Part shown: piece after piece, positions 1 to 64,000 of the stretch | How positions within the stretch are numbered: the stretch's first letter is position 1 | Layout of the letters: every line of letters starts with the position of its first letter | Assembly: GCF_934229725.1 (NCBI RefSeq) | Contig: NZ_CAKQDX010000010.1 | Length of the DNA: 64,000 nt | Direction: 5' to 3' (one strand) | Source of the DNA: an uncultured Streptococcus sp. | GTDB taxonomy: Bacteria > Bacillota > Bacilli > Lactobacillales > Streptococcaceae | The notes under the pieces: model-generated | Databases searched by the model: none | The model's input: only the letters and a program-made list of their open reading frames with translations | What the model was told of the DNA's origin: nothing | Position numbers and translations under genes: made by a program

Positions 1-373
1 TATCATTGTAAACCAATGCACCAATACCAGCAGACATCTTTTCGTAAACATGATATTCATAGAGATTTTCTGAAACTGATATTACTTGTTGAGTTTCCTC
101 TTTTTGAACAAAGTCACGTGCATATTCTACTACTTGCTTTTTACCTTTATTCGACAATGTATTATACAGACGAACAATCTCAATTTCTGTAAAATAACCT
201 TTTGGTACTCTTAGTATTTGTTCTAGTCGTTGAACTTTCTCCTTGGATGGTTCTTTTACTCCACGTTCCCATGCAGAATAGGCTTGATAGCTGATTCCTA
301 ATTGATCCGCTATATCTTTTTGAGTCATTTTTAGCTCTTTTCTACGAGCTTTTAGTTTTTCTGGTTGATACAT
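1..373 (-). CDS. XRE-family helix-turn-helix transcriptional regulator (phage/ICE repressor-like); partial, C-terminus runs off the window start
   Basis: Minus-strand ATG at 373..371 preceded by GAGGTG. Translation begins MYQPEKLKARRKELKMTQKDIADQLGISYQAYSAWERG, a typical XRE/Cro-CI HTH. Lies immediately downstream of the ImmA-like gene (8-nt gap). Confidence 0.7.
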   Translation of the reverse strand, partial: MYQPEKLKARRKELKMTQKDIADQLGISYQAYSAWERGVKEPSKEKVQRLEQILRVPKGYFTEIEIVRLYNTLSNKGKKQVVEYARDFVQKEETQQVISVSENLYEYHVYEKMSAGIGALVYND

Positions 374-381
374 AGTTCACC

Positions 382-1104
382 TCACATTAATAGTAACTGT
401 AATTCTGCCTTTTTTCTTGCCTCTTCATCTGAGAATTTTTCTTTATCCCAGACATATGCAATCGACTTTCCCTTGTTATAAACAAGCCACGTTTTTAAAT
501 TGCCATTATTATCTTTAATTGCTTTCCAGTTATCTTGATTCAATAAATCTGGGTATTCTAGACTCGTTGTAAAGCCTACTTTTCTAACTCTCTGCTTAAC
601 CTGATTAATAAGGGAAGGTTGAAACTGATGGAACTCCTCGATAATTTGTTCTCTAATATCATGAAACAAACGTAAAATAGAACTGTTCTTCCCTTCAATA
701 TAGGTCTCAACTGCTTGTTTGATTTCACTATCTTTACCAAGATAATATTCCCGTAGAAAGTCTAAAAGACGAAAAAATAAAGCCTGTTTTGAAACTTCGA
801 GACTATTTTGTACTTGATGGAAGGTCTTGCAACTATAGTATATTTTTGATAAAAGAACAATATCTGGCATCAATACCACTGCAGAAAAGATATTTGCTTC
901 TCGCTCTAGCAAGTTCTCTTGATTATCAATCAATTCTGCAAAATAATTTCCTTCATGTTTAAGAATAAAGTGACCTAACTCATGGCATAAGGTGAAATTC
1001 TGCTTTACTTTTAGGTTATCTCTTTCATAAGAGAAACTAGTTCCCAATTCATCAACTACTGTCAAACCTTCTATCTTATGGTTAGAAAAGTGGTGACTAA
1101 TCAC
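382..1104 (-). CDS. ImmA/IrrE-family metallo-endopeptidase (anti-repressor protease of mobile elements)
   Basis: 240-aa ORF with HEXXH zinc motif (CHELGHFILKH). Paired with the adjacent XRE regulator as in ImmR/ImmA modules. GTG start at 1104 is uncertain (no clear SD). Confidence 0.65.
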   Translation of the reverse strand: MISHHFSNHKIEGLTVVDELGTSFSYERDNLKVKQNFTLCHELGHFILKHEGNYFAELIDNQENLLEREANIFSAVVLMPDIVLLSKIYYSCKTFHQVQNSLEVSKQALFFRLLDFLREYYLGKDSEIKQAVETYIEGKNSSILRLFHDIREQIIEEFHQFQPSLINQVKQRVRKVGFTTSLEYPDLLNQDNWKAIKDNNGNLKTWLVYNKGKSIAYVWDKEKFSDEEARKKAELQLLLM

Positions 1105-1221
1105 TTGAATTTGGTACTTTTGGATACAATACTGAAAAAAAATAATTGAAACTATAATTCAATAATGAGATATTATTATCCTTAATGTACTGGTATAACA
1201 CTTGTTTTGTTGCACTATATT

Positions 1222-1479
1222 TTACAATTTATCATTTATAATAGCGTTTGTTCTATCATCGTCGTATCGAATACTATCAATCTCCGGTGTATAAATCCAT
1301 CCCATATTCTCTATCAACATAACTAAATCCGGTTCTGTCCCCTTCTTATGAGGAATATGCTGAGCATAGTAAACAGAGTTAAATTTTAAATTAATAAAGA
1401 TAAATAGGCTCATTCCTAAGGCTGTAACCAACCCTATAAATAGTCCTACAAAAATCCCTAAAATATTTCTTTTTTGCAT
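1222..1479 (-). CDS. Small membrane protein, hypothetical (one N-terminal TM helix)
   Basis: 85-aa ORF with a hydrophobic N-terminus (ILGIFVGLFIGLVTALGMSLFIFI), same strand and immediately upstream of the ImmA/XRE pair. Confidence 0.4.
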   Translation of the reverse strand: MQKRNILGIFVGLFIGLVTALGMSLFIFINLKFNSVYYAQHIPHKKGTEPDLVMLIENMGWIYTPEIDSIRYDDDRTNAIINDKL

Positions 1480-1692
1480 TCTTTTCTTCTCTTTCTTTTT
1501 CTATCTCCAATCAAATGTTGACTGGATTGACAATAAACCATTGTACATTATTTATCACAAGTCTTACAATTTAAAAATTTCTTTCTTTTGTAATTGGTCC
1601 AATAGTTTTTTGCTAAAACCTCTTGATAACTTTGTTCTAAACAGACTGAACGCACCTATAATGCCAGATTCTCTTCAGTATCCCTCCTTACT

Positions 1693-1720
1693 TTGTCAAT
1701 CAAGCTAAACATGGTATAAT
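1693..1720 (+). promoter_or_regulatory. Sigma-A promoter for ybaB: TTGTCA(1693-1698)-16 nt-TGgTATAAT (extended -10, TATAAT 1715-1720)
   Basis: Read directly from the sequence; about 100 nt upstream of the ybaB start. Confidence 0.5.
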
Positions 1721-1820
1721 AGTTGAGGTTTTGACTGCCTCTTCTATTAGGCAAAATAAGGCATCAAATTTTAACAAACAGGGGCTAAACCCTTGGTATG
1801 AAAGGAATCTAGAAAATATT

Positions 1821-2120
1821 ATGATGAACATGCAAAACATGATGAAGCAAGCTCAAAAGCTTCAGAAACAAATGGAAAAAAGCCAAGCTGAGTTGGCTGC
1901 TACAACTTTCACTGGAAAATCAGCCCAAGACTTAGTCGTTGCTGAATTAACTGGTGACAAAAAAGTGGTCAACATCACTTTTGCTGATGCTGTTGTGGAC
2001 CCTGATGATGTAGAAACACTCCAAGATATGACTGTTCAAGCCCTTAATGATGCTCTCGGACAAATTGACGAAGCGACTAAAAAATCAATGGGTGCCTTTG
2101 CAGGTAAATTGCCATTCTAA
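1821..2120 (+). CDS. ybaB: YbaB/EbfC-family nucleoid-associated DNA-binding protein
   Basis: Translation [54 protein letters not shown] matches the YbaB/EbfC family. Internal ATG at 1821 has RBS AAAGGAA 13 nt upstream. The track ORF starts earlier at 1731 without an RBS. Confidence 0.85.
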
Positions 2121-2238
2121 AGAATTTAAAGGAATCTTGCAATTCCTTTTTCTATGCACTTATTTCGCAAATCAATCATAAAACAAAAGGCTTGGACAAA
2201 TCACGTCCAAGTCTTTTTGTCGTCATTAATTAAAACTG

Positions 2239-2856
2239 TTACTCCTCAACCAGACCAAGGCCTGACTGAGCATCTTCTTCGTTTGCTTCTTTAGAACGAT
2301 TCTTTTGACCTAAATAAATGCTAGCTGAATCTAATGAGCTCTCCAAAGTAGGATAATTCACATCATCATTCACCGTTCTTGAAGGCACAGGTCCTGAGAT
2401 TAATAGCTCATCATCATTCTTCACATAAATCTTATATTCACCGACTTCACTAGTCTGCGCTAAAATTTCATCCAATAAATTTGAGTCGCTAGATTGAGTT
2501 GCTCCTTCAACGACTTGATTTTCATCCTGCTTTTGCTCTGATGAATCCACTGCTTCTGTGATAACAATATAGTCAGGTGCTTCCTCACTAGATGGCTTAT
2601 CAGCTTCCTTATCTTGATCTGGTTGGCTAGAAGAATCCTGAGACTTGTTATCTTGAGTAGAAGCTTCATGTTTGCTTTCTGCCTCATCACTAAGCAGTTT
2701 CGTCTTAGTCTGATTGGGGTCCGAATTAACCTGAGACGCCCCTTTTGCATCAGCCGATGCGATACTGGTACCCATGAATAGAACAAAAATCCCTAAAGTC
2801 GAGACCAAGCCAATCATTAGTTTACGAAATAGACTATTATCTTTTTTCTTAATCAT
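2239..2856 (-). CDS. Secreted or membrane-anchored acidic low-complexity protein, hypothetical
   Basis: 205 aa. N-terminal signal/anchor (MIGLVSTLGIFVLFMGTSIASA) followed by a Ser/Asp/Glu/Gln-rich region. No recognisable domain. Confidence 0.45.
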   Translation of the reverse strand: MIKKKDNSLFRKLMIGLVSTLGIFVLFMGTSIASADAKGASQVNSDPNQTKTKLLSDEAESKHEASTQDNKSQDSSSQPDQDKEADKPSSEEAPDYIVITEAVDSSEQKQDENQVVEGATQSSDSNLLDEILAQTSEVGEYKIYVKNDDELLISGPVPSRTVNDDVNYPTLESSLDSASIYLGQKNRSKEANEEDAQSGLGLVEE

Positions 2857-3836
2857 AACTCCCTCACTATGTTTTTGTTAGCTTCGGTTAACTAACATGA
2901 GTCCTAGATGCTGCTGTTGATCGAATGAAGGTCATACTGAACTCATCTTATAAACCTTCATTATGCTATCTATCTTAACACTCAAAAGCTTTCGTTTCAA
3001 GCGATTCCTTAATTTTTAAGCATTTTAAATAAATAAAAAATTCATGTCCTAAAATTGATGAAAATCTATTATCAGATTAAGCTTTTAAGCCTAGACAAAT
3101 GGTAAATTCTTTAAGCAATGCTCAGCAAACCAAAGATTTGTCGGCTAAAGTGCCAATAAAAGAGCTACTTTGCGCCAAACGTCTATCGGATACCTTCATA
3201 GTGTCCAAACACTTTCAAAGCAACTATAAAAAAATAGCCCTAAAAGAAAAAGCTAACCTTCTATTAATTAAATAAATGATTATAAAAAGATTAGTAACCT
3301 ATATCTCTAAAACCCTGTTTTAAAAAGTCTTAATAGATTTAATAAATACAACTCCTTCAGAAAACCTCATATAGTTTAAATTTTAAGTTTAGTTATAGTT
3401 ATCTTTATTAGCATTTCTTTATTCCATGAAAACAAAGGAAACTACTAAAGATGATGCTAAGGATCAACTCTCTCATATACTACTCATCCCATAACATTTG
3501 TATCTTATCAGCTCTAACGTGCTAAATACACCGACCTTAACTCCTCTATTACGGCAAACAAGTGTTAAAATTGGAGAAAACACTTGGTAAAACACTAAAA
3601 ATAGCCTAACTTTATAACCAAATGACCAAATCGGAGACTCACAAAAAGCTCATTTACTAAACTATTTTCTCATATGTAAACGCTTCACACACATCTCTAT
3701 CACATGTAAGAAAAACTTGCTATGTTTTAGTATTTTTTTAGCATAAACGCTAGATATTTCAAGGAAAATCCGTTACAATGAGATAAGGAAAGATAGGTAA
3801 TTAACAGCATCATTATTTCATATGAAAGGGAAATTC

Positions 3837-4538
3837 ATGGCTTATATTCAAATGAAGCATAGCTATAAACGCTATAAAACCGGTGATCTGGAAATTATCG
3901 CAAATAATGACGTAAGCTTTGAAATTGAAAAAGGGGAGCTTGTCGTCGTTCTCGGTGCCTCCGGTGCAGGGAAATCAACCGTTCTTAACATCTTAGGTGG
4001 TATGGACACCAATGACGAAGGCCGCGTCATTATTGATGGTAAGGATATCTCTGAATACTCAGCTAGGGAACTTACGACTTATCGTCGTGAGGACGTTGGT
4101 TTTGTATTCCAATTTTACAACTTAGTTTCAAACCTTACGGCCAGGGAGAACGTTGAGTTAGCATCTGAAATCGTTCCAAACGCCAAAGATGCCTCACAAA
4201 CACTTGTCGAAGTCGGTTTAGGGGACCGCTTGGACAACTTCCCATCACAACTATCTGGTGGGGAACAACAACGTGTCGCTATTGCACGTGCCGTTGCCAA
4301 AAATCCAAAGATTCTTCTTTGTGATGAACCGACGGGGGCTCTGGATTATCAAACAGGGAAACAAATCCTAACCCTCCTTCAAGACATGGCGCGCAAACAG
4401 GGAACAACTGTTATTATTGTTACCCACAATGCTTCTCTAGCTCCAATTGCTGATCGTGTGATCCAAATGCACGATGCCAAGATTAAGAGTGTGGAAACTA
4501 ATCCCAACCCACAAAAAATCGAGGACTTGGAGTACTAG
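3837..4538 (+). CDS. ABC transporter ATP-binding protein (MacB/FtsE-like, antimicrobial-peptide-exporter type)
   Basis: Walker [10 protein letters not shown], signature [14 protein letters not shown], Walker [16 protein letters not shown] at 3837 has RBS GAAAGGG 6 nt upstream (the track start at 3822 has none). Followed 15 nt later by the FtsX permease gene. Confidence 0.9.
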
Positions 4539-4552
4539 AAAGGAGCACCGTC

Positions 4553-7195
4553 ATGAAAAAAACAACTTATTGGAAAGATGTTTGGCGAACCTTTGTAGCT
4601 TCTAAAGGGCGTATGCTCTCTATTGCCTTGCTTATGGCACTCGGATCCTTTGCTTTGATTGGTCTTAAGGTCACTTCTCCTAATATGAAAACAACAGGAG
4701 AACACTTCTTCAAGGCCCATCAGACAGCTGACTTGAGCTTAATCAGTACTTACGGTATTAACAAAACCGATCAAGACCTTCTTAATACAGTCAAAAAGAA
4801 GAATGTTGACATTGAGTATGGTTATTTCAAAGATGCTGTTATCAAGGGCACAAATACGACATTTCGTATCTTCTCAAAACCTAAAAAAATCTCTACCTAT
4901 GACCTTGTTGAGGGGAAGCTTCCTAATAAGGATGGGGAGATTGCTCTTTCTTCAACCTATAAAGAAGAATACAGTGTAGGAGATAAGATTAATTTTTCTG
5001 AGCCAGTAGATAGCTCTGGGCAAAAACAGTTAAAGGAACAAACATATACCATTACTGGTTTTGTCAATTCCTCTGAACTCCTCTCCAAGAATCGTCTTGG
5101 TAATGCCAGTGCAGGTACCGGAAAACTAGACGGCTATGCCGTTGTGCCGAAGACAGATTTCAACGCTAATAACTACATGATTGCTCGAATCCGTTACCAG
5201 GATTTGGCAAATGTGAGTCCTTTTAGTAAGAAATATGCGGATAAAATTTCAGAAAGAAAAGCTGAACTCAAGGACCTCTTTAAAGACGAGCCTGAGAAAC
5301 GCTTAACTGAAATCAAGTCCCAAACTCAAGCTCAAATTACGCAAGGAAAACAAGAGCTTGAAGCAGCACGCACCCAGACTCAGCAGATGACAACAACCAA
5401 CGCTGCTGAGGCAGCAAGTGTAAAAGAGGCTACTACCAAGATTGAAGCTAAGCAAAAAGAACTCGAAGAAAGTCAAGCAATGCTGGACAATATGCCAGCC
5501 CCTAGCTACAAGTTCTACTCTCGTCGAGAAATTCCGGGTTCAGATGGGTATGTTGCTTACGAGAGTAACATCAACATCATCCATGATGTCAGCAACATCT
5601 TCCCTGTAGCCCTCTACTTTATGGCAGCCTTAGTTACCTTTGTAACCATGGGACGCTTTGTTGAAGAAGAACGAGGAAAAGCCGGTATCCTTAATGCACT
5701 GGGGTATAACAATTCACGTATTATCCACAAATTCGTCATTTATGGATTAATTACTAGTATTGCTGGTACAGCTGCAGGGGTTATTACAGGACATACTCTA
5801 CTTCCAGTACTCATTCACAACACTTATAAGAACGATTTGCAACTACCTGCTTTTGAGTTGCACTTCTACTTAGGGCTTACCCTAATCGCCTTTCTTTTAG
5901 GGCTCTTATCCGCTGTACTTCCTGCCTATGCGGTTGCTAAGAAAGAACTCTGGGAAAAACCTTCCCAACTGCTCCTTCCAAAGCCACCTCGTGCAGGAGC
6001 TAAGATTGTCCTAGAGCGCATTACACCTCTTTGGAGACGTCTTAGTTTCAAAGAAAAAGTTACCATGCGTAATATTTTCCGCTATAAACAACGGATGTTT
6101 ATGACCCTCTTTGGAGTCGCAGGCTCTATCGCTCTGCTCTTCGCAGGTTTAGGAATTCGTTCTTCCGTATCTAATCTTAACCAGCAACAGTTTGAAGACA
6201 TCATTCACTATGATATGATTGTCGCTAAACAACCGAATACATCAAGTGCCTTTGATGAGCAACTCACAAAGCTCCTTGATAGCAAAGACGTCAAAGAATA
6301 CTTGAATATTCATTTTGAAACCTTACAAAAAATTGCTGGTAACAATAAGGATACCCAAGAAATCTCGACGATTGTCTTTAACGACCATGATGAGAAAATC
6401 ATTAATAGTTACGTTAGCATGAGAGACCGAGCACATAACAAAACGCTTAAATTATCTAATGATGGAGCTATTATCTCTGAAAAAATGGCCAAACTCCTTA
6501 ACCTCAAGGTTGGCGATACCATTACTGTACAAAACAGTCAGGAAGAATCCGTCAAGATTAAAATTGCTGGTATCACAGAAATGTACATGGGACATTTCCT
6601 CTTTATGAATGCTAGCTACTATCAAAAAGCCTTTGGTACACCTTCGGTGAATAATGCCAATCTCGTCAGTCTGGCTGAACCTACCAAGCAAAATGTGGAA
6701 AACATGGCAGCTAAATTCATCAACTTGCCAAATGTTTACGGCGTTGTTCAAAACAACAACCTCAAGTTGCAAATCAGCACCATGGTCAATTCCTTAACGC
6801 AAGTTATTGGTATCTTGATTACCGTTTCCATTCTTCTTGCTGTGGTTGTCCTTTACAATCTGACCAACATCAATGTCTCTGAACGTATCCACGAGCTCTC
6901 AACCGTTAAGGTTCTTGGTTTCTACAATAATGAAGTATCCCTCTACATCTATCGTGAAACCATTTATCTATCTATTATCGGAATCTTCGTCGGATTTGGT
7001 CTTGGACAGGCACTTCACCAATATATGGTAAGCATTATCCCACCAGATCGTATCATGTTTGATCCATCTATTGGACTTGCTACCTACCTTTTACCAGCTG
7101 TTCTCATTGTCTTAATCCTTATTATCCTCGGCTTCGTTGTTAATAACCGCCTAGCCAAGCTTAATATGCTCGAAGCTCTAAGTTCAGTTGAATAA
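4553..7195 (+). CDS. ABC transporter permease with two FtsX domains and a long extracytoplasmic coiled-coil insert (MacB-like)
   Basis: 880 aa. Multiple TM helices at N- and C-terminal ends (FtsX-like blocks ending ...LEALSSVE). Central coiled coil rich in Q/E/K. Operon partner of the ATPase. Confidence 0.85.
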   Translation: MKKTTYWKDVWRTFVASKGRMLSIALLMALGSFALIGLKVTSPNMKTTGEHFFKAHQTADLSLISTYGINKTDQDLLNTVKKKNVDIEYGYFKDAVIKGTNTTFRIFSKPKKISTYDLVEGKLPNKDGEIALSSTYKEEYSVGDKINFSEPVDSSGQKQLKEQTYTITGFVNSSELLSKNRLGNASAGTGKLDGYAVVPKTDFNANNYMIARIRYQDLANVSPFSKKYADKISERKAELKDLFKDEPEKRLTEIKSQTQAQITQGKQELEAARTQTQQMTTTNAAEAASVKEATTKIEAKQKELEESQAMLDNMPAPSYKFYSRREIPGSDGYVAYESNINIIHDVSNIFPVALYFMAALVTFVTMGRFVEEERGKAGILNALGYNNSRIIHKFVIYGLITSIAGTAAGVITGHTLLPVLIHNTYKNDLQLPAFELHFYLGLTLIAFLLGLLSAVLPAYAVAKKELWEKPSQLLLPKPPRAGAKIVLERITPLWRRLSFKEKVTMRNIFRYKQRMFMTLFGVAGSIALLFAGLGIRSSVSNLNQQQFEDIIHYDMIVAKQPNTSSAFDEQLTKLLDSKDVKEYLNIHFETLQKIAGNNKDTQEISTIVFNDHDEKIINSYVSMRDRAHNKTLKLSNDGAIISEKMAKLLNLKVGDTITVQNSQEESVKIKIAGITEMYMGHFLFMNASYYQKAFGTPSVNNANLVSLAEPTKQNVENMAAKFINLPNVYGVVQNNNLKLQISTMVNSLTQVIGILITVSILLAVVVLYNLTNINVSERIHELSTVKVLGFYNNEVSLYIYRETIYLSIIGIFVGFGLGQALHQYMVSIIPPDRIMFDPSIGLATYLLPAVLIVLILIILGFVVNNRLAKLNMLEALSSVE

Positions 7196-7201
7196 GCTAA
7201 A

Positions 7202-7237
7202 AACGCCTGAGAAGTAATTCTCAAGCGTTTTTTTATA
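7202..7237. terminator. Bidirectional rho-independent terminator between the convergent ABC permease and MerR-like genes
   Basis: aaACGCCTGAGAAgtaaTTCTCAAGCGTttttttt: 11-bp stem with one mismatch, A-run before and T-run after. Confidence 0.8.
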
Positions 7238-7247
7238 TTCGATAAAT

Positions 7248-7985
7248 TTATTTCGTTTTAGTCTTAGCCAACTCCAAACAGTAGGTCTTAACATGACAAT
7301 GAGGGCAAGTCAACTTACGAGTCCTAGGTGTATGTCCAGAAATGGCAAACTCTTTAAAACTTGGATCAAAGGTCCTATGACAATTAGGACAAAGGTATTC
7401 AAACTGATTTCTATAGTGAAACATCACTAAATTCACTACTATAATATAAGCAGGACAGACAACAAACAAACCTCTAGGATCCTTAAAATAATAAATGACT
7501 ATCAGCAGGGCTATGATATAAAGAAGACTCGCTAGACTGATGCTCCCAAATATTCTCAACTGCAAATGACGCCATGATTTTTGATTTTCCATAAGACGTG
7601 AAATGTCTGACAAATCTTCCAACGAAAGTTGATGTCGTTTAGCAGTTGCTTTTTGCAAGTGACGGGCACGTTTTAGTTTGACCTCTATTTCCTCTGAAGA
7701 CTTTTCCAAGCTCTCGATTTGATCTGTCAACAAAAGCTCTAAAACCTGTTCCCTATTCTCCTCTTGCAAGAGTTTTTTGATTTGATTAATTGAGAAATCC
7801 AAATCTCTTAAGAAACAAATGACTTGCAGGCGTTCCAAATCTGATTCGTGATAGATTCTCCGACCACCTTCTGTGACTTCAGATGGCGTCAAAATACCAC
7901 GTTGATCATAGTACTGGACAGTCCTAACAGACACCTCTGCTGCTTTAGCCAACTCTCCTGTTGAAAACTGCGACATCTCAGTCAC
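7248..7985 (-). CDS. MerR-family transcriptional regulator with C-terminal transmembrane segments and a CxxC...CxxC zinc ribbon
   Basis: N-terminus FSTGELAKAAEVSVRTVQYYDQRGILTPSEVTEGGRRIYHESDLERLQVICFLRDL is a canonical MerR HTH. Coiled-coil linker. Two hydrophobic helices (ISLASLLYIIALLIVIYYF, FVVCPAYIIVVNLVMF). Then CPNCH...CPHCH. Confidence 0.75.
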   Translation of the reverse strand: MTEMSQFSTGELAKAAEVSVRTVQYYDQRGILTPSEVTEGGRRIYHESDLERLQVICFLRDLDFSINQIKKLLQEENREQVLELLLTDQIESLEKSSEEIEVKLKRARHLQKATAKRHQLSLEDLSDISRLMENQKSWRHLQLRIFGSISLASLLYIIALLIVIYYFKDPRGLFVVCPAYIIVVNLVMFHYRNQFEYLCPNCHRTFDPSFKEFAISGHTPRTRKLTCPHCHVKTYCLELAKTKTK

Positions 7986-8150
7986 CTCCTTTTAAGATTT
8001 TCCATCAAAGGAGGACCTTGGCCACCCTTGATACCTAGATTCTACCTTATAACGCAAGGTGACAAGCAAGCCCTAACCCTAAAGGATTTTCACTTCTTAC
8101 AGAAAAAGTTAGTCATCACTCTTTACAGCCTTTACAGCTCCTGTAAAGCT

Positions 8151-8741
8151 TTAGTCGAAGAGACCGCCTAAACCTAGTGCAGCAAAAGGATTGTTACTGA
8201 CTTCTTCCTGTTGCTCCAGAAGTTTTGCATTCTCATCTAATTCGAGAAACTTCTCGTAAATCTGTGCGGTCATCCGAGCATCCTCCAAGCTGTTATGACC
8301 GTGTCCCTTGATTCCAAAGAAATCTGCGACACTGGTTAGCTTGAGGTTGACAATACCATTCAAATCCGAAGCACGACGGTCAAAGGCCTCATCGAAAACA
8401 TCTAAAACATATTTCTCTTCCAAGTCTAAACCATTTTCAGCTAGAATGGGCAAATCCGACTTAAGGGCATTGTAACCGATAAGTGGTGTATCACCAACAA
8501 ATGCCTTAAAATCCGCTAGAACGGACTCTAACTTCGGTGCCTTGGCAATCTTATCAGCTGTAATCCCCGTCAAACCATTGATAAAGGACTGCAAAGGAAC
8601 ATCCGAATAGACGAAAGAGTCAAACTGGCCCACTTCCTCATGCCGGTCCATCTTAACAGCTGACACCTGGATGATATGGCTAACGCCATCCACCGTGTTG
8701 AATTCCAAATCAAAGGCAATATAAGTTTCTACATTTTCCAT
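8151..8741 (-). CDS. DnaQ-like 3'-5' exonuclease (DEDDh family)
   Basis: Exo motifs FDLEFN (Exo I), YNALKSDLPIL (Exo II region), HNSLEDARMTAQIY (Exo III H-x4-D). 196 aa. Confidence 0.75.
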   Translation of the reverse strand: MENVETYIAFDLEFNTVDGVSHIIQVSAVKMDRHEEVGQFDSFVYSDVPLQSFINGLTGITADKIAKAPKLESVLADFKAFVGDTPLIGYNALKSDLPILAENGLDLEEKYVLDVFDEAFDRRASDLNGIVNLKLTSVADFFGIKGHGHNSLEDARMTAQIYEKFLELDENAKLLEQQEEVSNNPFAALGLGGLFD

Positions 8742-8790
8742 CTTTATCTCCTACAATAGTTAAAGCTGAGACTGAGTCCCAGCTTCTTTT

Positions 8791-9327
8791 TTATTTTCCA
8801 AATAGTCGTCCAAAGAACCCTTTTTTAGAAGCTTCTTCTTGTTTGGTTTGGATTTCTTCCACTTGAGCTTTGGCTTCATCAACCTCTACCTTAGCCTCAT
8901 CGAGTTCCAGTTTAAGCTCTTCCTTGTCCTTCATAGCAGTCAAGGTCAATTGTTGCTGTTGATCGATTTGCTTGTCTTTCTCAGCGATTTGAACGTCTTT
9001 GACACGCAATTGGTCATCCATGTTAGACAACTGCTCATCCTTAGCCTTCAACTGGGCATAGAGACGGGCAATCTCAGAGTTTTTCTCATCTACAAGAATC
9101 TCTAACAGCTCACGCTGCTTGGTTTCTTCATCAATAGGCTCATCGTCAAAGATAGTCTTCTTGTAGATTTCCTCCAACTTAATCAAGCCACTACGCTTAA
9201 CGACAGTAACCCCTTTTGCATTTTTTTCAGTATCTTCTTCTGGAAGTTGTTTGACACGATTATTGACTGCTTGACGACTAACGCCAAGGATTTCAGCAAT
9301 CTCGCTGACGGTCTTTTCAATACTCAT
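8791..9327 (-). CDS. HTH-domain protein with a long C-terminal coiled coil, hypothetical
   Basis: N-terminus MSIEKTVSEIAEILGVSRQAVNNRVKQL is an HTH. The remainder is a heptad-rich E/K/Q coiled coil ending in GFFGRLFGK. Perfect palindrome TGTCAA-T-TTGACA about 60 bp upstream (about 9386-9398). Confidence 0.6.
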   Translation of the reverse strand: MSIEKTVSEIAEILGVSRQAVNNRVKQLPEEDTEKNAKGVTVVKRSGLIKLEEIYKKTIFDDEPIDEETKQRELLEILVDEKNSEIARLYAQLKAKDEQLSNMDDQLRVKDVQIAEKDKQIDQQQQLTLTAMKDKEELKLELDEAKVEVDEAKAQVEEIQTKQEEASKKGFFGRLFGK

Positions 9328-9848
9328 AATAGCCTCATTTTCTCTTGAAATGTCTTACTATGAGAATATCATAATCACACCTTTCTGTCAATTTGACAAG
9401 ACAATTCCGCGTCCCTAGCATGGGTTTTTAGAGCCATTATGTTATCCCTAAATTCCTGAGCATTTTTCTTGATAGGCCATCAGTATTTTGATAGACTATT
9501 GCTCGGGTATAAATGTATTTTGAAGGATTTTTTGCTTAAACAATCAGTACTTAAAGGCTTATCTTTATTAGTACCAGATCTGTTGTATCTAGGAATGGTG
9601 GAGTCCTATTCCGCAAGACTTTGGACTTTTATTCTCTCTCCAATTGTCTGTGGTGCTCTTGCAACTATCGTTGCGAAGAATTTGCTTGATACAAAAGCAC
9701 AAGTCACATTATCTCCAACGATAGGTTTGTTGGGGATTTTTTGATGTTACGGCGTATTCCCATTACAAACTATTATGACTAAAGCAGATTGAAAAAAGCC
9801 CTAAAGTATGCCATAATAAACAAAAGCAAAATAGAAAGAAAAGGTCCT

Positions 9849-19788: not shown

Positions 19789-21894
19789 TTATCTAGCATC
19801 TTTTTCTTTGATAACCAAGACACCATCTTCCATATCAGCTTCCAGGTGTTTAGCATCAAGGTTATCCAAGTGGAAGTCTGTGACTTTGTCACGGATTTGT
19901 TGTTCAACCACACGACGGAGTGGACGAACACCCATGACTTCATCGTAGCCTTCTTCAGTCATGTACTCTTTTGCAGCTTCGCTAACTGCCAAGTCAATTT
20001 CTTTCTTAGAAAGGGTCTTATTGACATCTACCAACATCAAATCAACAATCTTAGAAAGGTTTTCCTTGCTCAAGTGTGAGAATTCAATCACAGCATTGAA
20101 ACGGTTCAAGAATTCTGGACGGAAGTAAGGTTTCAAACGATCCAAGAGTTCTGGTTTGTCCGCATCATCTGTCAAGTTAGCTTCATAACCAAAGCCAGCG
20201 TTTGAAGTTGCGATAATGACAGTGTTCTTGAAGTTTACAGTGTTACCTTGACCATCAGTCAAACGGCCATCATCCAAAACTTGAAGGAGAAGGGTGATGA
20301 CTTGAGGGTCTGCCTTTTCAATTTCATCAAGAAGGATGATTGAATAAGGGTTACGGCGAACACGTTCTGTCAAGGTATTGCTATTGTCATCATAACCAAC
20401 ATAACCAGCTGTTGTACCAATCAATTTAGAAACGGCTGTGCGGTCACTGTATTCTGACATGTCCAAACGGATGATAGCATCTTTTGTACCGAACATATCA
20501 AGGGCCAATTGTTTAGCCAACTCAGTTTTACCAACACCAGTTGGTCCTACAAAGAGGAAGCTACCAATTGGGCGGTTACCTTCATCGAATCCTGCACGGT
20601 TACGACGGATGGCACGTGCCACTGCTTCAACGGCCTTATCTTGACCGATAACCTTAGTTTGCAAACGGTGACCCATATCTTTCAAACGTTCGATATCAGT
20701 TGCACCCATTTGAGATACTGGAATACCAGTCATACGTTCTACAGATTCAGCCACATCATTTACGGTCGCAGTCACCTTGTGATCTTCTGCATGGTTAGCA
20801 ATTTTCTTTTCAAGTTTTTCAATACGAACCTTAGCATTTAGGGCTGCTTCGTAATCTTCTTTAGCAGCTGCAGCTTCTTGTTTAGCTTTTTCTTCTTCGA
20901 TTTCACGTTCAACAGCATTGACATCAGTTACTGGATGTTGTGCTGCCAAGTGAGCTGCTGTCACATCCACGAGGTCAATAGCCTTATCTGGCAAGCTACG
21001 TTGTGGAATGTATTGTACTGAGAAATCAACCGCTGCTTTCAAGACATCATCTGGCAAGATAACATTGTGGTGTTTTTCATAAAGATCACGGATACCTTGG
21101 AGAATCTTGAAAGTATCTTCAGCAGAAGGAGCATTGACCTTAACTTCGTTGAAACGACGAGCTAGGGCAGCGTTCTTCAAGATAGTGTTACGGTATTCAT
21201 CTTGAGTTGTTGCACCAATAACTGTCAATTCCCCACGTGAAAGAGCAGGTTTCAAGATATCAGCAAGACCTTTAGATCCTTGACCATCGCCAGTGCTTCC
21301 GGCACCAAGAATTTGGTGGATTTCATCGAAGAAGAGGATAATGTTTCCAGCTTCTTTGACTTCGTTTACCAAGTTTTGAATATTTTCTTCAAAGCTACCA
21401 CGGTATTGCGTACCAGCTTCGAGTCCAGAAATATCGATTGAGATGATTTCTTTGTTCTTGATGGCAGCTGGGACATCACCATTAACGATGGCTTGTGCCA
21501 AACCTTCAACTACGGCTGTTTTACCAACACCAGCATCCCCGACAAGGACTGGGTTGTTCTTGGTACGACGAGCCAAGATTTCGCAAGCTTCTTGGATTTC
21601 TTTGTTACGTCCAATGACAGGATCCAATTTACCTTCACGAGCTTCTTCAGTCAAGTTACGACCAAGTTTAGCAAGGATACCATCTTGTTTAGGTCCTTTA
21701 GCTTGTTGTTGAGTTGGGTTCACTGCTTCACCTTCATTACCAGGCAATTGACCTGTTTGACGGTAAATCGCAAATTCTTCAGGTGTCACTTCACGACCAT
21801 TAATCATGTAACGACGGTTTTCTGAACGGTAACCACCCATGTTACCCATCAATTGATTGAAAAGATCATCCATATTATTAAAGTTGTTGTTCAT
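19789..21894 (-). CDS. clpL: ATP-dependent Clp protease ATP-binding subunit ClpL (AAA+ chaperone)
   Basis: 701 aa. N-terminus [22 protein letters not shown] typical of ClpL. Two AAA+ modules ([15 protein letters not shown] and [15 protein letters not shown]alker A motifs). Confidence 0.95.
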
Positions 21895-21956
21895 ATAATT
21901 ACCTCATACTGTGTTTTCTTGTGATTTTTTAAGTGTTATTTTTTAGTTCATGTGTG

Positions 21957-22540
21957 AATTTTGACTTTTACTGACCAAAACCCTAAAAATTTTTAGTAGC
22001 CTCAACTACTCTTCTAATAATTTCCGGTTTTGCTCTTGGTAGAAGACTGAGAACTTTCACAGTCTTGAATAAATTATCATTTAGCATAAGAGCCACCTTC
22101 TTTCTGTGAATCTCTCAAAATAGCTAACTTCCAAGCTTCTTTCAGAAAGAAACTTGTAGATTAAGGAAACCTTTTTCCTTATAGCTTTATCATATACCTT
22201 TCATCTGCTTGGGTCAAGAATTTAGTTTTGACTTTTACTGACCTTTCAGATGAAAATTTTTGCAGACTAGCTGCAATCCTTTTTTATTGGTATATGGGCT
22301 ATTGACATAGCCTTCATAAGGATTTCATTTCCTTATGTTTATATTGTACAACATTGGTCAGTAATAGTCAATAGTTTTTTTGACTTTTTTTGACCTTTAT
22401 TGTAAATATTTTTGCAGGCAAGCTATAATTACCTTTTTACAAGGATTTAGGCTAGCACTGCAAGATTTATAAGGAGGTAAATCCTTATGAAACTATCATA
22501 CACCATTAGTCAGGAAAGGTCAATAGTTTTGTTTGATCTT
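21957..22540. promoter_or_regulatory. Cluster of CtsR-type heptad direct-repeat operators in repeated promoter modules upstream of clpL
   Basis: Six boxes read by eye: GGTCAGTAAAAGTCAAA (rc of 21958-21975), the same motif again near 22232-22249, GGTCAGTAATAGTCAAT (22358-22374), GGTCAAAAAAAGTCAAA (rc of 22377-22393), GGTCAATAGTTTTGTTT (22518-22534, poorer match) and GGTCAAAAAAGATCAAA (rc of about 22531-22547). These match the CtsR consensus A/GGTCAAAnAnA/GGTCAAA. Plus-strand TTGTAA-18-TATAAT (TATAAT at 22427-22432). Confidence 0.6.
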
Positions 22541-22598
22541 TTTTGACCTTTTTGAGAATAGTTTCCGAAAAGCAAAAAAAGCCCTACCAGAGGTAGAC

Positions 22599-22853
22599 CT
22601 AATAATGATCTTTAAAAGATAGAAAGGCAACGTTTTTACCATCAACCATATAAATCAAACGATTTTCAGCATCAATTCGTCGAGACCAAGCTCCTTGAAA
22701 GTCATACTTCAAGGGTTCTGGCTTACCAATACCTGAAAAAGGATCCCGTTGAATGTCTTTAATCAGCTTATTAATTCGCTTAAGTGTCTTTCTATCCTGA
22801 TTTTGCCAATAGCAGTAATCTGTCCATGCGTCTTCAGTAAAAGTGGGTAACAT
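22599..22853 (-). CDS. yoeB: Type II toxin YoeB (Txe/YoeB mRNA interferase)
   Basis: 84 aa. ...AWTDYCYWQNQDRKTLKRINKLIKDIQRDPFSGIGKPEPLK...RRIDAENRLIY is characteristic of YoeB. Follows yefM by 4 nt. Confidence 0.9.
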   Translation of the reverse strand: MLPTFTEDAWTDYCYWQNQDRKTLKRINKLIKDIQRDPFSGIGKPEPLKYDFQGAWSRRIDAENRLIYMVDGKNVAFLSFKDHY

Positions 22854-22856
22854 TTT

Positions 22857-23111
22857 CTACTCCTTTAGTGCATGTTCCTGAATTTTCCCAGCACGCACCT
22901 GAGCCATTCCTCTTAAAACCTTGTCTGATAGTTCTTTATTTTGAACAATTCGCAATGTTTCTTGAATGCTATCCCATTCACTCTTTGAGACCACTACAAT
23001 ATCTTCATCAGGATTTTTATTAACTACAGTTAGAGGTTCAAATTCATCATTAACCTTTTTCATATAATCCTTCAAATGATTTCGAAACGTTGAATAGACG
23101 ACTGCTTCCAT
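22857..23111 (-). CDS. yefM: Type II antitoxin YefM (Phd/YefM family)
   Basis: MEAVVYSTFRNHLKDYMKKVNDEFEPLTVVNKNPDEDIVVVSKSEWDSIQETLRI is a typical YefM. Start at the second ATG (23111), which has a properly spaced GAGG. Confidence 0.9.
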   Translation of the reverse strand: MEAVVYSTFRNHLKDYMKKVNDEFEPLTVVNKNPDEDIVVVSKSEWDSIQETLRIVQNKELSDKVLRGMAQVRAGKIQEHALKE

Positions 23112-23252
23112 TAGCATACCTCATTTTCCTCTTTTCTTTTATTATATACCAAAAGGATAAACTTGTCAGGAACTTGTACAACTTTATTCTTTCTATTACA
23201 TTTATTCGAAAAAAGATTAAAAAAGCCTACCAGAGGTAGACCTTCTACAAAG

Positions 23253-24344
23253 CTATTTTACTCTATGCGGTATGCGTCCAAAGTTCTGTTGAGAAAGCTT
23301 TGGGTTGCCTAATTGATAAACATTATCTGCTTGTTGTGTAAGCATATCCCAAGGCTCTCTTCCGATACGAGCCACTATATTCACAGACTTTTTCACGGAT
23401 TTGAGATGAGCCTGCCCTTTTTGGGAAAATCCAAGCACATGAATGGATTCAGGCAGAGGGTTGTCCACAGCTCCAACTAGGATATAGGTCAAAATACGAC
23501 GTACACGAGCTTTTGTATAGCGTTTGGTTGCTACCTTATCCACTAGTTCCTCCACAGAAGAAACCTCACGTATAGCAGCTTTTAAACGGCTGGCAATCTC
23601 TTCATTCAGCTGGAAAATACTGGTTAAATCAGGATTTGTAAGAATCTGATAAACCAGCAATTGGAAATAATTATCCCAAGAAACCTGTGGAGAAGTCTGA
23701 AAAAGTTTGCTATTGGGCATGAACTTATCCACAAAATCACTGTCTTGCTTGTGGAGACGAAGACTGGTTGCTGAAGCGAAAGATACTTCCTTATCTGAGG
23801 AATGATAGCCAGCCCCTTGTCTCTGGATAGGATTCAGCTTTATGCCCTTACCAGCACATGCTTTGGCATAGGCCAAACCTAGGATATGGTTGGGTGTATT
23901 GCCAGTAAAGTCCACACCAGCAAACTTTTCCCACATTTTTTGTGTCTTCTGTGGATAAGACAAATCACTAGGCAAACTTTCTACAAAGGCTTCCATTTCC
24001 TCGGACTTTTCAGCATAGACATCTGCTATCGCCTGATAATCTAGGACTTCTTCCGTGCCAAAAGTAAGGCTGTCAATTCCCAGTCGGGATAAGATATGGA
24101 CGGCTCCAGCAGCAAAATAATCGGCAGACTGGACCGCCGTCAAGAAGGGCAACTCAACTACAAGATCTGCCCCATTTTCCAAAGCCATCTGAGCCCTAGT
24201 CCACTTATCCACAATAGCTGGCTCACCTCGCTGGACAAAATTCCCAGACATGGCAACGATTTTCACGCCTTCAGCCTGATCCAAGAGATACTTGTGACCG
24301 TTATGAAAAGGATTGAACTCAGCAATAATACCTGTAACTTTCAT
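23253..24344 (-). CDS. tmcAL: tRNA(Met) cytidine acetate ligase TmcAL (YlbM/UPF0348 nucleotidyltransferase)
   Basis: N-terminus [24 protein letters not shown] (HxGH nucleotidyltransferase motif), 363 aa. Synteny downstream of yqeM as in Bacillus/Streptococcus. Confidence 0.8.
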
Positions 24345-24350
24345 AGGCTC

Positions 24351-25091
24351 TTACTTTTGGGCCACAAAGAACCAACGGGCACTAGTTTCAGTCGGTTCCT
24401 TATCCTCGAAATCAGCGTAGAGTTTAAAGGATTTGAAGCCAGCTTGCTCCAACAAGATATCATAAGTCAAAACCTCATAGGTACGCTCCTCATGGACCTC
24501 ATCATGGCGGCTAAAGCTTCCATCTTCCTCTTGGACAAAGAAGGTCAATTCATGGACGATAGAATGCGGTGCCGCATCCTCATAGGTATCCCAGAGCATA
24601 GCAAAATCCTCAGCATTTTCATGGTAAGAATAGCCAGGGAAAACCTCATCCGTCTGATAGGTTGAGTGCACATCGAAGATGAAGACGCCATCCTCATTGA
24701 GGGCATTGTAAACCTCCTTGAAGACGTCCCCGACCTCAACTTCGTCCTGCATATAGCAGATTGAATCTGAGTAGCAGGTCACAAAGTCATACTTGCCCGC
24801 TTGCGATAAATCCAACATATTGCCTTCAATAAAGTCGATTTTCTGCTTGGCAGAGGCTGCTCGCTTCTCCGCAATCTTCAACATATCATCACTCAAATCA
24901 AGTCCAGTCACATCGAATCCAGCTTGAGAAAAGCGTACAGACTGAATCCCAGTCCCACAAGCCAATTCAAGCAATTTCTTTTTGTCCTTAGTCTTTGGCA
25001 AATGACGGAGAGAAAAATCTGTCCACAAATCGTAAAGACTATCATCCATAACAGCGTCGTAGACCGCCGCAAAAGTTTCATAAGTAGCCAT
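24351..25091 (-). CDS. Class I SAM-dependent methyltransferase (YqeM-like)
   Basis: Motif I LELACGTGIQS. Last gene of the yqeG...rsfS-yqeM operon order. No Shine-Dalgarno upstream of its ATG. Confidence 0.8.
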   Translation of the reverse strand: MATYETFAAVYDAVMDDSLYDLWTDFSLRHLPKTKDKKKLLELACGTGIQSVRFSQAGFDVTGLDLSDDMLKIAEKRAASAKQKIDFIEGNMLDLSQAGKYDFVTCYSDSICYMQDEVEVGDVFKEVYNALNEDGVFIFDVHSTYQTDEVFPGYSYHENAEDFAMLWDTYEDAAPHSIVHELTFFVQEEDGSFSRHDEVHEERTYEVLTYDILLEQAGFKSFKLYADFEDKEPTETSARWFFVAQK

Positions 25092-25096
25092 AAATC

Positions 25097-25240
25097 AAGA
25101 TACAAAGAGCGTCAAAAGTACAGAGAAAATAGGAAAATTTCTGCCGTATCGCTAGATACAAAGAAAGTTTATCTTTTTCTCACAGCTTTTAGCTCGTGTT
25201 CAGTTGACAAATTAACTAAACACGAGGCCCTATCCTTTCT
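25097..25240. repeat. Copy 1 of a ~145-bp direct repeat in the rsfS-yqeM intergenic region
   Basis: AAGATACAAAGAGCGTCAAAAGTACAGAGAAAATAGGAAAATTTCTGCCGTATCGCTAGATACAAAGAAAGTTTATCTTTTTCTCACAGCTTTTAGCTCGTGTTCAGTTGACAAATTAACTAAACACGAGGCCCTATCCTTTCT. About 93% identical to copy 2. Confidence 0.8.
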
Positions 25241-25481
25241 ATTCTATAATGAGTCCGCCCGTAATCGGAAAGAAAATTAGGGGGAGTGAGACAGAACGAG
25301 TTTTCTTAAAAAAATCGTTCGTTGTCTCACCCCCGCAAGGCTGATTAGGTACTCTTCCGAGCTTAAAAAGCGAATGAAGAGTCCAATCAGCTACTGCGCC
25401 AAATAATAAATTTTAATATTGATAATTTGACATAGAACTATCTATTTTCCGACGATTACAGGACAGGTTCAAATCCTTTCT

Positions 25482-25626
25482 AAGATACAAAGAGCGTTAA
25501 AAGCACAGAGAAAATAGGAAAATTTCTGCCGTATCGCTAGATACAAAGAAAGTTTATCTTTTTCTCACAGCTTTTAGCTCGTGTTCATTTAACAAATTAA
25601 CAAAACACGAGTCCCTATCCTTTCTT
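25482..25626. repeat. Copy 2 of the ~145-bp direct repeat
   Basis: Same sequence with a few substitutions (GTTAAAAGCAC vs GTCAAAAGTAC; CATTTAACAAATTAACAAAAC vs CAGTTGACAAATTAACTAAAC). Preceded by a partial repeat end ...AATCCTTTCT. Confidence 0.8.
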
Positions 25627-25684
25627 TCCATGAGATTTTCAATTAAGCAACAAAACCCAGTTGTCGCCAACTGAGTTCATTGTC

Positions 25685-26035
25685 TTATGCCAAATAGGCT
25701 GACACATCCACCATTGGTGCTTCGTGCCAGAGTTTTTCAAGGTTATAGTGAGCACGCTCGTCTTCTGTAAAGATGTGAACAACGACGTCGTTAAGGTCCA
25801 AAAGAATCCATCCGCCCTTGTTGTCGCCTTCCATGTGACTAGCGTCCACACCAGCTGCTTTAACTTTCTCACGAATGTTGTCCGCAATAGCTTCCAACTG
25901 ACGGCTATTCATGGCACTCAAAATAACAAAGTAATCTGTTAAGCTTGTGAGACCATACAAATCAAGGGCAACAATGTCTTCAGCTCGCTTTTCATCAGCA
26001 GCTTTGACAACCACTTCAAGTAATTCTTCTTTCAT
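25685..26035 (-). CDS. rsfS: Ribosomal silencing factor RsfS (Iojap family)
   Basis: 116 aa. ...[39 protein letters not shown]... typical RsfS. Confidence 0.9.
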
Positions 26036-26049
26036 TTAATCCTCTTTCA

Positions 26050-26550
26050 TTAAAAAATCGTTTTGTAATCTAAGACATCTGCAAAACGTTCATCCCAAAT
26101 GTTCTCGTAAAATTCATTAATCGTTTCTGCTGGAATGCCGTCTTCATCAAAGGTTGTAACAGTACCTTCGGGAACGACTAGCTTGTAGCCGTGTTCGAAA
26201 GCAACTTTAACGGATGTATCAACACAATACTCCGTCTGCATACCGCATAAGACTAGTTTCTCAATTCCTTGTTGATCCAAGTATTCCTTTAATCCAGTCT
26301 CTTTAAACATGCTATTGTATCGCTTCTGAAAAACCTTTTCATCAGGCTGTCTCTTTAATAGTGGCGATAATTTCCAATCTTCCGAAGTTAGAGCCTCTTC
26401 CGTTTCTATATGCTGAATGTAGATAATTTCAATCTGCTGTTTTCTAACCTGATCTTGTAAATAAGAGATTTTCTCTAACAGCTTTTGTGTTTCAAAACCT
26501 GTTTCTACTAAGATATTTTGTACATCTATAATAATAAAAGCTGTTTTCAC
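26050..26550 (-). CDS. Isochorismatase-family cysteine hydrolase
   Basis: 166 aa. MKTAFIIIDVQN... and LVLCGMQTEYCVDTS (catalytic Cys) typical of the isochorismatase/YcaC family. Sits between yqeK and rsfS. Confidence 0.75.
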   Translation of the reverse strand: MKTAFIIIDVQNILVETGFETQKLLEKISYLQDQVRKQQIEIIYIQHIETEEALTSEDWKLSPLLKRQPDEKVFQKRYNSMFKETGLKEYLDQQGIEKLVLCGMQTEYCVDTSVKVAFEHGYKLVVPEGTVTTFDEDGIPAETINEFYENIWDERFADVLDYKTIF

Positions 26551-26553
26551 TTA

Positions 26554-27147
26554 CTAATCCTCTTTCAAGCAATGCACAAAAGCATTATAGGTTTCCAAGG
26601 TTTGTGGGAAAATCGGCAAGGCCTGGTGGGCCAAGTGTTCTACCGTATGGACAGTTTCAAAGGCAACTGCCTTGTCCAAGGATTGCTCTGCTACTTGTCT
26701 AGCTTCCTCTACCAAAGGGAAATTACGGTTATGCTCAATATAATCAGCCACATAGACAATCTTATCTAGGGTTGACATGTCATGGCTTCCGACGGTATGG
26801 ACTTCGATACTACGCAGAATCTCAGCATCCGTCAAGCCCAGGTCTTCTTGGATTTTGTAAATCCCAACCATGCCATGCCAGACATTATTTCCCCATTTTT
26901 TCAATTCAGGATCAAGCTCATACTTATCGATTAGCTCTAAGAATTCCTGATTTGGAAGTTCCTTGGCATAGTCGTGTAAAAGACCAGCCAAACCAGCTTT
27001 TTCAGTATCGTAGCCATTCTTTTCAGCAAGATGAATAGCAGCTCGCTCGACACCCAAAACATGATTGAAGCGTTTAGGGCTCATCACGGCTTGCACTTTT
27101 TCAAGAAGTGCTTCACGAGAATAGCCCAAGTATTTTTCATAGGTCAT
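26554..27147 (-). CDS. yqeK: Bis(5'-nucleosyl)-tetraphosphatase (symmetrical), HD-domain protein YqeK
   Basis: HD motif ...[13 protein letters not shown]...LLHDYAKE. Overlaps nadD by 4 nt as in the conserved nadD-yqeK pair. Confidence 0.85.
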
Positions 27148-27776
27148 TTATAAAGTCCTACTTTCTTAATATAGGCGAGTACAGATTGAGGCACCATAAA
27201 GTTAGGTGTACGATCTTTCTTAATATAATCACGAACAGCGCTTGAACTGATATCCATCAAAGGAACATCAACCCAGATGACTGGATAAGACGTTCCTGCC
27301 TTATACTTAGGACGCTGAACACCCACAAATTGCACCATCTCAATGAGCTCATCAATGCGATGCCATTTAGGCAGGTATTCGACCATATCAGCACCGATAA
27401 TGAAGTAATAATCCGTATCAGGATTGGCCTCTGTCAAAAGCTTCATGGTGTCATAAGTATAACTGATTCCCTTGCGTTCCAACTCGATGGTTTCAATGTC
27501 CAGACCCTCGATACCGTTAATAGCCAACATGAGCATATTTAGGCGATGTTGTTCATCAATAGTCTCTTTTTTATCGACATGAGGTGGCTCAAACTCAGGC
27601 ATGAGAAGAACTTCGTCAAGGCCTAACTGCTGACGCACCTGGTCTGCAACAACCAAGTGAGCATTGTGAACAGGGTTGAAATTTCCACCTAAAATTCCCA
27701 CCTGCTTACGGCCAGTATCTTTGATTTCTTCTTCTAGTTGAACCTTTGTAAATGGGGTTACGAGATCCAGTGCCAT
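27144..27776 (-). CDS. nadD: Nicotinate-nucleotide adenylyltransferase
   Basis: [21 protein letters not shown] (H/TxGH nucleotidyltransferase motif), 210 aa. Confidence 0.9.
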
Positions 27777-27847
27777 GTACGCCTCCTCTTACTCAAACAT
27801 CATCTAAATAACTTTTCTTTTGCCTTTAAGGTTTCAAAAGTCATCAA

Positions 27848-28165
27848 CTATTTTTGGATGGCTTTAACCTTTGGTGATAACTTACGATTTTCTTTTTTAG
27901 CTGATTCTTTGTAGAGAATCAAGATACGTCCAATCTTAAGGACTGTATCACAGCCAATTTCTTCTTCCAAAATTTCAGCAACTTCATGGATATCTTCCAT
28001 GGTATTTTGGAGAAGGGTTACTTTGATCAATTCACGGGCATCAAGGGCGTTACGAACGCTCGTTTTGATGTGGTCGTTAAGACCGTTTTTCCCGATTTGT
28101 ACAATAGGTTTGAGGGTGTGGGCTTCCGATTTGAGGAAGGCACGTTGTTTTGATGTTAATGACAT
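27848..28165 (-). CDS. yhbY: Ribosome assembly RNA-binding protein YhbY (CRS1/YhbY domain; B. subtilis YqeI)
   Basis: 105 aa. MSLTSKQRAFLKSEAHTLKPIVQIGKNGLNDHIKTSVRNALDARELIKV matches the YhbY family. Confidence 0.85.
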   Translation of the reverse strand: MSLTSKQRAFLKSEAHTLKPIVQIGKNGLNDHIKTSVRNALDARELIKVTLLQNTMEDIHEVAEILEEEIGCDTVLKIGRILILYKESAKKENRKLSPKVKAIQK

Positions 28166-28590
28166 GTTTATTCCTTTTATTTTATTTGCTGTTTTTCTTG
28201 GGTGATACGGACGCTAGCAAACCACCGGTTTTATAGCTAATTTTTGAGCCTAAGGTCTCAAAAATTCCGAATTCAAGTAACATAAAATGTTACTTGGATT
28301 ACTATCACAACGAAAAACACATCGTTTGCTCATGACGTAAATCTAGGCAAACTTCATGTTCATTGAAAAGACTCTTTTTATACTTTTCTAAAACGGTGAC
28401 GGACATCATCGACCTCCTTACGGAGTTCCATGACTACAAATCGAGCCCTAGGTCTCAATTTTTCCTTGTCTAATTCTTCAACTATAGGAATGAGACTTTC
28501 ACTTCTACAAAAAGTATGGCCTAAAAGCTCGCAATGATTGCTTCTTTATCTAGCCTAGCCTTTCTTATACTTTTAATTACTTTATTAAGT

Positions 28591-29709
28591 TTAAATAATC
28601 GCTTTTCGGACGACGACGCCAACACCTTCTGGTGCCCAGGCGGCAACGATGGTTGGTTGGTCTGTTTTTCCTTGGACACGAATCCAGCCTAGTCCTGAGA
28701 AGACAATGTCTGTCTTATCTTTAACGGTAAACTCGTGGCGAACAAGTTTTGGAAAATCGGCCAGATCCTTTGGTCCAGGAGGCATGAGAAGACTGCCAAG
28801 ATGCTTGTCATAAAAGGCATCTGCGCCTTCAAGTTTGGTACGATGAAGCTTCAAGTTATTATCAAAGAAGGCTGTAAAACCTTGTTTATCACCATCAATA
28901 AAGTCAAAACGTCCTAGTCCACCTAGGAATAGAGTTTGGCTTGCATTTAACTGATAAGTTTTTGGCTTGATTTCCTTCTTAGGACTAACGTATTTGAGGT
29001 CCTTAGCTGACAGGTAATGAGCCATTTGGTGGCGATGAATAATTCCTGGAGTGTCGAAAATGTAAGTACCATCATCCAGCGGAATCTCAATCTTATCAAG
29101 GGTCGTGCCTGGGAAACGAGATGTAGTGATGACATCTTTATCACCAGTAATTTCCTTGATAATGGCATTGATGAGGGTCGATTTACCAACATTTGTCACA
29201 CCGACAACATAGACATCACGACCCTTACGGAGTTTTTCAATACGCTGAATCAACTCTTTAATAGCATGATGATTTTGAGCAGATGTCAACATGACATCCA
29301 CTGGTCGCATGCCTTCTTCATAGGCACGTTCTGTCAACCACTGAGTTACCTTACCATCTTTAACGGATTTAGGTAGGATATCCTTTTTATTTCCGACCAA
29401 GAGCACATCATTGCCAGAAACAAAACGTGACAAGCCTGGGATGATTGATCCGTTAAAATCGAAAATATCAACGACATTGACAACGAGGGCATCGCTATCG
29501 CCAACTTCATGTAAAAGCTTTAAAAACTCGTCATCTGTGATATGGACATCCACAATTTCATTGTAATGACGAAGGCGGAAACAGCGTTGACAGTACAAGT
29601 CTCCTATTTCCTCAGCCTTTTTGATAGAGCTAGCAGGTGTGTAACCAGCTTTTTCTTTATCTTCTGTTTGAATTTGGGCTCCACACCCAATACAAAATAA
29701 TTCTTCCAT
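28591..29709 (-). CDS. yqeH: Ribosome biogenesis GTPase YqeH (circularly permuted GTPase with N-terminal zinc finger)
   Basis: N-terminal CIGCGAQIQ...CQRCF zinc ribbon. G-motifs VGVTNVGKSTLIN and DTPG. 372 aa. Confidence 0.9.
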   Translation of the reverse strand: MEELFCIGCGAQIQTEDKEKAGYTPASSIKKAEEIGDLYCQRCFRLRHYNEIVDVHITDDEFLKLLHEVGDSDALVVNVVDIFDFNGSIIPGLSRFVSGNDVLLVGNKKDILPKSVKDGKVTQWLTERAYEEGMRPVDVMLTSAQNHHAIKELIQRIEKLRKGRDVYVVGVTNVGKSTLINAIIKEITGDKDVITTSRFPGTTLDKIEIPLDDGTYIFDTPGIIHRHQMAHYLSAKDLKYVSPKKEIKPKTYQLNASQTLFLGGLGRFDFIDGDKQGFTAFFDNNLKLHRTKLEGADAFYDKHLGSLLMPPGPKDLADFPKLVRHEFTVKDKTDIVFSGLGWIRVQGKTDQPTIVAAWAPEGVGVVVRKAII

Positions 29710-30236
29710 TAAATTCCTTTGTCGAAGGTCATAGGACCATAAGCTTTTTCAATCTTTTTCCACATGCGGCGTTCACGCCAACGGTTAAACTTGGTCACCC
29801 AAGAATCAGACTTCACCAAAGGCTTAACCAAAATCGAGCGAATACCTGCTCGGTGGCTGGCCCTAATGTCAGTCATGAGCTGGTCGCCCACCATTACAAC
29901 CTCTTCACGGTTAAAGTGATAGCGCTCAATCGCTTCATTAATCCCCTTGGTAAAAGGTTTCATGGCGCGGCTCACAAAGTCCACATGAAAATTAGCAACC
30001 GCACGTTCGACACGGTCGTGTTTGTTATTAGAGACCACAACCACTGGGATGTCAGCCTCCGTCATCTCATCCAACCAAGCACGTAGCTCAAGCGTTCCAT
30101 CAGGATTGTTCCAAGCAATCAAGGTATTGTCCAAATCAACCAAGACGGCACGAATACCGTGTTCACGTAGCTGGTCAGGTTTCAAATCATAAACAGCCTC
30201 CACCATAAAATGGGGCCTGTAATCGTCTATACTCAT
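29709..30236 (-). CDS. yqeG: YqeG-family HAD phosphatase
   Basis: HAD motif I LVDLDNTL. 175 aa. Immediately upstream of yqeH, overlapping it by 1 nt. Confidence 0.85.
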   Translation of the reverse strand: MSIDDYRPHFMVEAVYDLKPDQLREHGIRAVLVDLDNTLIAWNNPDGTLELRAWLDEMTEADIPVVVVSNNKHDRVERAVANFHVDFVSRAMKPFTKGINEAIERYHFNREEVVMVGDQLMTDIRASHRAGIRSILVKPLVKSDSWVTKFNRWRERRMWKKIEKAYGPMTFDKGI

Positions 30237-30372
30237 TTTTTCTCCAAAATGTTAGTTTACCTCTTATTCTACCATATTTTTAAGGTTTATGTGTGGGACT
30301 TAAGTCCTATTTTTAAGAACAGCCCATACAAGACAATAAGGAAAGAGAGCCAGCAATCACTGAACTCTCCTC

Positions 30373-31290
30373 TTATCTTTGAATTTTTTCTTGTTTTTTA
30401 AGAGCAACTAAATCCTTAAGCGAAATGATGATGACAGCAAAAACAATTAAAAACATTCCAAGCACATCAATGGCAAAGAAGCGGTCTCCCATAATTAATA
30501 CGGTCAAAATGACCGATGCTACGGGTTCTACCGAAGCCAAGAGACTCCCTTTGACAGCTCCAACCATGGTTGTCCCCTTAAGGAAAACGGTGTAAGCAAA
30601 GACTGTCCCAATGAAGACCAATCCAAAAAGTGCTAAGAGATTTCCACCAGTCAAAGAAAGCTTATACTTCCAGGCTTGGATAGCAATCGGAAAGATTAAA
30701 CCACCGAGCAACAGGCCTAAACCAATGACAATCAAACTGCCCCATTTTTCAATAGCCTTAGCAGGCAATAAGATATAAATTGCATAGGTCACCGCCGAAA
30801 AGAGACCCCAGAACAAGCCCAGAGGTGTAATCGCCAGCTCCCTTATCTGACCATGCGTTGCGATGGTAAAGGTTCCCACAATAGCCATGATAATAGCCAC
30901 TAGCTCTGCTGCTGTTGGGAACCTACGATATTTTGCACATACAAAAGCCAGGATGGTAACTGGGGTGACATACTGCAAGACCGTCGCTGTCCCAGCATTA
31001 GTGTATTGAATAGCACTAAGATAGGCGTACTGATTTAGCACCAGACCAAAGAGTCCAAATAAGGCGATACTTACTAAGGTTTTTCTATCTTTAATAGCTT
31101 GTACTAATTTGTCTCGCTGCCTAAAAAAGACCGAAGCCGTTAGTAAAATACCAGACAGAAGCAAACGTAAACTCGTCAAAAGATTGACATTAACACCATG
31201 AGCCATTAGGTATTGACCAGAAACTCCTGAAAATCCCCAGGCAATTCCCGCTGTCAATACCATCAAGCTCCCTTTTAGTTGTTTAGACAT
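30373..31290 (-). CDS. DMT-superfamily (EamA-like) transporter
   Basis: 305-aa protein with about 10 TM helices and two EamA-like halves. Confidence 0.75.
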   Translation of the reverse strand: MSKQLKGSLMVLTAGIAWGFSGVSGQYLMAHGVNVNLLTSLRLLLSGILLTASVFFRQRDKLVQAIKDRKTLVSIALFGLFGLVLNQYAYLSAIQYTNAGTATVLQYVTPVTILAFVCAKYRRFPTAAELVAIIMAIVGTFTIATHGQIRELAITPLGLFWGLFSAVTYAIYILLPAKAIEKWGSLIVIGLGLLLGGLIFPIAIQAWKYKLSLTGGNLLALFGLVFIGTVFAYTVFLKGTTMVGAVKGSLLASVEPVASVILTVLIMGDRFFAIDVLGMFLIVFAVIIISLKDLVALKKQEKIQR

Positions 31291-31365
31291 GTGTTTTCCT
31301 CGATTATGATAATGCTTAATTATTATATCACAGAGTGGATAAGGTAAGCGGTTACTCCATAAAAC

Positions 31366-31749
31366 TTAAGCGGTTTTTCTTGAGGAATTTTCAAGCCACC
31401 AACCGACAATCCAGCCAAAGACTAAAAGATAATTTTCAAGAGCACCCATGGCGTTGACTGAGTGATGATGTTGAAGATAGCTAAGGAAATGATTAGTCCC
31501 AATCCCAAGGCCTCCAATAATCAAAGCTATCAGTACAGCTCTCAGATAAAACCAATCGTACTTGAGATTCACGGCAAGAAGGATGATTAGAACTGCCACG
31601 TTCCAGATACCAATCTCCCTCTGCCAACCAACTGAAATGCAGTACCCCGAGTGACTTCCCATATAGGTTGGGAAAAATAGCTGAAAAATAATAGCACCAG
31701 TCATGGCGAGAATGACGAGGATAAATAGGACTCTTAAGAATTTGTTCAT
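31366..31749 (-). CDS. Small polytopic membrane protein, hypothetical
   Basis: 127 aa with 3-4 TM helices. No recognisable motif. Confidence 0.5.
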   Translation of the reverse strand: MNKFLRVLFILVILAMTGAIIFQLFFPTYMGSHSGYCISVGWQREIGIWNVAVLIILLAVNLKYDWFYLRAVLIALIIGGLGIGTNHFLSYLQHHHSVNAMGALENYLLVFGWIVGWWLENSSRKTA

Positions 31750-31860
31750 GAGGTTGCTCCTGTTTAAAAGATGCTTTATTGAATACCACTAGTATAACAA
31801 AAAACCTAAGTACAACCTAGGTCTCTGAAACCCGTTATAATCTGTCTAAAGAAGACCTTA

Positions 31861-33144
31861 CTATAAACTTGTTCGTTGATCATTAGTACAATAGTTTCCA
31901 ACATAACTCAAGATTTTGGATTTCCAAGGATTACTAATCGCTTTTTCGAAATCCTTTCTTTTAAGTCCCATAGATTTTACAAAAAAATCATCAAATACAT
32001 TTTTAGGCGTAGCAGAATTCAATAACTGTGGTTCAACTTCTCCATTAATAAATGGTTTAAAGATAAGAGAACCTTCTTCGATTTTTAAATCCTCTTCTTT
32101 CTCTATACCATATAATTTGTCACGATATAAAACTCCTTGAAATTGAATACTATTGTCAGACTTATTTAACTTAAATATAAAATCAAAATCTTTAGGATTT
32201 TCGGTCGTCTTGATTATATATTTGTTAATATTCTTGGTAACAAAAACATATTCATATAACATCTGTATTCCGAAAAACAAAAACATTGATATTCCAAATG
32301 CAATTAAAGAAGGAATAATAAAACCTGAAAAATTTTTTGGATAACCTAATTCAAAATTAAAATCCTTATTCCAAAACTTGAATGTGAAAGGATGTTCCTT
32401 AGATAATAAAGTATAATAGACTCTAAGTGCTATTAGGTAGATAAACCATATTATTTTAAAACATGTTTCAAAATAATCATAAACTGGTGTTGTTTCTATT
32501 TTAGATCCATAAAGAAATTGGTTTTGGGTTACAACAAATTCTTTTAAATATGGTAAAAGTAATGGAAGAAACCAAACTAGGATAGTTATTGCACTTTCTG
32601 ATATTTTTCCAGTAGTTGAATCAAGAGAAATGTAAAAGACAAATAAATCAAAAACAAAGAAGGTCGTTACAAAAAATATCAACCCTAAAATAAATCCATC
32701 AAACACAAATTTCGATAATTGATTATCGATTTTTTGGGAAATTGTTTTTCTCTTATAGAGATAACTAAATCCATACATAGTTACTAAAAACAATATTAAC
32801 GAAATAATGACACTGAAATTGCTTTTATGAAAATTAAAAACAACTAAAAAAATAGTAGCAAAAACTTCGAAGAAAAACAAAAACTCAATAAATAAAAATA
32901 AAGCCCTAAATAAACCTATAAAACATTTTTCTATTATCTTTTTATCAGCTAGAAACTGTGATTTGCTATAACAAATCTGATAAAGGTAATAAATTGATGA
33001 TATCAAAACACTTAGAAAAATCCACAGACATAAAATAACATTAAAGTTTAAATTAAAATAATATACTACAACACTTAAAATAAGAAACGAAGTGACCAAC
33101 ACGATTTCAGGGTCAAGGTCAAAATTTTCTAGAAACTTTTTCAT
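31861..33144 (-). CDS. AT-rich polytopic membrane protein with C-terminal soluble domain, hypothetical (likely horizontally acquired)
   Basis: 427 aa from the ATG at 33144 (RBS GGAGGA). About 8 hydrophobic helices in the first 300 aa, very Phe/Ile/Leu/Lys-rich. C-terminal ~130 aa hydrophilic. Markedly lower GC than the flanking gatCAB. Confidence 0.55.
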   Translation of the reverse strand: MKKFLENFDLDPEIVLVTSFLILSVVVYYFNLNFNVILCLWIFLSVLISSIYYLYQICYSKSQFLADKKIIEKCFIGLFRALFLFIEFLFFFEVFATIFLVVFNFHKSNFSVIISLILFLVTMYGFSYLYKRKTISQKIDNQLSKFVFDGFILGLIFFVTTFFVFDLFVFYISLDSTTGKISESAITILVWFLPLLLPYLKEFVVTQNQFLYGSKIETTPVYDYFETCFKIIWFIYLIALRVYYTLLSKEHPFTFKFWNKDFNFELGYPKNFSGFIIPSLIAFGISMFLFFGIQMLYEYVFVTKNINKYIIKTTENPKDFDFIFKLNKSDNSIQFQGVLYRDKLYGIEKEEDLKIEEGSLIFKPFINGEVEPQLLNSATPKNVFDDFFVKSMGLKRKDFEKAISNPWKSKILSYVGNYCTNDQRTSL

Positions 33145-33182
33145 ATAAAAATCCTCCGTTCCTGAGTATACCAAAAAAAACT

Positions 33183-33235
33183 AGTCTATATTCTATTTTC
33201 AACAAAGAATGAGACTAGTTTTTATATTAGAAAAA
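33183..33235 (-). terminator. Putative terminator after gatB (long imperfect hairpin)
   Basis: AACTAGTCT...AGACTAGTT inverted repeat followed on the minus strand by TTTTTTTTGG. The next gene's RBS follows directly. Confidence 0.45.
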
Positions 33236-33240
33236 ATGTA

Positions 33241-34683
33241 TTACTCTTCTTTCAACTTCGCCAATTCTTGGGCAAGTAACTTGAGGGCTACTTGTGGGTT
33301 GGCTTGGCCTTTGGTTGCTTTCATGAGGAAACCTGTGAAGGCCTTGTCAGCGTTACGTTTACCTGACTTGAAGTCGGCTACGGCTGCTTCATTGTCTGCA
33401 AAGACTTGGTGGATGATTGGAATCAAGACTTCAGGGTCTGAAATCTGTACCAAGCCAGCTTTTTCGACGTATTCACGCGCACCGCCACCGTTTTTCGCCA
33501 AGTGAACGAAGACTTTCTTGGCAATCTTAGATGAGATGGTGCCATCTTCGATGATGGCAATCATTTCTACCAAGTTTTCTGGTGTCAACTTGATTTCTTC
33601 AAGCGTTTTACCTTCTGCATTCAAGAATTGAGCGACTTCACCTTGGATCCAGTTAGACACTTGTTTGGCATCTCCACCAAGGGCCACGGCTGCTTCAAAG
33701 AAGTCAGAAGTGACTTTCGTCGCTGTCAATTGGTTGGCATCATAGTCAGACAAGCCAAGCTCTGCTACATAGCGAGCACGACGGTCTTTTGGAAACTCTG
33801 GCAACTCTGTACGCATTTCCTCAATCCACTCATCTGAGATTTCAAACAAGGGAAGATCTGGTTCTGGGAAGTATCGGTAATCCGCTGCTCCTTCTTTAAC
33901 ACGCATGAGAATAGTGCTCTTGTGGGCTTCATCGTAACGGCGTGTTTCTTGACGAATGACACCACCTGAGCGCAAGATTTTCGCTTGGCGTTGCACCTCA
34001 TACTCAAGACCTTTACGGACGTTTGAGAAGGAGTTCAAGTTTTTCAACTCTGTCTTGGTACCAAATTCCTCTTGACCGTATGGGCGAAGAGAAATGTTGG
34101 CATCCACACGCATGGATCCTTCTTCCATCTTCACATCAGAAATGCCTGTGTACTGGATGACTTCTTTCAATGCTGTCAAATAAGCATAGGCTTCTTCAGG
34201 AGAACGCATATCAGCTTCAGATACGATTTCAATCAATGGCACCCCTTGACGGTTAAGGTCTACATAAGAGAAACCGTCTGGGCTGTGGGTATTCTTACCG
34301 GCATCTTCTTCCAAGTGGGCACGTTCAATCCCGATTTTCTTAGTTGAGCCGTCTTCCAATTGCACTTCAATCCAACCCTTGTAGCCGATAGGCTCATCAA
34401 ATTGCGAAATTTGGTAAGCCTTTGGATTATCAGGGTAGAAATAGTTCTTACGGTCAAAGTGCATGTGCTGGTGGATATCCATATTCAAGGCCAAAGCAGC
34501 CTTGATCCCAGCGTCCACAACACCCTTGTTCAAGACAGGAAGGACCCCTGGGAAAGACCAGTCAATTACATTAGTATTAGCATTTTGCTCATTCCCAAAG
34601 TGAGCAGAGGTTGGTGAGAAAATTTTTGAATTTGTATTCAATTCAACGTGGACTTCAAGTCCGATGACTGTTTCAAAGTTCAT
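33241..34683 (-). CDS. gatB: Asp-tRNA(Asn)/Glu-tRNA(Gln) amidotransferase subunit B
   Basis: 480 aa. [22 protein letters not shown]... canonical GatB N-terminus. Confidence 0.95.
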
Positions 34684-36149
34684 TAATTGTCACCTCCAAA
34701 AATCACGGGTTGTTGCTTGTGATAATCCGTTGTTGCTTCAAAAGCAGCTGCAGCTTGATAGATCGTTTCTTCAGAATACTTAGGACCAATCAACTGCAAA
34801 CCAACTGGAAGTCCTTGCGCAAAACCTGCAGGAATCGAAATTCCTGGAAGACCTGCCAAGTTGACTGGGATGGTCAAGAGGTCTGCTAAGTACATAGCAA
34901 CCGGATCATGGTTGAGCGAATCCAAATCAAAGGCCACGCTTGGAGCTGTTGGACCAAGGATGAGGTCGTAATCCGCAAAGACTTTTTCAAAATCTTGGAT
35001 AATAAGGGTACGGACTTGACCAGCTTTCTTGTAGTAAGCATCGTAGTAACCAGATGACAAACTAAAGGTACCCAGCATGATACGGCGTTTAACCTCATCA
35101 CCAAAGCCTTGGCTACGAGTGTTCACATAGATGTCATCCAGGTTCTTGGCATCTTCCGCACGGAAACCATAGCGAATCCCGTCGAAACGTTGCAAGTTTG
35201 AAGAAGCTTCAGATGAAGCGATGATGTAGTAGACAGCAACCCCATATTTAGAATGAGGCAGGCTGACTTCTTCGACAGTTGCTCCCAATTTTTCAAAATG
35301 TTTGGCCGCATTTAGGATGGTTTCTTTGACTTCTGGATCAATTCCTTCCCCAAGGTATTCTTTCGGAAGGGCAATCTTCATTCCTTTAATGTCTTGACCA
35401 ATCTTAGAAGTAAAGTCAGCTACACGAACAGGTGCAGAAGTTGAATCTTTAGTATCTTCACTGGCAATCACATTGAGCAATTGGGCATTTTCCTTGACGG
35501 TCTGTGAGAAGGTACCAATCTGGTCAAGTGAGTTACCAAAAGCAATGAGACCAAATCGTGAAACAGTTCCGTAGGTTGGTTTAAGACCAACAATCCCGTT
35601 AAAAGCTGCTGGCTGGCGGATAGAACCACCTGTGTCTGAACCAAGTGACAAGCGGACTTGTCCTGAAGCGACAGAAGCTGCTGAACCACTAGAAGATCCA
35701 CCAGGAACCTTGCTGTGGTCCCAAGCATTTTTGGCTGGTCCATAGTAAGATGTTTCACCAGATCCACCCATAGCAAATTCATCCATGTTGGTCTTCCCGA
35801 TGACAATCATATCTTTGGCTTTCGCATTGGCAACCGCTGTCGCATCAAAGATTGGCTCGTAGTTATAAAGCATTTTTGAAGCCGCAGTCGTCAAGATACC
35901 ATCAGTAGAGATGTTGTCTTTGACTGCGAGTGGAATCCCTGACATGAGGTTGTCGGCATCGATTCCTTTTTCGTCAATGGCCTTGGCTTGCGCAAGGGCA
36001 GCTTCTTCTGCTACTGTCACAAAGGCATTGACTGCTTCTTCACGCGCCTTGATATCGTCAAGCGTTGCTTGGGTCAATTCGGTTGCTGAAATTTCCTTAG
36101 AGACAAGGAGGTCGTGCAACTCTTCAATGGTTTTATGGTTGAATGACAT
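34683..36149 (-). CDS. gatA: Asp-tRNA(Asn)/Glu-tRNA(Gln) amidotransferase subunit A
   Basis: 488 aa. Amidase signature [14 protein letters not shown]. Confidence 0.95.
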
Positions 36150-36451
36150 TAGGCATCTCCTCCATCTTCTAGGATAGCTGGTACCTTGATGTAGTAGTTA
36201 TCTTTTTCAGGTACATTTTTAAACAAACGGTCACGGTCCGTCCCTTTTTCAGCAACATCCGGACGCAATACAGTCTTGCGGTCAGCCATGGTCGTTGTTG
36301 GAGCAACACCCGTTGTGTCCACTTCTTCCAACAATTCCACCATGTCAACAATTTTAGACAAGGTTGTCGCAAACTCAGCTGTCTCTTCTGGAGAGAATTT
36401 CAATTTTGAAAGATTGGCAACGTGGGTTACCTCTTCTTGCGTAATTTTCAT
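36149..36451 (-). CDS. gatC: Asp-tRNA(Asn)/Glu-tRNA(Gln) amidotransferase subunit C
   Basis: [41 protein letters not shown]... typical GatC. ATG at 36451 has RBS AAAGGAAG. Overlaps gatA by 1 nt. Confidence 0.9.
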
Positions 36452-36602
36452 CTTGCTTCCTTTCGTGAAATGATGATTTTTCAATACCTTCTATTTTATC
36501 ATAATTTCGGCTAATTTGCTTAGAGGATAAAAAATCTGTAGTAACTTTTTTGTCACTACAGATACCATAGGTTTAGCTTAAACAACAATATTTGAAAGAT
36601 AG

Positions 36603-38075
36603 TTAGTCTATGGCTACCAAGAGCTTTCTCCAAGCTTCTAGAATTTCTGGCTTCAGGTATTTTTTTGCCAAATCGTACGAAGCTTGATGCATGGACTCAA
36701 GATTGCTTTCTAAGACTGCTACAATCTTATCCGCCATGTCAGAAACAAGCAAATCCTCATCCATGGTCTCATCATAAGGAACCAAATAACCGTTCTTTCC
36801 GTCTTTGATAAAGGTCGGATTCCCATAACGGGCATCAAAACCAACCAAGGCAAGACCAGCTCCAACTGCTTCCATCAGGGTCAAACCAAAGGTCTCCCAC
36901 TGAGAGGTCGTCACATAAAGTTCATATTGTGGATAAATCTGTTGCAAGTTCGCATGACCTCTTAGATGGATATAACTACCTGCTCCAAGATCATCAATCA
37001 GGTGTTCCAGATTTTCTTGTTCGACACCCTTACCATAGATATCAAACTGAAGATCAGGCACTTTGTCATGGGCCAGGGCAACCGCTCTTACGGCTAGATC
37101 CAGCCGTTTGCGTGGGTCTAATCGAGAGGCCGTTATCAAACTAAGGGGCTTTCTCTGACCATCTGGATAACTAAGACTATCCAAGTGACCTACAGGTAGG
37201 GCATAGATAGTAGCATTGTTTAATCCTTGTTTGTGAAGAGTAGTCTCTAGTACTGCTTTTTGTGCTTCAGTCGCTGTGATAAAGAAATCAAACCGCTCGG
37301 CATACTTGAAGATATAGTAATACTCATAGTAGAGTCCACCATTTTTAAACTCATGCTCAGAATGGAAAACAAAACCTAATTTTGCAGGCGAATGAAGCTC
37401 TAAAATTGGTCGTGCAAATGCAATCAAGGCAGCCCTATCTAATAACAGGGTGTCTTCTCGTGTCAAGGAAAGGCGAGCCAAGAAGCGACGCATGACTTCC
37501 GTTTGTGACACTAAAATCTCATTTTCCAACCTATACAACCAAGTAGCTCCCTGCTTGAGTTCTTCAAAAGCAATATGACCATCTTGGTTATGGAAACTTC
37601 TTCTGATGAGGATACCCTTTTCAAAGTATTCTGTAACTAGTTTACGGGTTCCATACCACTCACGCTTCAACAAAATACCATTGGTAATGTAATCGACATA
37701 GCGGACACACCCCTTTTTATAAGGGTCCATTTTAAATATGAGTCTACTTCCATCTGAAAACTCATAAAGGAACTCTGTTTCATCTTGCCTCTTCAAATCC
37801 AGTCGAGTTAACTGGAACTGCTGTTGCAGGGCTCCCACTGTCAACGACGGAATATAACCGTCTTGGTCGGTAAAACAGACATAGGCATGTAGGAATTCTT
37901 CATAGCGATGTCCCAGAGAGAGATAATAATCCAATTTATAGGGTTGAGGCCACGTTGTGAAAACAAATTTAGCAGGCGCATTTAATTCACGTAGCATTAT
38001 GGCTCTGGATGCTTGGGCCACATCAACACCATTAGGCTCATAGCCCACCAGTAGGTTAAAGGTGTAAATCGTCAT
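36603..38075 (-). CDS. GtfA-like GT4 glycosyltransferase (O-GlcNAc transferase of serine-rich-repeat adhesins; GtfE-like paralog)
   Basis: 490 aa. MTIYTFNLLVGYEPNGVDVAQASRAI N-terminus resembles GtfA. GT4 E-x7-E motif ETFGLTLMEAVGAG. Overlaps the GtfB-like gene by 4 nt. Confidence 0.7.
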   Translation of the reverse strand: MTIYTFNLLVGYEPNGVDVAQASRAIMLRELNAPAKFVFTTWPQPYKLDYYLSLGHRYEEFLHAYVCFTDQDGYIPSLTVGALQQQFQLTRLDLKRQDETEFLYEFSDGSRLIFKMDPYKKGCVRYVDYITNGILLKREWYGTRKLVTEYFEKGILIRRSFHNQDGHIAFEELKQGATWLYRLENEILVSQTEVMRRFLARLSLTREDTLLLDRAALIAFARPILELHSPAKLGFVFHSEHEFKNGGLYYEYYYIFKYAERFDFFITATEAQKAVLETTLHKQGLNNATIYALPVGHLDSLSYPDGQRKPLSLITASRLDPRKRLDLAVRAVALAHDKVPDLQFDIYGKGVEQENLEHLIDDLGAGSYIHLRGHANLQQIYPQYELYVTTSQWETFGLTLMEAVGAGLALVGFDARYGNPTFIKDGKNGYLVPYDETMDEDLLVSDMADKIVAVLESNLESMHQASYDLAKKYLKPEILEAWRKLLVAID

Positions 38076-39346
38076 CTTTGTCCCCTTTCCAATTGACTAA
38101 AGAAAGCCATGATTTCTGCCCTCTCAGCCAGTTTTAAAGCCTCTTTTTGAACCTTAAGCGCTCTAGGATAGCCATCTGGTTCCTGCAAAAGTTGGCGGAT
38201 ACTTTGCCCCACTTCCTCCACCGAAGCATAAACAGTTGGTAGGGCCTTATAGTATTGACGGTGAACCGTTGAAGCCAAACCATACAGTAGCTGCTCATTG
38301 GCAATGGCCTCAAGCGTCACATCAGAAACTTCACTGCCATAATTCAAGTCTAAATAAATAGAGCATTCCCTTAGTAATTCTCGATATTTCTCACGACTAA
38401 TTCCAGGATAAAGATGGACATTTGTCTTTTCCTCCAAGCAAATCAATTTAGGCCCCATACTAGTTAGGGCTGCAATGTGAAAGGCAATATCCGGAAATTT
38501 ATCAACTAAACCAGCTAGTCCCTCAATATTTTCCGAAGCAGTCATGACCATAGCTTGAGGAACAAAAGAATGAGCCCCTTCTTGTTCTGCACCAGAGAGA
38601 TAAATCAATCCCGGTCTACGCTCCTCTTGAGGATAATAATTGGTAATCAAAATATGGCTTAACTGATTTTGGAGATACTCAAGATTATCATGGCTACCAG
38701 AACAATAGACCAGTCGTTCAGATGGTAACAATGGAAGCAAATTAGAATCCATACAAATGATAGTTTCGTCTGACTTCAGAACCTGCCCAAGAACAAACTT
38801 GATTACATCATCCTTGCCTGAGAAAATCGTATCTCTTCCCACAGAACCCTGATGAATCAAATAATCTTCTTGGATATAATGTAATAAGACTTCCTCTTGC
38901 GCACGATTAAAGTAAATATCCATGAGGGCTCGCCCCTCATCATCTAAAAGACGTTGCTTGGTCCGCCACCCATAACGGTTATAGTCATCAATAGCGACAA
39001 CTTTTTCCCCTTGACCAAACCACTCAACCTGCTTGACCGTACGCTCTCTAACATTTTCACGAAAAATAATATTAGCTCGACGATCCTTGCCATCAAAAAG
39101 ATAAGTCGTAATTCCCAAAGTCCAAAGCTCCCAATAAAGAGGAACTGACAAATCGTTAAAAAAGAGAGGTTTGCCTTGATAATCATCCTCAGAGGAATAA
39201 CTAAATGACGATGCTAAACTAATAGTGTTCTCATCTACATCCGTTTCAAAATTAGTGTAGAACACTCGTGATTTCATCCCCAAAGAGTCTAACAATCTTC
39301 TCAGTTTATCCGTCGCTTGACTGGGTTCTTGTGCAATAATGAGCAT
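38072..39346 (-). CDS. GtfB-like glycosylation accessory protein (catalytically degenerate GT partner of GtfA; GtfF-like)
   Basis: 424 aa. No E-x7-E motif. Length and pairing with a GtfA-like gene. Here it lies upstream of its GtfA-like partner. Confidence 0.6.
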   Translation of the reverse strand: MLIIAQEPSQATDKLRRLLDSLGMKSRVFYTNFETDVDENTISLASSFSYSSEDDYQGKPLFFNDLSVPLYWELWTLGITTYLFDGKDRRANIIFRENVRERTVKQVEWFGQGEKVVAIDDYNRYGWRTKQRLLDDEGRALMDIYFNRAQEEVLLHYIQEDYLIHQGSVGRDTIFSGKDDVIKFVLGQVLKSDETIICMDSNLLPLLPSERLVYCSGSHDNLEYLQNQLSHILITNYYPQEERRPGLIYLSGAEQEGAHSFVPQAMVMTASENIEGLAGLVDKFPDIAFHIAALTSMGPKLICLEEKTNVHLYPGISREKYRELLRECSIYLDLNYGSEVSDVTLEAIANEQLLYGLASTVHRQYYKALPTVYASVEEVGQSIRQLLQEPDGYPRALKVQKEALKLAERAEIMAFFSQLERGQR

Positions 39347-39396
39347 AGTTATCCTTTCTAACTATTTCAAGCAATAAATAGCTTTAAGCTATCCCT

Positions 39397-40278
39397 TTAT
39401 TGCTCCAGAAATCTCAAGTTGACCTTCGCTGTCTGATAGGTCTCCGTATCTTGAAGATTGGCTTCTTCCAATTTTTCAATGGCACGCTTCAAACGAGTCT
39501 TATAAATGTAACGATGCCATGTTAAATCATAACCCAACATGCCTAGCAGTGCTAATTTTTCATTTTTAGCTTCCATCTCATCTAAGACACGCTTTTCCGT
39601 CCAGACCTGCGACAAGGTATCCTTGCGCCCTACTCGATACCAGTAGATACATTTTTCAGTGTGAATCACACGATTAGCCTTTAACAAGAGCTTATACATA
39701 AGGAAGTTGTCTTCGACATTCTTTCCAACCGGAAAACGCAGGTCCTCAAATAAGGAGATTTTGTAGAGCTTCATCATGGCACAGGCCCAAGCCATATCTC
39801 TTGTCTCTTGAATAGCATCATGATCGATAATATCCCTTCCCTCATAAAGGGTTTCAGAATAATCATCTTCTGTCAGCTTAATCAAAAACTTACTCGTACT
39901 ATCGTTAAACAAATTATAATTGCCAGTAGAAACATCTGCCTCATACTTTTTCAGCTGATCATACAAGGTCTCCACATAATCTTCCGTTACCCAATCATCT
40001 GGGTCTACAAAAGTAATATAGTCGCCTGTAGCCAAGTCAATCCCCGTATTTCGAGCTGCAGATAAGCCACCATTAACTTGTCGGACATAGCGAATACGTG
40101 AATCTTGCTTGAAGAATTCCTTGCAAATGGCTTCTGAATGATCAGGAGAACCATCATTAACAAGAATGATTTCAAGATGAGGATAGGTCTGGTTAACTAT
40201 CGTTTCCAAACACTTCCGTAAATAAGCTTCCACATTATAAATGGGAATAACAATACTAACTACTTCTTTATTTTCCAT
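39397..40278 (-). CDS. GT2-family glycosyltransferase
   Basis: N-terminus VSIVIPIYNVEAYLRKCLETIVNQTY...VNDGS and DxD motif FVDPDD. Confidence 0.85.
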   Translation of the reverse strand: MENKEVVSIVIPIYNVEAYLRKCLETIVNQTYPHLEIILVNDGSPDHSEAICKEFFKQDSRIRYVRQVNGGLSAARNTGIDLATGDYITFVDPDDWVTEDYVETLYDQLKKYEADVSTGNYNLFNDSTSKFLIKLTEDDYSETLYEGRDIIDHDAIQETRDMAWACAMMKLYKISLFEDLRFPVGKNVEDNFLMYKLLLKANRVIHTEKCIYWYRVGRKDTLSQVWTEKRVLDEMEAKNEKLALLGMLGYDLTWHRYIYKTRLKRAIEKLEEANLQDTETYQTAKVNLRFLEQ

Positions 40279-40281
40279 TGA

Positions 40282-41490
40282 TTATCTCCCAATCGTCTCT
40301 AGGTATTCTCGAACAGCTGTCACCATCTCATCTACTTGGTCATCCTTAAAGACTTGATTCTCTCCAGTTTGATCATGATTGGTCCCTTCAAAAGAGAAAA
40401 CAGGAAGCCCCAACTGATGAATCGTTTCTGTAATATGATCAACCTCGTCAAATGGATTAATATCCAAATAGAAATCTATTTTTTCCAAAACCTTGCGACT
40501 GGTTAGAGGGTCAAATGAGGGATAGAGGATAAGATTGGGATACTGCTCCAATTGCACTAGGTTAAAACCAAAATGAGAGTGAGCTAAGACATGAAAAGCC
40601 ACATCGGGAAGGGCTTGTAACAAGCCTTCCAACTCAAAAATATCTGCCGTATTGGTATAAATAGCCGTATGATAAGAAAAATCTCCCACTAGATCACTAA
40701 AGTTGAGCTTTACGGCTGGCTTTCTCAATAAGATATCTTCCCATGATAAGGCATAATAAAACCACCAGATATCCCTGAAACGATTAAAACGTTTAGCAGT
40801 CCAAGGCTTGTTGTAAGAGGTGTAATGGATAACTGCTGGTACCCCTTTAAAGGTATCATACCAATCCAGATCACCGTATATGTACTGGTCCTTATCAGAA
40901 CCTACTTGAAGATTATAAGTCCAAGGAAGTCTGAGCCAAGCATCCTTAAAATACAAATTCAAGATTCCCTGATCGCCATAGACTTCTTGGTGATGTTTCT
41001 GCGTTAAATCAAAGAGAGATTCTGTTACCTTATGTTGACGCCACCAAGCAGTGTCAATAACCATCAAACCAGCATTGAAGCCTTCCGTCGTTGTTGGACA
41101 ATCCACTACTGCTCCAATACCAAGACCATTCAAATCTACCTCAAAAAGCGGTGACAAATCTTGTGTAAAAATCATATCACTATCTAAATAGAGAACACGA
41201 TCTTCTTGAACAAAGTCTGGAATCGCATAACGGAAGAAAGTCGCATAATGAATATGTGCACTCGGAAGCGAAAATGCTTTAAAACTTTCTGCAGATACTC
41301 GACAATTGACAACCTCCGATGCAATGGTTTCTAAACGACGATTCATAAGCGCAAACCATTCTGTTGGTAAATTCTCATTTAAGACATAGATTTTCCAATG
41401 TCCCTGATGGGCGCATAGAGACTTAAGAGCCACCTCTAACTTTTCCATGTAAGATAGGTCGGCTACAAATACAACTGATTTTTTATCCAT
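40282..41490 (-). CDS. GT8-family glycosyltransferase with C-terminal extension
   Basis: GT8 hallmarks FFRYAIPDF and DxD LYLDSDMIF. 402 aa. Confidence 0.8.
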   Translation of the reverse strand: MDKKSVVFVADLSYMEKLEVALKSLCAHQGHWKIYVLNENLPTEWFALMNRRLETIASEVVNCRVSAESFKAFSLPSAHIHYATFFRYAIPDFVQEDRVLYLDSDMIFTQDLSPLFEVDLNGLGIGAVVDCPTTTEGFNAGLMVIDTAWWRQHKVTESLFDLTQKHHQEVYGDQGILNLYFKDAWLRLPWTYNLQVGSDKDQYIYGDLDWYDTFKGVPAVIHYTSYNKPWTAKRFNRFRDIWWFYYALSWEDILLRKPAVKLNFSDLVGDFSYHTAIYTNTADIFELEGLLQALPDVAFHVLAHSHFGFNLVQLEQYPNLILYPSFDPLTSRKVLEKIDFYLDINPFDEVDHITETIHQLGLPVFSFEGTNHDQTGENQVFKDDQVDEMVTAVREYLETIGR

Positions 41491-41552
41491 GTTTTCTCCC
41501 TCTCAAACTCTAATAAGAATATCATTTTTTAGAAAACATTACAATTTCTATA

Positions 41553-41580
41553 CTTTAAAAACTCAGCCTAGTGGCTGAGT
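41553..41580 (-). terminator. Rho-independent terminator downstream of bglA
   Basis: ACTCAGCC-tagt-GGCTGAGT perfect 8-bp stem with a T-run on the minus strand. Confidence 0.7.
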
Positions 41581-41749
41581 TAGATGGAAGACAAAGTCTT
41601 CTTAATTTAAAATGCCTTAAAATCATTTGTCTAGGTTCTTAATCAACTTAGTGCTAACTAGGTTCGCAACATCGAACCCAGACAATCACACGACTAAAAG
41701 ACCAAACATCGCTTGAATTAGAGATAGCTTTAATAAAAGATCAAAAGTC

Positions 41750-43219
<1,470 letters not shown>

Positions 43220-43316
43220 CTAGTAATAGTATACAATACTTTGCAATCGTTTTCCTGTAGTTTACGACAAAAAATCGAGAATAGGATAGATTCCTACTCT
43301 CGATGATGACTCAATC

Positions 43317-43868
43317 TTACTCCACAATTGTTGCTCCAAGCACATTCTTAAAATGCCCAATCGCAAAGTCATGCGCTTCAGGCGTCAAGGATGCTGTTGC
43401 ACTTGCTACAACCTCGATATCATAACCTAGATTATAAGCATCAATAGCCGTATGTAGCACACAAATATCTGTTAAAACTCCCGTCAAAACGACTGTCGTC
43501 ACACGACGTTCACGCAAACGAATATCCAAATCAGTTCCTGAAAATGCTGAATAGTGACGCTTGTCCATCCAAAAGACACGACTATCATCCTTGATGGCGT
43601 CATACACTCCAGCTAATTTGCCATAAAGTTCACGTCCAGATGTCCCTGCAATATTGTGAGGTGGAAAGAGCTTGGTCTCAGGATGGAAAGTATCTCCTTC
43701 ATCATGTCGGTCCATAGCCACAAAGATATAATCTCCATTATCATAGGCTTCCTGAGTCACCTGAGCAATGCGATCTTCAATGGCTTGAGCTGGCTTTCCA
43801 GCCGTCAACTTCCCGTCATCCGCTACAAAGTCATAAGAATAATCAATTGAAATCAATGCTTTTGTCAT
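43317..43868 (-). CDS. pncA: Nicotinamidase/pyrazinamidase (isochorismatase family)
   Basis: MTKALISIDYSYDF... and VVLTGVLTDICVLHTAIDA (catalytic Cys), 183 aa, typical PncA. Confidence 0.8.
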   Translation of the reverse strand: MTKALISIDYSYDFVADDGKLTAGKPAQAIEDRIAQVTQEAYDNGDYIFVAMDRHDEGDTFHPETKLFPPHNIAGTSGRELYGKLAGVYDAIKDDSRVFWMDKRHYSAFSGTDLDIRLRERRVTTVVLTGVLTDICVLHTAIDAYNLGYDIEVVASATASLTPEAHDFAIGHFKNVLGATIVE

Positions 43869-43935
43869 GTTACTTTCTCCTTTTTAAAAAAGTGGGGCAG
43901 TTACCACCTACCTCACTTTTACGTCAAAATTTTTC

Positions 43936-44721
43936 TTATTCGTATTCTTTCAATTTGTCGTAGATACCTTCGTTAAGAACTTTAAGGTAAGTCCCTTTCA
44001 TACCAAGTGAACGGCTTTCAATAATACCAGCTGATTCCAACTTACGAAGGGCATTAACGATAACTGAACGGGTGATACCAATACGGTCAGCGATAACAGA
44101 AGCTGTCAAACGACCTTCCAAACCGTCCAACTCATTCAAGATAGCTGAAACTGCCTTGATTTCTGAGTAAGACAAGGTATTAATAGCCATGTTAATAGCT
44201 GTTTGTTTACGAATGGTTTCTTCCAAGTTTTCTGTTTGAAGGTTCAACAATTGCAAACCAACTACTGTAGAGGCAATCTCAACCAAGATAAGGTCTTCAT
44301 CCACAAAGTCATGATCATTACGCCAGATGATGAAAGATCCAAGACGCATACCACCACCATAAATAGGCGCAATAGTCGTCAAACCATCTGGAAAGTCATC
44401 CTTTGATTCCACTGGGAAAATAGTCAAGTCACTATCAATACCAATATTTTCTTGAGTGTCATAGACACGACTGATACCACGTGTGTATTCTTCTGGGAGT
44501 TGTTTGGCTTCAAAAAACTCTTCTACACGATCGTTATTGGTTTTGTATTTCATGGCATAACCAAGGAGGGCACCACCACCATTAACGATAGCAGCGTTAC
44601 AATCGATGATGTCTGCCAACTGAGCAGCCATGTTATTGTATGGAAGATCTCCTTCCAAGCTATCTACTGAGCGTTGCAAGATAGATGTAATTTTACGAGT
44701 TTTAGCCAGCAAATTTGCCAT
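43936..44721 (-). CDS. codY: GTP/branched-chain-amino-acid-sensing global regulator CodY
   Basis: [16 protein letters not shown]... and C-terminal [41 protein letters not shown]. Start at the internal ATG 44721. Confidence 0.95.
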
Positions 44722-44987
44722 ATTTATTATCTTCACTTTCTATTTGTAATCTTAATAATCTCAGGTCCTGTACCAAACATAGCCGTCAAGACCCACTAGC
44801 CCTATCATTATAGCACACTTAACCTATAAATTGCAAACAATTGTCTGAAAATTATTTATTATTCTACTATTCATTATATTAAGTCAATTATGTCTTTTTC
44901 AGCTAAAACGTTCGGATTTTAGCTGAAATGTCCGCTTTTTAGGTACCAAGAAAACTGGACAAATCCTTTTGCCCAGTTGTTTACATA

Positions 44988-46202
44988 TTAGCGCTTGTAA
45001 TATGACAAGACACGTTCAATTTTATTTCCCAGATCAGCCAACTCTTCCACACGAGGAAGGTAAACAATACGGAAGTGGTCTGGTTCATTCCAGTTAAAGC
45101 CTTTACCCGGAACCAAGAGAACCTTCTCCTTCTTCAAGAGACGAAGGCAGAACTCTTCATCATCGTCAATATCATACATATTACGATCAATTTTAGGGAA
45201 GATATAAAGACCTGCATCTGGCTTCACAGCTGTAAGCCCTGGAATAGCATTAACGGTATTCGTGATGAACTCACGTTGTTCATAGATACGACCGCCAGGG
45301 ATCAAGAGCTCGTCTACAGACTGGTAGCCCCCAAGTGAGGTTTGGATAACGTGTTGAGAAAGCACATTGGCACAAAGACGCATGTTGGCCAGCATGTTAA
45401 GACCTTCAATATAGCCTTTGACATTTCTCTTTGGTCCAGAAAGAACCATCCATCCCACACGGAAACCACAGATACGGTGAGACTTAGAAAGGCCGTTCAT
45501 AGAGACACAGAAAACGTCTGGTGCAAGACTAGCAATAGCAATGTGCTTTTTACCATCCATTACCAAGCGGTCATAAATCTCATCCGCAAAGATAATTAAA
45601 TCGTTTTGGCGTGCAATATCGACAATCTGTTCAAGAACATCTTTAGGGTAAAGAGCACCTGTCGGATTATTCGGATTAATGACGACAATTGCCTTGGTAT
45701 TTGAAGTAATCTTAGACTTGATGTCATCAATATCTGGATACCAGTTTGATTTTTCATCACAGACATAGTGCACAGCATTACCGCCAGCTAGACTCACACA
45801 GGCTGTCCAAAGAGGATAGTCTGGCATTGGCACCAAAACTTCGTCTCCGTCATCAAGCAAGGCCTGCATAGACATAGAAATCATCTCTGAAACACCATTA
45901 CCAATATAGATATCATCAATATCTACATTTGGGAAGCCCTTAAGCTGGCAATACTGCATAATAGCCTTACGAGCTGAGAAAATCCCCTTACTATCTGAAT
46001 ACCCTTCACTGTTACGAACATTCATAATCAAGTCACGAATGACTTCATCTGGTGCTGTAAAGCCAAATTCCGCAGGATTTCCCGTATTAAGACGAAGAAT
46101 CTTTTCACCATTAGCAATCAAGCGGTTGGCCTCATCCAAAACTGGTCCACGAATATCATAGGCAACGTGTTCCAACTTTGATGATTTATCAAATGTTTTC
46201 AT
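44988..46202 (-). CDS. PLP-dependent aminotransferase class I/II (AlaA-like alanine/aspartate transaminase)
   Basis: N-terminus MKTFDKSSKLEHVAYDIRGPVLDEANRL resembles AlaA. PLP lysine motif SMNGLSKSHRICGFRVGW. 404 aa. Confidence 0.85.
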   Translation of the reverse strand: MKTFDKSSKLEHVAYDIRGPVLDEANRLIANGEKILRLNTGNPAEFGFTAPDEVIRDLIMNVRNSEGYSDSKGIFSARKAIMQYCQLKGFPNVDIDDIYIGNGVSEMISMSMQALLDDGDEVLVPMPDYPLWTACVSLAGGNAVHYVCDEKSNWYPDIDDIKSKITSNTKAIVVINPNNPTGALYPKDVLEQIVDIARQNDLIIFADEIYDRLVMDGKKHIAIASLAPDVFCVSMNGLSKSHRICGFRVGWMVLSGPKRNVKGYIEGLNMLANMRLCANVLSQHVIQTSLGGYQSVDELLIPGGRIYEQREFITNTVNAIPGLTAVKPDAGLYIFPKIDRNMYDIDDDEEFCLRLLKKEKVLLVPGKGFNWNEPDHFRIVYLPRVEELADLGNKIERVLSYYKR

Positions 46203-46556
46203 AAGTTAATCCTTTCAAAAAATACTAAAAGTAGATACATCTAGTAGAAAATAAAAAATTCAACACCTGATGGGGATTCCTACTTTTCTTGACACCATCT
46301 AGGGCTTAACCCATGGCATCAGTTAAGAAGACTTATTCTCTTCTCCATTATCACGTTTCTTACGAAGCTAATAACAGATTGTATTATACCTCTTTTTCCA
46401 GTAATCTTCAATTTTGGACAATAGCAAAATCCCTTCACTGCGTAAATGGCTCTTTTTAGGTAAAGATTTAAAAAAAGATTTCAGAAAATATATAATAACG
46501 CTTTCACTTTTTAAATTAAAAGAGTATAATAGGGCTAAAGATAGGAGGTAGAGCTT

Positions 46557-47009
46557 ATGTCTCAACAATATGAACGTATTATGGTAGCTATCGATGGTTC
46601 TTACGAATCCGAACTAGCCTTTATCAAAGGTGTGCATGTTGCAAAACGTAACGATGCACAGTTACTTTTAGTACACGTTATCGATACACGCGCCCTTCAA
46701 AGCGTTGCGACTTTCGACTCTTACATCTATGAAAAACTAGAAGACGAAGCTAAAGCTGTTTTGGCCGATTTTGAACGTCAAGCCAAGGAAGCTGGATTAA
46801 CCAAGATTCGTAAAGTCATTGAGTTCGGTAATCCTAAGAGTCTCTTGGCCGTTGACATTCCTGAAAAGGAAAACGTTGACCTCATCATGGTTGGTGCAAC
46901 TGGTCTTAATACTTTTGAACGCTTGCTTATCGGTTCATCTTCTGAATACATTCTCCGTCACGCAAAAGTTGACTTGCTTATTGTTCGTGACTCAGAAAAA
47001 ACACTTTAG
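46557..47009 (+). CDS. Universal stress protein (UspA family)
   Basis: 150 aa. MSQQYERIMVAIDGSYESELAF...DLIMVGATGLNTFERLLIGSSSEYILRHAKVDLLIV. RBS AGGAGG. Upstream TATAAT. Confidence 0.9.
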   Translation: MSQQYERIMVAIDGSYESELAFIKGVHVAKRNDAQLLLVHVIDTRALQSVATFDSYIYEKLEDEAKAVLADFERQAKEAGLTKIRKVIEFGNPKSLLAVDIPEKENVDLIMVGATGLNTFERLLIGSSSEYILRHAKVDLLIVRDSEKTL

Positions 47010-47090
47010 TCGCCTCTCACAAGCACCTACGGTGCTTTTTTTCATACGAAAAAGAACTGGGACACTTTTGCCTCAGTTCCTTTGTTTATT

Positions 47091-47843
47091 CTATTTTTCA
47101 GACTTAGCCGATTCAGATACTTCTTCAGACTCTGAACTTGCTTGACTTTTTTCCTTTAACACTTCACTAGCAGATTGGCTTGAAACACCTGCTTGCTCTA
47201 AAGCAAGGCTAGTTGAAAGACTCTCACGTTCAGCTTCCTGACTAAGGCTAGCTTCAACAATCATCAATTCTTTTTGACGCTCAGTCTCACGCTGGTATTC
47301 ACGTTCTTCCAGTTCATCCTGACGTCGTCTTTCTTGCTCACGTCTTTGAGCTCTTTGACGCTCACGTTTAGCATGGCGTTTTTGCGTCTCATCAATCAAG
47401 ACCTTCGTGTTGTCTTTGATACGCATCAACTTAACAAGACGAACCAAAAGTCTCCAAAGGAAAACAACAATGGACTCTGCAAAAAGTAGAATCTCTACTA
47501 TAATGACTCCCAACAAACTCCAAGCCATGAAAAGTGTGATCAACAACTGCGTGAAAATTTTCTTCAAATCACCCAAGTGATTATTATGGATATTAAGGGT
47601 CTCAAGGAAAAGATCCAAAATACCTTGCAAGAGATTAGACTTAACAGACTTATCTCCGTCAAGACTCAAGTCTGTTTGGACTTCTGCCGGAGTAACCACG
47701 GTCAATTCGCCATCTTGGTAGACTTCTACACGGTCTCCCAAATCGATAGCAAAATCAAATAGGGCTTTATCTATTTTCTTTAAACGCCCATCAGGATGAC
47801 TAAGATAGACAAAGTCATCATCAATTTTTAATATACGAAACAT
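47091..47843 (-). CDS. Membrane protein with N-terminal soluble domain, central TM hairpin and Arg/Glu-rich then Ser/Glu-rich tail, hypothetical
   Basis: 250 aa. TM LLITLFMAWSLLGVIIVEILLFAESIVVFLW. Charged repeat RERQRAQRREQERRRQDELEEREYQRETERQKE. Confidence 0.5.
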   Translation of the reverse strand: MFRILKIDDDFVYLSHPDGRLKKIDKALFDFAIDLGDRVEVYQDGELTVVTPAEVQTDLSLDGDKSVKSNLLQGILDLFLETLNIHNNHLGDLKKIFTQLLITLFMAWSLLGVIIVEILLFAESIVVFLWRLLVRLVKLMRIKDNTKVLIDETQKRHAKRERQRAQRREQERRRQDELEEREYQRETERQKELMIVEASLSQEAERESLSTSLALEQAGVSSQSASEVLKEKSQASSESEEVSESAKSEK

Positions 47844-48122
47844 AATTTACCTGCTTTTTAGTGCTTCATAAATAATAACAAAGTTAAAAAGCTCTTGTCA
47901 AGAGCTTGTCAAACGGATACAAACAATATGAAATACGTCATGAACTAAGAAACTCTACAAAAACGTGAAATAAGTCCTTATTTCACAAGCAAAGTGAACA
48001 TGGGTCTAGACTTTCCCTTATGATAAAAATGCTCAAAACAGTTTGTTTCAAGCACTCCATCATATTAAAATCAGTTAGGAAAACTGTTTTAGACTGGGCC
48101 TAAACCTCAAAGAGTTAGCATT

Positions 48123-48923
48123 TTAGTCCAAAGTTTTGACACCAACACGGTTCTTGTATTCTTGGTAGGTTTCAGTATGCATGAGGGCCTTAGCATTTTT
48201 AACACGGTCCATAGTTGGTGGTTTGACCCCTTCCAAAGGATATGGAATACCAAGTTCACGCCACTTGAATTCACCCATAGTATGATAAGGAAGAATCTCA
48301 AACTTATCAACATTTTTCAAGGTCTTTACAAACTCACCAAGCTTAACCAAGTGATCGTCAAAGTCAGTCAATCCAGGCACCAAGACGTGACGAATCCAGA
48401 CTGGCACTTGTTTATCAGACAAGTATTTTGCAAATGCCAAGATATTCGTATTAGGTTGGCGAGTTACAAATTTGTGTTGTTCTGGGTCAATCTCTTTGAT
48501 GTCAAGCAGGACCAAATCAGTCACAGCCAAGAGTTTGTCAACAACTTCATGATACTCAGGAGTATTACGGTAGGCAAAACCACAAGTATCAAGTGTACAG
48601 TGAATACCTAACTTTTTAGCCTCTGTAAAAAGGGCCGTAACAAAATCAATCTGAAGCATGGCCTCACCACCAGACACAGTGATACCACCTTGCTCTCCCC
48701 AGAAATGACGGAAACGAAGAGCTTCTTCTAAGACATCCTCGACAGTACGCTCAACAGCCTTATTTGACTCCATAGCCCATGTATCTGGGTTATGGCAATA
48801 TTGGCAACGCATCTTACAGCCTTGCATAAAAACAATAAAACGGATACCCGGACCATCTACAGATCCAAAACTTTCAGTCGAATGAACCAGTCCAGTCACC
48901 TGACTGTAATCAATTTCTGCCAT
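48123..48923 (-). CDS. pflA: Pyruvate formate-lyase activating enzyme (radical SAM)
   Basis: CxxxCxxC radical-SAM cluster motif GCKMRCQYCHNPDTW and glycine-radical activase architecture. 266 aa. Confidence 0.9.
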   Translation of the reverse strand: MAEIDYSQVTGLVHSTESFGSVDGPGIRFIVFMQGCKMRCQYCHNPDTWAMESNKAVERTVEDVLEEALRFRHFWGEQGGITVSGGEAMLQIDFVTALFTEAKKLGIHCTLDTCGFAYRNTPEYHEVVDKLLAVTDLVLLDIKEIDPEQHKFVTRQPNTNILAFAKYLSDKQVPVWIRHVLVPGLTDFDDHLVKLGEFVKTLKNVDKFEILPYHTMGEFKWRELGIPYPLEGVKPPTMDRVKNAKALMHTETYQEYKNRVGVKTLD

Positions 48924-49185
48924 GGCAGCCTCCTTGAAAACGCTTTTTACATAAACTCATTATACCTTTTTTACGAAAAACATGCTTCTTATCTGCCCGA
49001 ATTAAAGCAAAGGTTATACTATAATACATCTCCAGTAAGATATAAACTATACTATACCAGAAAGAAAAATCGGAAATAAACCAGTCTTAGAACACAGACA
49101 GACGAATCTGAACATCCCATAAATAAGCATTTCTGCAAAATCTTTAGTGTAAGGCACAGAAAATATAAATTGAGACTCTTTGCTA

Positions 49186-49222
49186 CGACAAAAACGCCTG
49201 AAGCTAAAAAGTTTCAGGCGTT
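49186..49222 (-). terminator. Rho-independent terminator downstream of the small LPXTG protein gene
   Basis: AACGCCTGAA-gctaaaaagt-TTCAGGCGTT 10-bp stem with a T-run on the minus strand. Confidence 0.75.
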
Positions 49223-49366
49223 CGAAATTCTTGAGACTTAAGGCTTAAAAATAAGGCATGGAACTTCGAAAAAGTTCGCCGACATCCCTCATCACCTAAG
49301 GAAAGTCTCAAAATAAGAATTTATGTTAAATCTAAAACTAGAAGAAATCCAGTCTTTTCTGATAGA

Positions 49367-50101
49367 TTAAGCACGTTTTTTGAAGCCCAAAAAGGCTGCT
49401 GCTGCAAGGAAGAAAGTCCCTGCAAGAGTCAAGAAGGTTGCTGATTCTTCACCGGTCTTAGGAAGGGTTACTTCTTTACCTTTAGCATCTTTACCTGTCA
49501 ATGTTCCATCAGTGTTAACCTTAAATCCTACCGCTTCAGGAGCAACAACACTTGTTGTACCATCAGTATTTGCAATAACAACTTGGCTATTTTGTGTAGA
49601 AACAATTGTTTGGCCAGCTGCTGTCACAACTGGAGCTGCTGGTGTAACAGTCACAACAGGTTGTCCATTGACATTCACTGCAGGAATCTCAGGTGTTTGA
49701 GGGTTCTCTTTTGTTTCAGTATTAGCCGATGGTGCTGCTGTATCAGGCTTGTCAGCTGGTTTTTCAGCAGGTTTATCTGACGACTCAGTTGTTGGAGCTG
49801 GTGTTGCTGGCGTTTCTGGAGTCGCTGGCGCTGTTGGCGTCGTAGGAGTCTCAGGCGTCGCTGGTACTTCAGGGACAGCAGGAGCAGTTGGCGTTGTTGC
49901 ACCTGTATTTGAATCATTACTGCGGGCCAAATCGCCATCACTTGGCGCTGTAGAAGAGCCTGTTGTTCCACGCTCTGCTGTCGGTTGCGTAATCAAAGCA
50001 TCATTTGTAGCAATGCCATCATCCGCATAAGAAGTTACTGGTACTAAAGCTCCTAGGGTAAGGAAAAGCAATCCACTATAGATAGATTTTTTAGAAGCCA
50101 T
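49367..50101 (-). CDS. LPXTG-anchored cell-wall surface protein, Pro/Thr-rich
   Basis: Signal peptide MASKKSIYSGLLFLTLGALVPVTSYA. PT-rich region. C-terminal LPKTG plus hydrophobic stretch plus KKRA sortase sorting signal. Confidence 0.85.
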   Translation of the reverse strand: MASKKSIYSGLLFLTLGALVPVTSYADDGIATNDALITQPTAERGTTGSSTAPSDGDLARSNDSNTGATTPTAPAVPEVPATPETPTTPTAPATPETPATPAPTTESSDKPAEKPADKPDTAAPSANTETKENPQTPEIPAVNVNGQPVVTVTPAAPVVTAAGQTIVSTQNSQVVIANTDGTTSVVAPEAVGFKVNTDGTLTGKDAKGKEVTLPKTGEESATFLTLAGTFFLAAAAFLGFKKRA

Positions 50102-50452
50102 TAAAATTCTCCTTTTTTCATTTGTCAGTTAATTTATATTCTACCATAAAAAAGGAATAAAGGACTATTTTAATCAAAATCTTATCTATTTTTATTCTAA
50201 ATCTATCACAAGGAACAGATGTGTTTAAAATCCTTTAAACAAAAATTTCAAATCTGATAAAGATGTTCTCCTAAAGAAGGCAAAAATAGCTCAGCACCAT
50301 GCTTTGAGGCATTTTTCTCATTTTTTCATTTGGCTAAAGGAAATTTCACATGAAGATAAGAAAAAAGCGCCCTCTCATAAAGAGATGGAACGCTCAATTA
50401 TCATTTTCTGACCTTATAGCTCAAGGGTTTTCTAATCAAAATCCTCTTAAAG

Positions 50453-51784
50453 CTATTCTTCTACTTCTTCTGGAGCTTCTGTGATGATGACTTTAAGCTT
50501 GGTTACTCGACCGTCCTTAACCTTGTCATTGATAAACTCAAGGTGTTTATCTTTATTATTCACTTCATAGTGTTCTTTGACCTCTTGGGTAGGAATAGCT
50601 CCTACACCAGTCAAATAATAACCTGCGATAGTGTCAACATCATCACTCTCAAGTTCAGTGTCGAAGTATTCATTGAAGTCGTTAAGGGTCATTACCCCCT
50701 CAACAATATAGGTATTTTCACCAATTTCACGAACTTCTACACTAGCCTTATCTGTTTCATCATCAATCTCACCAACGATTTCTTCCAAAAGGTCCTCGAA
50801 GGTAACAAGACCAGCCACACCACCATATTCATCAAGCAAGATAGCCATCTGATTATTGGTGTTACGAAAGGCTTCCAAAAGGTCATTAACGAAGATTGTT
50901 TCTGGAACAAAGAGGGGCTCGTTCATGATGCGACGAAGCTTAACATTTTCAAAACCGAGCTCATAACCTGCTTGAAGGAGGTTTTTGGTATGGATAACAC
51001 CGATAATCTTATCCTTATCATCTTCGTAGACAGGGATACGAGAAAAGCTTTGCTTAAGAATGGCTTGGATATTTTCCTGAGTGTTGTCTTCAATATCAAT
51101 CATGAAGGCATCTGTACGAGGAACCATGACTTCACGCGCCATCAATTCATCAAGAGAGAAGACACCTTGAAGCATTTCAATTTCTTCAGCTTCAAGTGTT
51201 TCATCACTCTTGGTCAACATGTACTCAATCTCGTCACGTGTCATCTGCTCATCCGCATCATCAAAAGTCATAGGTGTCAAACGAGACAAAAGGTTGGTTG
51301 ATGCCGAAAGAATCCATACAAAAGGACTGACAATCTTACCAGTTACGATAATGACAGGTGCTGAGTAGATGGCCAGATTCTCCTTAAGGTTCATGGCAAT
51401 ACGCTTAGGATAAAGCTCACCAAAAACGATAGAAATGTAGGTCAAGACTACCAAAGATACCACGCTACCAGCTGTTTTAGCCCATGCTACGTGACCAAAC
51501 CAAGTTGCTATAACTGCTCCTAGTGAAGCAGAGAGACTGGCCCCTTGCAAAAGACTAATAAAAGTAATACCAACCTGAATAGTTGATAAGAAGTTATTGG
51601 GATTTTCAAGAACCTTGAGTAGGCGAATAAATTTCTTATCTCCCTCTTCTGCCTTTTGTTCGACACGAGAGCGATTGAGTGACACTAGGGCCATCTCAGA
51701 CGCTGAGAAAAAGGCTGTGAGCAGGGTTAAAATGACTAGTAAAATAAATTGAAATAATAAGGACTGACCACTGGAGTCTTCCAT
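50453..51784 (-). CDS. HlyC/CorC-family transporter (DUF21 membrane domain + CBS pair + CorC_HlyC domain)
   Basis: 443 aa. Four N-terminal TM helices, CBS-like segments, C-terminal transporter-associated domain. Confidence 0.85.
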   Translation of the reverse strand: MEDSSGQSLLFQFILLVILTLLTAFFSASEMALVSLNRSRVEQKAEEGDKKFIRLLKVLENPNNFLSTIQVGITFISLLQGASLSASLGAVIATWFGHVAWAKTAGSVVSLVVLTYISIVFGELYPKRIAMNLKENLAIYSAPVIIVTGKIVSPFVWILSASTNLLSRLTPMTFDDADEQMTRDEIEYMLTKSDETLEAEEIEMLQGVFSLDELMAREVMVPRTDAFMIDIEDNTQENIQAILKQSFSRIPVYEDDKDKIIGVIHTKNLLQAGYELGFENVKLRRIMNEPLFVPETIFVNDLLEAFRNTNNQMAILLDEYGGVAGLVTFEDLLEEIVGEIDDETDKASVEVREIGENTYIVEGVMTLNDFNEYFDTELESDDVDTIAGYYLTGVGAIPTQEVKEHYEVNNKDKHLEFINDKVKDGRVTKLKVIITEAPEEVEE

Positions 51785-51895
51785 TTTTTTCTTCTCCTCT
51801 AAAAAAAATTCTGACTTTCATTATACCACAGTTTTCCAATAAAAGCCCTTATTTTATGCTATAATTAGAGTAATTTACCATCAAAGGAGAGACTT

Positions 51896-52678
51896 ATGTC
51901 ACTTATACGATTAGAAAATGTCGGTTTGACTCGCCAAGGAAAAACACTCTTGTCCAACTTGAACTGGACAGTGGAGAAAGGGCAAACCTGGGCCATTCTA
52001 GGTCTTAATGGTGCTGGGAAATCCACTCTCCTACGTCTGTTGACTGCTGATTTTTTCCCAAGTGAAGGTCAAGCTGAGATCCTTGGCTATAGCTTTGGTA
52101 ATGGCGATATCACAGGCCTTCGCAAACAGATTGGTATTGTTAGTTCCTTTATCACCGAGCGTCTGCCTAAGCATATGACCGCTGAAAAGATCGTACTTAC
52201 CGGTAAGTACAAGAGTTCAATCCTCTATAAGGCATACGGCGACAAAGAATTACAAGAAGCTAAGGACATGCTGGTGTCACTTGGAGCTGGGGAACTGATT
52301 GGTCGCCAATACCACGGCCTGTCTCAAGGGGAAAAACAAATTTGTTTGATTGCTCGTAGCCTTATGGAAGACCCTGACATCATTATCCTTGACGAAGCGA
52401 CTGTTGGCTTGGACCTCTTTGCTCGTGAAAAACTCTTGCGTCAGATTGATCGCATCACTTCACTTCCTCATGCTCCACTGGTCCTTTATGTCACCCACCA
52501 CGCTGAGGAAATCACTGAAAATATGGACCACATCCTTCTGCTCCGCCAAGGAAAGATCGTGGCTCAAGGGGCTAAAAATGACATCATCACACCGGAAGTC
52601 TTGGCTGATTTCTACCAAAATCCTGTTCAAATCATTCCTATTGATGACCACCGTTTTTACATTAACCCACTTCTCTAA
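51896..52678 (+). CDS. ABC transporter ATP-binding protein (orphan ATPase)
   Basis: Walker A GLNGAGKSTLL, signature LSQGEKQICLIARSL, Walker B IIILDEATVGLD. Confidence 0.85.
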   Translation: MSLIRLENVGLTRQGKTLLSNLNWTVEKGQTWAILGLNGAGKSTLLRLLTADFFPSEGQAEILGYSFGNGDITGLRKQIGIVSSFITERLPKHMTAEKIVLTGKYKSSILYKAYGDKELQEAKDMLVSLGAGELIGRQYHGLSQGEKQICLIARSLMEDPDIIILDEATVGLDLFAREKLLRQIDRITSLPHAPLVLYVTHHAEEITENMDHILLLRQGKIVAQGAKNDIITPEVLADFYQNPVQIIPIDDHRFYINPLL

Positions 52679-52823
52679 AAATCAATCACTATTTATGAAC
52701 AACATCAAAGCAACAAGTCCCTCAGACCATAGACTGGGGGACTTGTTCTTTTATCACCACTCCTCTTTTATTTGAGATACGCCATACAAAATTAAGGCTG
52801 GAACGATGAGCTGTTCTATAGAT

Positions 52824-52913
52824 GACTTTTGTCAAAAGATTTCACCATGTGATAAAATCTTTTGACTTTTACCGATTCGGTCAAAACTGTCCTTTTTGAC
52901 CGAATAGATTCTA
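52824..52913. promoter_or_regulatory. Two adjacent long inverted repeats built on a TTTTGAC motif, upstream of the 53019 membrane-protein gene
   Basis: GTCAAAAGATT-(14 nt)-AATCTTTTGAC, then ATTCGGTCAAAA-ctgtcct-TTTTGACCGAAT (perfect 12-bp arms). Confidence 0.5.
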
Positions 52914-53018
52914 GAATGAACCACATAGACAAAGAATATTGTCCACAAGCTAGCCTTTTGATAATTTAGTAGGTGTTAAAGCAAAATATCTTTCAGATAT
53001 AGAAAACGAGGTAGAAAC

Positions 53019-53339
53019 ATGACTAAAGTAATAGGTATTGGATTAATAGGTACAGCAGTAACAGTTATCACTTACAGTATTCTCGGCTTCCCAAAATTGG
53101 AGGTGTCCCTTTGGCCACTCTTTCCAGTCGCTCTTTTTGCTTTCTTTGCAATAGAAAATCTTATCAAAAAAGATTATAAATCTAGCCTCATGAGTACTTT
53201 GATTGGTTTAATGATTGCTAATGCTATCTATGACGTGCTCCCTATATCAAATAACATCTTGATTGTTGCAAGAATTTTAACATGCCTTGGTCTAGGCTTT
53301 CTTTTTCCAAATCACGGTACAGATAAAGAGAGACATTAA
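53019..53339 (+). CDS. Small membrane protein (3-4 TM), hypothetical
   Basis: 106 aa, hydrophobic throughout. RBS ACGAGGTAG. Followed by a strong terminator. Confidence 0.55.
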   Translation: MTKVIGIGLIGTAVTVITYSILGFPKLEVSLWPLFPVALFAFFAIENLIKKDYKSSLMSTLIGLMIANAIYDVLPISNNILIVARILTCLGLGFLFPNHGTDKERH

Positions 53340-53388
53340 AAAAACGAGAAATCCGTTTATGTAAGAACAGATTTCTCGTTTTTTTCCA
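53336..53388. terminator. Bidirectional rho-independent terminator
   Basis: AAACGAGAAATC-(loop)-GATTTCTCGTTT 12-bp stem, flanked by an A-run and a T-run. Confidence 0.85.
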
Positions 53389-53426
53389 CTTATAGTCTTA
53401 CTATTAACTTAACTATTAGCATTTCT

Positions 53427-55583
53427 CTATTTTGAACGTCTGTGACGACCTTTGTAAGCTAAACTTGTCAAACCAAGGCCTACAAAAATCATACCTAAGA
53501 TACCAACCTTAGCGTTTGTATCTCCTGTATTTGGTAAGTTATGACCTACCAATTTCCCACCAGTAGCTGGAGTCATACCCTCATCATGAGATTGTGTAGA
53601 CGAAATCATAGCTGAGTCCATAGAATGATCAGCTTTTGAAGCAAGTGGACTAGATACAAATGCCCATCTTTGAGCCGATGACATTTCCTTATAAGATTTT
53701 TGACTTAGTTTATCAAGCGTTACGGATGAAGCTGGATTGACTGAAGTTGATGGAATAACAGCTGGTTTTGTCACTTCACTTGTTGCTGGTGTCGTGCTAA
53801 CTGCAGGTGTTTCGCTAGTAGCTGGAGTTGTGCTAACCGCAGGTGCTTCACTTGTAGCAGGCGTTGTGCTAACCGCAGGCGCTTCACTTGTAGCAGGCGT
53901 TGTGCTAACCGCAGGTGCTTCACTTGTAGCAGGCGTTGTGCTAACCGCAGGTGCTTCACTTGTAGCAGGCGTTGTGCTAACTGCAGGCGCTTCACTTGTG
54001 GCAGGCGTTGTGCTGACTGCAGGTGCTTCACTTGTAGTAGGCGTTGTGCTGACTGCAGGTGCTTCACTTGTAGCTGGTGTTGTGCTTACTGCAGGTGCTT
54101 CACTTGTAGCAGGCGTTGTGCTGACTGCAGGTGCTTCACTTGTAGCAGGCGTTGTGCTGACCGCTGGCGCTTCGCTCGTTGCTGGTGTTGTGCTTACTGC
54201 AGGTGCTTCACTTGTCGCCGGTGTTGTGCTGGTTTCAGGTGTAGATGTTGTATCGGTAACTTTAGGGGTACCATCTCCGTTATGAGTATGATAGTCATAC
54301 TGCCAAAATTCATAAAGCGTTTTACCAGCTTTTACTCTGTCATAGGTAACTTCGTAAAAGGATGGTGTACCGATAATGGTTGGAAAGGATGCGGCACCTT
54401 TACCGCCAAATTTTAAATATTCCGTCTCACCAGGCTCTATCGTATATTCTACAGAACGTGAATCCTCACCAGTCAAATGATAAATAACAGTATAGGTTAA
54501 CGGACCTTCAGACTGAGATGAAGGTTTTGCAGATGGAGTTAAACTATCTTTAAATGCTGTCTCACTATTGTTCTTTTTATAAAGGAACATGGCCATTGGT
54601 GTTCCAGTATTATCAGTAACAAAATATGAGGAAGATAACTTCAACGTATTATCAGGTATATCAGAACCAGTTTCGTATTTATTAGCGCTATCTAAAGTAT
54701 AGCCTGGTATAGTTTTAGCGCTTACTGTTACCTCCTTATCCAAAGGTACAACAACAGTGTCATAAGGTGCGATATCAATTACTGCCGGAACACCGTATTT
54801 ACTATTTTTCTCAAAAACACCATAACGAACATGATAAGAAATAGAATCTCCATGATGCCATGAAGGTCTATTTATTGGGTTAACGATAATGTTCCCTTCT
54901 ACAGAAGGTTTATTTTTATAGTAGGTATATGTTATAGGATTGTCATCAAAATTAGGATGGTTTAAAAGTGGACTATCATAAGGGATGACATCTCCAGCTT
55001 TAAAACTCTTTCCATCATCTGACGTAATTGTATAGTAAGAATACCTATAATCATCTCTCTCAGGAAGAACGAAACGCCCATCTTCATTAGGGCCAAAGAA
55101 GCCATCTCCCGATTGTATGTCACCACTGTCTGTATGCTCTACATAACGGAAATAAAATGACTTATCTTCTTCAGTCTCATCCTTGTCTCTTGAATTCTCA
55201 CTTGACGTTGTACTTGTCGGCGAAACTATACCAGTTGGAGTTACTCCAAGACCTTCATGTTCTGAATATAAAGCACTTGTTTCTGGTGCTTCGCTATTTT
55301 CTGAAGTCGAGACTACTGCTGGTGCCTCACTCGTCGCTGGTGTTGTGCTGACTACTGGTGCTTCACTTGTCTCAGGACTCGTGCTCATAGCTGGAGTTGT
55401 ACTAACGTTTTCGCTAGTAGCAGGCGTTGTGCTTGGAGCTTCACTCGTTGTTGGCACTGTACTAGCAATTTCATCAGCATACACTTTTGTAGATGATTGA
55501 CAGAATTGGGACTGTGCTACAGTCGCAACTGTAACAGCTGCAACCAAAACAATACCATATTTAGACAACTTATTAATAGACAA
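53427..55583 (-). CDS. LPXTG-anchored cell-wall surface protein with ~12 tandem 12-aa repeats (TSEAPAVSTTPA)
   Basis: TTG start at 55583 with RBS GGAGGA. Signal peptide. N-terminal unique ~300-aa domain. Repeat block. C-terminal LPNTG plus hydrophobic stretch plus RHRRSK. Confidence 0.85.
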   Translation of the reverse strand: MSINKLSKYGIVLVAAVTVATVAQSQFCQSSTKVYADEIASTVPTTSEAPSTTPATSENVSTTPAMSTSPETSEAPVVSTTPATSEAPAVVSTSENSEAPETSALYSEHEGLGVTPTGIVSPTSTTSSENSRDKDETEEDKSFYFRYVEHTDSGDIQSGDGFFGPNEDGRFVLPERDDYRYSYYTITSDDGKSFKAGDVIPYDSPLLNHPNFDDNPITYTYYKNKPSVEGNIIVNPINRPSWHHGDSISYHVRYGVFEKNSKYGVPAVIDIAPYDTVVVPLDKEVTVSAKTIPGYTLDSANKYETGSDIPDNTLKLSSSYFVTDNTGTPMAMFLYKKNNSETAFKDSLTPSAKPSSQSEGPLTYTVIYHLTGEDSRSVEYTIEPGETEYLKFGGKGAASFPTIIGTPSFYEVTYDRVKAGKTLYEFWQYDYHTHNGDGTPKVTDTTSTPETSTTPATSEAPAVSTTPATSEAPAVSTTPATSEAPAVSTTPATSEAPAVSTTPATSEAPAVSTTPTTSEAPAVSTTPATSEAPAVSTTPATSEAPAVSTTPATSEAPAVSTTPATSEAPAVSTTPATSEAPAVSTTPATSETPAVSTTPATSEVTKPAVIPSTSVNPASSVTLDKLSQKSYKEMSSAQRWAFVSSPLASKADHSMDSAMISSTQSHDEGMTPATGGKLVGHNLPNTGDTNAKVGILGMIFVGLGLTSLAYKGRHRRSK
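53779..54245. repeat. Tandem 36-bp repeats (about 12-13 near-identical copies) within the LPXTG protein gene
   Basis: Unit GCAGGTGCTTCACTTGTAGCAGGCGTTGTGCTAACC repeated head-to-tail, with silent and near-silent variants. In-frame, encoding TSEAPAVSTTPA. Confidence 0.9.
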
Positions 55584-55643
55584 AATAAATCCTCCATCGG
55601 AACATTCTCATAAAATTTTTAGAAAAATGAATTTTTCACTGAA

Positions 55644-55698
55644 ATTATACCCCCCCCCCAAAAAAAGTCAATATTTTTTCTAAAAAATTGACTTTTTT
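55644..55698 (-). promoter_or_regulatory. Terminator hairpin of the antiporter gene fused to the promoter of the LPXTG gene; G10 homopolymer in the -35/-10 spacer
   Basis: Minus strand: AAAAAAGTCAAT-(14 nt)-ATTGACTTTTTT perfect 12-bp hairpin. Then TTGACT(55671..55666)-T6G10(55665..55650)-TATAAT(55649..55644). Spacer is 16 nt. Confidence 0.65.
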
Positions 55699-55736
55699 GT
55701 TCATTTAACTACAAGCTGTATACTCTAAACGCCTAC

Positions 55737-57803
55737 TTAAACTCGCCCTCGGGCTAGATTAATCATATCATAGGTCAAGGTATTGCTGGTCTCTTTGAGA
55801 GAGTAATCCTCTAAAGTATTGACCTCCTTACGAAGCTGTTTGGCGTAGCGGCTAGAGATAAGTTCAGCCTGCTCATACTCATTGATAACCTTACGTTCCA
55901 AATAGTAGCCTCGCAACATCTCGTCGATATTGTCAGGACTAAGGTGGGTGATAACCCGTTCAACAAAGGCACCTGACTGGATAATCTCAGCTTCTTGTAA
56001 ACGGCCACGCTTTAGATAAGACAAGAGTTCAGAGTGATAGACACCTTCCAGATTGCTCAGCGCTTCCAGTACTTGCTCAGTGTTTGTCAAATAAAGCTCC
56101 GCCATGTGATCACGATTTTCCTCTGTTAAACGAGGAGCTCGTAACGTCTCCTCCTTGCCAAGATGAAATTTAAAGGTAAAGGCAAGGTGTAGGAGCCTAC
56201 GTAGGCCTCGTACAAAGACAACGAAGGCATAGGAGAGGCTGGAGACGAAACCACGGTTAATACGACGCTCCAAGCCCTTGATATAACGCTGATAGAGGTT
56301 GTATTCGAGTTCTGAAAGTTGCCCCTTCTTGTAGGCATACTCTAACCCTTCACTCTCAATTTCCATAATCATGACACGGATATTGGCCAACTCTTCTTTG
56401 ACATCATTGGACTCTTGTTCCAAGATGAGGTTTTCCAGACGTTGATTATAATTGTCAATGGTAGCGTAAACAGCACCCTGATGCTTAGACTGCTTCAGGT
56501 CCTTCCCAAGCTCTCCAACGACATCATTCAAAATAGCAATCTGCATATAATGGTTGGTTGTGTGGGCTGACCCCGTCGCCAATTTTGGTAGGACTAAAAT
56601 GCCTGTTAAAAAGCTTAAGAGGGTGACACCTGCCACTGTAAAGAGGAGAAGGCTATGTTCTAAAGTCGTCATATTGGCAAGAGGAAGCAAGAGAATCGTC
56701 GCAATGGACACTGTTCCTTTAACCCCAGAAAAGGTCAGAAGAGTGGCACTCTTCCAAATTCTTTTTAGGGGTCTTTTGTTTTTCCAAGCTCTTTGGGCAA
56801 ATACCGCACTAATCATGACAAATCGAATGGCAAACATGGTCGCTGTCAAAAGCACGATTGCTAGCAGCAACCAGAGATTATCGTAGGTGCTACTTTGCAG
56901 AACGGGCATGGCCAATGTTGGTAATTCCGTCCCCAAAAAGAAGAAGACCATACCATTTAGCATGAAGGTAATGGTTCCCCAAATGGTATGCGAAATACTA
57001 TCCAATTTGGCATCAAAAACCGTAATTTTTTTGAAACGGCTGGCTAGAGAAATACCAGCCACTACTACGGCAATAATGCCCGAAACATGAATCTCCTCCG
57101 CAACAAAGTAAGAGGCAATAGGGAGCACAAGTTCTAGTAGGAGGGCCCCTGTGACATCTGCAGCATCCATATTATCCAGGATTGTCAAGAAAAGCCGATT
57201 AAGGAGGGCCGTGATTAGGCCAACCAGAAAGCCACCCATAACGGAAAGGAACAAATTCCAACTAGCATCAAGGAGCGAAAAGGCTCCCGTCGTCAAGGCA
57301 GTCACCGCTACTTGAAAAGCGACCAGACCTGAAGCATCATTCAAAAGCCCCTCACCCTGCAAAATATAACCAATCCACTTTGGAAAACTGAAGCGTTTGG
57401 CAATAGCTGAATAGGCCACAAAATCAGTCGGTCCAAGGGATGCTCCGATAGCTAGACAGGCAGAGAGAGGCACCGATACAGGCAAGATGGACTTAGCCAG
57501 ATAACCAATTCCCAATGTCGATACGAAGATGACTGGAAAAATCAGAAATAGAATCAGTTTCCAGTTACGTAGTATGCTGGTAATGTCACTCTCTTCCCCC
57601 TCTCGGAAAAGCAAGGGAGCGATGATAAAAGCTAGAAAGAGTTCTGTTTCAAGCTCAAAAACACGACCTTTGAAAAGTAAACCAATGCCCACTCCAAAAA
57701 TAATTTGAATTAAGGGCAGAGAAAGCCGTGGAAAGATACGGTTGATAACGTTCGATAAGATCAAGCTAAAAAGAAGAACCAGTAAAGCCGATGATAGATG
57801 CAT
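55737..57803 (-). CDS. Na+/H+ antiporter (CPA1/NhaP-type) with C-terminal cytoplasmic regulatory domain
   Basis: 688 aa. About 12 TM helices in the N-terminal 400 aa. Long soluble C-terminal domain. Confidence 0.8.
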   Translation of the reverse strand: MHLSSALLVLLFSLILSNVINRIFPRLSLPLIQIIFGVGIGLLFKGRVFELETELFLAFIIAPLLFREGEESDITSILRNWKLILFLIFPVIFVSTLGIGYLAKSILPVSVPLSACLAIGASLGPTDFVAYSAIAKRFSFPKWIGYILQGEGLLNDASGLVAFQVAVTALTTGAFSLLDASWNLFLSVMGGFLVGLITALLNRLFLTILDNMDAADVTGALLLELVLPIASYFVAEEIHVSGIIAVVVAGISLASRFKKITVFDAKLDSISHTIWGTITFMLNGMVFFFLGTELPTLAMPVLQSSTYDNLWLLLAIVLLTATMFAIRFVMISAVFAQRAWKNKRPLKRIWKSATLLTFSGVKGTVSIATILLLPLANMTTLEHSLLLFTVAGVTLLSFLTGILVLPKLATGSAHTTNHYMQIAILNDVVGELGKDLKQSKHQGAVYATIDNYNQRLENLILEQESNDVKEELANIRVMIMEIESEGLEYAYKKGQLSELEYNLYQRYIKGLERRINRGFVSSLSYAFVVFVRGLRRLLHLAFTFKFHLGKEETLRAPRLTEENRDHMAELYLTNTEQVLEALSNLEGVYHSELLSYLKRGRLQEAEIIQSGAFVERVITHLSPDNIDEMLRGYYLERKVINEYEQAELISSRYAKQLRKEVNTLEDYSLKETSNTLTYDMINLARGRV

Positions 57804-57811
57804 AGCTCCTC

Positions 57812-58054
57812 CTAACCTTCTTTATGGCAACAGTTTGAGAATAATTCTTTTTGCTTACTAATCTTTTTATCAATAGCCGTCACATCTTCCTTGGCCAAAA
57901 GTTTATGGCAACGTTCGACCTCAAGACTAGCTAACTTTTTCTTAATTTTAGCCGTTTTACGGTTTTCGACTTTTTTCAAGGTATCCTCGGCACTTTGCTT
58001 ATCGATATATTTGGCCTGCATCTCCGCCAATTTTTCTTTAATGTCTGTAATCAT
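57812..58054 (-). CDS. Small lysine-rich protein, hypothetical
   Basis: 80 aa. ...EVERCHKLLAKEDVTAIDKKISKQKELFSNCCHKEG. Overlaps the methyltransferase stop by 4 nt. Confidence 0.45.
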   Translation of the reverse strand: MITDIKEKLAEMQAKYIDKQSAEDTLKKVENRKTAKIKKKLASLEVERCHKLLAKEDVTAIDKKISKQKELFSNCCHKEG

Positions 58055-58599
58055 TGTAATTTCTCCAGCATCACCAAAAATGGTGGGGTGTTAATTTGAT
58101 TGAGGGGTTGGTAAAGCATGGCTGTGAAAACACGTTGGTCCAAACCAATGACATACTCAAGAACAGCATCTTTCTCCATATCGCCACCATCATGACCGTA
58201 GTAAATCATAATCGCCAAGCGACCACCCACCTCTAAGCGGTCAAGAATTTTCTCAATAGCCTCAAGAGTCGTGTGGGGCTTGGTGATGACACTTTTGTCT
58301 GCAGATGGCAGATAACCCAGATTGAAAATAGCTGCTCGAATAGGTTCCGTGACATAACGGTCCAGATTTTCATGCCCATCTAAAATGAGTTCTGCATTAT
58401 CAATTCCCAAATCTGACAAGCGTTGACTGGTCTTTTCAAGCGCCTGCTCTTGCACATCAAAAGCATAGACCTTCTTGGCGAGGCCGGCCAGAAAGGCGGT
58501 GTCATTACCATTTCCCATAGTCGCATCAACAGCGATACTCCCATCATCCAACACTTGAGCTAGAAAATCATGGGACATCTGAATCGGACGTTTCATCAT
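58051..58599 (-). CDS. mnmM: tRNA (mnm5s2U34)-methyltransferase MnmM (YtqB-like class I SAM methyltransferase)
   Basis: 182 aa. Motif VDATMGNGNDTAFLA. Conserved pairing with the YtqA radical-SAM gene (overlap 4 nt). Confidence 0.75.
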   Translation of the reverse strand: MMKRPIQMSHDFLAQVLDDGSIAVDATMGNGNDTAFLAGLAKKVYAFDVQEQALEKTSQRLSDLGIDNAELILDGHENLDRYVTEPIRAAIFNLGYLPSADKSVITKPHTTLEAIEKILDRLEVGGRLAIMIYYGHDGGDMEKDAVLEYVIGLDQRVFTAMLYQPLNQINTPPFLVMLEKLQ

Positions 58600-59540
58600 G
58601 CTTCTTCCTCCTTTTCCTTAGCTACTTTACAACCTTGCCATGAGTCACGGCGTTCCATCTCCTTGTCAATGGCATTAAGAACTTCCCACTTGTTGAGACT
58701 CCACATAGGACCAATTAGCATGTCTCGGGGCGCATCACCAGTGATGCGGTGAATGACGATATCCTTAGGAATGATTTCCAACTGGTCACAAATGATGGAC
58801 ACATACTCTTCCTGACTCAGCAATTTCAGACGCCCCTCGTGGTAGTCTCTTTGCATACGGGTATTGGTCATCAGGTGGAGGAGGTGGAGTTTAATTCCCT
58901 GAATGTCATTATCCGTCACACAACGGCGAACATTTTCCACCATCATCTCGTGAGTTTCTCCTGGCAGCCCATTAATCAAATGCGATACAATCTCAGCCTT
59001 GGGCGCACGCTCACGCACACGCTTAACCGTCTCTACATAGAGATCATAGCTGTGTGCTCGGTTAATGAGCTCTGACGTTTCTTCATAAGTGGTCTGCAGT
59101 CCAAGTTCAACGGTCACGTGCATACGTTCTGTGAGTTCTGCTAAATAATCAATCACATCGTCTGGCAAACAGTCTGGGCGAGTACCGATATTGATCCCAA
59201 CAACACCAGGCTCATTGATAGCCTGTTCGTAGCGTTCCTTGATAACCTCAAGTGGCGCGTGGGTATTGGTAAAGTTTTGAAAATAAACCAGATATTTCTG
59301 AACTTCTGGCCACTTGCGGTGCATGAAGTCAATCTCATGGTAAAACTGCTCACGAATCGGTGCCTCAGGAGCTACAATAGCGTCCCCAGACCCCGAAACC
59401 GTACAAAAGGTACAGCCGCCGTGAGCCACTGTGCCATCACGGTTGGGACAATCAAAGCCCCCATCTATTGGTAGTTTGAAAATCTTTTCGCCAAAAAGCT
59501 CACGATAGTAATCATTAACTGTTCTATAACGTTTTTTCAT
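58596..59540 (-). CDS. TIGR01212-family radical SAM protein (YtqA-like)
   Basis: Radical-SAM cluster motif CPNRDGTVAHGGCTFC. Start taken at the ATG 59540 (MKKRYRTV...). The track start at 59597 is TTG. Confidence 0.8.
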   Translation of the reverse strand: MKKRYRTVNDYYRELFGEKIFKLPIDGGFDCPNRDGTVAHGGCTFCTVSGSGDAIVAPEAPIREQFYHEIDFMHRKWPEVQKYLVYFQNFTNTHAPLEVIKERYEQAINEPGVVGINIGTRPDCLPDDVIDYLAELTERMHVTVELGLQTTYEETSELINRAHSYDLYVETVKRVRERAPKAEIVSHLINGLPGETHEMMVENVRRCVTDNDIQGIKLHLLHLMTNTRMQRDYHEGRLKLLSQEEYVSIICDQLEIIPKDIVIHRITGDAPRDMLIGPMWSLNKWEVLNAIDKEMERRDSWQGCKVAKEKEEEA

Positions 59541-59625
59541 AAGGACTATTATAACACTTTGACCTAAAAAAGAGGGTAAGACAGAGACAAAAATCAAGGA
59601 TTTCTGCCTGTCCTACTCCCTCTTC

Positions 59626-60663
59626 TTATTTCGTCTTTTTCAAATAATCAATGGCTTCTTGAGCTGTTTTTACAGGAACGATTTTCATCTTGGTTCCCAG
59701 TTTCTTGGCAGCTTCCTTAGCCTCTTGATAGTTAGTCTTGGCATCTGGATCAGCCTTTTTCATTTCCTTAGTTACTGGATTATTTGGCACGAAGAAAATA
59801 TCTGCACCACTATCAGCCGCTGATTTCACCTTGAGGTAGGCACCACCAATATCACCAACAGAACCATCCTTTTCAATGGTACCCGTTCCAGCAATCTTAC
59901 GACCAGCCTTGAGGTCTTGACCGGACACCTGATCGTAAATAGCTAGGGTAAACATAAGCCCCGCACTTGGTCCACCGACACCATCCAGTTTAAACTTAAC
60001 GTTTTCAGAACTCTTGACCTCAGTATGGTCCGTCAAGCCGATACCAATACCATTCTTACCATTGGCAATCTTGATAATCTTACCAGTGGCCGACTTTGAT
60101 TTGTCATTTGTTGTGTAAGTGACCTTAACCTTTGAACCCAGCTTAAGTCCCTGAACGTATTTAATCAAATCAGCCGAATTATTAAAGGTCTTGTCATTGA
60201 CAGCCGTCACCGTATCCGCAATATTGAGAACGCCCTTGAAGCTGGAATCATCATTGACCTGAAGCACATAGACACCCATATAGTCCAAGCTCGCCTTTTT
60301 ACCAGCCAGCGTCAAGCCTTGATAAATGGCTTGGTTTTGGGAAGTCTCCATGTAAAATTGGTTGATACGCATGTAATCTTCATCAGAGTAATTACCCGTT
60401 GCCTCTTCAGCCGTTTGGAGCTTAGCGAAATCATTGAGCTGAGCATAGAGCATGAGGGCCAAGGTCGCCTTGGTCTGGGCCACCGCCACAAAATTGTAGG
60501 AGCCTTTTGAATCATCGGCTTTCTTATCCACAGTCAAGACTTCCTTGGTATCAAAAGCACCACCCGGAAGCTCAACATAATAATTATTAAGCGGGAAAAA
60601 GAGGGCAAAAAGGAGGAACAGTACCGTAAAAATACCTAAGAGCCACCACTTAATCCGCCACAT
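59626..60663 (-). CDS. sepM: SepM-family pheromone-processing membrane protease (PDZ + Lon-like catalytic domain; YlbL-like)
   Basis: N-terminal TM WWLLGIFTVLFLLFALFF. PDZ region. C-terminal Lon-protease-like domain with DGVGGPSAGLMFTLAIYD (catalytic Ser). Start at the internal ATG 60663, because the longer ORF would overlap coaD by 82 nt. Confidence 0.75.
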   Translation of the reverse strand: MWRIKWWLLGIFTVLFLLFALFFPLNNYYVELPGGAFDTKEVLTVDKKADDSKGSYNFVAVAQTKATLALMLYAQLNDFAKLQTAEEATGNYSDEDYMRINQFYMETSQNQAIYQGLTLAGKKASLDYMGVYVLQVNDDSSFKGVLNIADTVTAVNDKTFNNSADLIKYVQGLKLGSKVKVTYTTNDKSKSATGKIIKIANGKNGIGIGLTDHTEVKSSENVKFKLDGVGGPSAGLMFTLAIYDQVSGQDLKAGRKIAGTGTIEKDGSVGDIGGAYLKVKSAADSGADIFFVPNNPVTKEMKKADPDAKTNYQEAKEAAKKLGTKMKIVPVKTAQEAIDYLKKTK

Positions 60664-60679
60664 TTTCCCTAATAGCGAT

Positions 60680-61177
60680 TTAGATTTTGTCTTGTTTGCC
60701 ACGCTTGGCCTCCACTTCCTTAACAACTGCTTGCGGAACATAAGAGCTAATGTCCCCCTCAAAATAAATCAACTCACGCACACGACTCGAAGAAACTGGT
60801 GTTACCTCATGACTAGCAATCAAATAAACCGTTTCAAGCTCAGGCGCCAGACCCTTATTGAAATAGTCCATATTGGCTTCGTAGTCAAAATCTGTCGCAT
60901 TGCGAAGGCCTCGAACCAAATAAGTCACGCCAAGGTCTCTGGCAACATCTACAGCCAGACTATCGTGAGCCGTTATGACCTTGACATTGGGAAAATCTGC
61001 CACAACCTCATCCAAGATACGCTTGCGAGTCGCAACATCCCAGAAGCCCTGCTTGTTTTTATTATAAAAGAGACCTATATAAAGCTCATCGAAGAGCTTG
61101 CTGGCTCTGGCAATGATATCCATATGCCCATTGGTAATCGGATCAAAAGACCCCGTAAACATAGCAATCTTGGTCAT
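60680..61177 (-). CDS. coaD: Pantetheine-phosphate adenylyltransferase
   Basis: MTKIAMFTGSFDPITNGHMDIIARA (T/HxGH motif), 165 aa. Confidence 0.95.
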   Translation of the reverse strand: MTKIAMFTGSFDPITNGHMDIIARASKLFDELYIGLFYNKNKQGFWDVATRKRILDEVVADFPNVKVITAHDSLAVDVARDLGVTYLVRGLRNATDFDYEANMDYFNKGLAPELETVYLIASHEVTPVSSSRVRELIYFEGDISSYVPQAVVKEVEAKRGKQDKI

Positions 61178-61210
61178 CGCATTTCCTTTCTACAACTTTC
61201 CTATCAGAGG

Positions 61211-61750
61211 CTAGCGCACGTAAACCGTCACCTTACTGATACCATAGGTTTTCTGCTTCCAAATCCCAAAGTTTGAAATTTCTTCAGGCAGGTCCACAGC
61301 CTTATCCGTCTCGCAAACCAACATAACTTCTTCAGCCAAGAGCCCTTGCTCCTCTAACTGAGTAATATTGGCCACAATCTGCTCTTTGGCATAAGGCGGA
61401 TCTAAAAGCACCAAGTCAAACTGACCTGTCAATTGGGTCAGTGCACGCGCCGCATCCATCTTCAAAAGCTGGAACTGCTTCTCACTCTTGGTCATCTTGA
61501 TATTTTGCTGAATAATGGCTTGTGCCCGACGATCTTTTTCCACGAGGACAGCTGACGACATGCCACGACTGATAGCCTCAATAGCCAGACTGCCGCTCCC
61601 AGAAAAGAGATCCAAAACACGTCCCCCATCAAAGAAAGGACCAATCATATTGAAAATGGCACCCTTGACCTTGTCCGTTGTTGGACGAGTCGTTTTGCCT
61701 TCTAACGTTTTAAGCGGACGCCCGCCAAAATCACCTGCTACAACACGCAA
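61211..61750 (-). CDS. rsmD: 16S rRNA (guanine966-N2)-methyltransferase RsmD
   Basis: ...LRVVAGDFGGRPLKT...RVLDLFSGSGSLAIEAISRG...LVLLDPPYA (DPPY motif). Probable TTG start at 61750 with RBS GAGGTG. The track ORF extends to 61828 without a start or RBS. Confidence 0.8.
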   Translation of the reverse strand: MRVVAGDFGGRPLKTLEGKTTRPTTDKVKGAIFNMIGPFFDGGRVLDLFSGSGSLAIEAISRGMSSAVLVEKDRRAQAIIQQNIKMTKSEKQFQLLKMDAARALTQLTGQFDLVLLDPPYAKEQIVANITQLEEQGLLAEEVMLVCETDKAVDLPEEISNFGIWKQKTYGISKVTVYVR

Positions 61751-61899
61751 GCTGGTCACCTCGTTTTTACTGATTTTTAGTAAGACTGTTCTATTATACC
61801 AAAAAACCACACATAGATGTTGCTCCAAAGGGGACTAGACAAGTTAAATCCCCCAAGAGAACACAAAAAACTCGAGAACATCCCGAGTTTCCATTCATT

Positions 61900-62820
61900 T
61901 TACTTATCACCAAGTGCAGTCACGTAGTTGTAGGCTTCGATACCAGCTGTGGCACCATCACCTACGGCTGTTGTGATTTGGCGAAGGTCTTTCTGACGGA
62001 CATCCCCAATGGCAAAGATACCAGGAATACTTGTCGCCATCTTATCATCTGTAATGACCCAACCAGCTTGGTCAGTGATATCGAGATCTGTCAAGTAATC
62101 TGAAACAGGATCAAGACCCACATAAACGAAGACACCGCCGAATTCGTGGTTAGTCACTTCACCCGTTTTGACATTCTTGATATCAACACTGCGAACCTTG
62201 ATGTCATCGCCCTTGATTTCTTCAACGACGGAATCCCAGATAAACTTGACCTTCTCATTGGCGAAGGCACGGTCTTGAAGGACCTTTTGGGCACGCAACT
62301 CATCACGACGGTGAACAATGGTCACGCTATTAGCAAAGCGTGTCAAATAAATCCCTTCTTCAACAGCAGAGTCCCCACCACCAACGACCAGGAGGTCCTG
62401 ATTACGGAAGAAAGCCCCATCACATACCGCACAGTAAGAAACACCACGACTGTTGTACTCTTCTTCACCAGCAACACCGATGTGGCGATGTTTGGCCCCC
62501 GTCGCAATAATAACTGTCTTGGTTTGGTACTCCTCGTCACCAGTTTTGACAACTTTATAGTCACCCTTGTCTTCGATACCAGACACAATACCGTAAAGAT
62601 TTTCAACGCCCAATTTTTCCAAAGGTTCGAACATCTTCATAGACAATTCTGGACCAGAGATATTTTCAAAGCCAGGGTAATTTTCAATCTCAGACGTGTT
62701 ATTCATCTGTCCGCCAGGAGCACCTTGCTCCAAAGTTGCCACTTTAAGGTTGGCACGGGCTGCATATAGCGCTGCTGTCATCCCCGCAGGACCAGCTCCA
62801 ATAATAATCGTATCGTACAT
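61900..62820 (-). CDS. trxB: Thioredoxin-disulfide reductase
   Basis: MYDTIIIGAGPAGMTAALYAARA, redox-active CAVCDG, second Rossmann motif VVGGGDSAVEEG. 306 aa. Confidence 0.95.
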   Translation of the reverse strand: MYDTIIIGAGPAGMTAALYAARANLKVATLEQGAPGGQMNNTSEIENYPGFENISGPELSMKMFEPLEKLGVENLYGIVSGIEDKGDYKVVKTGDEEYQTKTVIIATGAKHRHIGVAGEEEYNSRGVSYCAVCDGAFFRNQDLLVVGGGDSAVEEGIYLTRFANSVTIVHRRDELRAQKVLQDRAFANEKVKFIWDSVVEEIKGDDIKVRSVDIKNVKTGEVTNHEFGGVFVYVGLDPVSDYLTDLDITDQAGWVITDDKMATSIPGIFAIGDVRQKDLRQITTAVGDGATAGIEAYNYVTALGDK

Positions 62821-62885
62821 GAGTCACTCCTTTTACGCATTTCTTGTAGAGATATCTTACACCTAATAGGCCATCAAAGCTAGTA

Positions 62886-63110
62886 TTATGCATTCAGCAC
62901 GATGAGGATCGCCATAAAGGCAAAAGCTAAGACAGGAATCGAAACCATCGACATCATAATAGCATCATAGAGGGCACCTTGACGCTCCTTAACCGTCTTG
63001 TCAGCACGACGTAGGGCACGCCAGCCAAGCCAAAAGGCACCAATCACCAAGCACATAAAGAAAGCAATCACAAGGCCCAAAAGGTAAAATTTAAAAATAT
63101 TTAATAACAT
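62886..63110 (-). CDS. Small two-TM membrane protein (DUF4059-like), hypothetical
   Basis: 74 aa. Two hydrophobic helices separated by a basic loop (RALRRADKTVKERQ). Confidence 0.5.
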   Translation of the reverse strand: MLLNIFKFYLLGLVIAFFMCLVIGAFWLGWRALRRADKTVKERQGALYDAIMMSMVSIPVLAFAFMAILIVLNA

Positions 63111-63324
63111 AAATCATCCTAAAGTGAGAAATAGAAAAGGCTGAGACAACATTCTCCAACCTCTGAATCCGACTAGTAATAACTGCAGAAGGCAGTATCT
63201 GACTGGACTTTCGGGGCATCTACAAACATTCCAAAAGCTCCTAATCATCCTTACAGGATCCGACCTCGGACTAAAAATGGAGTCCTGTCGCATCGCCTTT
63301 TTCTATTGTAACAAAAATCCCATC

Positions 63325-64000
63325 TTAAAGATATTGTTTTGAATAAGAAGCGAAAAATTCTTTCGTTCTTTCTTCTTTTGGATGGTTGAAAAGTTCTTCA
63401 GGTGTTCCTTGTTCAAGGATATGCCCTTTTTCAAGGAAGAGCACCTTGTCAGCCACTTGATAAACAAAGTTCATGTCGTGACTAACCAAAATCATGGTCT
63501 GACCTGACTTAGCCGCATCAGCGATTGATTTTTCAACCTCACCAACCAACTCAGGGTCAAGGGCAGATGTTGGTTCGTCAAGCAAGAGCACATCAGGCTT
63601 CATGGCAAGGGCACGGGCCAAAGCCACACGTTGCTTTTGCCCACCTGACAAGTGACGTGGGTAGTGATTTTCACGATTAGACAGCCCAACCTTAGCTAGC
63701 TCTTCCTTGGCAATCTTAGTCGCTTCTTCGTCAGAAAGTTTCTTAACAATCTTAAGCCCTTCCTTAACATTATCCAAGGCCGTGCGACGCTCAAAAAGGT
63801 TAAACTGTTGGAATACCATGGCCAACTTACGACGAAGGGTAAGGATTTGTTCTTTGGTAATTGTTTCAAAATCCACCTTAAAATCATCAATGGTAATGGT
63901 ACCAGAATCAGGCTGTTCCAAATAGTTTAAGCTACGAAGGATGGTTGACTTCCCTGCACCAGAGGCACCGACAAGCGCTACCACTTCACCTTTTTCAATA
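63325..64000 (-). CDS. Amino-acid ABC transporter ATP-binding protein (GlnQ/PEB1C-like); N-terminus beyond the window end
   Basis: Walker A region ...[21 protein letters not shown], signature LSGGQKQRVALARAL, Walker B LLLDEPTSALD, C-terminal ...LFNHPKEERTKEFF. The frame is open to position 64000. Confidence 0.9.
   Translation of the reverse strand, partial: IEKGEVVALVGASGAGKSTILRSLNYLEQPDSGTITIDDFKVDFETITKEQILTLRRKLAMVFQQFNLFERRTALDNVKEGLKIVKKLSDEEATKIAKEELAKVGLSNRENHYPRHLSGGQKQRVALARALAMKPDVLLLDEPTSALDPELVGEVEKSIADAAKSGQTMILVSHDMNFVYQVADKVLFLEKGHILEQGTPEELFNHPKEERTKEFFASYSKQYL

Follow-up and report, generated by a model that had tools for sequence, protein, structure and literature searches.

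That CtsR represses clpL in streptococci is already established. The CtsR regulon includes clpL in S. pneumoniae (PMC6560143) and in S. thermophilus, where deletion of ctsR derepresses clpL (PMC3192767) and a distance of 44 bp separates a CtsR box from the mapped start downstream (PMC1409795). The S. thermophilus papers, which we compared by published description only, describe only one box and one start and mention no tandem modules, proximal operator or upstream open reading frame (uORF) (PMC1409795, PMC3192767). [quoted passage not shown] The clpL-5' RNA of D39 is 287 nt long and comprises the 5' UTR plus 19 codons, its T7 primer beginning with TAAGGTAAATGAAAGCCTTAC, and operon_132 of D39V measures 2395 nt for a 2106-nt gene, with a leader of ∼230 nt (PMC13173289, PMC6212727). 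The clpL mRNA of S. pneumoniae is reported to be under post-transcriptional control as well (PMC13173289).

We analyzed a stretch of 64,000 nucleotides (the window, or 64 kb) of Streptococcus DNA in which the ORF list and protein comparison identify clpL as a 701-aa coding sequence on the minus strand (19789–21894). Its ribosome binding site (RBS) at 21899–21905 (minus strand) reads GAGGTAA, and all relatives carry GAGGTAA or GAGGTAT at this site. The encoded ClpL is 99% identical to that of S. raffinosi and 90–94% identical to mitis-group ClpL; an exact look-up of the protein returned no record. The locus shares with S. thermophilus its membership in the salivarius group, the box sequence TTGACTTTTACTGACC and the ClpL N-terminus, the first 13 residues being equal to the sequenced S. 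thermophilus N-terminus (PMC1409795). The segment that precedes clpL, from 21895 to 22598, is probably its control region, read on the minus strand and composed of three tandem CtsR-controlled promoter modules plus an operator inside the leader. This arrangement is an elaborated version of the CtsR-clpL regulation already known, and to that extent the core finding is ordinary.

A CtsR box cluster upstream of clpL

A motif scan located five perfect matches and one match with a single mismatch to RGTCADNNANRGTCAD within 21961–22548, which agrees with the six matches upstream of clpL counted in an earlier sequence-only reading of this DNA. No perfect box occurs in the rest of the 64 kb, and shuffled sequences contained a mean of 0.11 perfect boxes and a maximum of 2, compared with the 5 observed. 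The boxes have the tandem heptad direct repeat RGTCADN-NAN-RGTCADN of CtsR operators, boxes 2 to 6 overlap or abut predicted sigma-A type promoters of clpL, and the gene downstream of them encodes a clp chaperone/ATPase, as in a CtsR regulon. The sequence-only reading had described a CtsR operator cluster for clpL built of duplicated promoter modules, a description that our results support; it had also placed four of the boxes in 22100–22460, where only three full boxes are found.

Box 1 (GGTCAGTAAAAGTCAAA, 21960–21976, minus strand) is a perfect match and the operator nearest to the gene, 66–82 nt upstream of the clpL ATG. The remaining boxes are associated with three predicted promoters, P1 to P3, described below. 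Box 2 (22227–22243, minus strand) is a perfect direct box upstream of the P1 -35. Box 3 (22356–22371, plus strand) is a perfect inverted box formed by the P2 -35 and spacer, and box 4 (GGTCAAAAAAAGTCAA, 22380–22395, minus strand), a perfect direct box, lies 8 nt upstream of box 3. The inverted box 5 (22508–22523, plus strand) is overlapped by P3, and the direct box 6 (GGTCAAAAAAGATCAA, 22533–22548, minus strand), which carries the one mismatch, lies upstream of P3. The -35 hexamers of P2 and P3, with their spacers, fall inside the inverted boxes 3 and 5, and the direct boxes 2, 4 and 6 are each positioned 8–10 nt upstream of a -35.

Three tandem, predicted promoter modules

The region upstream of clpL is repetitive, with a 52-nt pair of repeats that is 77% identical, an 83-nt pair that is 71% identical and a 36-nt triple that is 75–78% identical. 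Because the start-to-start spacing of these repeats is 152 nt, we take the repeat unit to be ∼152 bp, present in about three copies. The earlier proposal of two or three ∼60-bp modules was therefore right about duplication and wrong about the size of the unit. Read on the minus strand, a module consists of a direct CtsR box, an inverted CtsR box containing the -35 TTGAC, 17 nt and a -10, with a TAAGG...CCTTA hairpin 7 nt after each -10. In the 64 kb the composite pattern TTGAC-N18-TAnnnT-N7-TAAGG is found at just three places, all on the minus strand (22217, 22371 and 22523), with 0.17 occurrences expected by chance.

The predicted promoters, all on the minus strand, are P1 (TTGACC-17-TATGAT, 22189–22217), P2 (TTGACT-17-TACAAT, 22343–22371) and P3 (TTGACC-17-TATGAT, 22495–22523), with predicted starts at ∼22182, ∼22336 and ∼22488, respectively. 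In the promoter scan each has 10 of 12 hexamer matches and a 17-nt spacer; taken together, promoter-like sites are no more frequent here than chance would give, the scan returning 10 in the region against 5.4 ± 3.0 in shuffles. P2 and P3 belong to full modules in which the direct operator lies 8–9 nt upstream of the inverted operator. P1 has lost the inverted box and kept the direct box, -35, -10 and hairpin, and its hexamers are unchanged in 13 of 13 aligned salivarius-group sequences. From box 2 to the predicted P1 start is a distance of 44 bp, matching the 44-bp box-to-start distance in S. thermophilus (PMC1409795).

At the 5' end of the predicted P1 transcript lies hairpin H1 (TAAGGAAA-AAGG-TTTCCTTA, 22162–22181, minus strand; -6.8 kcal/mol, z -2.2), which is homologous to the 5' end of the D39 clpL mRNA, TAAGGTAAATGAAAGCCTTA. 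The hairpin of the second module, H2 (CATAAGGA-AATGAAA-TCCTTATG, 22315–22337, minus strand), folds at -8.6 kcal/mol with a z of -4.2, and none of 200 shuffles was as stable. For the third, H3 (ATAAGGA-TTTACC-TCCTTAT, 22469–22488, minus strand), the values are -6.9 kcal/mol and z -2.3. The upstream edge of the control region is set by the yoeB terminator hairpin (22583–22597, minus strand); in relatives that lack yefM-yoeB the same hairpin ends a HIGH_NTase1 gene and abuts the modules.

Comparison with related loci

All 17 salivarius-group sequences examined retain the three modules, and each of the three units can be aligned with the clpL promoter that S. pneumoniae, S. mitis, S. oralis and S. 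infantis carry as one copy. The elements GGTCA, TTGAC, TGAC, the TA of the -10, TAAGG and CCTTA show almost no variation, or none, across the modules and the mitis-type promoters. We considered whether the modules derive from a dispersed element of the BOX or RUP type and rejected this, because the boxes and the composite pattern are absent elsewhere in the 64 kb and each unit has an alignable counterpart in the orthologous clpL promoter.

The closest likeness is to S. pneumoniae D39, which has the same direct box, -35 inside an inverted box, -10 and TAAGG...CCTTA hairpin at the 5' end, followed in the same order by a KPEI(I/V)RRV uORF, a hairpin with a T tract, a proximal CtsR box and clpL. 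The D39 clpL-5' RNA fits three of the loci that we compared (L038, L067 and L070) exactly. The head-to-head pair of boxes seen here as boxes 3 and 4 is kept in S. pneumoniae and S. mitis, and ∼40 mitis-group loci have a like geometry, with a box pair at about -290/-270 and a further box at about -58. The difference is one of number, as S. pneumoniae has one promoter module whereas three stand in tandem here, with the inverted box missing from the copy nearest to the gene. The neighbors differ as well: the pneumococcal locus L036 has the end of another coding region directly before its module, whereas here yefM-yoeB occupies this position.

Clustered operators are also a feature of B. subtilis multi-operator CtsR targets, in which heptad operators gather at a sigma-A promoter and some lie downstream of the start. 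Derre and colleagues reportedly described several CtsR sites at B. subtilis clpE in 1999. The clpL region resembles clpE in having several heptad-repeat operators around the promoter of a class III heat-shock clp ATPase gene; unlike clpE, it owes this multiplicity to copying of an entire promoter, with operator pair, -35, -10 and 5' hairpin, rather than to additional operators at a single one.

The clpL leader and its upstream open reading frame

Between the promoter modules and box 1 we found a 34-codon uORF (MLNDNLFKTVKVLSLLPRAKPEIIRRVVEATKNF, 21983–22087, minus strand) that contains the motif KPEI(I/V)RRV and is preceded by an RBS, GAAGGTGG, at 22093–22100 (minus strand), for which relatives carry the equivalent AAGAGGTG or AGGGGTG. 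A uORF with an RBS is present at a fixed position in 80 of 80 related loci, starting 167–193 nt upstream of clpL, and the motif or a one-residue variant of it occurs in 62 of the 80. The motif is found in clpL leaders of both the salivarius and the mitis group, and the salivarius-group peptide variants differ only outside AKPEIIRRVV. Among 12 distinct DNA versions of the 8-codon motif, the third codon position varies at 6 of 8 codons, the second at 1 of 8 and the first at 3 of 8; proline is encoded by CCA, CCT, CCG and CCC, and arginine by CGT or AGA. This substitution pattern fits a translated sequence, in a small sample in which the RRV codons double as a hairpin arm.

The exact uORF peptide occurs on at least 1000 contigs, named only "hypothetical protein". 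A Pfam and NCBIfam search with four uORF peptides identified no family. When 1.84 billion representatives were searched with the peptide (frame without Met) there were 5 matches, 3 of them salivarius-type variants, and this search did not extend the peptide family. The uORF is unannotated in D39V, where operon_132 lists only clpL, the peptide is absent from the accessible parts of the supplements to the D39 Ribo-RET study, and a literature search found no paper describing a clpL upstream ORF.

The final uORF codons make up the 5' arm of a hairpin that carries a U tract and lies a short distance upstream of box 1. This hairpin (AGTAG-TTGAGG-CTACT followed by A5T5, 21986–22010, minus strand) overlaps the uORF end and folds at -7.3 kcal/mol with a z of -0.95; its pneumococcal counterpart reaches -10.5 kcal/mol and z -3.0. 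In the consensus structure a single pair has both sides changed, in a single sequence. A second hairpin, between modules (TTGCAG-CTAGT-CTGCAA plus an A/T tract, 22260–22276, minus strand; -5.9 kcal/mol), scored as terminator-like on both strands in our scan, yet its fold is weak (z -0.4). It shares GCTAGTCT and the A/T tract with a stretch that precedes the proximal box in the pneumococcus, and in both hairpins the T-run follows the stem only after an A-run. A riboswitch or RNA thermometer spanning the whole leader was dropped from consideration because the P1 leader (z -1.4) and the pneumococcal leader (z -0.6) fold no more stably than shuffled sequences. Rfam searches at the gathering threshold (whole 64 kb) and at E≤1 (21800–22700) returned nothing relevant, the sole match, to StyR-44 with an E of 0.91, being at chance level.

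As the uORF end forms a hairpin arm, ribosome occupancy or stalling could set read-through or clpL mRNA stability. We tentatively suggest, while thinking it rather unlikely, that the conserved uORF with its KPEI(I/V)RRV core is a cis-acting regulatory leader peptide for clpL, which if true would add a translation-sensing layer on top of CtsR control. Such a leader peptide might also be connected with the post-transcriptional regulation that the pneumococcal clpL message undergoes (PMC13173289). A different possibility is that the peptide works in trans, as a small partner of ClpL. A conserved and unstudied uORF in the clpL leaders of two streptococcal groups, pneumococcus included, is an inexpensive, testable lead, given that pneumococcal clpL mRNA is known to be controlled after transcription.

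Proposed regulation and alternative explanations

We propose that at normal temperature CtsR dimers would sit on the operators and occlude the promoters, with box 1 possibly serving as a roadblock or cooperative site. Under heat stress CtsR would leave the DNA and permit clpL transcription, giving leaders of about 288, 442 and 594 nt from P1, P2 and P3. Every leader would begin with a stabilizing 5' hairpin and carry the 34-codon uORF, which would be translated. That P1, P2 and P3 are all active, that box 1 plays such a part and that the uORF is translated are inferences.

It is also conceivable, though rather unlikely, that one module drives clpL, most likely P1 as the nearest to the gene, and that P2 and P3 are decaying duplicates, acting at most as extra CtsR sites or giving transcripts that end at the inter-module hairpins. 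The single module of the mitis group, which resembles an ancestral state, fits this explanation, as do the one box and one start of the S. thermophilus literature, the drift of the P3 -10 among strains (TATGAT, TATTAT or TATTGT in relatives) and the imperfect boxes 5 and 6 of some genomes. The terminator-like hairpins between modules fit it too, and they bear directly against three working promoters, as weak hairpins and T-tracts of the 22260–22276 type could stop P2 and P3 transcripts before clpL. The weakness of the inter-module fold speaks against such termination, however, and decay is difficult to reconcile with P2, whose hexamers are identical in 13 of 13 aligned salivarius-group sequences and which retains the ancestral double-box architecture better than P1. 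Moreover, the three copies persist over species-level divergence, including in genomes without yefM-yoeB. A promoter at box 1 itself, with a short leader and with the distal modules as non-functional remnants, had been offered in the sequence-only reading as the possible true clpL promoter, and we regard this as highly unlikely. The position of box 1 is conserved across all CtsR-type loci, with an equivalent box 53 to 82 nt upstream of the ATG in the salivarius and mitis groups, and an A-rich TAAAAAAT at 21924–21931 could be a -10 whose start would fall ∼42–44 bp downstream of box 1. The 44 bp of S. thermophilus would roughly fit such a start as well, which counts against our model. No acceptable -35 accompanies TAAAAAAT, however; the promoter scan reveals no promoter-like site downstream of box 1 on the minus strand, and the mitis group has no conserved -35/-10 after its proximal box. 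The ∼230-nt pneumococcal leader, in addition, starts at the distal module, and the conserved uORF with its own RBS occupies the stretch between distal module and box 1, which is sensible only if this stretch is transcribed. Box 1 is therefore best described as a predicted operator inside the transcribed leader, without a recognizable promoter. Treating the proximal box as an in-leader operator and not as a promoter box alters the design of clpL reporters and EMSA probes.

On the plus strand, the sequence-only reading had called an outward TTGTAA-18-TATAAT the best promoter and had it run into a 19-codon ORF behind a perfect Shine-Dalgarno (SD) site, as a possible heat-shock-derepressed small ORF or RNA adjacent or antisense to yoeB. 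These elements do exist. The promoter-like site occupies 22400–22429 (plus strand), its TATAAT at 22424–22429 and not 22427–22432, and the ATG-started 19-codon ORF (MKLSYTISQERSIVLFDLF) occupies 22487–22546 (plus strand) and not 22488–22547, behind the SD-like TAAGGAGGT at 22470–22478. Because the yoeB terminator lacks a T-run when read in the plus direction, plus-strand transcription would continue into yoeB. We nevertheless judge site and ORF to be incidental, and consider a CtsR-controlled promoter at 22400–22429 that makes a 19-aa peptide, an RNA antisense into yoeB, or both, to be extremely unlikely. Neither the site nor the ORF exceeds chance, and three equally good promoter-like sites (10 of 12, 17-nt spacer) lie on the minus strand, where each module forms a canonical promoter aimed at clpL. 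Among the 17 salivarius-group sequences, the plus-strand promoter is present in 3, the full-length ORF in 3 (with 1, 3 or 9 codons in the rest) and TAAGGAGGT in this one only, the other 16 reading TAAGGAAGC or TAAGGAAGA in its place; promoter and full ORF come together in this sequence alone. Thus the conserved frame, start, SD and promoter that would mark a functional small ORF were not seen in these 17 sequences. The paralogous frame in module 2 has only 9 codons. The supposed SD is the conserved TAAGG hairpin read backwards, TAAGGAGGT and the ATG being the complement of H3, and the ORF itself is P3 read in antisense, from the start region through the -10 and -35 to box 5. The yefM-yoeB cassette is missing in close relatives that retain all three modules, which argues against any link to yoeB. 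Collectively, the outward promoter and the 19-codon gene appear to arise from reading the minus-strand modules on the wrong strand. A clpL antisense RNA of S. pyogenes was set aside as a parallel, being unrelated and derived from convergent transcription at the 3' end.

The salivarius group has thus fixed a whole CtsR-controlled promoter as three tandem copies, where published accounts give one box. Independent cases of multiplication are found in S. mitis, in which six loci (L029, L030, L044, L052, L054 and L060) carry two double-box modules upstream of clpL. Fixation of the triplication in the salivarius group together with these independent duplications suggests recurrent selection for higher or more switch-like clpL output. 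The two situations differ in their regularity: the S. mitis copies are separated by BOX-like sequence and vary by strain, whereas in the salivarius group the triplication keeps an even period of 152 bp and is fixed in 17 of 17 sequences.

CtsR operators upstream of clpL

The clpL gene (19789..21894, minus strand) is separated by 704 bp from yoeB (22599..22853), which lies upstream on the same strand together with yefM (22857..23117). Its product is 99% identical to S. raffinosi ClpL and 90–94% identical to mitis-group ClpL, and has the same N-terminus as that sequenced for S. thermophilus ClpL (PMC1409795); we therefore assign the window to a salivarius-group Streptococcus. Using the literature consensus for the CtsR box, RGTCADNNANRGTCAD, we found five perfect matches, numbered outward from the gene: box 1 (21961-21976 within element 21960-21976, minus strand), box 2 (22228-22243, minus), box 3 (22356-22371, plus), box 4 (22380-22395, minus) and box 5 (22508-22523, plus). 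Box 6 (22533-22548, minus) has one mismatch. The 64-kb window contains no further perfect match, and dinucleotide-preserving shuffles averaged 0.11 and never exceeded 2, versus the 5 observed. The operator cluster of six matches that had been noticed from the sequence is thus real, although 22100-22460 holds three full boxes and not the four claimed.

Three repeated predicted promoters facing clpL

A repeat finder resolved this region into units with a period of 152 nt. Segment 22330-22412 is 71% identical to 22482-22564 over 83 nt, 22226-22277 is 77% identical to 22378-22429 over 52 nt, and a 36-nt segment comprising a box and an A/T tract is present in three copies, one of them at the gene-proximal box. 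Module duplication, as proposed earlier, is therefore upheld, with the unit size corrected from ~60 bp to 152 nt. A consensus promoter scan detected three minus-strand sites with ideal 17-nt spacers, each scoring 10/12: P1 (TTGACC-17-TATGAT, 22217..22189), P2 (TTGACT-17-TACAAT, 22371..22343) and P3 (TTGACC-17-TATGAT, 22523..22495). They are spaced by 152 and 154 nt, so that each repeat unit has one such site. The order of a unit toward clpL is a direct CtsR box, 8-9 nt, an inverted CtsR box holding the -35 and spacer, and then the -10, followed after 7 nt by a TAAGG...CCTTA stem-loop. These stem-loops (H1, 22162-22181; H2, 22315-22337; H3, 22469-22488; minus strand) fold with -6.8 to -8.6 kcal/mol and z-scores of -2.2 to -4.2. 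The composite pattern TTGAC-N18-TAnnnT-N7-TAAGG occurs without mismatch exactly three times in the window against 0.17 expected, always on the minus strand at P1, P2 and P3. P1 has lost its inverted CtsR box, and its spacer (22195-22211) is polymorphic within the species (CAAGCAGATGAAAGGTA versus TGGTCAAATGAAAGGTA; compared with L082-L084, L086 and L088), the TGGTCAAATGAAAGGTA form restoring a GGTCAAA half-site.

Alignment shows that the three units are clearly homologous to the clpL promoters of S. pneumoniae, S. oralis, S. infantis and S. mitis, with conservation of the box cores, the -35 TTGAC, the inverted TGAC, the -10 TA and the TAAGG/CCTTA arms. The hairpin pair adjoining the invariant core is always paired, with A-T becoming T-A or T-G between groups. 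Upstream of clpL, about 40 loci of S. pneumoniae, S. mitis and S. oralis type have paired boxes at about -290/-270 plus a lone box at ~-58, and several S. mitis strains have two box pairs. For the S. pneumoniae clpL-5' RNA of 287 nt (5' UTR and 19 codons), the T7 primer of Pettersen et al. (PMC13173289) sets the RNA start at TAAGGTAAATGAAAGCCTTACTAGAACAC, which is the hairpin directly past the distal -10 in the pneumococcal clpL region. Measured from this hairpin to where their reverse primer ends, L038, L067 and L070 each span 287 nt and other loci 291-292 nt, and the D39V operon table lists operon_132 (306329-308723, 2395 nt) as containing clpL alone (2106 nt). The primer start, the 287-nt fit and the operon length together identify the double-box module as the clpL promoter of the pneumococcus, the relative studied best, with a leader of about 230 nt whose 5' end derives from primer design and the operon table. 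By homology, the three modules in the window would be clpL-directed promoters with predicted minus-strand starts at about 22182 (P1), 22336 (P2) and 22488 (P3) and leaders of about 288, 442 and 594 nt.

The TAAGG/CCTTA core is unchanged in 21 distinct hairpin versions from two streptococcal groups (H1-H3 and related loci), with a variable loop. Such a strictly kept inverted repeat at +1 could be a protein-binding site, in DNA or RNA, instead of merely a stabilising stem. Two double-box modules are also present about 200-600 nt upstream of clpL in S. mitis-type L029, L030, L044, L052, L054 and L060, where the intervening sequence ends in TTTGAAGAGATTTTCGAAGAGTATAA, which we take to be BOX-element-like. 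The same promoter was thus independently duplicated in another lineage.

A conserved upstream ORF in the clpL leader

Between P1 and box 1, behind GAAGGTGG, lies an upstream ORF (22087..21983, minus strand; MLNDNLFKTVKVLSLLPRAKPEIIRRVVEATKNF). An RBS-preceded ORF is found at the equivalent position in 80/80 related loci; in 62 of them the peptide has KPEI(I/V)RRV, exact or with one residue changed, toward its C-terminus, and the N-terminal half is freely variable. Among the eight motif codons, third positions vary in six, second in one and first in three; proline is encoded by each of its four codons and arginine by CGT or AGA. Every change in the salivarius-group variants falls outside AKPEIIRRVV. 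As far as sequence comparison goes, these substitutions have the pattern of translated sequence, with the caveat that the RRV codons also make up the 5' arm of a short hairpin that precedes a T tract. The folding energy of this hairpin is -10.5 kcal/mol (z -3.0) in pneumococcus, but in the window it is weak. The peptide is annotated solely as 'hypothetical' and has no Pfam or NCBIfam match, the ORF is not among the genes of D39V operon_132, and our literature search found no paper discussing it. It may encode a leader peptide. In S. mitis bv. 2 SK95 (L080:3796-3880) the ORF is frameshifted (MLNLTDFEKKMIEGLFKKKNQKLYVE) with loss of KPEIIRRV, and four S. mitis-type loci have KPEIVPRV instead; the motif is therefore dispensable in some strains.

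Proposed alternative promoters and the probable architecture

The sequence-only reading proposed an outward promoter, TTGTAA-18-TATAAT, driving a 19-codon ORF behind a perfect Shine-Dalgarno site toward yoeB. The consensus scan does list this plus-strand site at 10/12 (TATAAT at 22424-22429, not 22427-22432); the equal-scoring P1-P3 face clpL. Among 17 salivarius-group sequences (the window, L001, L002, ten loci with the same upstream-ORF peptide and four with a variant), the promoter is present in three (window, L001, L083) and the full frame, which begins at 22487 rather than 22488, in three (window, L084, L086); elsewhere the frame stops at 1, 3 or 9 codons. The putative Shine-Dalgarno TAAGGAGGT is confined to the window, the others having TAAGGAAGC or TAAGGAAGA, and no other genome pairs promoter with full frame. 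The counterpart frame in the second module has 9 codons. This Shine-Dalgarno with its ATG is the complement of H3, the ORF body is antisense to the P3 -10, -35 and box 5, and the long frame owes its existence to one base, C in place of A, a difference that also makes box 5 weaker. Finally, L091-L094 lack yefM-yoeB and retain all three modules directly after the HIGH_NTase1 terminator, so proximity to the toxin gene is an accident of insertion. From these comparisons we conclude that the plus-strand promoter and 19-aa ORF are incidental, and an outward-promoter model is barely credible.

The fallback placed the true clpL promoter at box 1, a position kept in all CtsR-type loci. In S. thermophilus, where clpL is derepressed upon ctsR deletion (PMC3192767), the start mapped by primer extension is 44 bp past a CtsR box (PMC1409795). 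This is exactly the distance from box 2 to the predicted P1 start, but a start downstream of box 1 gives a similar distance, so the match does not discriminate. Because no acceptable -35/-10 exists past box 1 in the window (promoter scan) or in the mitis group, and the pneumococcal leader of about 230 nt starts from the distal double-box module, we consider a promoter there very improbable. Box 1 sits within the transcribed clpL leader and, we infer, serves as a downstream operator, either a roadblock or a cooperative site.

We regard as probable an architecture of CtsR-repressed tandem clpL promoters, a leader operator, 5' stem-loops and an upstream ORF. CtsR, a heat-labile repressor, would sit on head-to-head operator pairs covering the -35 regions and would also occupy the operator within the leader. 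Heat would free it, allowing transcription from up to three starts, with each transcript opening with a protective 5' stem-loop and including the upstream ORF, which we read as translated. The main uncertainty is how many of the three copies fire; a single active copy we think unlikely. Since CtsR control of clpL is already known, the central result is an ordinary one. Two features are seemingly undescribed: that the salivarius group has the entire promoter fixed in triplicate, and that an upstream ORF is conserved.

Variation around the locus

Within H3 the window strain alone has ACCUCCUUA, where the remaining 16 genomes read AGCUUCCUUA or similar, so this difference is probably a neutral SNP. 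ACCUCCUUA matches what we take to be the anti-Shine-Dalgarno end of 16S rRNA, and H3 of this strain also has UUACCUC, complementary to the clpL RBS GAGGUAA.

No CtsR box lies within 1.5 kb upstream of clpL in S. parasanguinis/australis-type loci (L003, 3620-3977; L004-L013, L019, L026-L028, L040, L047, L053). Four A(A/T)TTATGTAAA copies instead surround a TTGACA-17-TATAAT promoter and RBS, and an unrelated 18-aa upstream ORF, MLFPELRQLIDKRKNRNC, occupies the same -174 position. The layout suggests a transfer of clpL to a regulator other than CtsR in that lineage.

Two terminator hairpins of nearly the same sequence, AAAAAAGCC(C)TACCAGAGGTAGACC, border the yefM-yoeB cassette at 22575-22600 and 23220-23246. 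L091-L094 have a single copy past HIGH_NTase1 and no toxin-antitoxin cassette (L091:941-1000); the terminator was thus apparently duplicated when the cassette inserted. In L090 (846-1781), an IS with an rve-family transposase lies between HIGH_NTase1 and yefM.

Follow-up and report, generated by a model that had tools for sequence, protein, structure and literature searches.

In salivarius- and mitis-group streptococci, the spacer between rsfS and yqeM is very probably a modular, conserved, structured leader of yqeM that is formed on the sense strand and confined to a single locus, and the R-X-R arrangement described here is a derived allele of it. Comparison of homologous loci indicates that its two modules, R and X, are distinct long sense-strand RNA hairpins conserved far better than 4-fold degenerate sites. 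They constitute neither a genome-wide repeat nor a junk insert; they are, on comparative evidence that is strong in respect of structure, strand and selection, two uncatalogued RNA elements lacking an Rfam family. Their position between a Shine-Dalgarno (SD) sequence and a start codon is very unusual, and they are carried by S. salivarius, S. oralis/mitis and S. thermophilus, which are abundant commensals of humans or, in one case, a starter organism of the dairy industry.

The allele studied lies in a 64-kb stretch of DNA from an uncultured Streptococcus sp., referred to here as the window. Its rsfS-yqeM gap (25092-25684) measures 593 bp and, because both genes are encoded on the minus strand, it has to be read as its reverse complement to make biological sense; in that direction it runs T-SD(AGAAAGGAT)-R-SD-X(long core)-SD-R-7 nt-ATG (Table 1). 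Folding of a 621-nt region gives -202 kcal/mol against -141 +/- 6 kcal/mol for shuffled sequences (z = -9.9). The first-pass annotation had described the region as structured, repeat-containing and devoid of a transposase, and in these respects it was right. The direct repeats that it reported are present (25097-25240 and 25482-25625, 385 bp apart), each 144 nt long and with an ungapped identity of 96%, not ~93%, and the 8-bp stem CTCGTGTT...AACACGAG occurs in both of them (25193-25226 and 25578-25611).

Table 1. Features of the rsfS-yqeM spacer in the window, listed in the direction of transcription
Feature	Position	Strand	Basis
rsfS (ribosomal silencing factor) CDS, upstream gene	25685..26035	-	ORF, translation; Pfam RsfS on identical product in L001-L010
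Module T, terminator-like hairpin GAACTCAGTTGGCGACAACTGGGTT with U-rich tail, directly past rsfS stop	25643..25678	-	terminator scan
SD copy 1, AGAAAGGAT, 5' flank of R copy B	25617..25625	-	sequence
R copy B (rsfS-proximal)	25482..25616	-	direct repeat D1; covariance-model match, 133 bits
SD copy 2, AGAAAGGAT, 5' flank of X	25473..25481	-	sequence
X left arm, TTGAACCTGTCCTGTAATCGTCGGAAAATAGATAG	25438..25472	-	exact-pattern scan; pairing with right arm, compensatory changes
X long core cassette	25281..25437	-	X variant comparison, sequence
X right arm, CTAATTTTCTTTCCGATTACGGGCGGACT	25252..25280	-	alignments
X-to-R junction, CATTATAGAAT	25241..25251	-	junction comparison across loci
SD copy 3, AGAAAGGAT, 5' flank of R copy A	25232..25240	-	sequence
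R copy A (yqeM-proximal)	25097..25231	-	direct repeat D1; covariance-model match, 129 bits
GATTT linker	25092..25096	-	...ATC-to-ATG distance of 6 or 7 nt in 159/159 module-bearing spacers
yqeM-like class I SAM-dependent methyltransferase CDS, downstream gene	24351..25091	-	ORF, translation, homologues, Pfam

Module T is kept in all salivarius- and mitis-group spacers. R copy B is composed of two hairpins, the short H1 and the long H2; it has conserved base blocks, and its tail ends in ...CTCTTTGTATCTT. The long core of X, which is conserved between two arm lineages, stands in place of the ~33-nt apical hairpin found in short X, and is made up of an AT-rich stretch, of hairpin 1 (25391-25340) and of a GC-rich hairpin with a 20-bp stem (25334-25280), after which comes TAATTTTCTTT. 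Both of these hairpins had been noticed earlier with slightly different limits. The larger, near-perfect apart from two bulges, spans 25280-25334 where 25279-25330 had been given, and the other, GCTGATTGG...CTAATCAGC, lies at 25340-25391 where about 25336-25390 had been proposed. On the minus strand the stem of the larger hairpin, GGGGGTGAGACAACGAACGA...TCGTTCTGTCTCACTCCCCC, is followed by TAATTTTCTTT and so combines the GC-rich stem and U tract of an intrinsic terminator; the terminator scan did not flag it because its loop exceeds 8 nt. The right arm of X is truncated in the window, its usual TTGGTATCAT tail having been replaced. The junction CATTATAGAAT is specific to R-X-R arrays, being identical in loci L001, L006, L009, L120, L192 and L206 and present in a diverged version in L100 and L157, and it holds a -10-like TAGAAT (plus strand: TATAAT). 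The plus-strand TATAAT was correctly seen, at 25245-25250, one base away from the position assigned to it.

The conservation of these modules stands out against that of the adjacent gene. Between the window and S. oralis, R (~135 nt) is 81-87% identical, compared with only 34-45% at the 4-fold degenerate sites of yqeM, in which pS is ~0.8 and synonymous and 4-fold sites are near saturation. This saturation, together with an X core that diverges while the X arms do not, excludes recent horizontal transfer as the sole cause of the conservation. The 590-bp interval had been interpreted as an insertion splitting an operon, a view that does not survive in that form: both modules are old, have kept their synteny and are subject to purifying selection, and only the tandem R-X-R arrangement is derived.

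Base pairing is retained in both modules. In the R core 96.7% of cells are paired, as compared with 51-64% in slid controls, and double changes occur in 11 of 26 pairs; the observed values were reached by none of 500 shuffles. The base blocks GAGCTAAAAGCTGTGAGAAAA and TTTTCTCTGTGCTTTTAACGCTC of R pair with each other, and there are many G-U pairs that are possible on the operon strand only. The X arms CCGTCC(T)GTAATCG and CGATTACGGGCGG are likewise mutually paired, and copies not ascertained through X show compensation between them (GC<->CG, in 10 vs 9 sequences, and CG<->UA, plus U-G/U-A pairs). The helices that close the two modules start directly past AGAAAG: P1 of R, AGGGC/GCUCU, is paired in 57-59 of 59, and the closing helix of X given by RNAalifold is GAUUUGA/UUGGUAUC. 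A further helix, P0 (GAU/AUC), has 3 bp only and in the covariation check shifts register between lineages. The best-conserved parts of R include unpaired blocks.

Among 162 classified spacers, 159 bear modules, in the alleles R, X, R-X, R-X-R and R-X-R-X-R, and contigs with identical RsfS carry spacers of 208, 446 and 593 bp that correspond to R, R-X and R-X-R, respectively. The window holds a minority allele, R-Xlong-R, tandemly expanded with a 385-bp period; the same spacing recurs in L120, in which three R and two X modules are found. Presence/absence and copy-number variants are common, as are apex-deleted "mini-R" copies, while X-only alleles have a single AGAAAGGAT copy and resemble empty sites. 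R and X have evidently been reshuffled among alleles by recombination.

Several lines of evidence set R and X apart from dispersed repeats. Neither has a further copy within the window, and none was found elsewhere in 1.75 Mb of related loci. An exact-pattern scan of 185,579 species genomes with the X left arm matched 62 genomes, each with a single copy, which in every case lies between rsfS and yqeM. For R, 114 of 120 metagenome matches are at the yqeM locus, the rest being two in phage, three due to chance and one at a contig edge, and searches of IMG/VR and metagenomes with R blocks found matches at the yqeM locus and at one phage site only. Across the salivarius and mitis groups both modules are confined to this locus, with neither the multiple dispersed copies per genome of a miniature element of the MITE class nor the roughly 100 or more copies per genome of BOX, RUP or SPRITE. 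The first-pass annotation, which proposed a MITE- or BOX/RUP-type repeat or a structured small RNA, had itself held that a unit unique in the genome, with the spacer present in relatives, would speak against its proposal; as regards a dispersed repeat, this is the distribution observed. The Rfam scan that it recommended identified no known family at R or X: at the gathering threshold the window yields only tRNA elsewhere, at E<=10 the spacer region yields only spurious miRNA-type hairpin matches, and the S. oralis and phage loci yield nothing at R or X.

The proposal of a MITE- or BOX/RUP-type repeat was nevertheless partly apt. Although R and X are not interspersed, R has, to judge from its sequence, the anatomy of a small palindromic insertion element, with inverted-repeat arms of ~22 nt and a variable apex. 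The defining features of MITEs are terminal inverted repeats, duplication of the target site and a folded structure (PMC3049150). On the chromosome, R lies between the two copies of a 9-bp AGAAAGGAT direct repeat, while R copy A in the window is without such a flanking duplication. A relative of R, 72% identical, constitutes an insertion polymorphism before the tape-measure gene in S. agalactiae and S. canis prophages, where it falls after the stop codon of gpGT and ahead of the tape-measure SD. GAT(A)GGAA (a duplication of ~8 bp) is present on both sides of the insertion, and sister phages have the empty site. The flanking repeats could be target-site duplications or, alternatively, the products of microhomology deletion. 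Its additional occurrence as a prophage insertion in streptococci gives R the look of a domesticated hairpin of mobile type, and connects a cis-element of the chromosome with an insertion in the late operons of prophages. Searches for X in phages, for R at other phage sites and for a plasmid origin found no match.

From this anatomy one might take R and X for selfish palindromic elements, akin to MITEs, that came to rest in the SD region of yqeM (and, for R, of a phage gene) and have been tolerated without host function, R-X-R being a neutral product of unequal recombination. The arms and flanking repeats, the polymorphism in phages, the frequency of presence/absence, mini-R and copy-number variants, and the known sharing of MITEs by hosts and phages (PMC11602168) all fit such an origin. 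Selfishness is nonetheless an unlikely account of what has been maintained, as each genome has a single copy, at a syntenic locus shared by two species groups, and no related IS or other copy of the arm pattern appeared in the 185,579 species genomes, although the exact patterns used in the X left-arm and R-block scans would miss diverged IS ends. Nor would it explain why R is so well conserved beside nearly saturated 4-fold sites, why unpaired blocks, which neither structure alone nor neutrality accounts for, are its best-conserved parts, or why the distance to the ATG is fixed.

The same balance of likeness and difference applies to the known families of small palindromic repeats (Correia/NEMIS, ERIC, pneumococcal BOX, RUP and SPRITE). 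Like them, R and X are AT-rich, 100-240 nt long, built of inverted-repeat arms with a variable or modular interior, strongly base-paired if transcribed, flanked by short direct repeats and presumably co-transcribed with their neighbors; the modular copy number recalls boxB of BOX, and the phage form of R shares insertion/empty-site polymorphism with MITE-type repeats. Unlike these families, which have tens to hundreds of copies, R and X occupy one locus per genome, and it is copy number and single locus that distinguish them from BOX, RUP and SPRITE. They further differ from MITE-type repeats in their synteny across species groups, in purifying selection, in that a cognate IS was not found, in having unpaired blocks among their best-conserved parts, in their invariably single orientation and in their fixed distance from the start codon.

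That distance is central to the question of function. In module-free species the order is terminator-AGAAAGGA-6-8 nt-ATG, so that the modules of other species sit between the ancestral SD and the ATG; the motif of SD copy 1 is the SD found 6-8 nt before the ATG in module-free streptococci. A AGAAAGGAT lies 5' of every module and, before X, is invariant except for one G in 21 of 21 unbiased X copies. At the other end, the distance from ...ATC, the predicted end of the closing helix, to the ATG is 6 nt in 121 spacers and 7 nt in 38, which covers all 159 module-bearing spacers, even as the linker sequence varies; in the window, the GATTT linker and the TT of the R tail make up 7 nt. The yqeM ATG (25091-25089, minus strand) is immediately preceded by TTTGTATCTTGATTT, and the earlier observations that yqeM has no SD beside its start and that the SD has been parted from the ATG are confirmed. 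The accompanying explanation, that an insertion between genes that normally abut had abolished translational coupling, is not sustained. In every streptococcus examined a terminator-like hairpin follows rsfS and lies between the two genes, module-free spacers measure 51-170 bp, and the missing SD is common to all R/X-bearing alleles, including those with a single module.

A hairpin-bridged, or "split," ribosome-binding site offers the best explanation of this geometry. R and X would have been inserted between the ancestral yqeM SD and the start codon and then retained because each can fold closed, leaving an SD copy on its 5' side and exactly 6-7 unpaired nucleotides on its 3' side before the ATG. 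The closed hairpin would thereby be looped out and a working ribosome-binding site restored. Folding, or the binding of a factor to the conserved hairpin base, might then tune yqeM translation and/or mRNA stability. In the window allele, translation would hinge on SD copy 3 and on whether R copy A folds, while the strong terminator-like hairpin of the X long core may also attenuate read-through or end a small nested transcript. A precedent is provided by phage T4 genes 38 and 25, in which split ribosome-binding sites are bridged by a hairpin. As in T4, a stable stem-loop separates SD from start codon and the unpaired nucleotides would sum to normal spacing on folding. The looped-out hairpins of R and X differ in being 110-240 nt long, against about 20 nt, and in being modular and duplicated, and the mechanism proposed here is deduced from geometry. 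If it is correct, changing the SD from AGAAAGGA to ACAAACCA is predicted to abolish yqeM expression.

Whether as a hairpin-bridged site or, more broadly, as a cis-regulatory leader, this function is unproven. The full statement, joining the modular structured leader to the split-site mechanism, has a little less than an even chance of being correct, and the mechanism taken by itself, which is modeled on spacing and pairing, is a tentative proposal that is more doubtful still. The closing helices beside the SD are short or G-U-rich and, being invariant, receive no support from covariation. In an R-only allele without the 3-bp GAU/AUC helix, the SD would be ~15 nt from the ATG. In minimum-free-energy folds the SD itself is paired with the tail, which would repress initiation instead of enabling it. 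The element in phage lies upstream of a normal SD, so that no bridging is needed there. Finally, the terminator-like hairpins of the X core (very strong in the window) could halt transcription 45-190 nt before yqeM, and a downstream promoter, which the split-site model does not supply, would then be required.

This last consideration, along with the point that a -10 element in the module tail predicts the same fixed spacing, raises the alternative that the tails act as promoters. In X TTGGTATCAT (TGnTATCAT), and in R TATCTT, would then serve as the -10 element of a leaderless or near-leaderless yqeM mRNA, and the hairpins upstream would be terminators or insulators from the rsfS operon. Since T and the X cores are terminator-like, a promoter downstream of them would be needed; TGnTAnnnT stands immediately before the ATG in 112 of 162 spacers, the tail is conserved though outside the main stems, the lack of an adjacent SD would be expected, and a TATAAT variant (L046/L049) improves the -10 element. 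This alternative is quite improbable, however, because only 4 nt (121 spacers) or 5 nt (38 spacers) separate the end of the hexamer from the A of ATG, less than the 6-7 nt or so that a leaderless promoter would have. Transcription normally starts about 7 nt downstream of the -10 hexamer, and the usual start would therefore fall on or after the G of ATG. In addition, R tails have no TG in the appropriate register, a -35 element is absent, and a TATCAC variant persists despite having lost the invariant last T. The conserved AGAAAGGAT before every module and the compensatory changes in the arms would also be left unexplained. Between T and R, a search for a promoter found no conserved -35/-10 pair.

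A different role is suggested by the fact that chromosomal and phage positions both fall between genes of one transcription unit. R and X might be RNA processing or stability elements (targets of RNase III or RNase Y, or 5' stabilizers composed of an SD-like sequence and a hairpin) that uncouple yqeM from rsfS levels and, in phage, tape-measure from chaperone genes; or they might be 3'UTR or intergenic sRNAs, with the X long core a candidate nested sRNA carrying its own terminator. Both modules form long, imperfect duplexes on the sense strand, at least 26 bp in length, and each is preceded, in chromosome and phage alike, by the SD-like AGAAAGGAT or GATAGGAA, and the X long core retains conserved hairpins and a hairpin/U-tract terminator across two arm lineages. 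A useful comparison is STAB-SD, the SD-like 5' mRNA stabilizer of Bacillus thuringiensis cry3A, which acts at a processed 5' end. The R/X leader resembles it in having a purine tract complementary to the 16S rRNA 3' end, no start codon at SD distance and leader structure; the processed 5' end and the stabilizing effect are features of cry3A. For ERIC and Correia elements, a role as targets of RNase E or RNase III is reported (PMC3049150). Processing or sRNA function is still improbable as the principal explanation, in that no convincing promoter was found 5' of the X long core, processing alone does not account for the 6-7-nt constraint, and the Rfam families of sRNAs and leaders gave no match. 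As to termination itself, anatomy of the kind seen in intrinsic terminators or attenuators between operon genes is present in T, in the short X cores and, most markedly, in the long-core hairpin, whereas the X arms and R extend well beyond such structures, are conserved in sequence and lie downstream of an SD.

Other candidate functions were rejected on more specific grounds. A tRNA or tRNA remnant serving as an att site (GGTTCAAATCC, plus strand) is not predicted by ARAGORN, its T-arm pairing is poor, and the motif belongs to the conserved X left arm and ancestral leader. The reading frame of a small peptide antisense to X (MEPSSKEGYLFSDDYRTGSNPF, with SD AGGAG-N7-ATG, in core type a of S. 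oralis) meets a stop or lacks a start in other core types and in the window. A tiny upstream ORF in R (GTG-TTT-AGT-TAA) is not conserved in length (3 vs 7 codons). Translational bypassing or intron-like excision, suggested by GGA-TAG before R and an identical AGAAAGGAT after it, was dismissed as the region is outside any ORF; to our knowledge, no splicing machinery has been described for R-like elements.

With the split ribosome-binding site as the preferred reading, R and X provide a concrete, testable case of a mobile-type palindromic element tolerated or exapted within a ribosome-binding site. It is conceivable, if rather speculative, that they represent an undescribed class of "RBS-splitting" modules, small palindromic elements that would insert into SD regions and duplicate the SD. 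Once fixed, these would act as cis riboregulators in which the hairpin must fold to bring SD and start codon together, with folding or a bound factor gating translation; they would be exchangeable between prophage and chromosome, and tandem amplification (R-X-R) would alter yqeM output. The allelic series (R, X, R-X, R-X-R, R-X-R-X-R, mini-R, and short and long X cores) supplies natural material for dissecting the mechanism. The locus is also a length-polymorphic marker and an annotation trap, in that yqeM has been annotated with N-terminal extensions and the spacer could be taken for a dispersed repeat.

The rsfS-yqeM spacer of the window closes a gene series lying entirely on the minus strand (yqeG, yqeH, yhbY, nadD, yqeK, an isochorismatase-family gene, rsfS and yqeM) and consists largely of two different hairpin modules, R and X, each preceded by a copy of a Shine-Dalgarno (SD) sequence and arranged behind a terminator-like hairpin, T. 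The predicted fold of the spacer region is much more stable than folds of shuffled sequence (z = -9.9). The anatomy described in the first-pass annotation was borne out, including the two direct repeats (144 nt each, 96% identical and 385 bp apart), the 8-bp stem within each of them, and both long hairpins.

Features of the rsfS-yqeM junction
Feature	Coordinates	Strand	Remarks
rsfS	26035-25685	minus	gene upstream of spacer
rsfS-yqeM spacer	25092-25684		593 bp
T	25678-25653	minus	terminator-like hairpin directly after rsfS; terminator scan
SD copy 1, AGAAAGGAT		minus	between T and R copy B
R copy B	25616-25482	minus
SD copy 2, AGAAAGGAT		minus	between R copy B and X
X left arm	25472-25438	minus
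X long core	25437-25281	minus
Second long hairpin	25340-25391
Near-perfect 20-bp hairpin	25280-25334
X right arm	25280-25252	minus
X-to-R junction		minus	11 nt, between X right arm and SD copy 3
SD copy 3, AGAAAGGAT	25240-25232	minus	5' of R copy A
R copy A	25231-25097	minus	followed by GATTT, then yqeM ATG
yqeM	25091-24351	minus	gene downstream of spacer

Copies of the modules were found almost only at this locus. The first-pass annotation had proposed BLASTN for further copies and an Rfam scan for a known family; no other copy of any part of the spacer was found within the 64-kb window by blastn or by a covariance model with filters off, no Rfam family matched the spacer, no tRNA was found in it, and the literature searched held no description of R or X, which are elements absent from Rfam. 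Scanned as an exact pattern against one genome from each of 185,579 species, the X left arm matched 62 genomes (S. oralis, S. mitis, S. salivarius, S. vestibularis and others), once each and always between rsfS and yqeM. A metagenome scan with one R block returned at least 120 contigs; among the matches listed, 114 were at the rsfS-yqeM locus, one was at a contig edge, two were of phage type and three were chance matches rejected by the R model. Profile searches of 224 sequences (1.75 Mb) found neither module outside the locus. The structured, MITE-like anatomy first assigned to the insert stands, but a dispersed repeat of the BOX/RUP type does not, as R and X are syntenic and were found at only this one chromosomal locus in the sequences searched.

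Streptococci lacking both modules show what probably preceded them. Their yqeM is preceded by the simple order terminator-SD-ATG, as in the mitis-group locus L220 (...TTTTTTCAAGAAAGGAAATATAATG) and S. cristatus (...TTTTTGAAAGGAAAAGTATG); the S. hongkongensis and S. infantarius junctions are similar. Every module is preceded by AGAAAGGAT, which is complementary to the 3' end of 16S rRNA and appears to be the ancestral yqeM SD, and the modules appear to have been placed between it and the ATG. That no SD adjoins the yqeM start is thus correct, but the feature is common to every R/X-bearing allele and is not due to the duplication in the window. The proposed loss of translational coupling is not supported: a terminator hairpin separates the two genes in all relatives, so that coupling was never present. 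The S. thermophilus yqeM (product P0003, loci L011-L016) is called as a 289-aa product starting 129 nt upstream, inside the R/X leader; alignment with other species indicates that the true start is the conserved MATYETF.

Variation in the spacer is modular. The window organism belongs to the salivarius group, its YqeM being 97% identical to that of S. thermophilus, and contigs with identical RsfS carry spacers of 204-208 bp (T-R), 446 bp (T-R-X) or 589-593 bp (T-R-X-R). The S. thermophilus spacer is T-R-X with a short X (Xshort), in which the same arms enclose a 33-nt hairpin replacing the 157-nt core of the long form (Xlong). Classification of 162 spacers, with counts biased by how the loci were ascertained, gave 88 R-X, 31 R only, 10 X only, 15 R-Xlong, six R-Xlong-R (the window type) and one each of R-Xshort-R, R-Xlong-miniR-Xshort (L206) and R-X-R-X-R (L120; 974 bp, with a 385-bp period); the remainder are module-free or unclassified. 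Five unclassified spacers are from the salivarius group (164-166 bp); the three of them that were inspected, like the 170-bp L099, hold an apex-deleted mini-R according to the R model and the sequences. The tails of R-only alleles are hybrids, e.g. GTATCATGATT, as would be expected if the R tail CTTTGTATCTT had recombined with the similar X tail CTTGGTATCAT. A recent insertion is not supported: R/X occupy the same locus in relatives, and the X-to-R junction of R-X-R arrays is the same in two diverged lineages, marking an established allele class rather than a private accident of the window strain. The two R copies differ at six positions, and copy A with its upstream junction CATTATAGAAT is the R subtype adjoining yqeM in other such arrays. 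Most likely, the array arose either when an X right arm was joined illegitimately to sequence upstream of an R-yqeM allele or when a tandem duplication was followed by tail-tail deletion; unequal crossing-over would then have spread the array and enlarged it further, as in L120. Upstream of T there is further modular variation: the mitis-group loci L022, L028, L076 and L220 hold an extra module of about 110 nt (TCTTTTCCTTTATCTTTTATTACGGCGTTAACTC...GCCTAGTACTAAAAGCAAACG...) between the rsfS stop and T, absent in other genomes.

Conservation of the modules is best viewed against that of the neighboring gene. In the comparison of the window with S. oralis, the 4-fold degenerate sites of yqeM retain only 34-45% identity and are near saturation (pS about 0.8), against 81-87% for R and 93-100% for the X arms; the X core diverges freely. 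In an alignment of 34 chromosomal and five phage copies, R forms a 26-bp interrupted hairpin with 96.7% pairing versus 51-64% in slid controls. Both sides have changed in 11 pairs and none of 500 shuffles reaches any observed measure, although most double changes split the phage clade from the chromosomal copies and so represent few independent events. For X, the copies used were ascertained through R rather than X, and compensatory GC<->CG (10 versus 9 sequences) and CG<->UA changes occur in its arm helix. Many positions in both modules alternate between Watson-Crick and G-U pairs, the latter possible only on the operon strand, which argues that the selected structure is an RNA transcribed in the direction of the genes; both modules thus appear to be selected sense-strand RNA structures. 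A role in RNA processing or stabilization, or as small RNAs, is a less likely alternative reading. In the Xlong cassette, which is conserved between two arm lineages, an AT-rich stretch is combined with a conserved hairpin and a strong hairpin/U-tract terminator. The cassette may encode a nested small RNA; a search for its promoter gave nothing convincing. YqeM itself shows 94-97% identity between salivarius-group genomes and the X-carrying genomes of S. oralis/mitis (L020-L081 compared), with the neighboring RsfS at only ~74%; for YqeM-type proteins labelled S. pneumoniae or S. cristatus the figure is only 77%. Together with the near-saturated 4-fold sites, this pattern suggests unusually strong constraint or old gene exchange.

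Clues to the origin of R come from phages. Eleven Javan prophages of S. agalactiae and S. canis hold an R-like stretch of 110 nt with 70-73% identity, identified by BLAST of the spacer against phage genomes, and an IMG/VR scan added 12 further elements. In sense orientation, the element follows the stop codon of gpGT, the frameshifted tail-chaperone ORF, and precedes the tape-measure SD; it keeps both conserved R blocks, CTGAACACGRGCTAAAAGCTG and CTTTTGACGCYCTTTGTATCTTGAT, while its hairpin apex differs with compensation. Sister phages Javan95, 32, 424 and 113 (91-97% identical) have an empty site, ...AATTTCTAGTAGGGAGGAGGAGTGACGATG, where occupied sites read ...TTTTTGATAGGAA[element]GATGGAAGGAGGAGTGACGATG, the pattern expected of an insertion that duplicated 8 bp of an SD-like target at its flanks. 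Chromosomal R is likewise flanked by the 9-bp AGAAAGGAT, of which X-only alleles have one copy, and with the phage pattern this makes R look like a small palindromic insertion element. It differs from MITEs as usually defined (PMC3049150) in being single-copy and syntenic in the chromosome. In other taxa, there are documented cases of hosts and phages sharing MITEs (PMC11602168). Purely selfish elements would fit this anatomy, but we hold that reading less likely and favor a palindromic insertion element that was exapted to serve as a leader acting in cis, through a hypothetical mechanism. In phages IPP17 (pneumococcal, L217) and PH10 (S. oralis, L218), an unrelated hairpin of ~95 nt with a T-run occupies exactly the site of the R-like element in Javan93-type phages, so this junction repeatedly acquires structured inserts.

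How such a leader could operate is suggested by its fixed geometry. The last module ends in ...ATC in all 159 module-bearing spacers, with a gap to the ATG of 6 nt (121) or 7 nt (38), while the linker varies (ATGAAT, ATGATT, ATCATT, TTAATT, TTGATTT and others). The closing helix of X (RNAalifold; GAUUUGA/UUGGUAUC) begins directly after AGAAAG, and that of R, P1 (AGGGC/GCUCU), is paired in 57-59 of 59 copies, with a possible additional 3-bp GAU/AUC helix. Were the hairpin looped out, the unpaired SD-to-AUG distance would equal the 6-8 nt of module-free species, and the leader would constitute a hairpin-bridged, split ribosome-binding site, like those known from phage T4 genes 38 and 25, though here inferred from geometry. 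This is tentatively the best single explanation for the SD copy, tail and fixed spacing, and the interest of R and X rests on this hypothetical but directly testable mechanism. The structure may be modulated by a factor or folding switch, as suggested by conserved unpaired blocks at the base of the hairpin. Several points weigh against a split site: the helices that close the hairpins are short and invariant, the SD can pair with the tail in minimum-free-energy folds, and X cores resemble terminators, the long core of the window being a very strong one, so that a downstream promoter would be needed. One could be sought in TGnTATCAT, as the extended -10 element of a leaderless yqeM mRNA; 112 of 162 spacers fit this motif, but the hexamer ends only 4-5 nt before the ATG and R tails lack the TG, leaving this reading quite doubtful. 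In the window allele, transcription continuing from upstream would run into the long-core terminator (25334-25269), and yqeM initiation would then depend on SD copy 3 and R copy A. The X-to-R junction creates a -10-like TAGAAT (25247-25242, minus), which corresponds to the TATAAT earlier recorded on the plus strand.

Nearby regions vary as well. The isochorismatase-family gene between yqeK and rsfS (26050-26550, minus) occurs in several other streptococci and is missing in S. thermophilus L011-L016. Downstream of a HIGH-nucleotidyltransferase gene, a yefM/yoeB-type antitoxin/toxin pair (22599-23117, minus) is variably present among contigs with identical RsfS, being absent in L003, L004 and L007. 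The yqeH-yhbY spacer (28166-28590, minus) is a second oversized, length-polymorphic spacer (window, 430 bp; L008, 255 bp; S. hongkongensis, 32 bp). It holds a palindrome, TTTGAGACCTTAGGCTCAAAA (28242-28262), that recurs elsewhere in some mitis-group genomes (L080, L081 and other loci) between the rsfS stop and its terminator and looks like a genuinely dispersed small palindromic repeat.

Follow-up and report, generated by a model that had tools for sequence, protein, structure and literature searches.

Downstream of gatB in the 64-kb window (the whole stretch of DNA that was analyzed, 64,000 nucleotides), a variable chromosomal slot is filled by a self-contained one-gene cassette, and the orphan gene that it carries, here called X, is a genuine protein-coding gene under selection. 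X is restricted to the Streptococcus salivarius group, and its most likely role, which we put forward tentatively, is that of a "conflict"-class accessory gene, a single-gene membrane protein that may act in phage or toxin conflict. An earlier note on this DNA had drawn attention to a low-GC polytopic protein of 427 residues next to gatCAB, and the open reading frame is where that description places it, with the correction that X lies on the minus strand. The features of the region are as follows.

31861..33144, minus strand: orphan gene X, a 427-aa ORF with 8 TM segments and a 134-aa C-terminal domain
33241..34683, minus strand: gatB, the last gatCAB gene and conserved left anchor of the variable slot
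34683..36149, minus strand: gatA, from the ORF listing
about 36149-36451, minus strand: gatC, from the ORF listing
31366..31749, minus strand: gene for a 127-aa membrane protein, conserved right anchor of the slot
31762..33235, minus strand: variable cassette, the segment without counterpart in empty-site genomes
33173..33223, minus strand: AU-rich hairpin then U8, terminator-like (inverted repeat 12/12 nt; RNA fold -16.1 kcal/mol, z = -2.3)
33165..33173, minus strand: TGGTATACT, extended -10 promoter-like element for X, read from sequence
33152..33157, minus strand: GGAGGA ribosome-binding site, 7 nt ahead of the ATG
31799..31826, minus strand: 3' hairpin and U-run after X, terminator-like by sequence and RNA fold, conserved in X-bearing loci
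31791..31799, minus strand: TGTTATACT, extended -10-like element for the 127-aa membrane protein gene, read from sequence

By ORF listing and translation, X begins 96 nt past the gatB stop and runs from an ATG at 33144-33142 to a stop at 31863-31861; a TTG start would give a longer version of 437 residues. Its GC content is 0.25 over the whole ORF and 0.24-0.29 along its length, compared with 0.40-0.47 in the flanks, and it forms the lowest-GC kilobase in the window. The earlier impression of a composition foreign to the neighboring genes is upheld by a GC3 of 0.21 against 0.40-0.51 and by a protein in which F, L, I, and K make up 45% of residues. X is not a chance ORF because shuffles of the same composition reach at most 88 codons (the mean distance to a stop is 11 codons) and the other five frames across the gene contain 23-47 stops each. 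Among the flanking genes, gatB was identified through Pfam matches to GatB_N/GatB_Yqey on its orthologues and retains 98-99.4% amino acid identity across loci. The 127-aa membrane protein is found in all slot states at 74-97% identity; it has no Pfam match, and an exact-sequence look-up returned no record. An Rfam scan of positions 30000-35000 gave no match.

The limits of the cassette were set by blastn against four related loci (L013, L021, L019, and L012), which placed the breakpoints at window positions 33236 and 31761. Homology with empty-site genomes is lost 5 bp past the gatB stop and regained 12 bp ahead of the next gene. The end of the cassette, 31762-31827, which holds a terminator and the promoter of the next gene, is common to DarTG-type and PTS-type occupants; TGTTATACT is likewise common to PTS-type loci, and TGTTAGACT stands in its place at empty sites. 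At the gatB side, the native terminator CCAGCCgaaaGGTTGG occurs in the empty, PTS, ADH, and DarTG states and is missing from the X-bearing state, where the upstream hairpin is weaker (-16 vs -29 kcal/mol). Judged by this comparison, the hairpin upstream of X is cassette-borne and replaces the native gatB terminator. The earlier note had taken it for the gatB terminator itself and had put the start of the gene 40 bp beyond it; the distance from hairpin to ATG is about 31 nt. That note also saw no obvious promoter, which is doubtful in view of the extended -10 at 33173-33165. The element sits between the U-run and the ribosome-binding site and is conserved across all allele groups, being kept as TG(G/A)TATACT in aligned alleles of 50%, 72%, and 76% identity. 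It did not come up in a simple -35/-10 scan, and we infer from the consensus match that TGGTATACT is a candidate promoter for X. The GGAGGA at 33157-33152 is present as previously described, and GGAGG is conserved in other X alleles; inspection by eye upstream of X gave no convincing match to a ComR-box or cin-box. The succession of hairpin/U-run, putative extended -10, ribosome-binding site, ORF, and terminator-like hairpin makes 31762-33235 a self-contained one-gene cassette, lying beside gatCAB with its own putative signals instead of within a housekeeping operon as had been supposed.

Comparison across genomes shows how variable this site is. Occupancy was counted in 105 informative metagenome contigs and, separately, in 12 species-representative loci. 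Most of the contigs (62/105) were empty, 20 carried a GH1/PTS (beta-glucoside PTS) operon, and 10 carried X. Rarer states were ISL3, a PASTA protein, and unknown content (three contigs each), and DarTG, Wadjet, ADH, and a 332-aa orphan were each seen in one contig. The representative loci comprised four with the PTS operon, three with X, two empty, one with ADH, and two too short to tell. The view of X as a single-gene AT-rich insertion is borne out by the empty sites, which among related genomes include L013 and L021, and presence or absence at the gatB 3' end, proposed earlier as a check, proved polymorphic. Universal conservation with assignment to a transporter family does not describe X, given its presence in 10/105 contigs and 3/12 representative loci and its failure to match any transporter family. 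Wherever X occurs, the setting is the same: six allele clusters that were looked up (P0003, P0005, P0010, P0015, P0016, and P0031) map to one chromosomal site in 6/6 cases, and the neighbors in all loci examined are gatCAB, the 127-aa protein, EamA, and the yqeG-yqeH operon.

These results describe a polymorphic chromosomal cargo slot that lies, in S. salivarius-group genomes, between gatB and the gene for the 127-aa membrane protein. Some of its cargo is defensive, namely DarTG at L063 (DarT 2.6e-38, to DarT-HD; DarG 6.6e-57) and Wadjet at L107 (JetD 1.5e-118), and a defense-type role for X is plausible by context because these systems occupy the same slot in other strains. Because purely metabolic cargo is carried as well (the GH1/PTS operon and a Zn-alcohol dehydrogenase), the slot is a general plasticity site and not a dedicated defense island, and because the commonest filled state is metabolic, guilt by association is weak for the function of X. 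The alleles of X are decoupled from the relatedness of their flanks. For example, against locus L022 the HAD gene product is 100% identical and GatA 99.6%, compared with 72% for X. Species of the S. salivarius group are naturally transformable, and natural transformation followed by homologous recombination between the conserved flanks may be how slot cargo is swapped.

Searches for relatives led back to the family itself. An HMM search found family X in 34-36 clusters among 5.8e9 proteins, phmmer retrieved just one full-length member from 1.84e9 representatives, and neither search detected relatives outside the family. Two candidate distant relatives, P0041 and P0042, turned out to be chimeric or shortened versions of the 50% allele, and some of the family's database clusters are truncated. 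The members carry no source name other than "hypothetical protein" and nearly all come from S. salivarius, and two entries from MAGs were assigned to other bins; X is a lineage-restricted orphan of the S. salivarius group. The protein from the window had no match at E up to 10 in Pfam, NCBIfam, PHROGs, or PADLOC. The families and models left unmatched include the transporters and permeases (Pfam and NCBIfam, E up to 10), the bacteriocin immunity families CPBP/Abi PF02517, EntA_Immun, and LanI/FEG (Pfam and NCBIfam), and Wzy_C, EpsG, Acyl_transf_3, and GT-C. Extending the Pfam search to 27 family members produced scattered sub-threshold noise (e.g., ETX_MTX2 at 0.054 in 5 members). A comparison with PADLOC-type models had been suggested in the earlier note, and no model in PADLOC-DB v2, Abi families included, matched X or any of the 27 members at E up to 10 beyond sub-threshold noise. 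Literature searches turned up no title or abstract of relevance to X or a gatB-adjacent island, and a paper on S. thermophilus defense loci mentions neither gatB nor X (PMC11514479).

The expectation of about eight TM helices and a hydrophilic C-terminus of roughly 130 residues agrees with the Kyte-Doolittle profile, which has eight hydrophobic segments (residues 14-32, 36-54, 73-102, 111-129, 151-169, 186-204, 229-247, and 275-293) followed by a charged tail of 134 residues (20 K/R and 19 D/E). With the tail left out, K+R number 11 inside vs 6 outside, and X is predicted to be an 8-TM membrane protein of N-in/C-in topology with a cytoplasmic C-terminal domain. The predicted external loops have 3, 8, 16, and 27 residues, and five invariant charged residues (E13, R80, E87, D166, and R241) lie in or at the edge of hydrophobic segments. 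AlphaFold2 gave a pLDDT of 46.7 for the full-length alignment and 46.6 for the C-terminal domain alone, both too poor for a reading of the fold. The sole PDB profile match, a voltage-gated H+ channel at E = 0.88, was set aside as noise.

The alleles of X are 50-100% identical and modular, and two segments of the gene stand at opposite ends of the range of constraint.

32436..32660, minus strand: constrained core, codons 162-236 (spanning TM6, the loop after it, and the first part of TM7; motifs ILVWFLPLLLPY and YDYFETCFKIIWFIYLIA), from invariant columns and pN/pS
31959..32165, minus strand: variable C-terminal module, codons 327-395, in three discrete types (C1 here), from the alignment

The reading frame is intact in 23/23 fetched loci at dS values up to 0.9 and in 8/10 metagenome copies. 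Frameshifted copies at L048 and L078 were considered as pseudogenes and rejected; because adjacent genes are likewise fragmented, these frameshifts are attributed to assembly indel errors. Over the whole gene dN/dS is 0.64-0.76 for X vs 0.01-0.03 for gatA/gatB at similar dS. Strong constraint falls on the core and the C-terminal tail. In the core, pN/pS is 0.04-0.30 with Fisher p ≤ 1e-3 in each pair tested, and codons 177-206 have zero nonsynonymous change against a pS of 0.20. The near-neutral segments, which are also those that are shuffled as modules, are the TM1-2 region, a loop on the external side, and the central part of the C-terminal domain, with pN/pS of 0.6-1.1 in the variable C-module. 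Cross-tabulation of two membrane-domain types against the C-modules recovered A-C2, A-C3, B-C2, and B-C3. Sliding windows put dN/dS above 1 at codons 16-73, 237-266, and 367-395; because the per-pair Fisher tests were all nonsignificant, with positive selection significant in no window, we do not claim positive selection, and relaxed constraint could also account for the variable parts.

In the reading that we favor, X would be a membrane-level protein of phage-exclusion or abortive-infection type, or one with a closely related self-protection function. The conserved membrane core would be the working part and the variable cytoplasmic C-terminal domain a specificity or sensor module, so that X, on sensing an invader-derived cue, might alter membrane integrity or block DNA entry. 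We know of no single-gene defense protein with an 8-TM architecture like this one, which counts against the reading. The idea can be pushed further, to a version that we regard as rather doubtful: X would found a new family of single-polypeptide 8-TM defense proteins in which C-modules of at least three recombining types recognize phage or foreign-DNA cues and the invariant core executes exclusion or abortive infection, and the slot would be a previously undescribed defense-cargo hotspot of the S. salivarius group kept by natural transformation. The earlier note had proposed either defense and abortive infection or prophage cargo. The defense half keeps some force from the DarTG and Wadjet systems housed in the slot elsewhere, with the missing PADLOC match across 27 members counting against it, and it is reasonable to treat X as a candidate, so far unproven, for a new defense or immunity gene.

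The immunity side of that statement deserves attention of its own. X could protect against a membrane-targeting bacteriocin or contact-dependent toxin of competing streptococci, its core shielding or replacing the toxin's membrane target and its allelic modules tracking toxin variants. S. salivarius is a prolific bacteriocin producer, and X is a strain-variable membrane protein found in about 10% of sites, AT-rich as are many orphan immunity genes, with diverse alleles and shuffled modules. We nevertheless think this unlikely, given that no bacteriocin, transporter, or toxin gene adjoins X in the loci examined, that the protein lacks a match to CPBP/Abi, EntA_Immun, or LanI/FEG, and that its most variable module sits in the predicted cytoplasmic domain, a poor fit to an extracellular toxin. 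X might instead be a strain-specific protein that alters surface chemistry or solute traffic, either an envelope enzyme that modifies glycans in the manner of Wzy, GT-C, or acyltransferase proteins or an unrecognized permease; any phage effect would then be indirect, through receptor modification. Eight TM segments with invariant charged residues would suit such a protein, as would the glycosyltransferase cluster just upstream of gatCAB (36603-41490) and the sugar-utilization genes that fill the slot elsewhere, and AT-richness and an orphan-like appearance are typical of serotype-specific polytopic glycan enzymes. What makes this improbable is the failure of the Wzy_C, EpsG, Acyl_transf_3, GT-C, and transporter models to match, the lack of a partner GT2 or flippase gene, and the very short predicted external loops, whereas GT-C and Wzy enzymes have large ones. 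X is moreover independent of the upstream cluster because it is found in L001-L006, where GtfA is a remnant.

Two further explanations both seem very remote. If X were a "moron" left by a prophage or mobile element that integrated at the gatB 3' end, its very low GC would be expected, and two local features point the same way: a T-run followed by CTAAT(A/G)ATA right after the gatB stop, common to the Wadjet-bearing and ISL3-associated occupants, and a duplicated gatB 3' end at L019. Against this, tblastn against 50,697 phage records and 72,556 plasmids (E up to 1) found no homologue, a scan of IMG/VR viral contigs found none, and no PHROG matched. The cassette borders hold no integrase, tRNA, att sites, or terminal direct or inverted repeats, and the nearest tRNA, the sole one in the window, is about 18 kb off at 13469-13555. 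All X copies seen are at one chromosomal site, and nothing beyond the junction motif of about 16 nt is common to the X cassette and other cargos. The prophage-cargo half of the earlier proposal is therefore not supported, and neither is a transporter reading. The notion of a decaying, functionless foreign ORF that merely persists fares no better. It would account for the high whole-gene dN/dS through lost constraint, for the large segments at pN/pS of about 1, and for the truncated database clusters, but a composition that gives a stop every 11 codons or so has left the frame intact in every fetched locus despite dS up to 0.9, the core is under significant purifying selection in all pairs tested, with codons 177-206 free of nonsynonymous change, and conservation extends to the RBS, the -10 element, and the terminators.

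The favored conflict role can be set beside known systems. X resembles the lactococcal and streptococcal Abi and superinfection-exclusion proteins (membrane-anchored AbiP, Sie2009, and Ltp) in being a stand-alone gene with its own putative expression signals, a GC content well below that of the host, strain-variable presence, membrane association, and a narrow taxonomic range. It differs in having 8 TM segments instead of 0-2, in lying on neither a plasmid nor a prophage, and in showing no similarity to any Abi or Sie model (PADLOC, Pfam, and PHROGs). With RexB, Kiwa KwaA, and the TM effectors of CBASS and retrons, X would share a logic in which a membrane effector is coupled to a cytoplasmic sensing part. 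Those systems have separate sensor genes and 2-4 TM segments, whereas X is a single 8-TM polypeptide with no partner gene, and the PADLOC search revealed no homology to them. Wzy, GtrC-type/GT-C enzymes, and O-acetyltransferases are also AT-rich, polytopic, highly divergent between strains, often unrecognizable by sequence, and often of consequence for phage adsorption; X departs from them in its lack of a Pfam match, its short predicted external loops, its large soluble domain predicted to be cytoplasmic, and its location outside any polysaccharide cluster and away from a GT2/flippase companion.

The slot itself invites comparison with the core defense hotspots of E. coli and Pseudomonas aeruginosa. 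Both are fixed intergenic sites between conserved housekeeping genes that hold alternative, unrelated cargos, known defense systems (here DarTG and Wadjet), or nothing, with no integrase. The gatB slot differs in its small capacity (a single gene up to about 7 kb) and in being filled most often by metabolic cargo (the PTS/GH1 operon), and exchange by transformation and homologous recombination is here inferred. As it stands, X is one among very many uncharacterized hotspot genes. Should it prove to be a conflict protein, it would represent a new single-gene membrane system of distinct architecture with no detectable relative in 5.8 billion proteins; should it be an envelope modifier or immunity protein, it would still be a case in which alleles are shuffled module by module at one fixed place in the chromosome. 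Abundant as a commensal in the human mouth and gut, S. salivarius is a close relative of S. thermophilus, a dairy species in which resistance to phages is of practical value. Whatever X does, the interval from gatB to the 127-aa gene is now defined as a compact site for cargo. Depending on the strain, DarTG, Wadjet, or one of several other orphans is found there, and the site could therefore serve as an anchor in the search for further accessory functions.

The 427-aa membrane protein that the earlier note picked out downstream of gatB is encoded by a real ORF, which lies on the minus strand (hereafter X). The gene is an insertion cassette that stands outside the gatCAB operon, and its surroundings in the window are laid out as follows.

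33241-34683: gatB, the last of the three genes (gatC-gatA-gatB) that precede X
33235-31762, minus strand: the cassette, without counterpart in empty-site genomes
33144 (ATG) to 31861-31863 (stop), minus strand: X, 427 aa
31366-31749, minus strand: gene of a small, hydrophobic 127-aa membrane protein with an HHH run
31291-31365: a second variable slot of ~80 bp, between the 127-aa gene and the EamA gene

Species-representative genomes were searched with the EamA gene (two genes downstream of X) as the anchor, which gave 12 S. salivarius-group loci. Relative to genomes without X, homology by tblastn/blastn ends at window position 33236, 5 bp past the gatB stop, and restarts at 31761, 12 bp ahead of the 127-aa gene. 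At the empty sites (L013 and L021), CCAGCCgaaaGGTTGG and a U-run form a strong terminator downstream of gatB (-28.8 kcal/mol), and the 127-aa gene begins ~98 bp later. This native terminator is missing from all X-bearing genomes, and cassette-borne elements are found in its place: an AU-rich 5′ hairpin with U8 (-16.1 kcal/mol) that differs from the native terminator, a conserved extended -10-like element (TG(G/A)TATACT), the RBS and X ORF, and, at the 3′ end, another hairpin plus U-run and then TGTTATACT, a promoter-like element of the 127-aa gene. The GGAGGA RBS previously assigned to X was located 7 nt upstream of the ATG. The accompanying statement that X has no obvious promoter is doubtful because the cassette brings its own -10-like element, although this is a consensus match only and a simple -35/-10 scan did not pick it up.

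The AT-rich composition that had been noted for X is indeed unlike that of the flanking genes, with a GC content of 0.24-0.29 vs 0.40-0.47 and a GC3 of 0.21 vs 0.40-0.51 in five neighboring genes. The lowest-GC kilobase of the 64-kb window is the X region. Further low-GC patches (0.31-0.33) occur at window 1-2000, which holds an ImmA/IrrE-type Peptidase_M78 gene (382-1104), and at 18001-20000, which holds a 183-aa orphan and a DUF4230 protein (18029-19231) adjoined by a ClpB/ClpC-like AAA+ ATPase gene (19789-21894). Hydropathy analysis of X gave eight hydrophobic segments and then a charged 134-aa tail, in agreement with the roughly eight helices and hydrophilic C-terminal domain read earlier from the sequence. 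The distribution of K+R in the loops (11 inside, 6 outside) favors a predicted topology in which both the N terminus and the C-terminal domain face the cytoplasm (N-in).

Among 5.8 billion proteins searched, the X family forms 34 clusters. Complete members have 416-432 aa and no Pfam domain, nearly all are from S. salivarius, and their sole name in any source is "hypothetical protein". Exhaustive phmmer against 1.84 billion representatives returned one full-length X representative plus fragments, and a profile search with the family found no further relatives. Neither the window protein nor 27 aligned members matched Pfam, NCBIfam, PHROGs, or the defense models of PADLOC, and no PDB relative was found. 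On sequence grounds, X thus lies outside any known family, since all sequence-based membership tests came out negative. AlphaFold2 models from a shallow alignment were unusable (pLDDT of 46.7 for full-length X and 46.6 for the C-terminal domain). The suggestion that X is prophage cargo found no backing, as phage records, plasmids, and IMG/VR contigs held no copy. In all six clusters whose location was looked up (P0003, P0005, P0010, P0015, P0016, and P0031), the X allele lies exactly at the gatB-downstream site.

The interval between gatB and the 127-aa gene, here called the slot, varies widely in content. Metagenomes were scanned with a 53-nt degenerate pattern from the gatB 3′ end, which gave an arbitrary sample of at least 120 contigs, and the slot was informative in 105 among the matches listed.

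Occupancy of the slot in representative loci (n = 12) and in metagenome contigs (counts out of the 105 informative contigs among the matches listed)
Representative, X, 72% allele: L022 (S. raffinosi)
Representative, X, 50% allele: L011 (S. salivarius KSS6), L015
Representative, empty: L013, L021
Representative, ~7-kb GH1 + PTS IIB/IIA/IIC + PRD-regulator operon: L012 (S. vestibularis), L014, L017, L018
Representative, Zn-alcohol dehydrogenase, then duplicated gatB 3′ end: L019
Representative, unreadable, locus too short: L016, L020
Metagenome, empty: 62
Metagenome, GH1/PTS operon: 20
Metagenome, X: 10
Metagenome, ISL3 transposase: 3
Metagenome, 463-aa coiled-coil/TM/PASTA protein: 3
Metagenome, unknown content: 3
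Metagenome, 332-aa membrane orphan: 1
Metagenome, Zn-alcohol dehydrogenase: 1
Metagenome, DarT-HD + DarG (+ LPXTG protein): 1
Metagenome, Wadjet (JetD + end of JetC): 1

Presence or absence of X at the gatB 3′ end, which the earlier note had proposed to check, is therefore variable. PADLOC and Pfam verified the defense co-occupants (DarT, 2.6e-38; DarG, 6.6e-57; JetD, 1.5e-118), and from this mixed cargo the slot is a general plasticity site that sometimes holds bona fide defense systems. Two classes of left junction were seen. The native gatB terminator is kept in the empty, PTS, ADH, DarTG, and 332-aa-orphan states, and it is replaced by a T-run plus CTAAT(A/G)ATA directly after the gatB stop codon in every X allele, at the Wadjet locus, and in one ISL3-associated occupant; these last three cargos share no common sequence past the ~16-nt junction motif.

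Several occupants deserve description in their own right (for L032, L063, L088, and L107, positions are bases past the gatB stop codon). The DarTG locus (L063, 305-2915, gatB-sense orientation) encodes a 618-aa protein with a DarT domain fused to a C-terminal HD domain, a fusion that may be an unusual DarTG variant, then a 253-aa DarG-like macro-domain protein and an LPXTG-anchored 624-aa protein. In the Wadjet locus (L107, 2101-3574, gatB-sense orientation), a JetD gene (405 aa, GC 0.24) is inverted, together with the end of a gene resembling JetC. The uncharacterized 332-aa protein, a single-gene occupant (L032, 38-1036), has N-terminal hydrophobic segments and no match in Pfam or PADLOC, and the 463-aa single-gene occupant (L088, 292-1683; also L141 and L148), likewise uncharacterized, combines a coiled coil with a single TM segment and three PASTA domains. 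The Zn-dependent alcohol dehydrogenase (347 aa) fills the slot behind gatB in L019 and L096 and the second slot, there ~1.3 kb, in L011, L013, L015, L017, and L021 (at about 6700-8000). Downstream of the L019 insert lies a second copy of the last 38 gatB codons (L019 7330-7443, 82% aa identity), which suggests that this cassette arrived together with a gatB 3′ end by recombination. The 127-aa protein has no Pfam family and accompanies every state of the slot (74-97% identity); within the empty-site contigs, its identity values fall into two classes (74-81% and 87-97%), suggestive of two species groups.

GatA and GatB are 98-99.6% identical from genome to genome (dN/dS 0.01-0.03), and X alleles share 50-100% identity. 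Within the 72-100% allele group, the dS of X (0.09-0.24) is not above that of gatA/gatB (0.14-0.40), and its dN is 15-40 times theirs (dN/dS 0.64-0.76); against the 50% allele group, dS is ~0.9 and dN/dS ~0.4. Codons 162-236 (ILVWFLPLLLPY ... YDYFETCFKIIWFIYLIA) have a pN/pS of 0.04-0.30 in every pair tested (Fisher p ≤ 1e-3), and most pairs also give low values over the final 30 codons (PWKSKILSYVGNYC). For codons 16-73, 237-281, and 327-395, pN/pS is ~0.6-1.8 (higher in two small-count pairs), nowhere significantly different from 1. These values support a core under strong constraint and evolution that is very relaxed or diversifying in other parts, with no significant sign of positive selection in any variable segment. 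The C-terminal variable segment occurs as three discrete types, and because C2 and C3 are each paired with membrane-domain groups A and B, in all four combinations, the modules were exchanged by recombination. Allele type is also decoupled from flank relatedness: between L022 and the window, HAD is 100% identical and X only 72%. Together with the lack of mobility genes, this decoupling fits exchange of cargo by homologous recombination across the conserved flanks. Species of the S. salivarius group are naturally competent.

We tentatively propose, from anatomy, evolution, and context, that X encodes, as a single gene, a membrane-level protein of the phage-exclusion or abortive-infection type, in which the C-terminal module would sense an invader and the 8-TM core would act on the membrane. 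X has the features of an accessory "conflict" gene: it stands alone as a cassette of very low GC that carries its own expression signals, it occupies ~10% of sites among the matches listed and one species group only, it joins a conserved membrane core to a modular, fast-changing domain predicted to be cytoplasmic, and its slot elsewhere holds DarTG and Wadjet. The defense role put forward in the earlier note is thus made plausible by slot context, yet it calls for caution because the slot also holds metabolic cargo, PADLOC gave no match, and no single-gene defense protein is known to have an 8-TM architecture. A toxin or bacteriocin immunity protein is a less probable reading than phage exclusion, and a strain-specific envelope enzyme or permease is on a par with immunity. 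No integrase or flanking repeats were found at the cassette borders, which makes a mobile-element remnant very improbable; the sole tRNA of the window is ~18 kb away. We give just as little credence to a functionless ORF. Composition-matched shuffles reach a stop after a mean of 11 codons (maximum 88) and the remaining five frames carry 23-47 stops, so the X ORF is far beyond chance. Among the matches listed, X is intact in 8 of 10 metagenome copies, and the two frameshifted copies are in assemblies with broken neighboring genes too. The remaining probability goes to functions outside these readings.

An orphan hotspot cargo gene that is a candidate membrane conflict protein is a familiar kind of thing, and the closest known concepts are, for X, the Abi/Sie proteins that lactic acid bacteria encode as low-GC single genes and, for the slot, chromosomal defense/cargo hotspots. 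The X family and the gatB slot themselves appear not to be described in the literature searched. The upstream side of gatCAB is polymorphic too, since a glycosyltransferase cluster directly upstream of gatC (window 36603-41490, minus strand) is replaced in L001-L006 by a GH1 gene and a GtfA remnant. This cluster resembles machinery for serine-rich-repeat glycosylation and encodes a GtfA-like GT4, a GtfB-like protein, a GT2, and a GT8.

Follow-up and report, generated by a model that had tools for sequence, protein, structure and literature searches.

A poly-G tract in the promoter spacer of an accessory adhesin gene as a candidate expression dial in a salivarius-group Streptococcus

Introduction

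In this article, I discuss a short intergenic region within a 64-kb stretch of DNA, which was analyzed as a whole and is called the window throughout, where the gene for a wall-anchored surface protein lies on the minus strand behind a promoter with a run of ten G's in its spacer. The upstream neighbor, also on the minus strand (55737-57803), encodes a Na+/H+ antiporter of 688 aa (Pfam PF00999 at 6.9e-42) and belongs to the conserved chromosomal flank of what turns out to be an accessory cassette: the antiporter is 99% identical in the nearest species-representative genome, that of S. raffinosi VTCC 12812, and 91-92% identical in S. salivarius and S. vestibularis. At the 3' end of this gene, the minus strand carries an AT-rich hairpin with a T run (55698-55661; AAAAAAGTCAAT-loop-ATTGACTTTTTT), which folds at -11.5 kcal/mol (z = -3.8) with two G-C pairs only, and whose stem is kept in five allele types, including one compensatory exchange between a UA and a GC pair. 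A terminator scan that needs at least three G-C pairs made no terminator call for this hairpin; a run of seven T's follows, and the hairpin is probably a weak intrinsic terminator of the antiporter gene.

The downstream gene (53427-55583, minus strand, TTG start) encodes a protein of 718 aa that an earlier sequence-only reading of this DNA had described as LPXTG-anchored, and this description holds: the protein has a signal peptide, an LPNTG motif (53537-53523), a hydrophobic segment and a basic tail, ends in LPNTGDTNAKVGILGMIFVGLGLTSLAYKGRHRRSK, and scores 18.7 bits with TIGR01167 (cut-off 15.9), which places it among the sortase-anchored LPXTG proteins. The same reading had counted about 12 in-frame repeats of 36 bp, and Tandem Repeats Finder gives 12.7 copies at 53774-54230 on the minus strand (89% matches, no indels; units TTPATSEAPAVS). 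Orthologues are many in human-associated metagenomes, at 83-95% identity, and all keep the LPXTG motif while carrying from about 1 to about 21 repeat units, counts that are approximate because short-read assemblies can collapse such repeats; an exact-protein look-up found no match to the window's own protein on record. A Pfam search with the whole 718-aa protein returned no family at E<=0.01, and no MucBP domain was recognized by sequence. The central region is probably made of tandem MucBP-like beta-grasp modules, the confidence of its structural model being modest (pLDDT 61), and the gene product is probably a MucBP-like adhesin with predicted mucus or glycan binding. A search for Alp/R28/alpha-C or BAC homology returned as its sole hit a match to NCBIfam NF038253 below the cut-off; an identity as the IgA-binding protein BAC was rejected, since the match covers low-complexity repeats only and its 32.8 bits fall far short of the cut-off of 1700.

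The LPXTG gene ends in a strong intrinsic terminator of its own (53383-53338, minus strand, -21.3 kcal/mol), which marks the right end of the cassette, and past it the sequence rejoins that of cassette-free genomes (TTTTTAATGTCTC). In the latter, the antiporter gene is followed by a strong terminator (-21 kcal/mol) and then by a convergent gene for a membrane protein of 106 aa. A scan based on the antiporter found S. salivarius, S. vestibularis and other representatives to be without the cassette, which is why the adhesin had turned up no relative when the species-representative genomes were scanned with peptide patterns. Taken together, the hairpin, the promoter, the adhesin gene and its terminator make up an accessory cassette of about 2.4 kb, from about 55715 to 53338, that the representative genomes lack.

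Promoter anatomy

On the minus strand, the order of elements in the window is ATATTGAC TTTTTTT GGGGGGGGGG TATAAT TTCAGTG. The -35 hexamer TTGACT (55671-55666), which is identical in 48 promoter sequences of the same architecture (the window's included), is contained in the 3' arm of the hairpin at 55698-55661, ATTGACTTTTTT, as the sequence-only reading had proposed. The last base of this hexamer is the first T of the T7 run (55666-55660), which serves the hairpin as its U-tract and also makes up the 5' part of the spacer, and the 3' part of the spacer is the G10 homopolymer (55659-55650), the candidate slippage tract, beside which T7 is a second slippage-prone homopolymer. The -10 hexamer TATAAT (55649-55644), for which relatives have either TATAAT or TATAGT, comes without a TG extension, with G's at -13 to -15. 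The spacer therefore measures 16 nt (T6+G10), and the earlier placement of G10 between the hexamers of TTGACT-(16)-TATAAT is confirmed at 55671-55644 (TTGACT-T6G10-TATAAT), with one correction, namely that ATTGAC is followed by seven T's and not by six. Transcription would start near 55637, about 7 nt past the -10 hexamer, and yield a predicted 5' leader (55640-55584, minus strand) with the ribosome-binding site GGAGG at 55595-55591; TTGACT-16-TATAAT sits 60 nt upstream of the TTG start codon of the adhesin gene, itself behind this GGAGG.

How much of this could be chance? In a consensus promoter scan, the site scores 11/12 and is the top promoter-like site between 53000 and 58200; in the entire window, four sites reach at least 11/12, against 3.2 +/- 1.9 in shuffled sequences, so that the hexamer match alone does not go beyond chance; what speaks for a promoter is where the site lies and that orthologous promoters of the same architecture conserve both hexamers. 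The G10 tract is another matter. As C10 on the plus strand, it is the only G/C run of at least 6 in the 64-kb window, where composition would lead one to expect about 8 of them; for runs of at least 10, the expected number is 0.017. In about 389 kb of salivarius-group DNA, all G/C runs of at least 8 fall at this one site, and the tract is therefore far beyond chance. A homopolymer of about 8 or more bases between the -35 and -10 hexamers is also what characterizes simple-sequence-repeat contingency loci of the PorA/Opc type, and such a homopolymer is found here.

The leader adds little to this picture. A promoter search of the window's own leader found no second promoter of at least 9/12, a scan of viral contigs found no conserved leader there, and Rfam gave no family match in the intergenic region or the leader apart from one chance-level hit, on which ground a riboswitch or a known leader RNA was rejected. 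The TGATAATAT motif in alleles of the L011 type was considered as a second promoter and rejected, as its distance from the start codon is only 18 nt and a transcript begun there would lose the ribosome-binding site.

Promoter alleles in related strains

Besides the window, 50 orthologous promoter loci were collected from exact-protein look-ups and from one DNA-pattern scan of metagenome contigs, the latter yielding 17-nt alleles only, and all tract lengths were taken from consensus assemblies. In 44 of the 50, the tract is interrupted (TTTTG/A-T6-7-(A)-G4-6) and the spacer is always 17 nt long, in six distinct sequences: TTTTGTTTTTTTGGGGG (20 loci), TTTTGTTTTTTGGGGGG (6 loci), TTTTGTTTTTTTAGGGG (7 loci) and TTTTATTTTTTTAGGGG (1 locus) in front of TATAAT, and TTTTGTTTTTTTGGGGT (9 loci) and TTTTGTTTTTTGGGGGT (1 locus) in front of TATAGT. 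Three lineages have an uninterrupted tract, and not one of them is at 17 nt: the spacer is T6G10 (run T7G10, 16 nt, with TATAAT) in L030 and the window, T9G9 (run T10G9, 18 nt, with TATAGT) in L044, which comes from ERZ27295718, and T7G8 (run T8G8, 15 nt, with TATAGT) in L067 and L068, which come from two different sequencing runs, ERR11439768 and ERR11438074. Between L044 and L067, both homopolymers differ (T10 versus T8 and G9 versus G8). The comparison of tract lengths across related genomes, which the sequence-only reading had put forward as a check, thus reveals a polymorphic tract with 15-, 16- and 18-nt spacers in three lineages. Spacers are off 17 nt in 3/3 pure lineages and in 0/6 of the interrupted spacer sequences (Fisher p=0.012), from which it follows that pure tracts are the ones that change in length, and since the 44 interrupted promoters are invariant in length, most strains hold a fixed 17-nt version.

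Consensus lengths of homopolymers deserve some suspicion, and one may suppose that the true spacer is 17 nt everywhere and that 15, 16 and 18 nt are miscalls of assembly or sequencing. The long-tract loci do all come from metagenome or run-level assemblies, in which homopolymers of 8-10 can be miscalled, such tracts being the hardest contexts on every platform, and in one related scaffold, L012, the leader is broken by an N gap some 27 nt past the -10 hexamer. I nevertheless regard an artifact as very improbable. The Logan assembly of run ERR7745561 (the source of L030) agrees with the window base for base over 6.6 kb (100% identity over 6618 bases, T7G10 included), and the two may share one sample; T8G8 is present in both L067 and L068, from different runs; the tracts are interior to long contigs and not at contig ends; and miscalls would not remove an interrupting G or turn five T's into G's. 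Pure and interrupted alleles differ in composition as well as in length. The poly-G artifact of two-color chemistry was considered separately and dismissed, with the tract inside long contigs, G10 in a second assembly and G8 in two runs.

The interrupted alleles also speak to whether the promoter is real. Although the flanks are 4-5% apart and the spacer bases vary, the hexamers have stayed the same and so has their distance of 17 nt, and this is the best evidence for a working promoter: six different 17-nt spacers in 44 loci with conserved hexamers point to selection on the spacing and to a genuine promoter. Two strains depart from this pattern: L066 has an extended -10 (TGTGATAAT) and no G tract, its promoter having been replaced, and in L024 an IS200-type element (Pfam PF01797, 3e-24) abuts GGGGGTATAAT and replaces the -35 hexamer. 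The insertion and the replacement suggest recurrent selection on adhesin expression, and together with possible read-through they make it too strong to say, as the sequence-only reading did, that the hairpin leaves no room for any other promoter architecture.

Since both of these strains do without TTGACT-17-TATAAT and yet have an intact gene, they also count toward the view that TTGACT/TATAAT is not the promoter that matters, the gene being transcribed mainly by polymerases that start at the antiporter gene and pass a leaky hairpin, or else from a promoter that depends on a regulator, with the G tract of little effect. An 11/12 match arises about three times per 64 kb by chance, and the hairpin, with its 2 G-C pairs and -11.5 kcal/mol against the -21 kcal/mol terminator of cassette-free genomes, is weak enough for read-through from the antiporter gene to be possible. 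What read-through alone does not predict is that the hexamers and an exact 17-nt spacing have been retained in 44 loci through G/A and T/G substitutions in the spacer; in addition, the leader holds no alternative promoter of at least 9/12, and the conservation of hairpin and T run, with a compensatory pair, is consistent with a working terminator. On this evidence, I consider this view improbable.

The least improbable of the alternatives is mutational drift, according to which the pure tracts are by-products of junction substitutions and indels under relaxed selection, and the promoters that carry them are weakened and decaying rather than set to different states of a dial. Relaxed constraint would also place the three pure lineages off 17 nt and the interrupted alleles at 17 nt; the flanks of the three long-tract lineages differ by 4-5% (about 95-96% identity), so that their length differences could have accumulated slowly, and slow accumulation would suffice; the gene is an accessory one that none of the group's species-representative genomes contains; and the promoter is disrupted or replaced in other strains. 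Decay, however, should strike the open reading frame as well, and the coding sequence is whole in all the alleles, the 2.1-kb frame of each long-tract strain still encoding signal peptide, LPXTG motif and repeats, which indicates that these genes are not decaying pseudogenes. The window has both hexamers in perfect form, and L044 and L067 have them nearly so. Pure tracts are also found with two kinds of flank, ATATTGAC...TATAATTTCAGTG and GAACTTGAC...TATAGTGTCAATGG, and must therefore have arisen at least twice or moved by recombination. Finally, a G10 run is intrinsically unstable, so that a certain amount of switching could hardly be avoided, with or without selection for it. Drift therefore seems to me unlikely, without being far-fetched.

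Discussion

With these alternatives weighed, the reading toward which I lean, with some reserve, is that of a slippage-driven, graded expression dial at a SigA-type adhesin promoter in a salivarius-group Streptococcus (nearest named species S. raffinosi), and, judged by its sequence, the poly-G tract is a credible candidate for a dial of a familiar kind. Under this proposal, a housekeeping-sigma (SigA-type) promoter would drive the accessory gene for the wall-anchored adhesin, with a composite T(n)G(m) tract determining the distance between -35 and -10; in the window strain, this tract would have lost its interruption. Slipped-strand mispairing during replication, in G10 and less often in T7, would add or remove single bases, shifting this distance among 15, 16, 17 and 18 nt and moving adhesin transcription up or down in heritable and reversible steps that would be graded and not strictly ON/OFF, and unequal recombination among the 36-bp coding repeats would separately alter the length of the protein stalk. 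Streptococci have mismatch repair, and slippage rates are therefore expected to lie below those of Neisseria or Campylobacter. I infer that the TTGACT/TATAAT promoter is active, that slippage is frequent enough to matter in a streptococcus with mismatch repair and that a single base alters expression appreciably. The effect of one base may nevertheless be small, since a promoter with 11/12 hexamers may lose little activity when its spacer measures 16 instead of 17 nt, and read-through from the antiporter gene could mask changes at the promoter. Given that the preferred spacer across bacteria is 17 bp, within a range of 15-19 bp (PMC12641261), expression would be expected to be highest at 17 nt, somewhat lower at the window's 16 nt and low at 15 nt.

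The two layers of variability that the sequence-only reading had proposed, one in expression and one in length, both exist at the population level, with spacers of 15, 16 and 18 nt on the one hand and about 1 to about 21 coding repeats on the other. Its phase-variation hypothesis fares less evenly: the architecture and the length differences between strains support it, whereas it does not describe the locus at large, given that 44 of the 50 promoters are interrupted, with G runs of 4-6 and an invariant 17 nt, so that switching, if there is any, is confined to a minority of alleles and does not characterize the locus as such. Of the two forms of switching that it had named, ON/OFF or graded, the former is unlikely, since a 16-nt spacer between hexamers that score 11/12 should still fire and since the steps at PorA are 2-fold and 13-fold (PMC3639595); a graded effect is more likely.

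How might a long pure tract come about in the first place? Among loci with identical proteins, substitutions at the T/G junction are seen at constant length, between T7G5 and T6G6 in the P0009 group and between T7G4 and T6G5 in the P0011 group. A T-to-G change at the junction of the two homopolymers would lengthen the G run by one, and repeated changes of this kind, together with the loss of the interrupting G, would produce exactly the T6G10 of the window. Both of these steps, the junction T-to-G change and the loss of the interruption, are represented among the sampled alleles. One may go further and propose that switchability is itself polymorphic, that most promoters are "locked" at 17 nt, where one interrupting G or A, together with the shortness of the G run, would hold the spacer, and that at least two lineages have independently been "unlocked" to a pure T(n)G(m) tract drifting between 15 and 18 nt. 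I regard this extension as less likely than not. If it is true, a human commensal streptococcus has only recently acquired a dial of two tracts by which a mucus-binding adhesin is regulated, and its relatives form a natural series in which the birth of a contingency locus can be observed.

The allele series, in which locked 17-nt promoters stand beside pure tracts (15, 16 and 18 nt), a promoter disrupted by an IS element and one that was replaced, would provide a ready system for studying the origin of contingency loci and the stabilizing effect of interruptions. Locked and unlocked alleles contrast, an independent IS insertion and a promoter replacement have struck the same site, and the locus is for these reasons a good candidate for experiments. 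Should the switching prove true, the promoter would be among the very few promoter-spacer homopolymer switches described in Gram-positive bacteria, and a commensal would be varying the display of a probable mucus-binding adhesin and, with it, its exposure to secretory antibody; searches of the literature accessible to this analysis found no report of a poly-G promoter switch in streptococci, including the commensal salivarius group. Should there be no switching, the window simply shows an accessory gene whose promoter is weakened in this particular strain.

Comparison with known systems

The protein itself, if MucBP-like, would have its closest known counterparts in MucBP-domain adhesins of lactic acid bacteria such as YwfG, Pediococcus PEPE_0118, Listeria lmo0835 and Lactobacillus Mub, from which it differs in having no Pfam MucBP match. 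As for the regulation, the closest mechanistic parallel is found in Neisseria meningitidis, where the promoters of the surface-protein genes porA (poly-G) and opc (poly-C) likewise have a G/C homopolymer of about 9-13 bases between -35 and -10. At porA, slippage by one base alters the spacing and grades expression, with 11 G's giving full, 10 G's 2-fold lower and 9 G's 13-fold lower expression (PMC3639595), and the G10 tract discussed here falls in the same range of tract lengths. The differences are equally instructive: Neisseria is a Gram-negative pathogen with many such loci, whereas here the host is a Gram-positive commensal whose 64 kb hold no other G/C run of at least 6; the spacer, unlike those of porA and opc, combines two homopolymers, T(n)G(m), of which the T part is also the U-tract of an upstream terminator; and the genes are not homologous, with switching here having the standing of a candidate only.

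Commensals and Gram-positive bacteria offer further points of reference. In Bifidobacterium breve, a human gut commensal, replication slippage in a G tract of a sortase-dependent pilus was demonstrated by maximum-depth sequencing (PMC9187656); that tract lies within the coding sequence and switches the pilus ON or OFF by frameshift, whereas the present one lies in a promoter spacer. Stochastic, repeat-driven heterogeneity of an LPXTG-type surface appendage is known from the Pil1 pilus of Streptococcus gallolyticus, a commensal or opportunistic species, and operates through GCAGA repeats in a leader peptide that is coupled to a transcription attenuator, and not through a spacer homopolymer (PMC3894217).

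The R28 locus of S. pyogenes M28 comes nearest within the genus. There, how much transcript is made of an LPXTG protein depends, in three steps, on whether an intergenic tract has 9T, 10T or 11T, and the protein varies in size with 1-17 tandem coding repeats (PMC7098570). The poly-T tract lies between the divergent genes Spy1336/R28 and Spy1337 and, together with the AraC-type regulator Spy1337, alters the spacing of direct repeats and not that of -35 and -10; R28 is also a member of the Alp family with repeats of 79 aa, and the protein discussed here has no Alp domains, so that the likeness is functional and not one of homology. It is a likeness all the same, for the R28 locus is streptococcal and combines the same two layers as proposed here, a homopolymer and a set of coding repeats, which makes it the closest resemblance within the streptococci.

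Distribution of the cassette

The accessory cassette measures about 2.4 kb (window 53338-55715) and comprises the adhesin gene with its promoter and the two terminators, as seen by comparison with the species-representative genomes of Streptococcus salivarius, S. vestibularis and related MAGs (L050-L059), in which the cassette is not present and a single strong terminator lies between the Na+/H+ antiporter gene and the gene for the 106-aa membrane protein. The nearest named species, represented by S. raffinosi VTCC 12812 (NZ_JASUZV010000004.1), provides a third arrangement 3' of the antiporter gene (L049:5064-5191), where a terminator, AGAAGCC...GGCTTCT, is followed by TTGTCAAGTATAAT... and the contig ends 127 nt beyond the gene; this sequence is unlike cassette-positive and cassette-negative loci alike.

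Variation in the promoter and leader

Two loci carry larger promoter rearrangements. In one strain (L024, ENA ERZ27264788), an IS200-family element stands where the adhesin promoter would have its hairpin, -35 and T run; the transposase gene (Pfam Y1_Tnp, 3e-24) and its hairpin-rich end occupy positions 1-445 at a contig end and directly adjoin GGGGGTATAAT, and the adhesin is otherwise identical to the orthologue P0009. The second is an orthologue with 89-93% identity from a Hadza gut metagenome (L066:1330-1500 and 3536-4974, ENA ERZ4560506), where the G tract is absent and the promoter reads TTGACT, then 28 nt, then the extended -10 TGTGATAAT; the genes 3' of this adhesin encode products of 114, 99 and 278 aa, and not the 106-aa membrane protein and ABC ATPase.

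Smaller differences fall exactly at the T/G junction of the spacer, where T and G substitute for one another between L021 and L022/L028 and between L016 and L011 (identical adhesins). The spacer length is the same within each junction pair (T7G5/T6G6 and T7G4/T6G5), and the substitution was found in two different backgrounds. Either the junction mutates recurrently, or sequencing errs systematically at the boundaries of homopolymers.

Assemblers can have trouble around this region, which is rich in both AT and homopolymers. One metagenome scaffold (L012) has a run of Ns in the 5' leader, approximately 27 nt 3' of the -10 and just upstream of the gene start at 3001. The gene call for the orthologue P0013 (L067:1501 / L068:134) begins at an ATG 4 nt 3' of the -10 (TATAGTGTCAATG), and the resulting N-terminal extension is spurious; the conserved GGAGG-TTG start lies further downstream, within the called gene.

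Other reading frames in the window

Two long ORFs in the 36-bp repeat array, of 182 aa (53737-54285, plus strand) and 98 aa (53771-54067, minus strand), are antisense or out of frame and were rejected as genes, being by-products of the repeat periodicity. A second protein with a Gram-positive anchor domain (Pfam PF00746; match precomputed on the identical Logan contig L039), small at 244 aa (49367-50101, minus strand), is encoded 3.3 kb from the adhesin locus. The minus strand holds 38 of the 42 window ORFs of at least 200 aa, at least two of the four on the plus strand overlap longer minus-strand ORFs, and across the whole window the plus strand contains more C than G (14257 against 11633); from this it follows that the window lies on one replichore with its genes strongly co-oriented.
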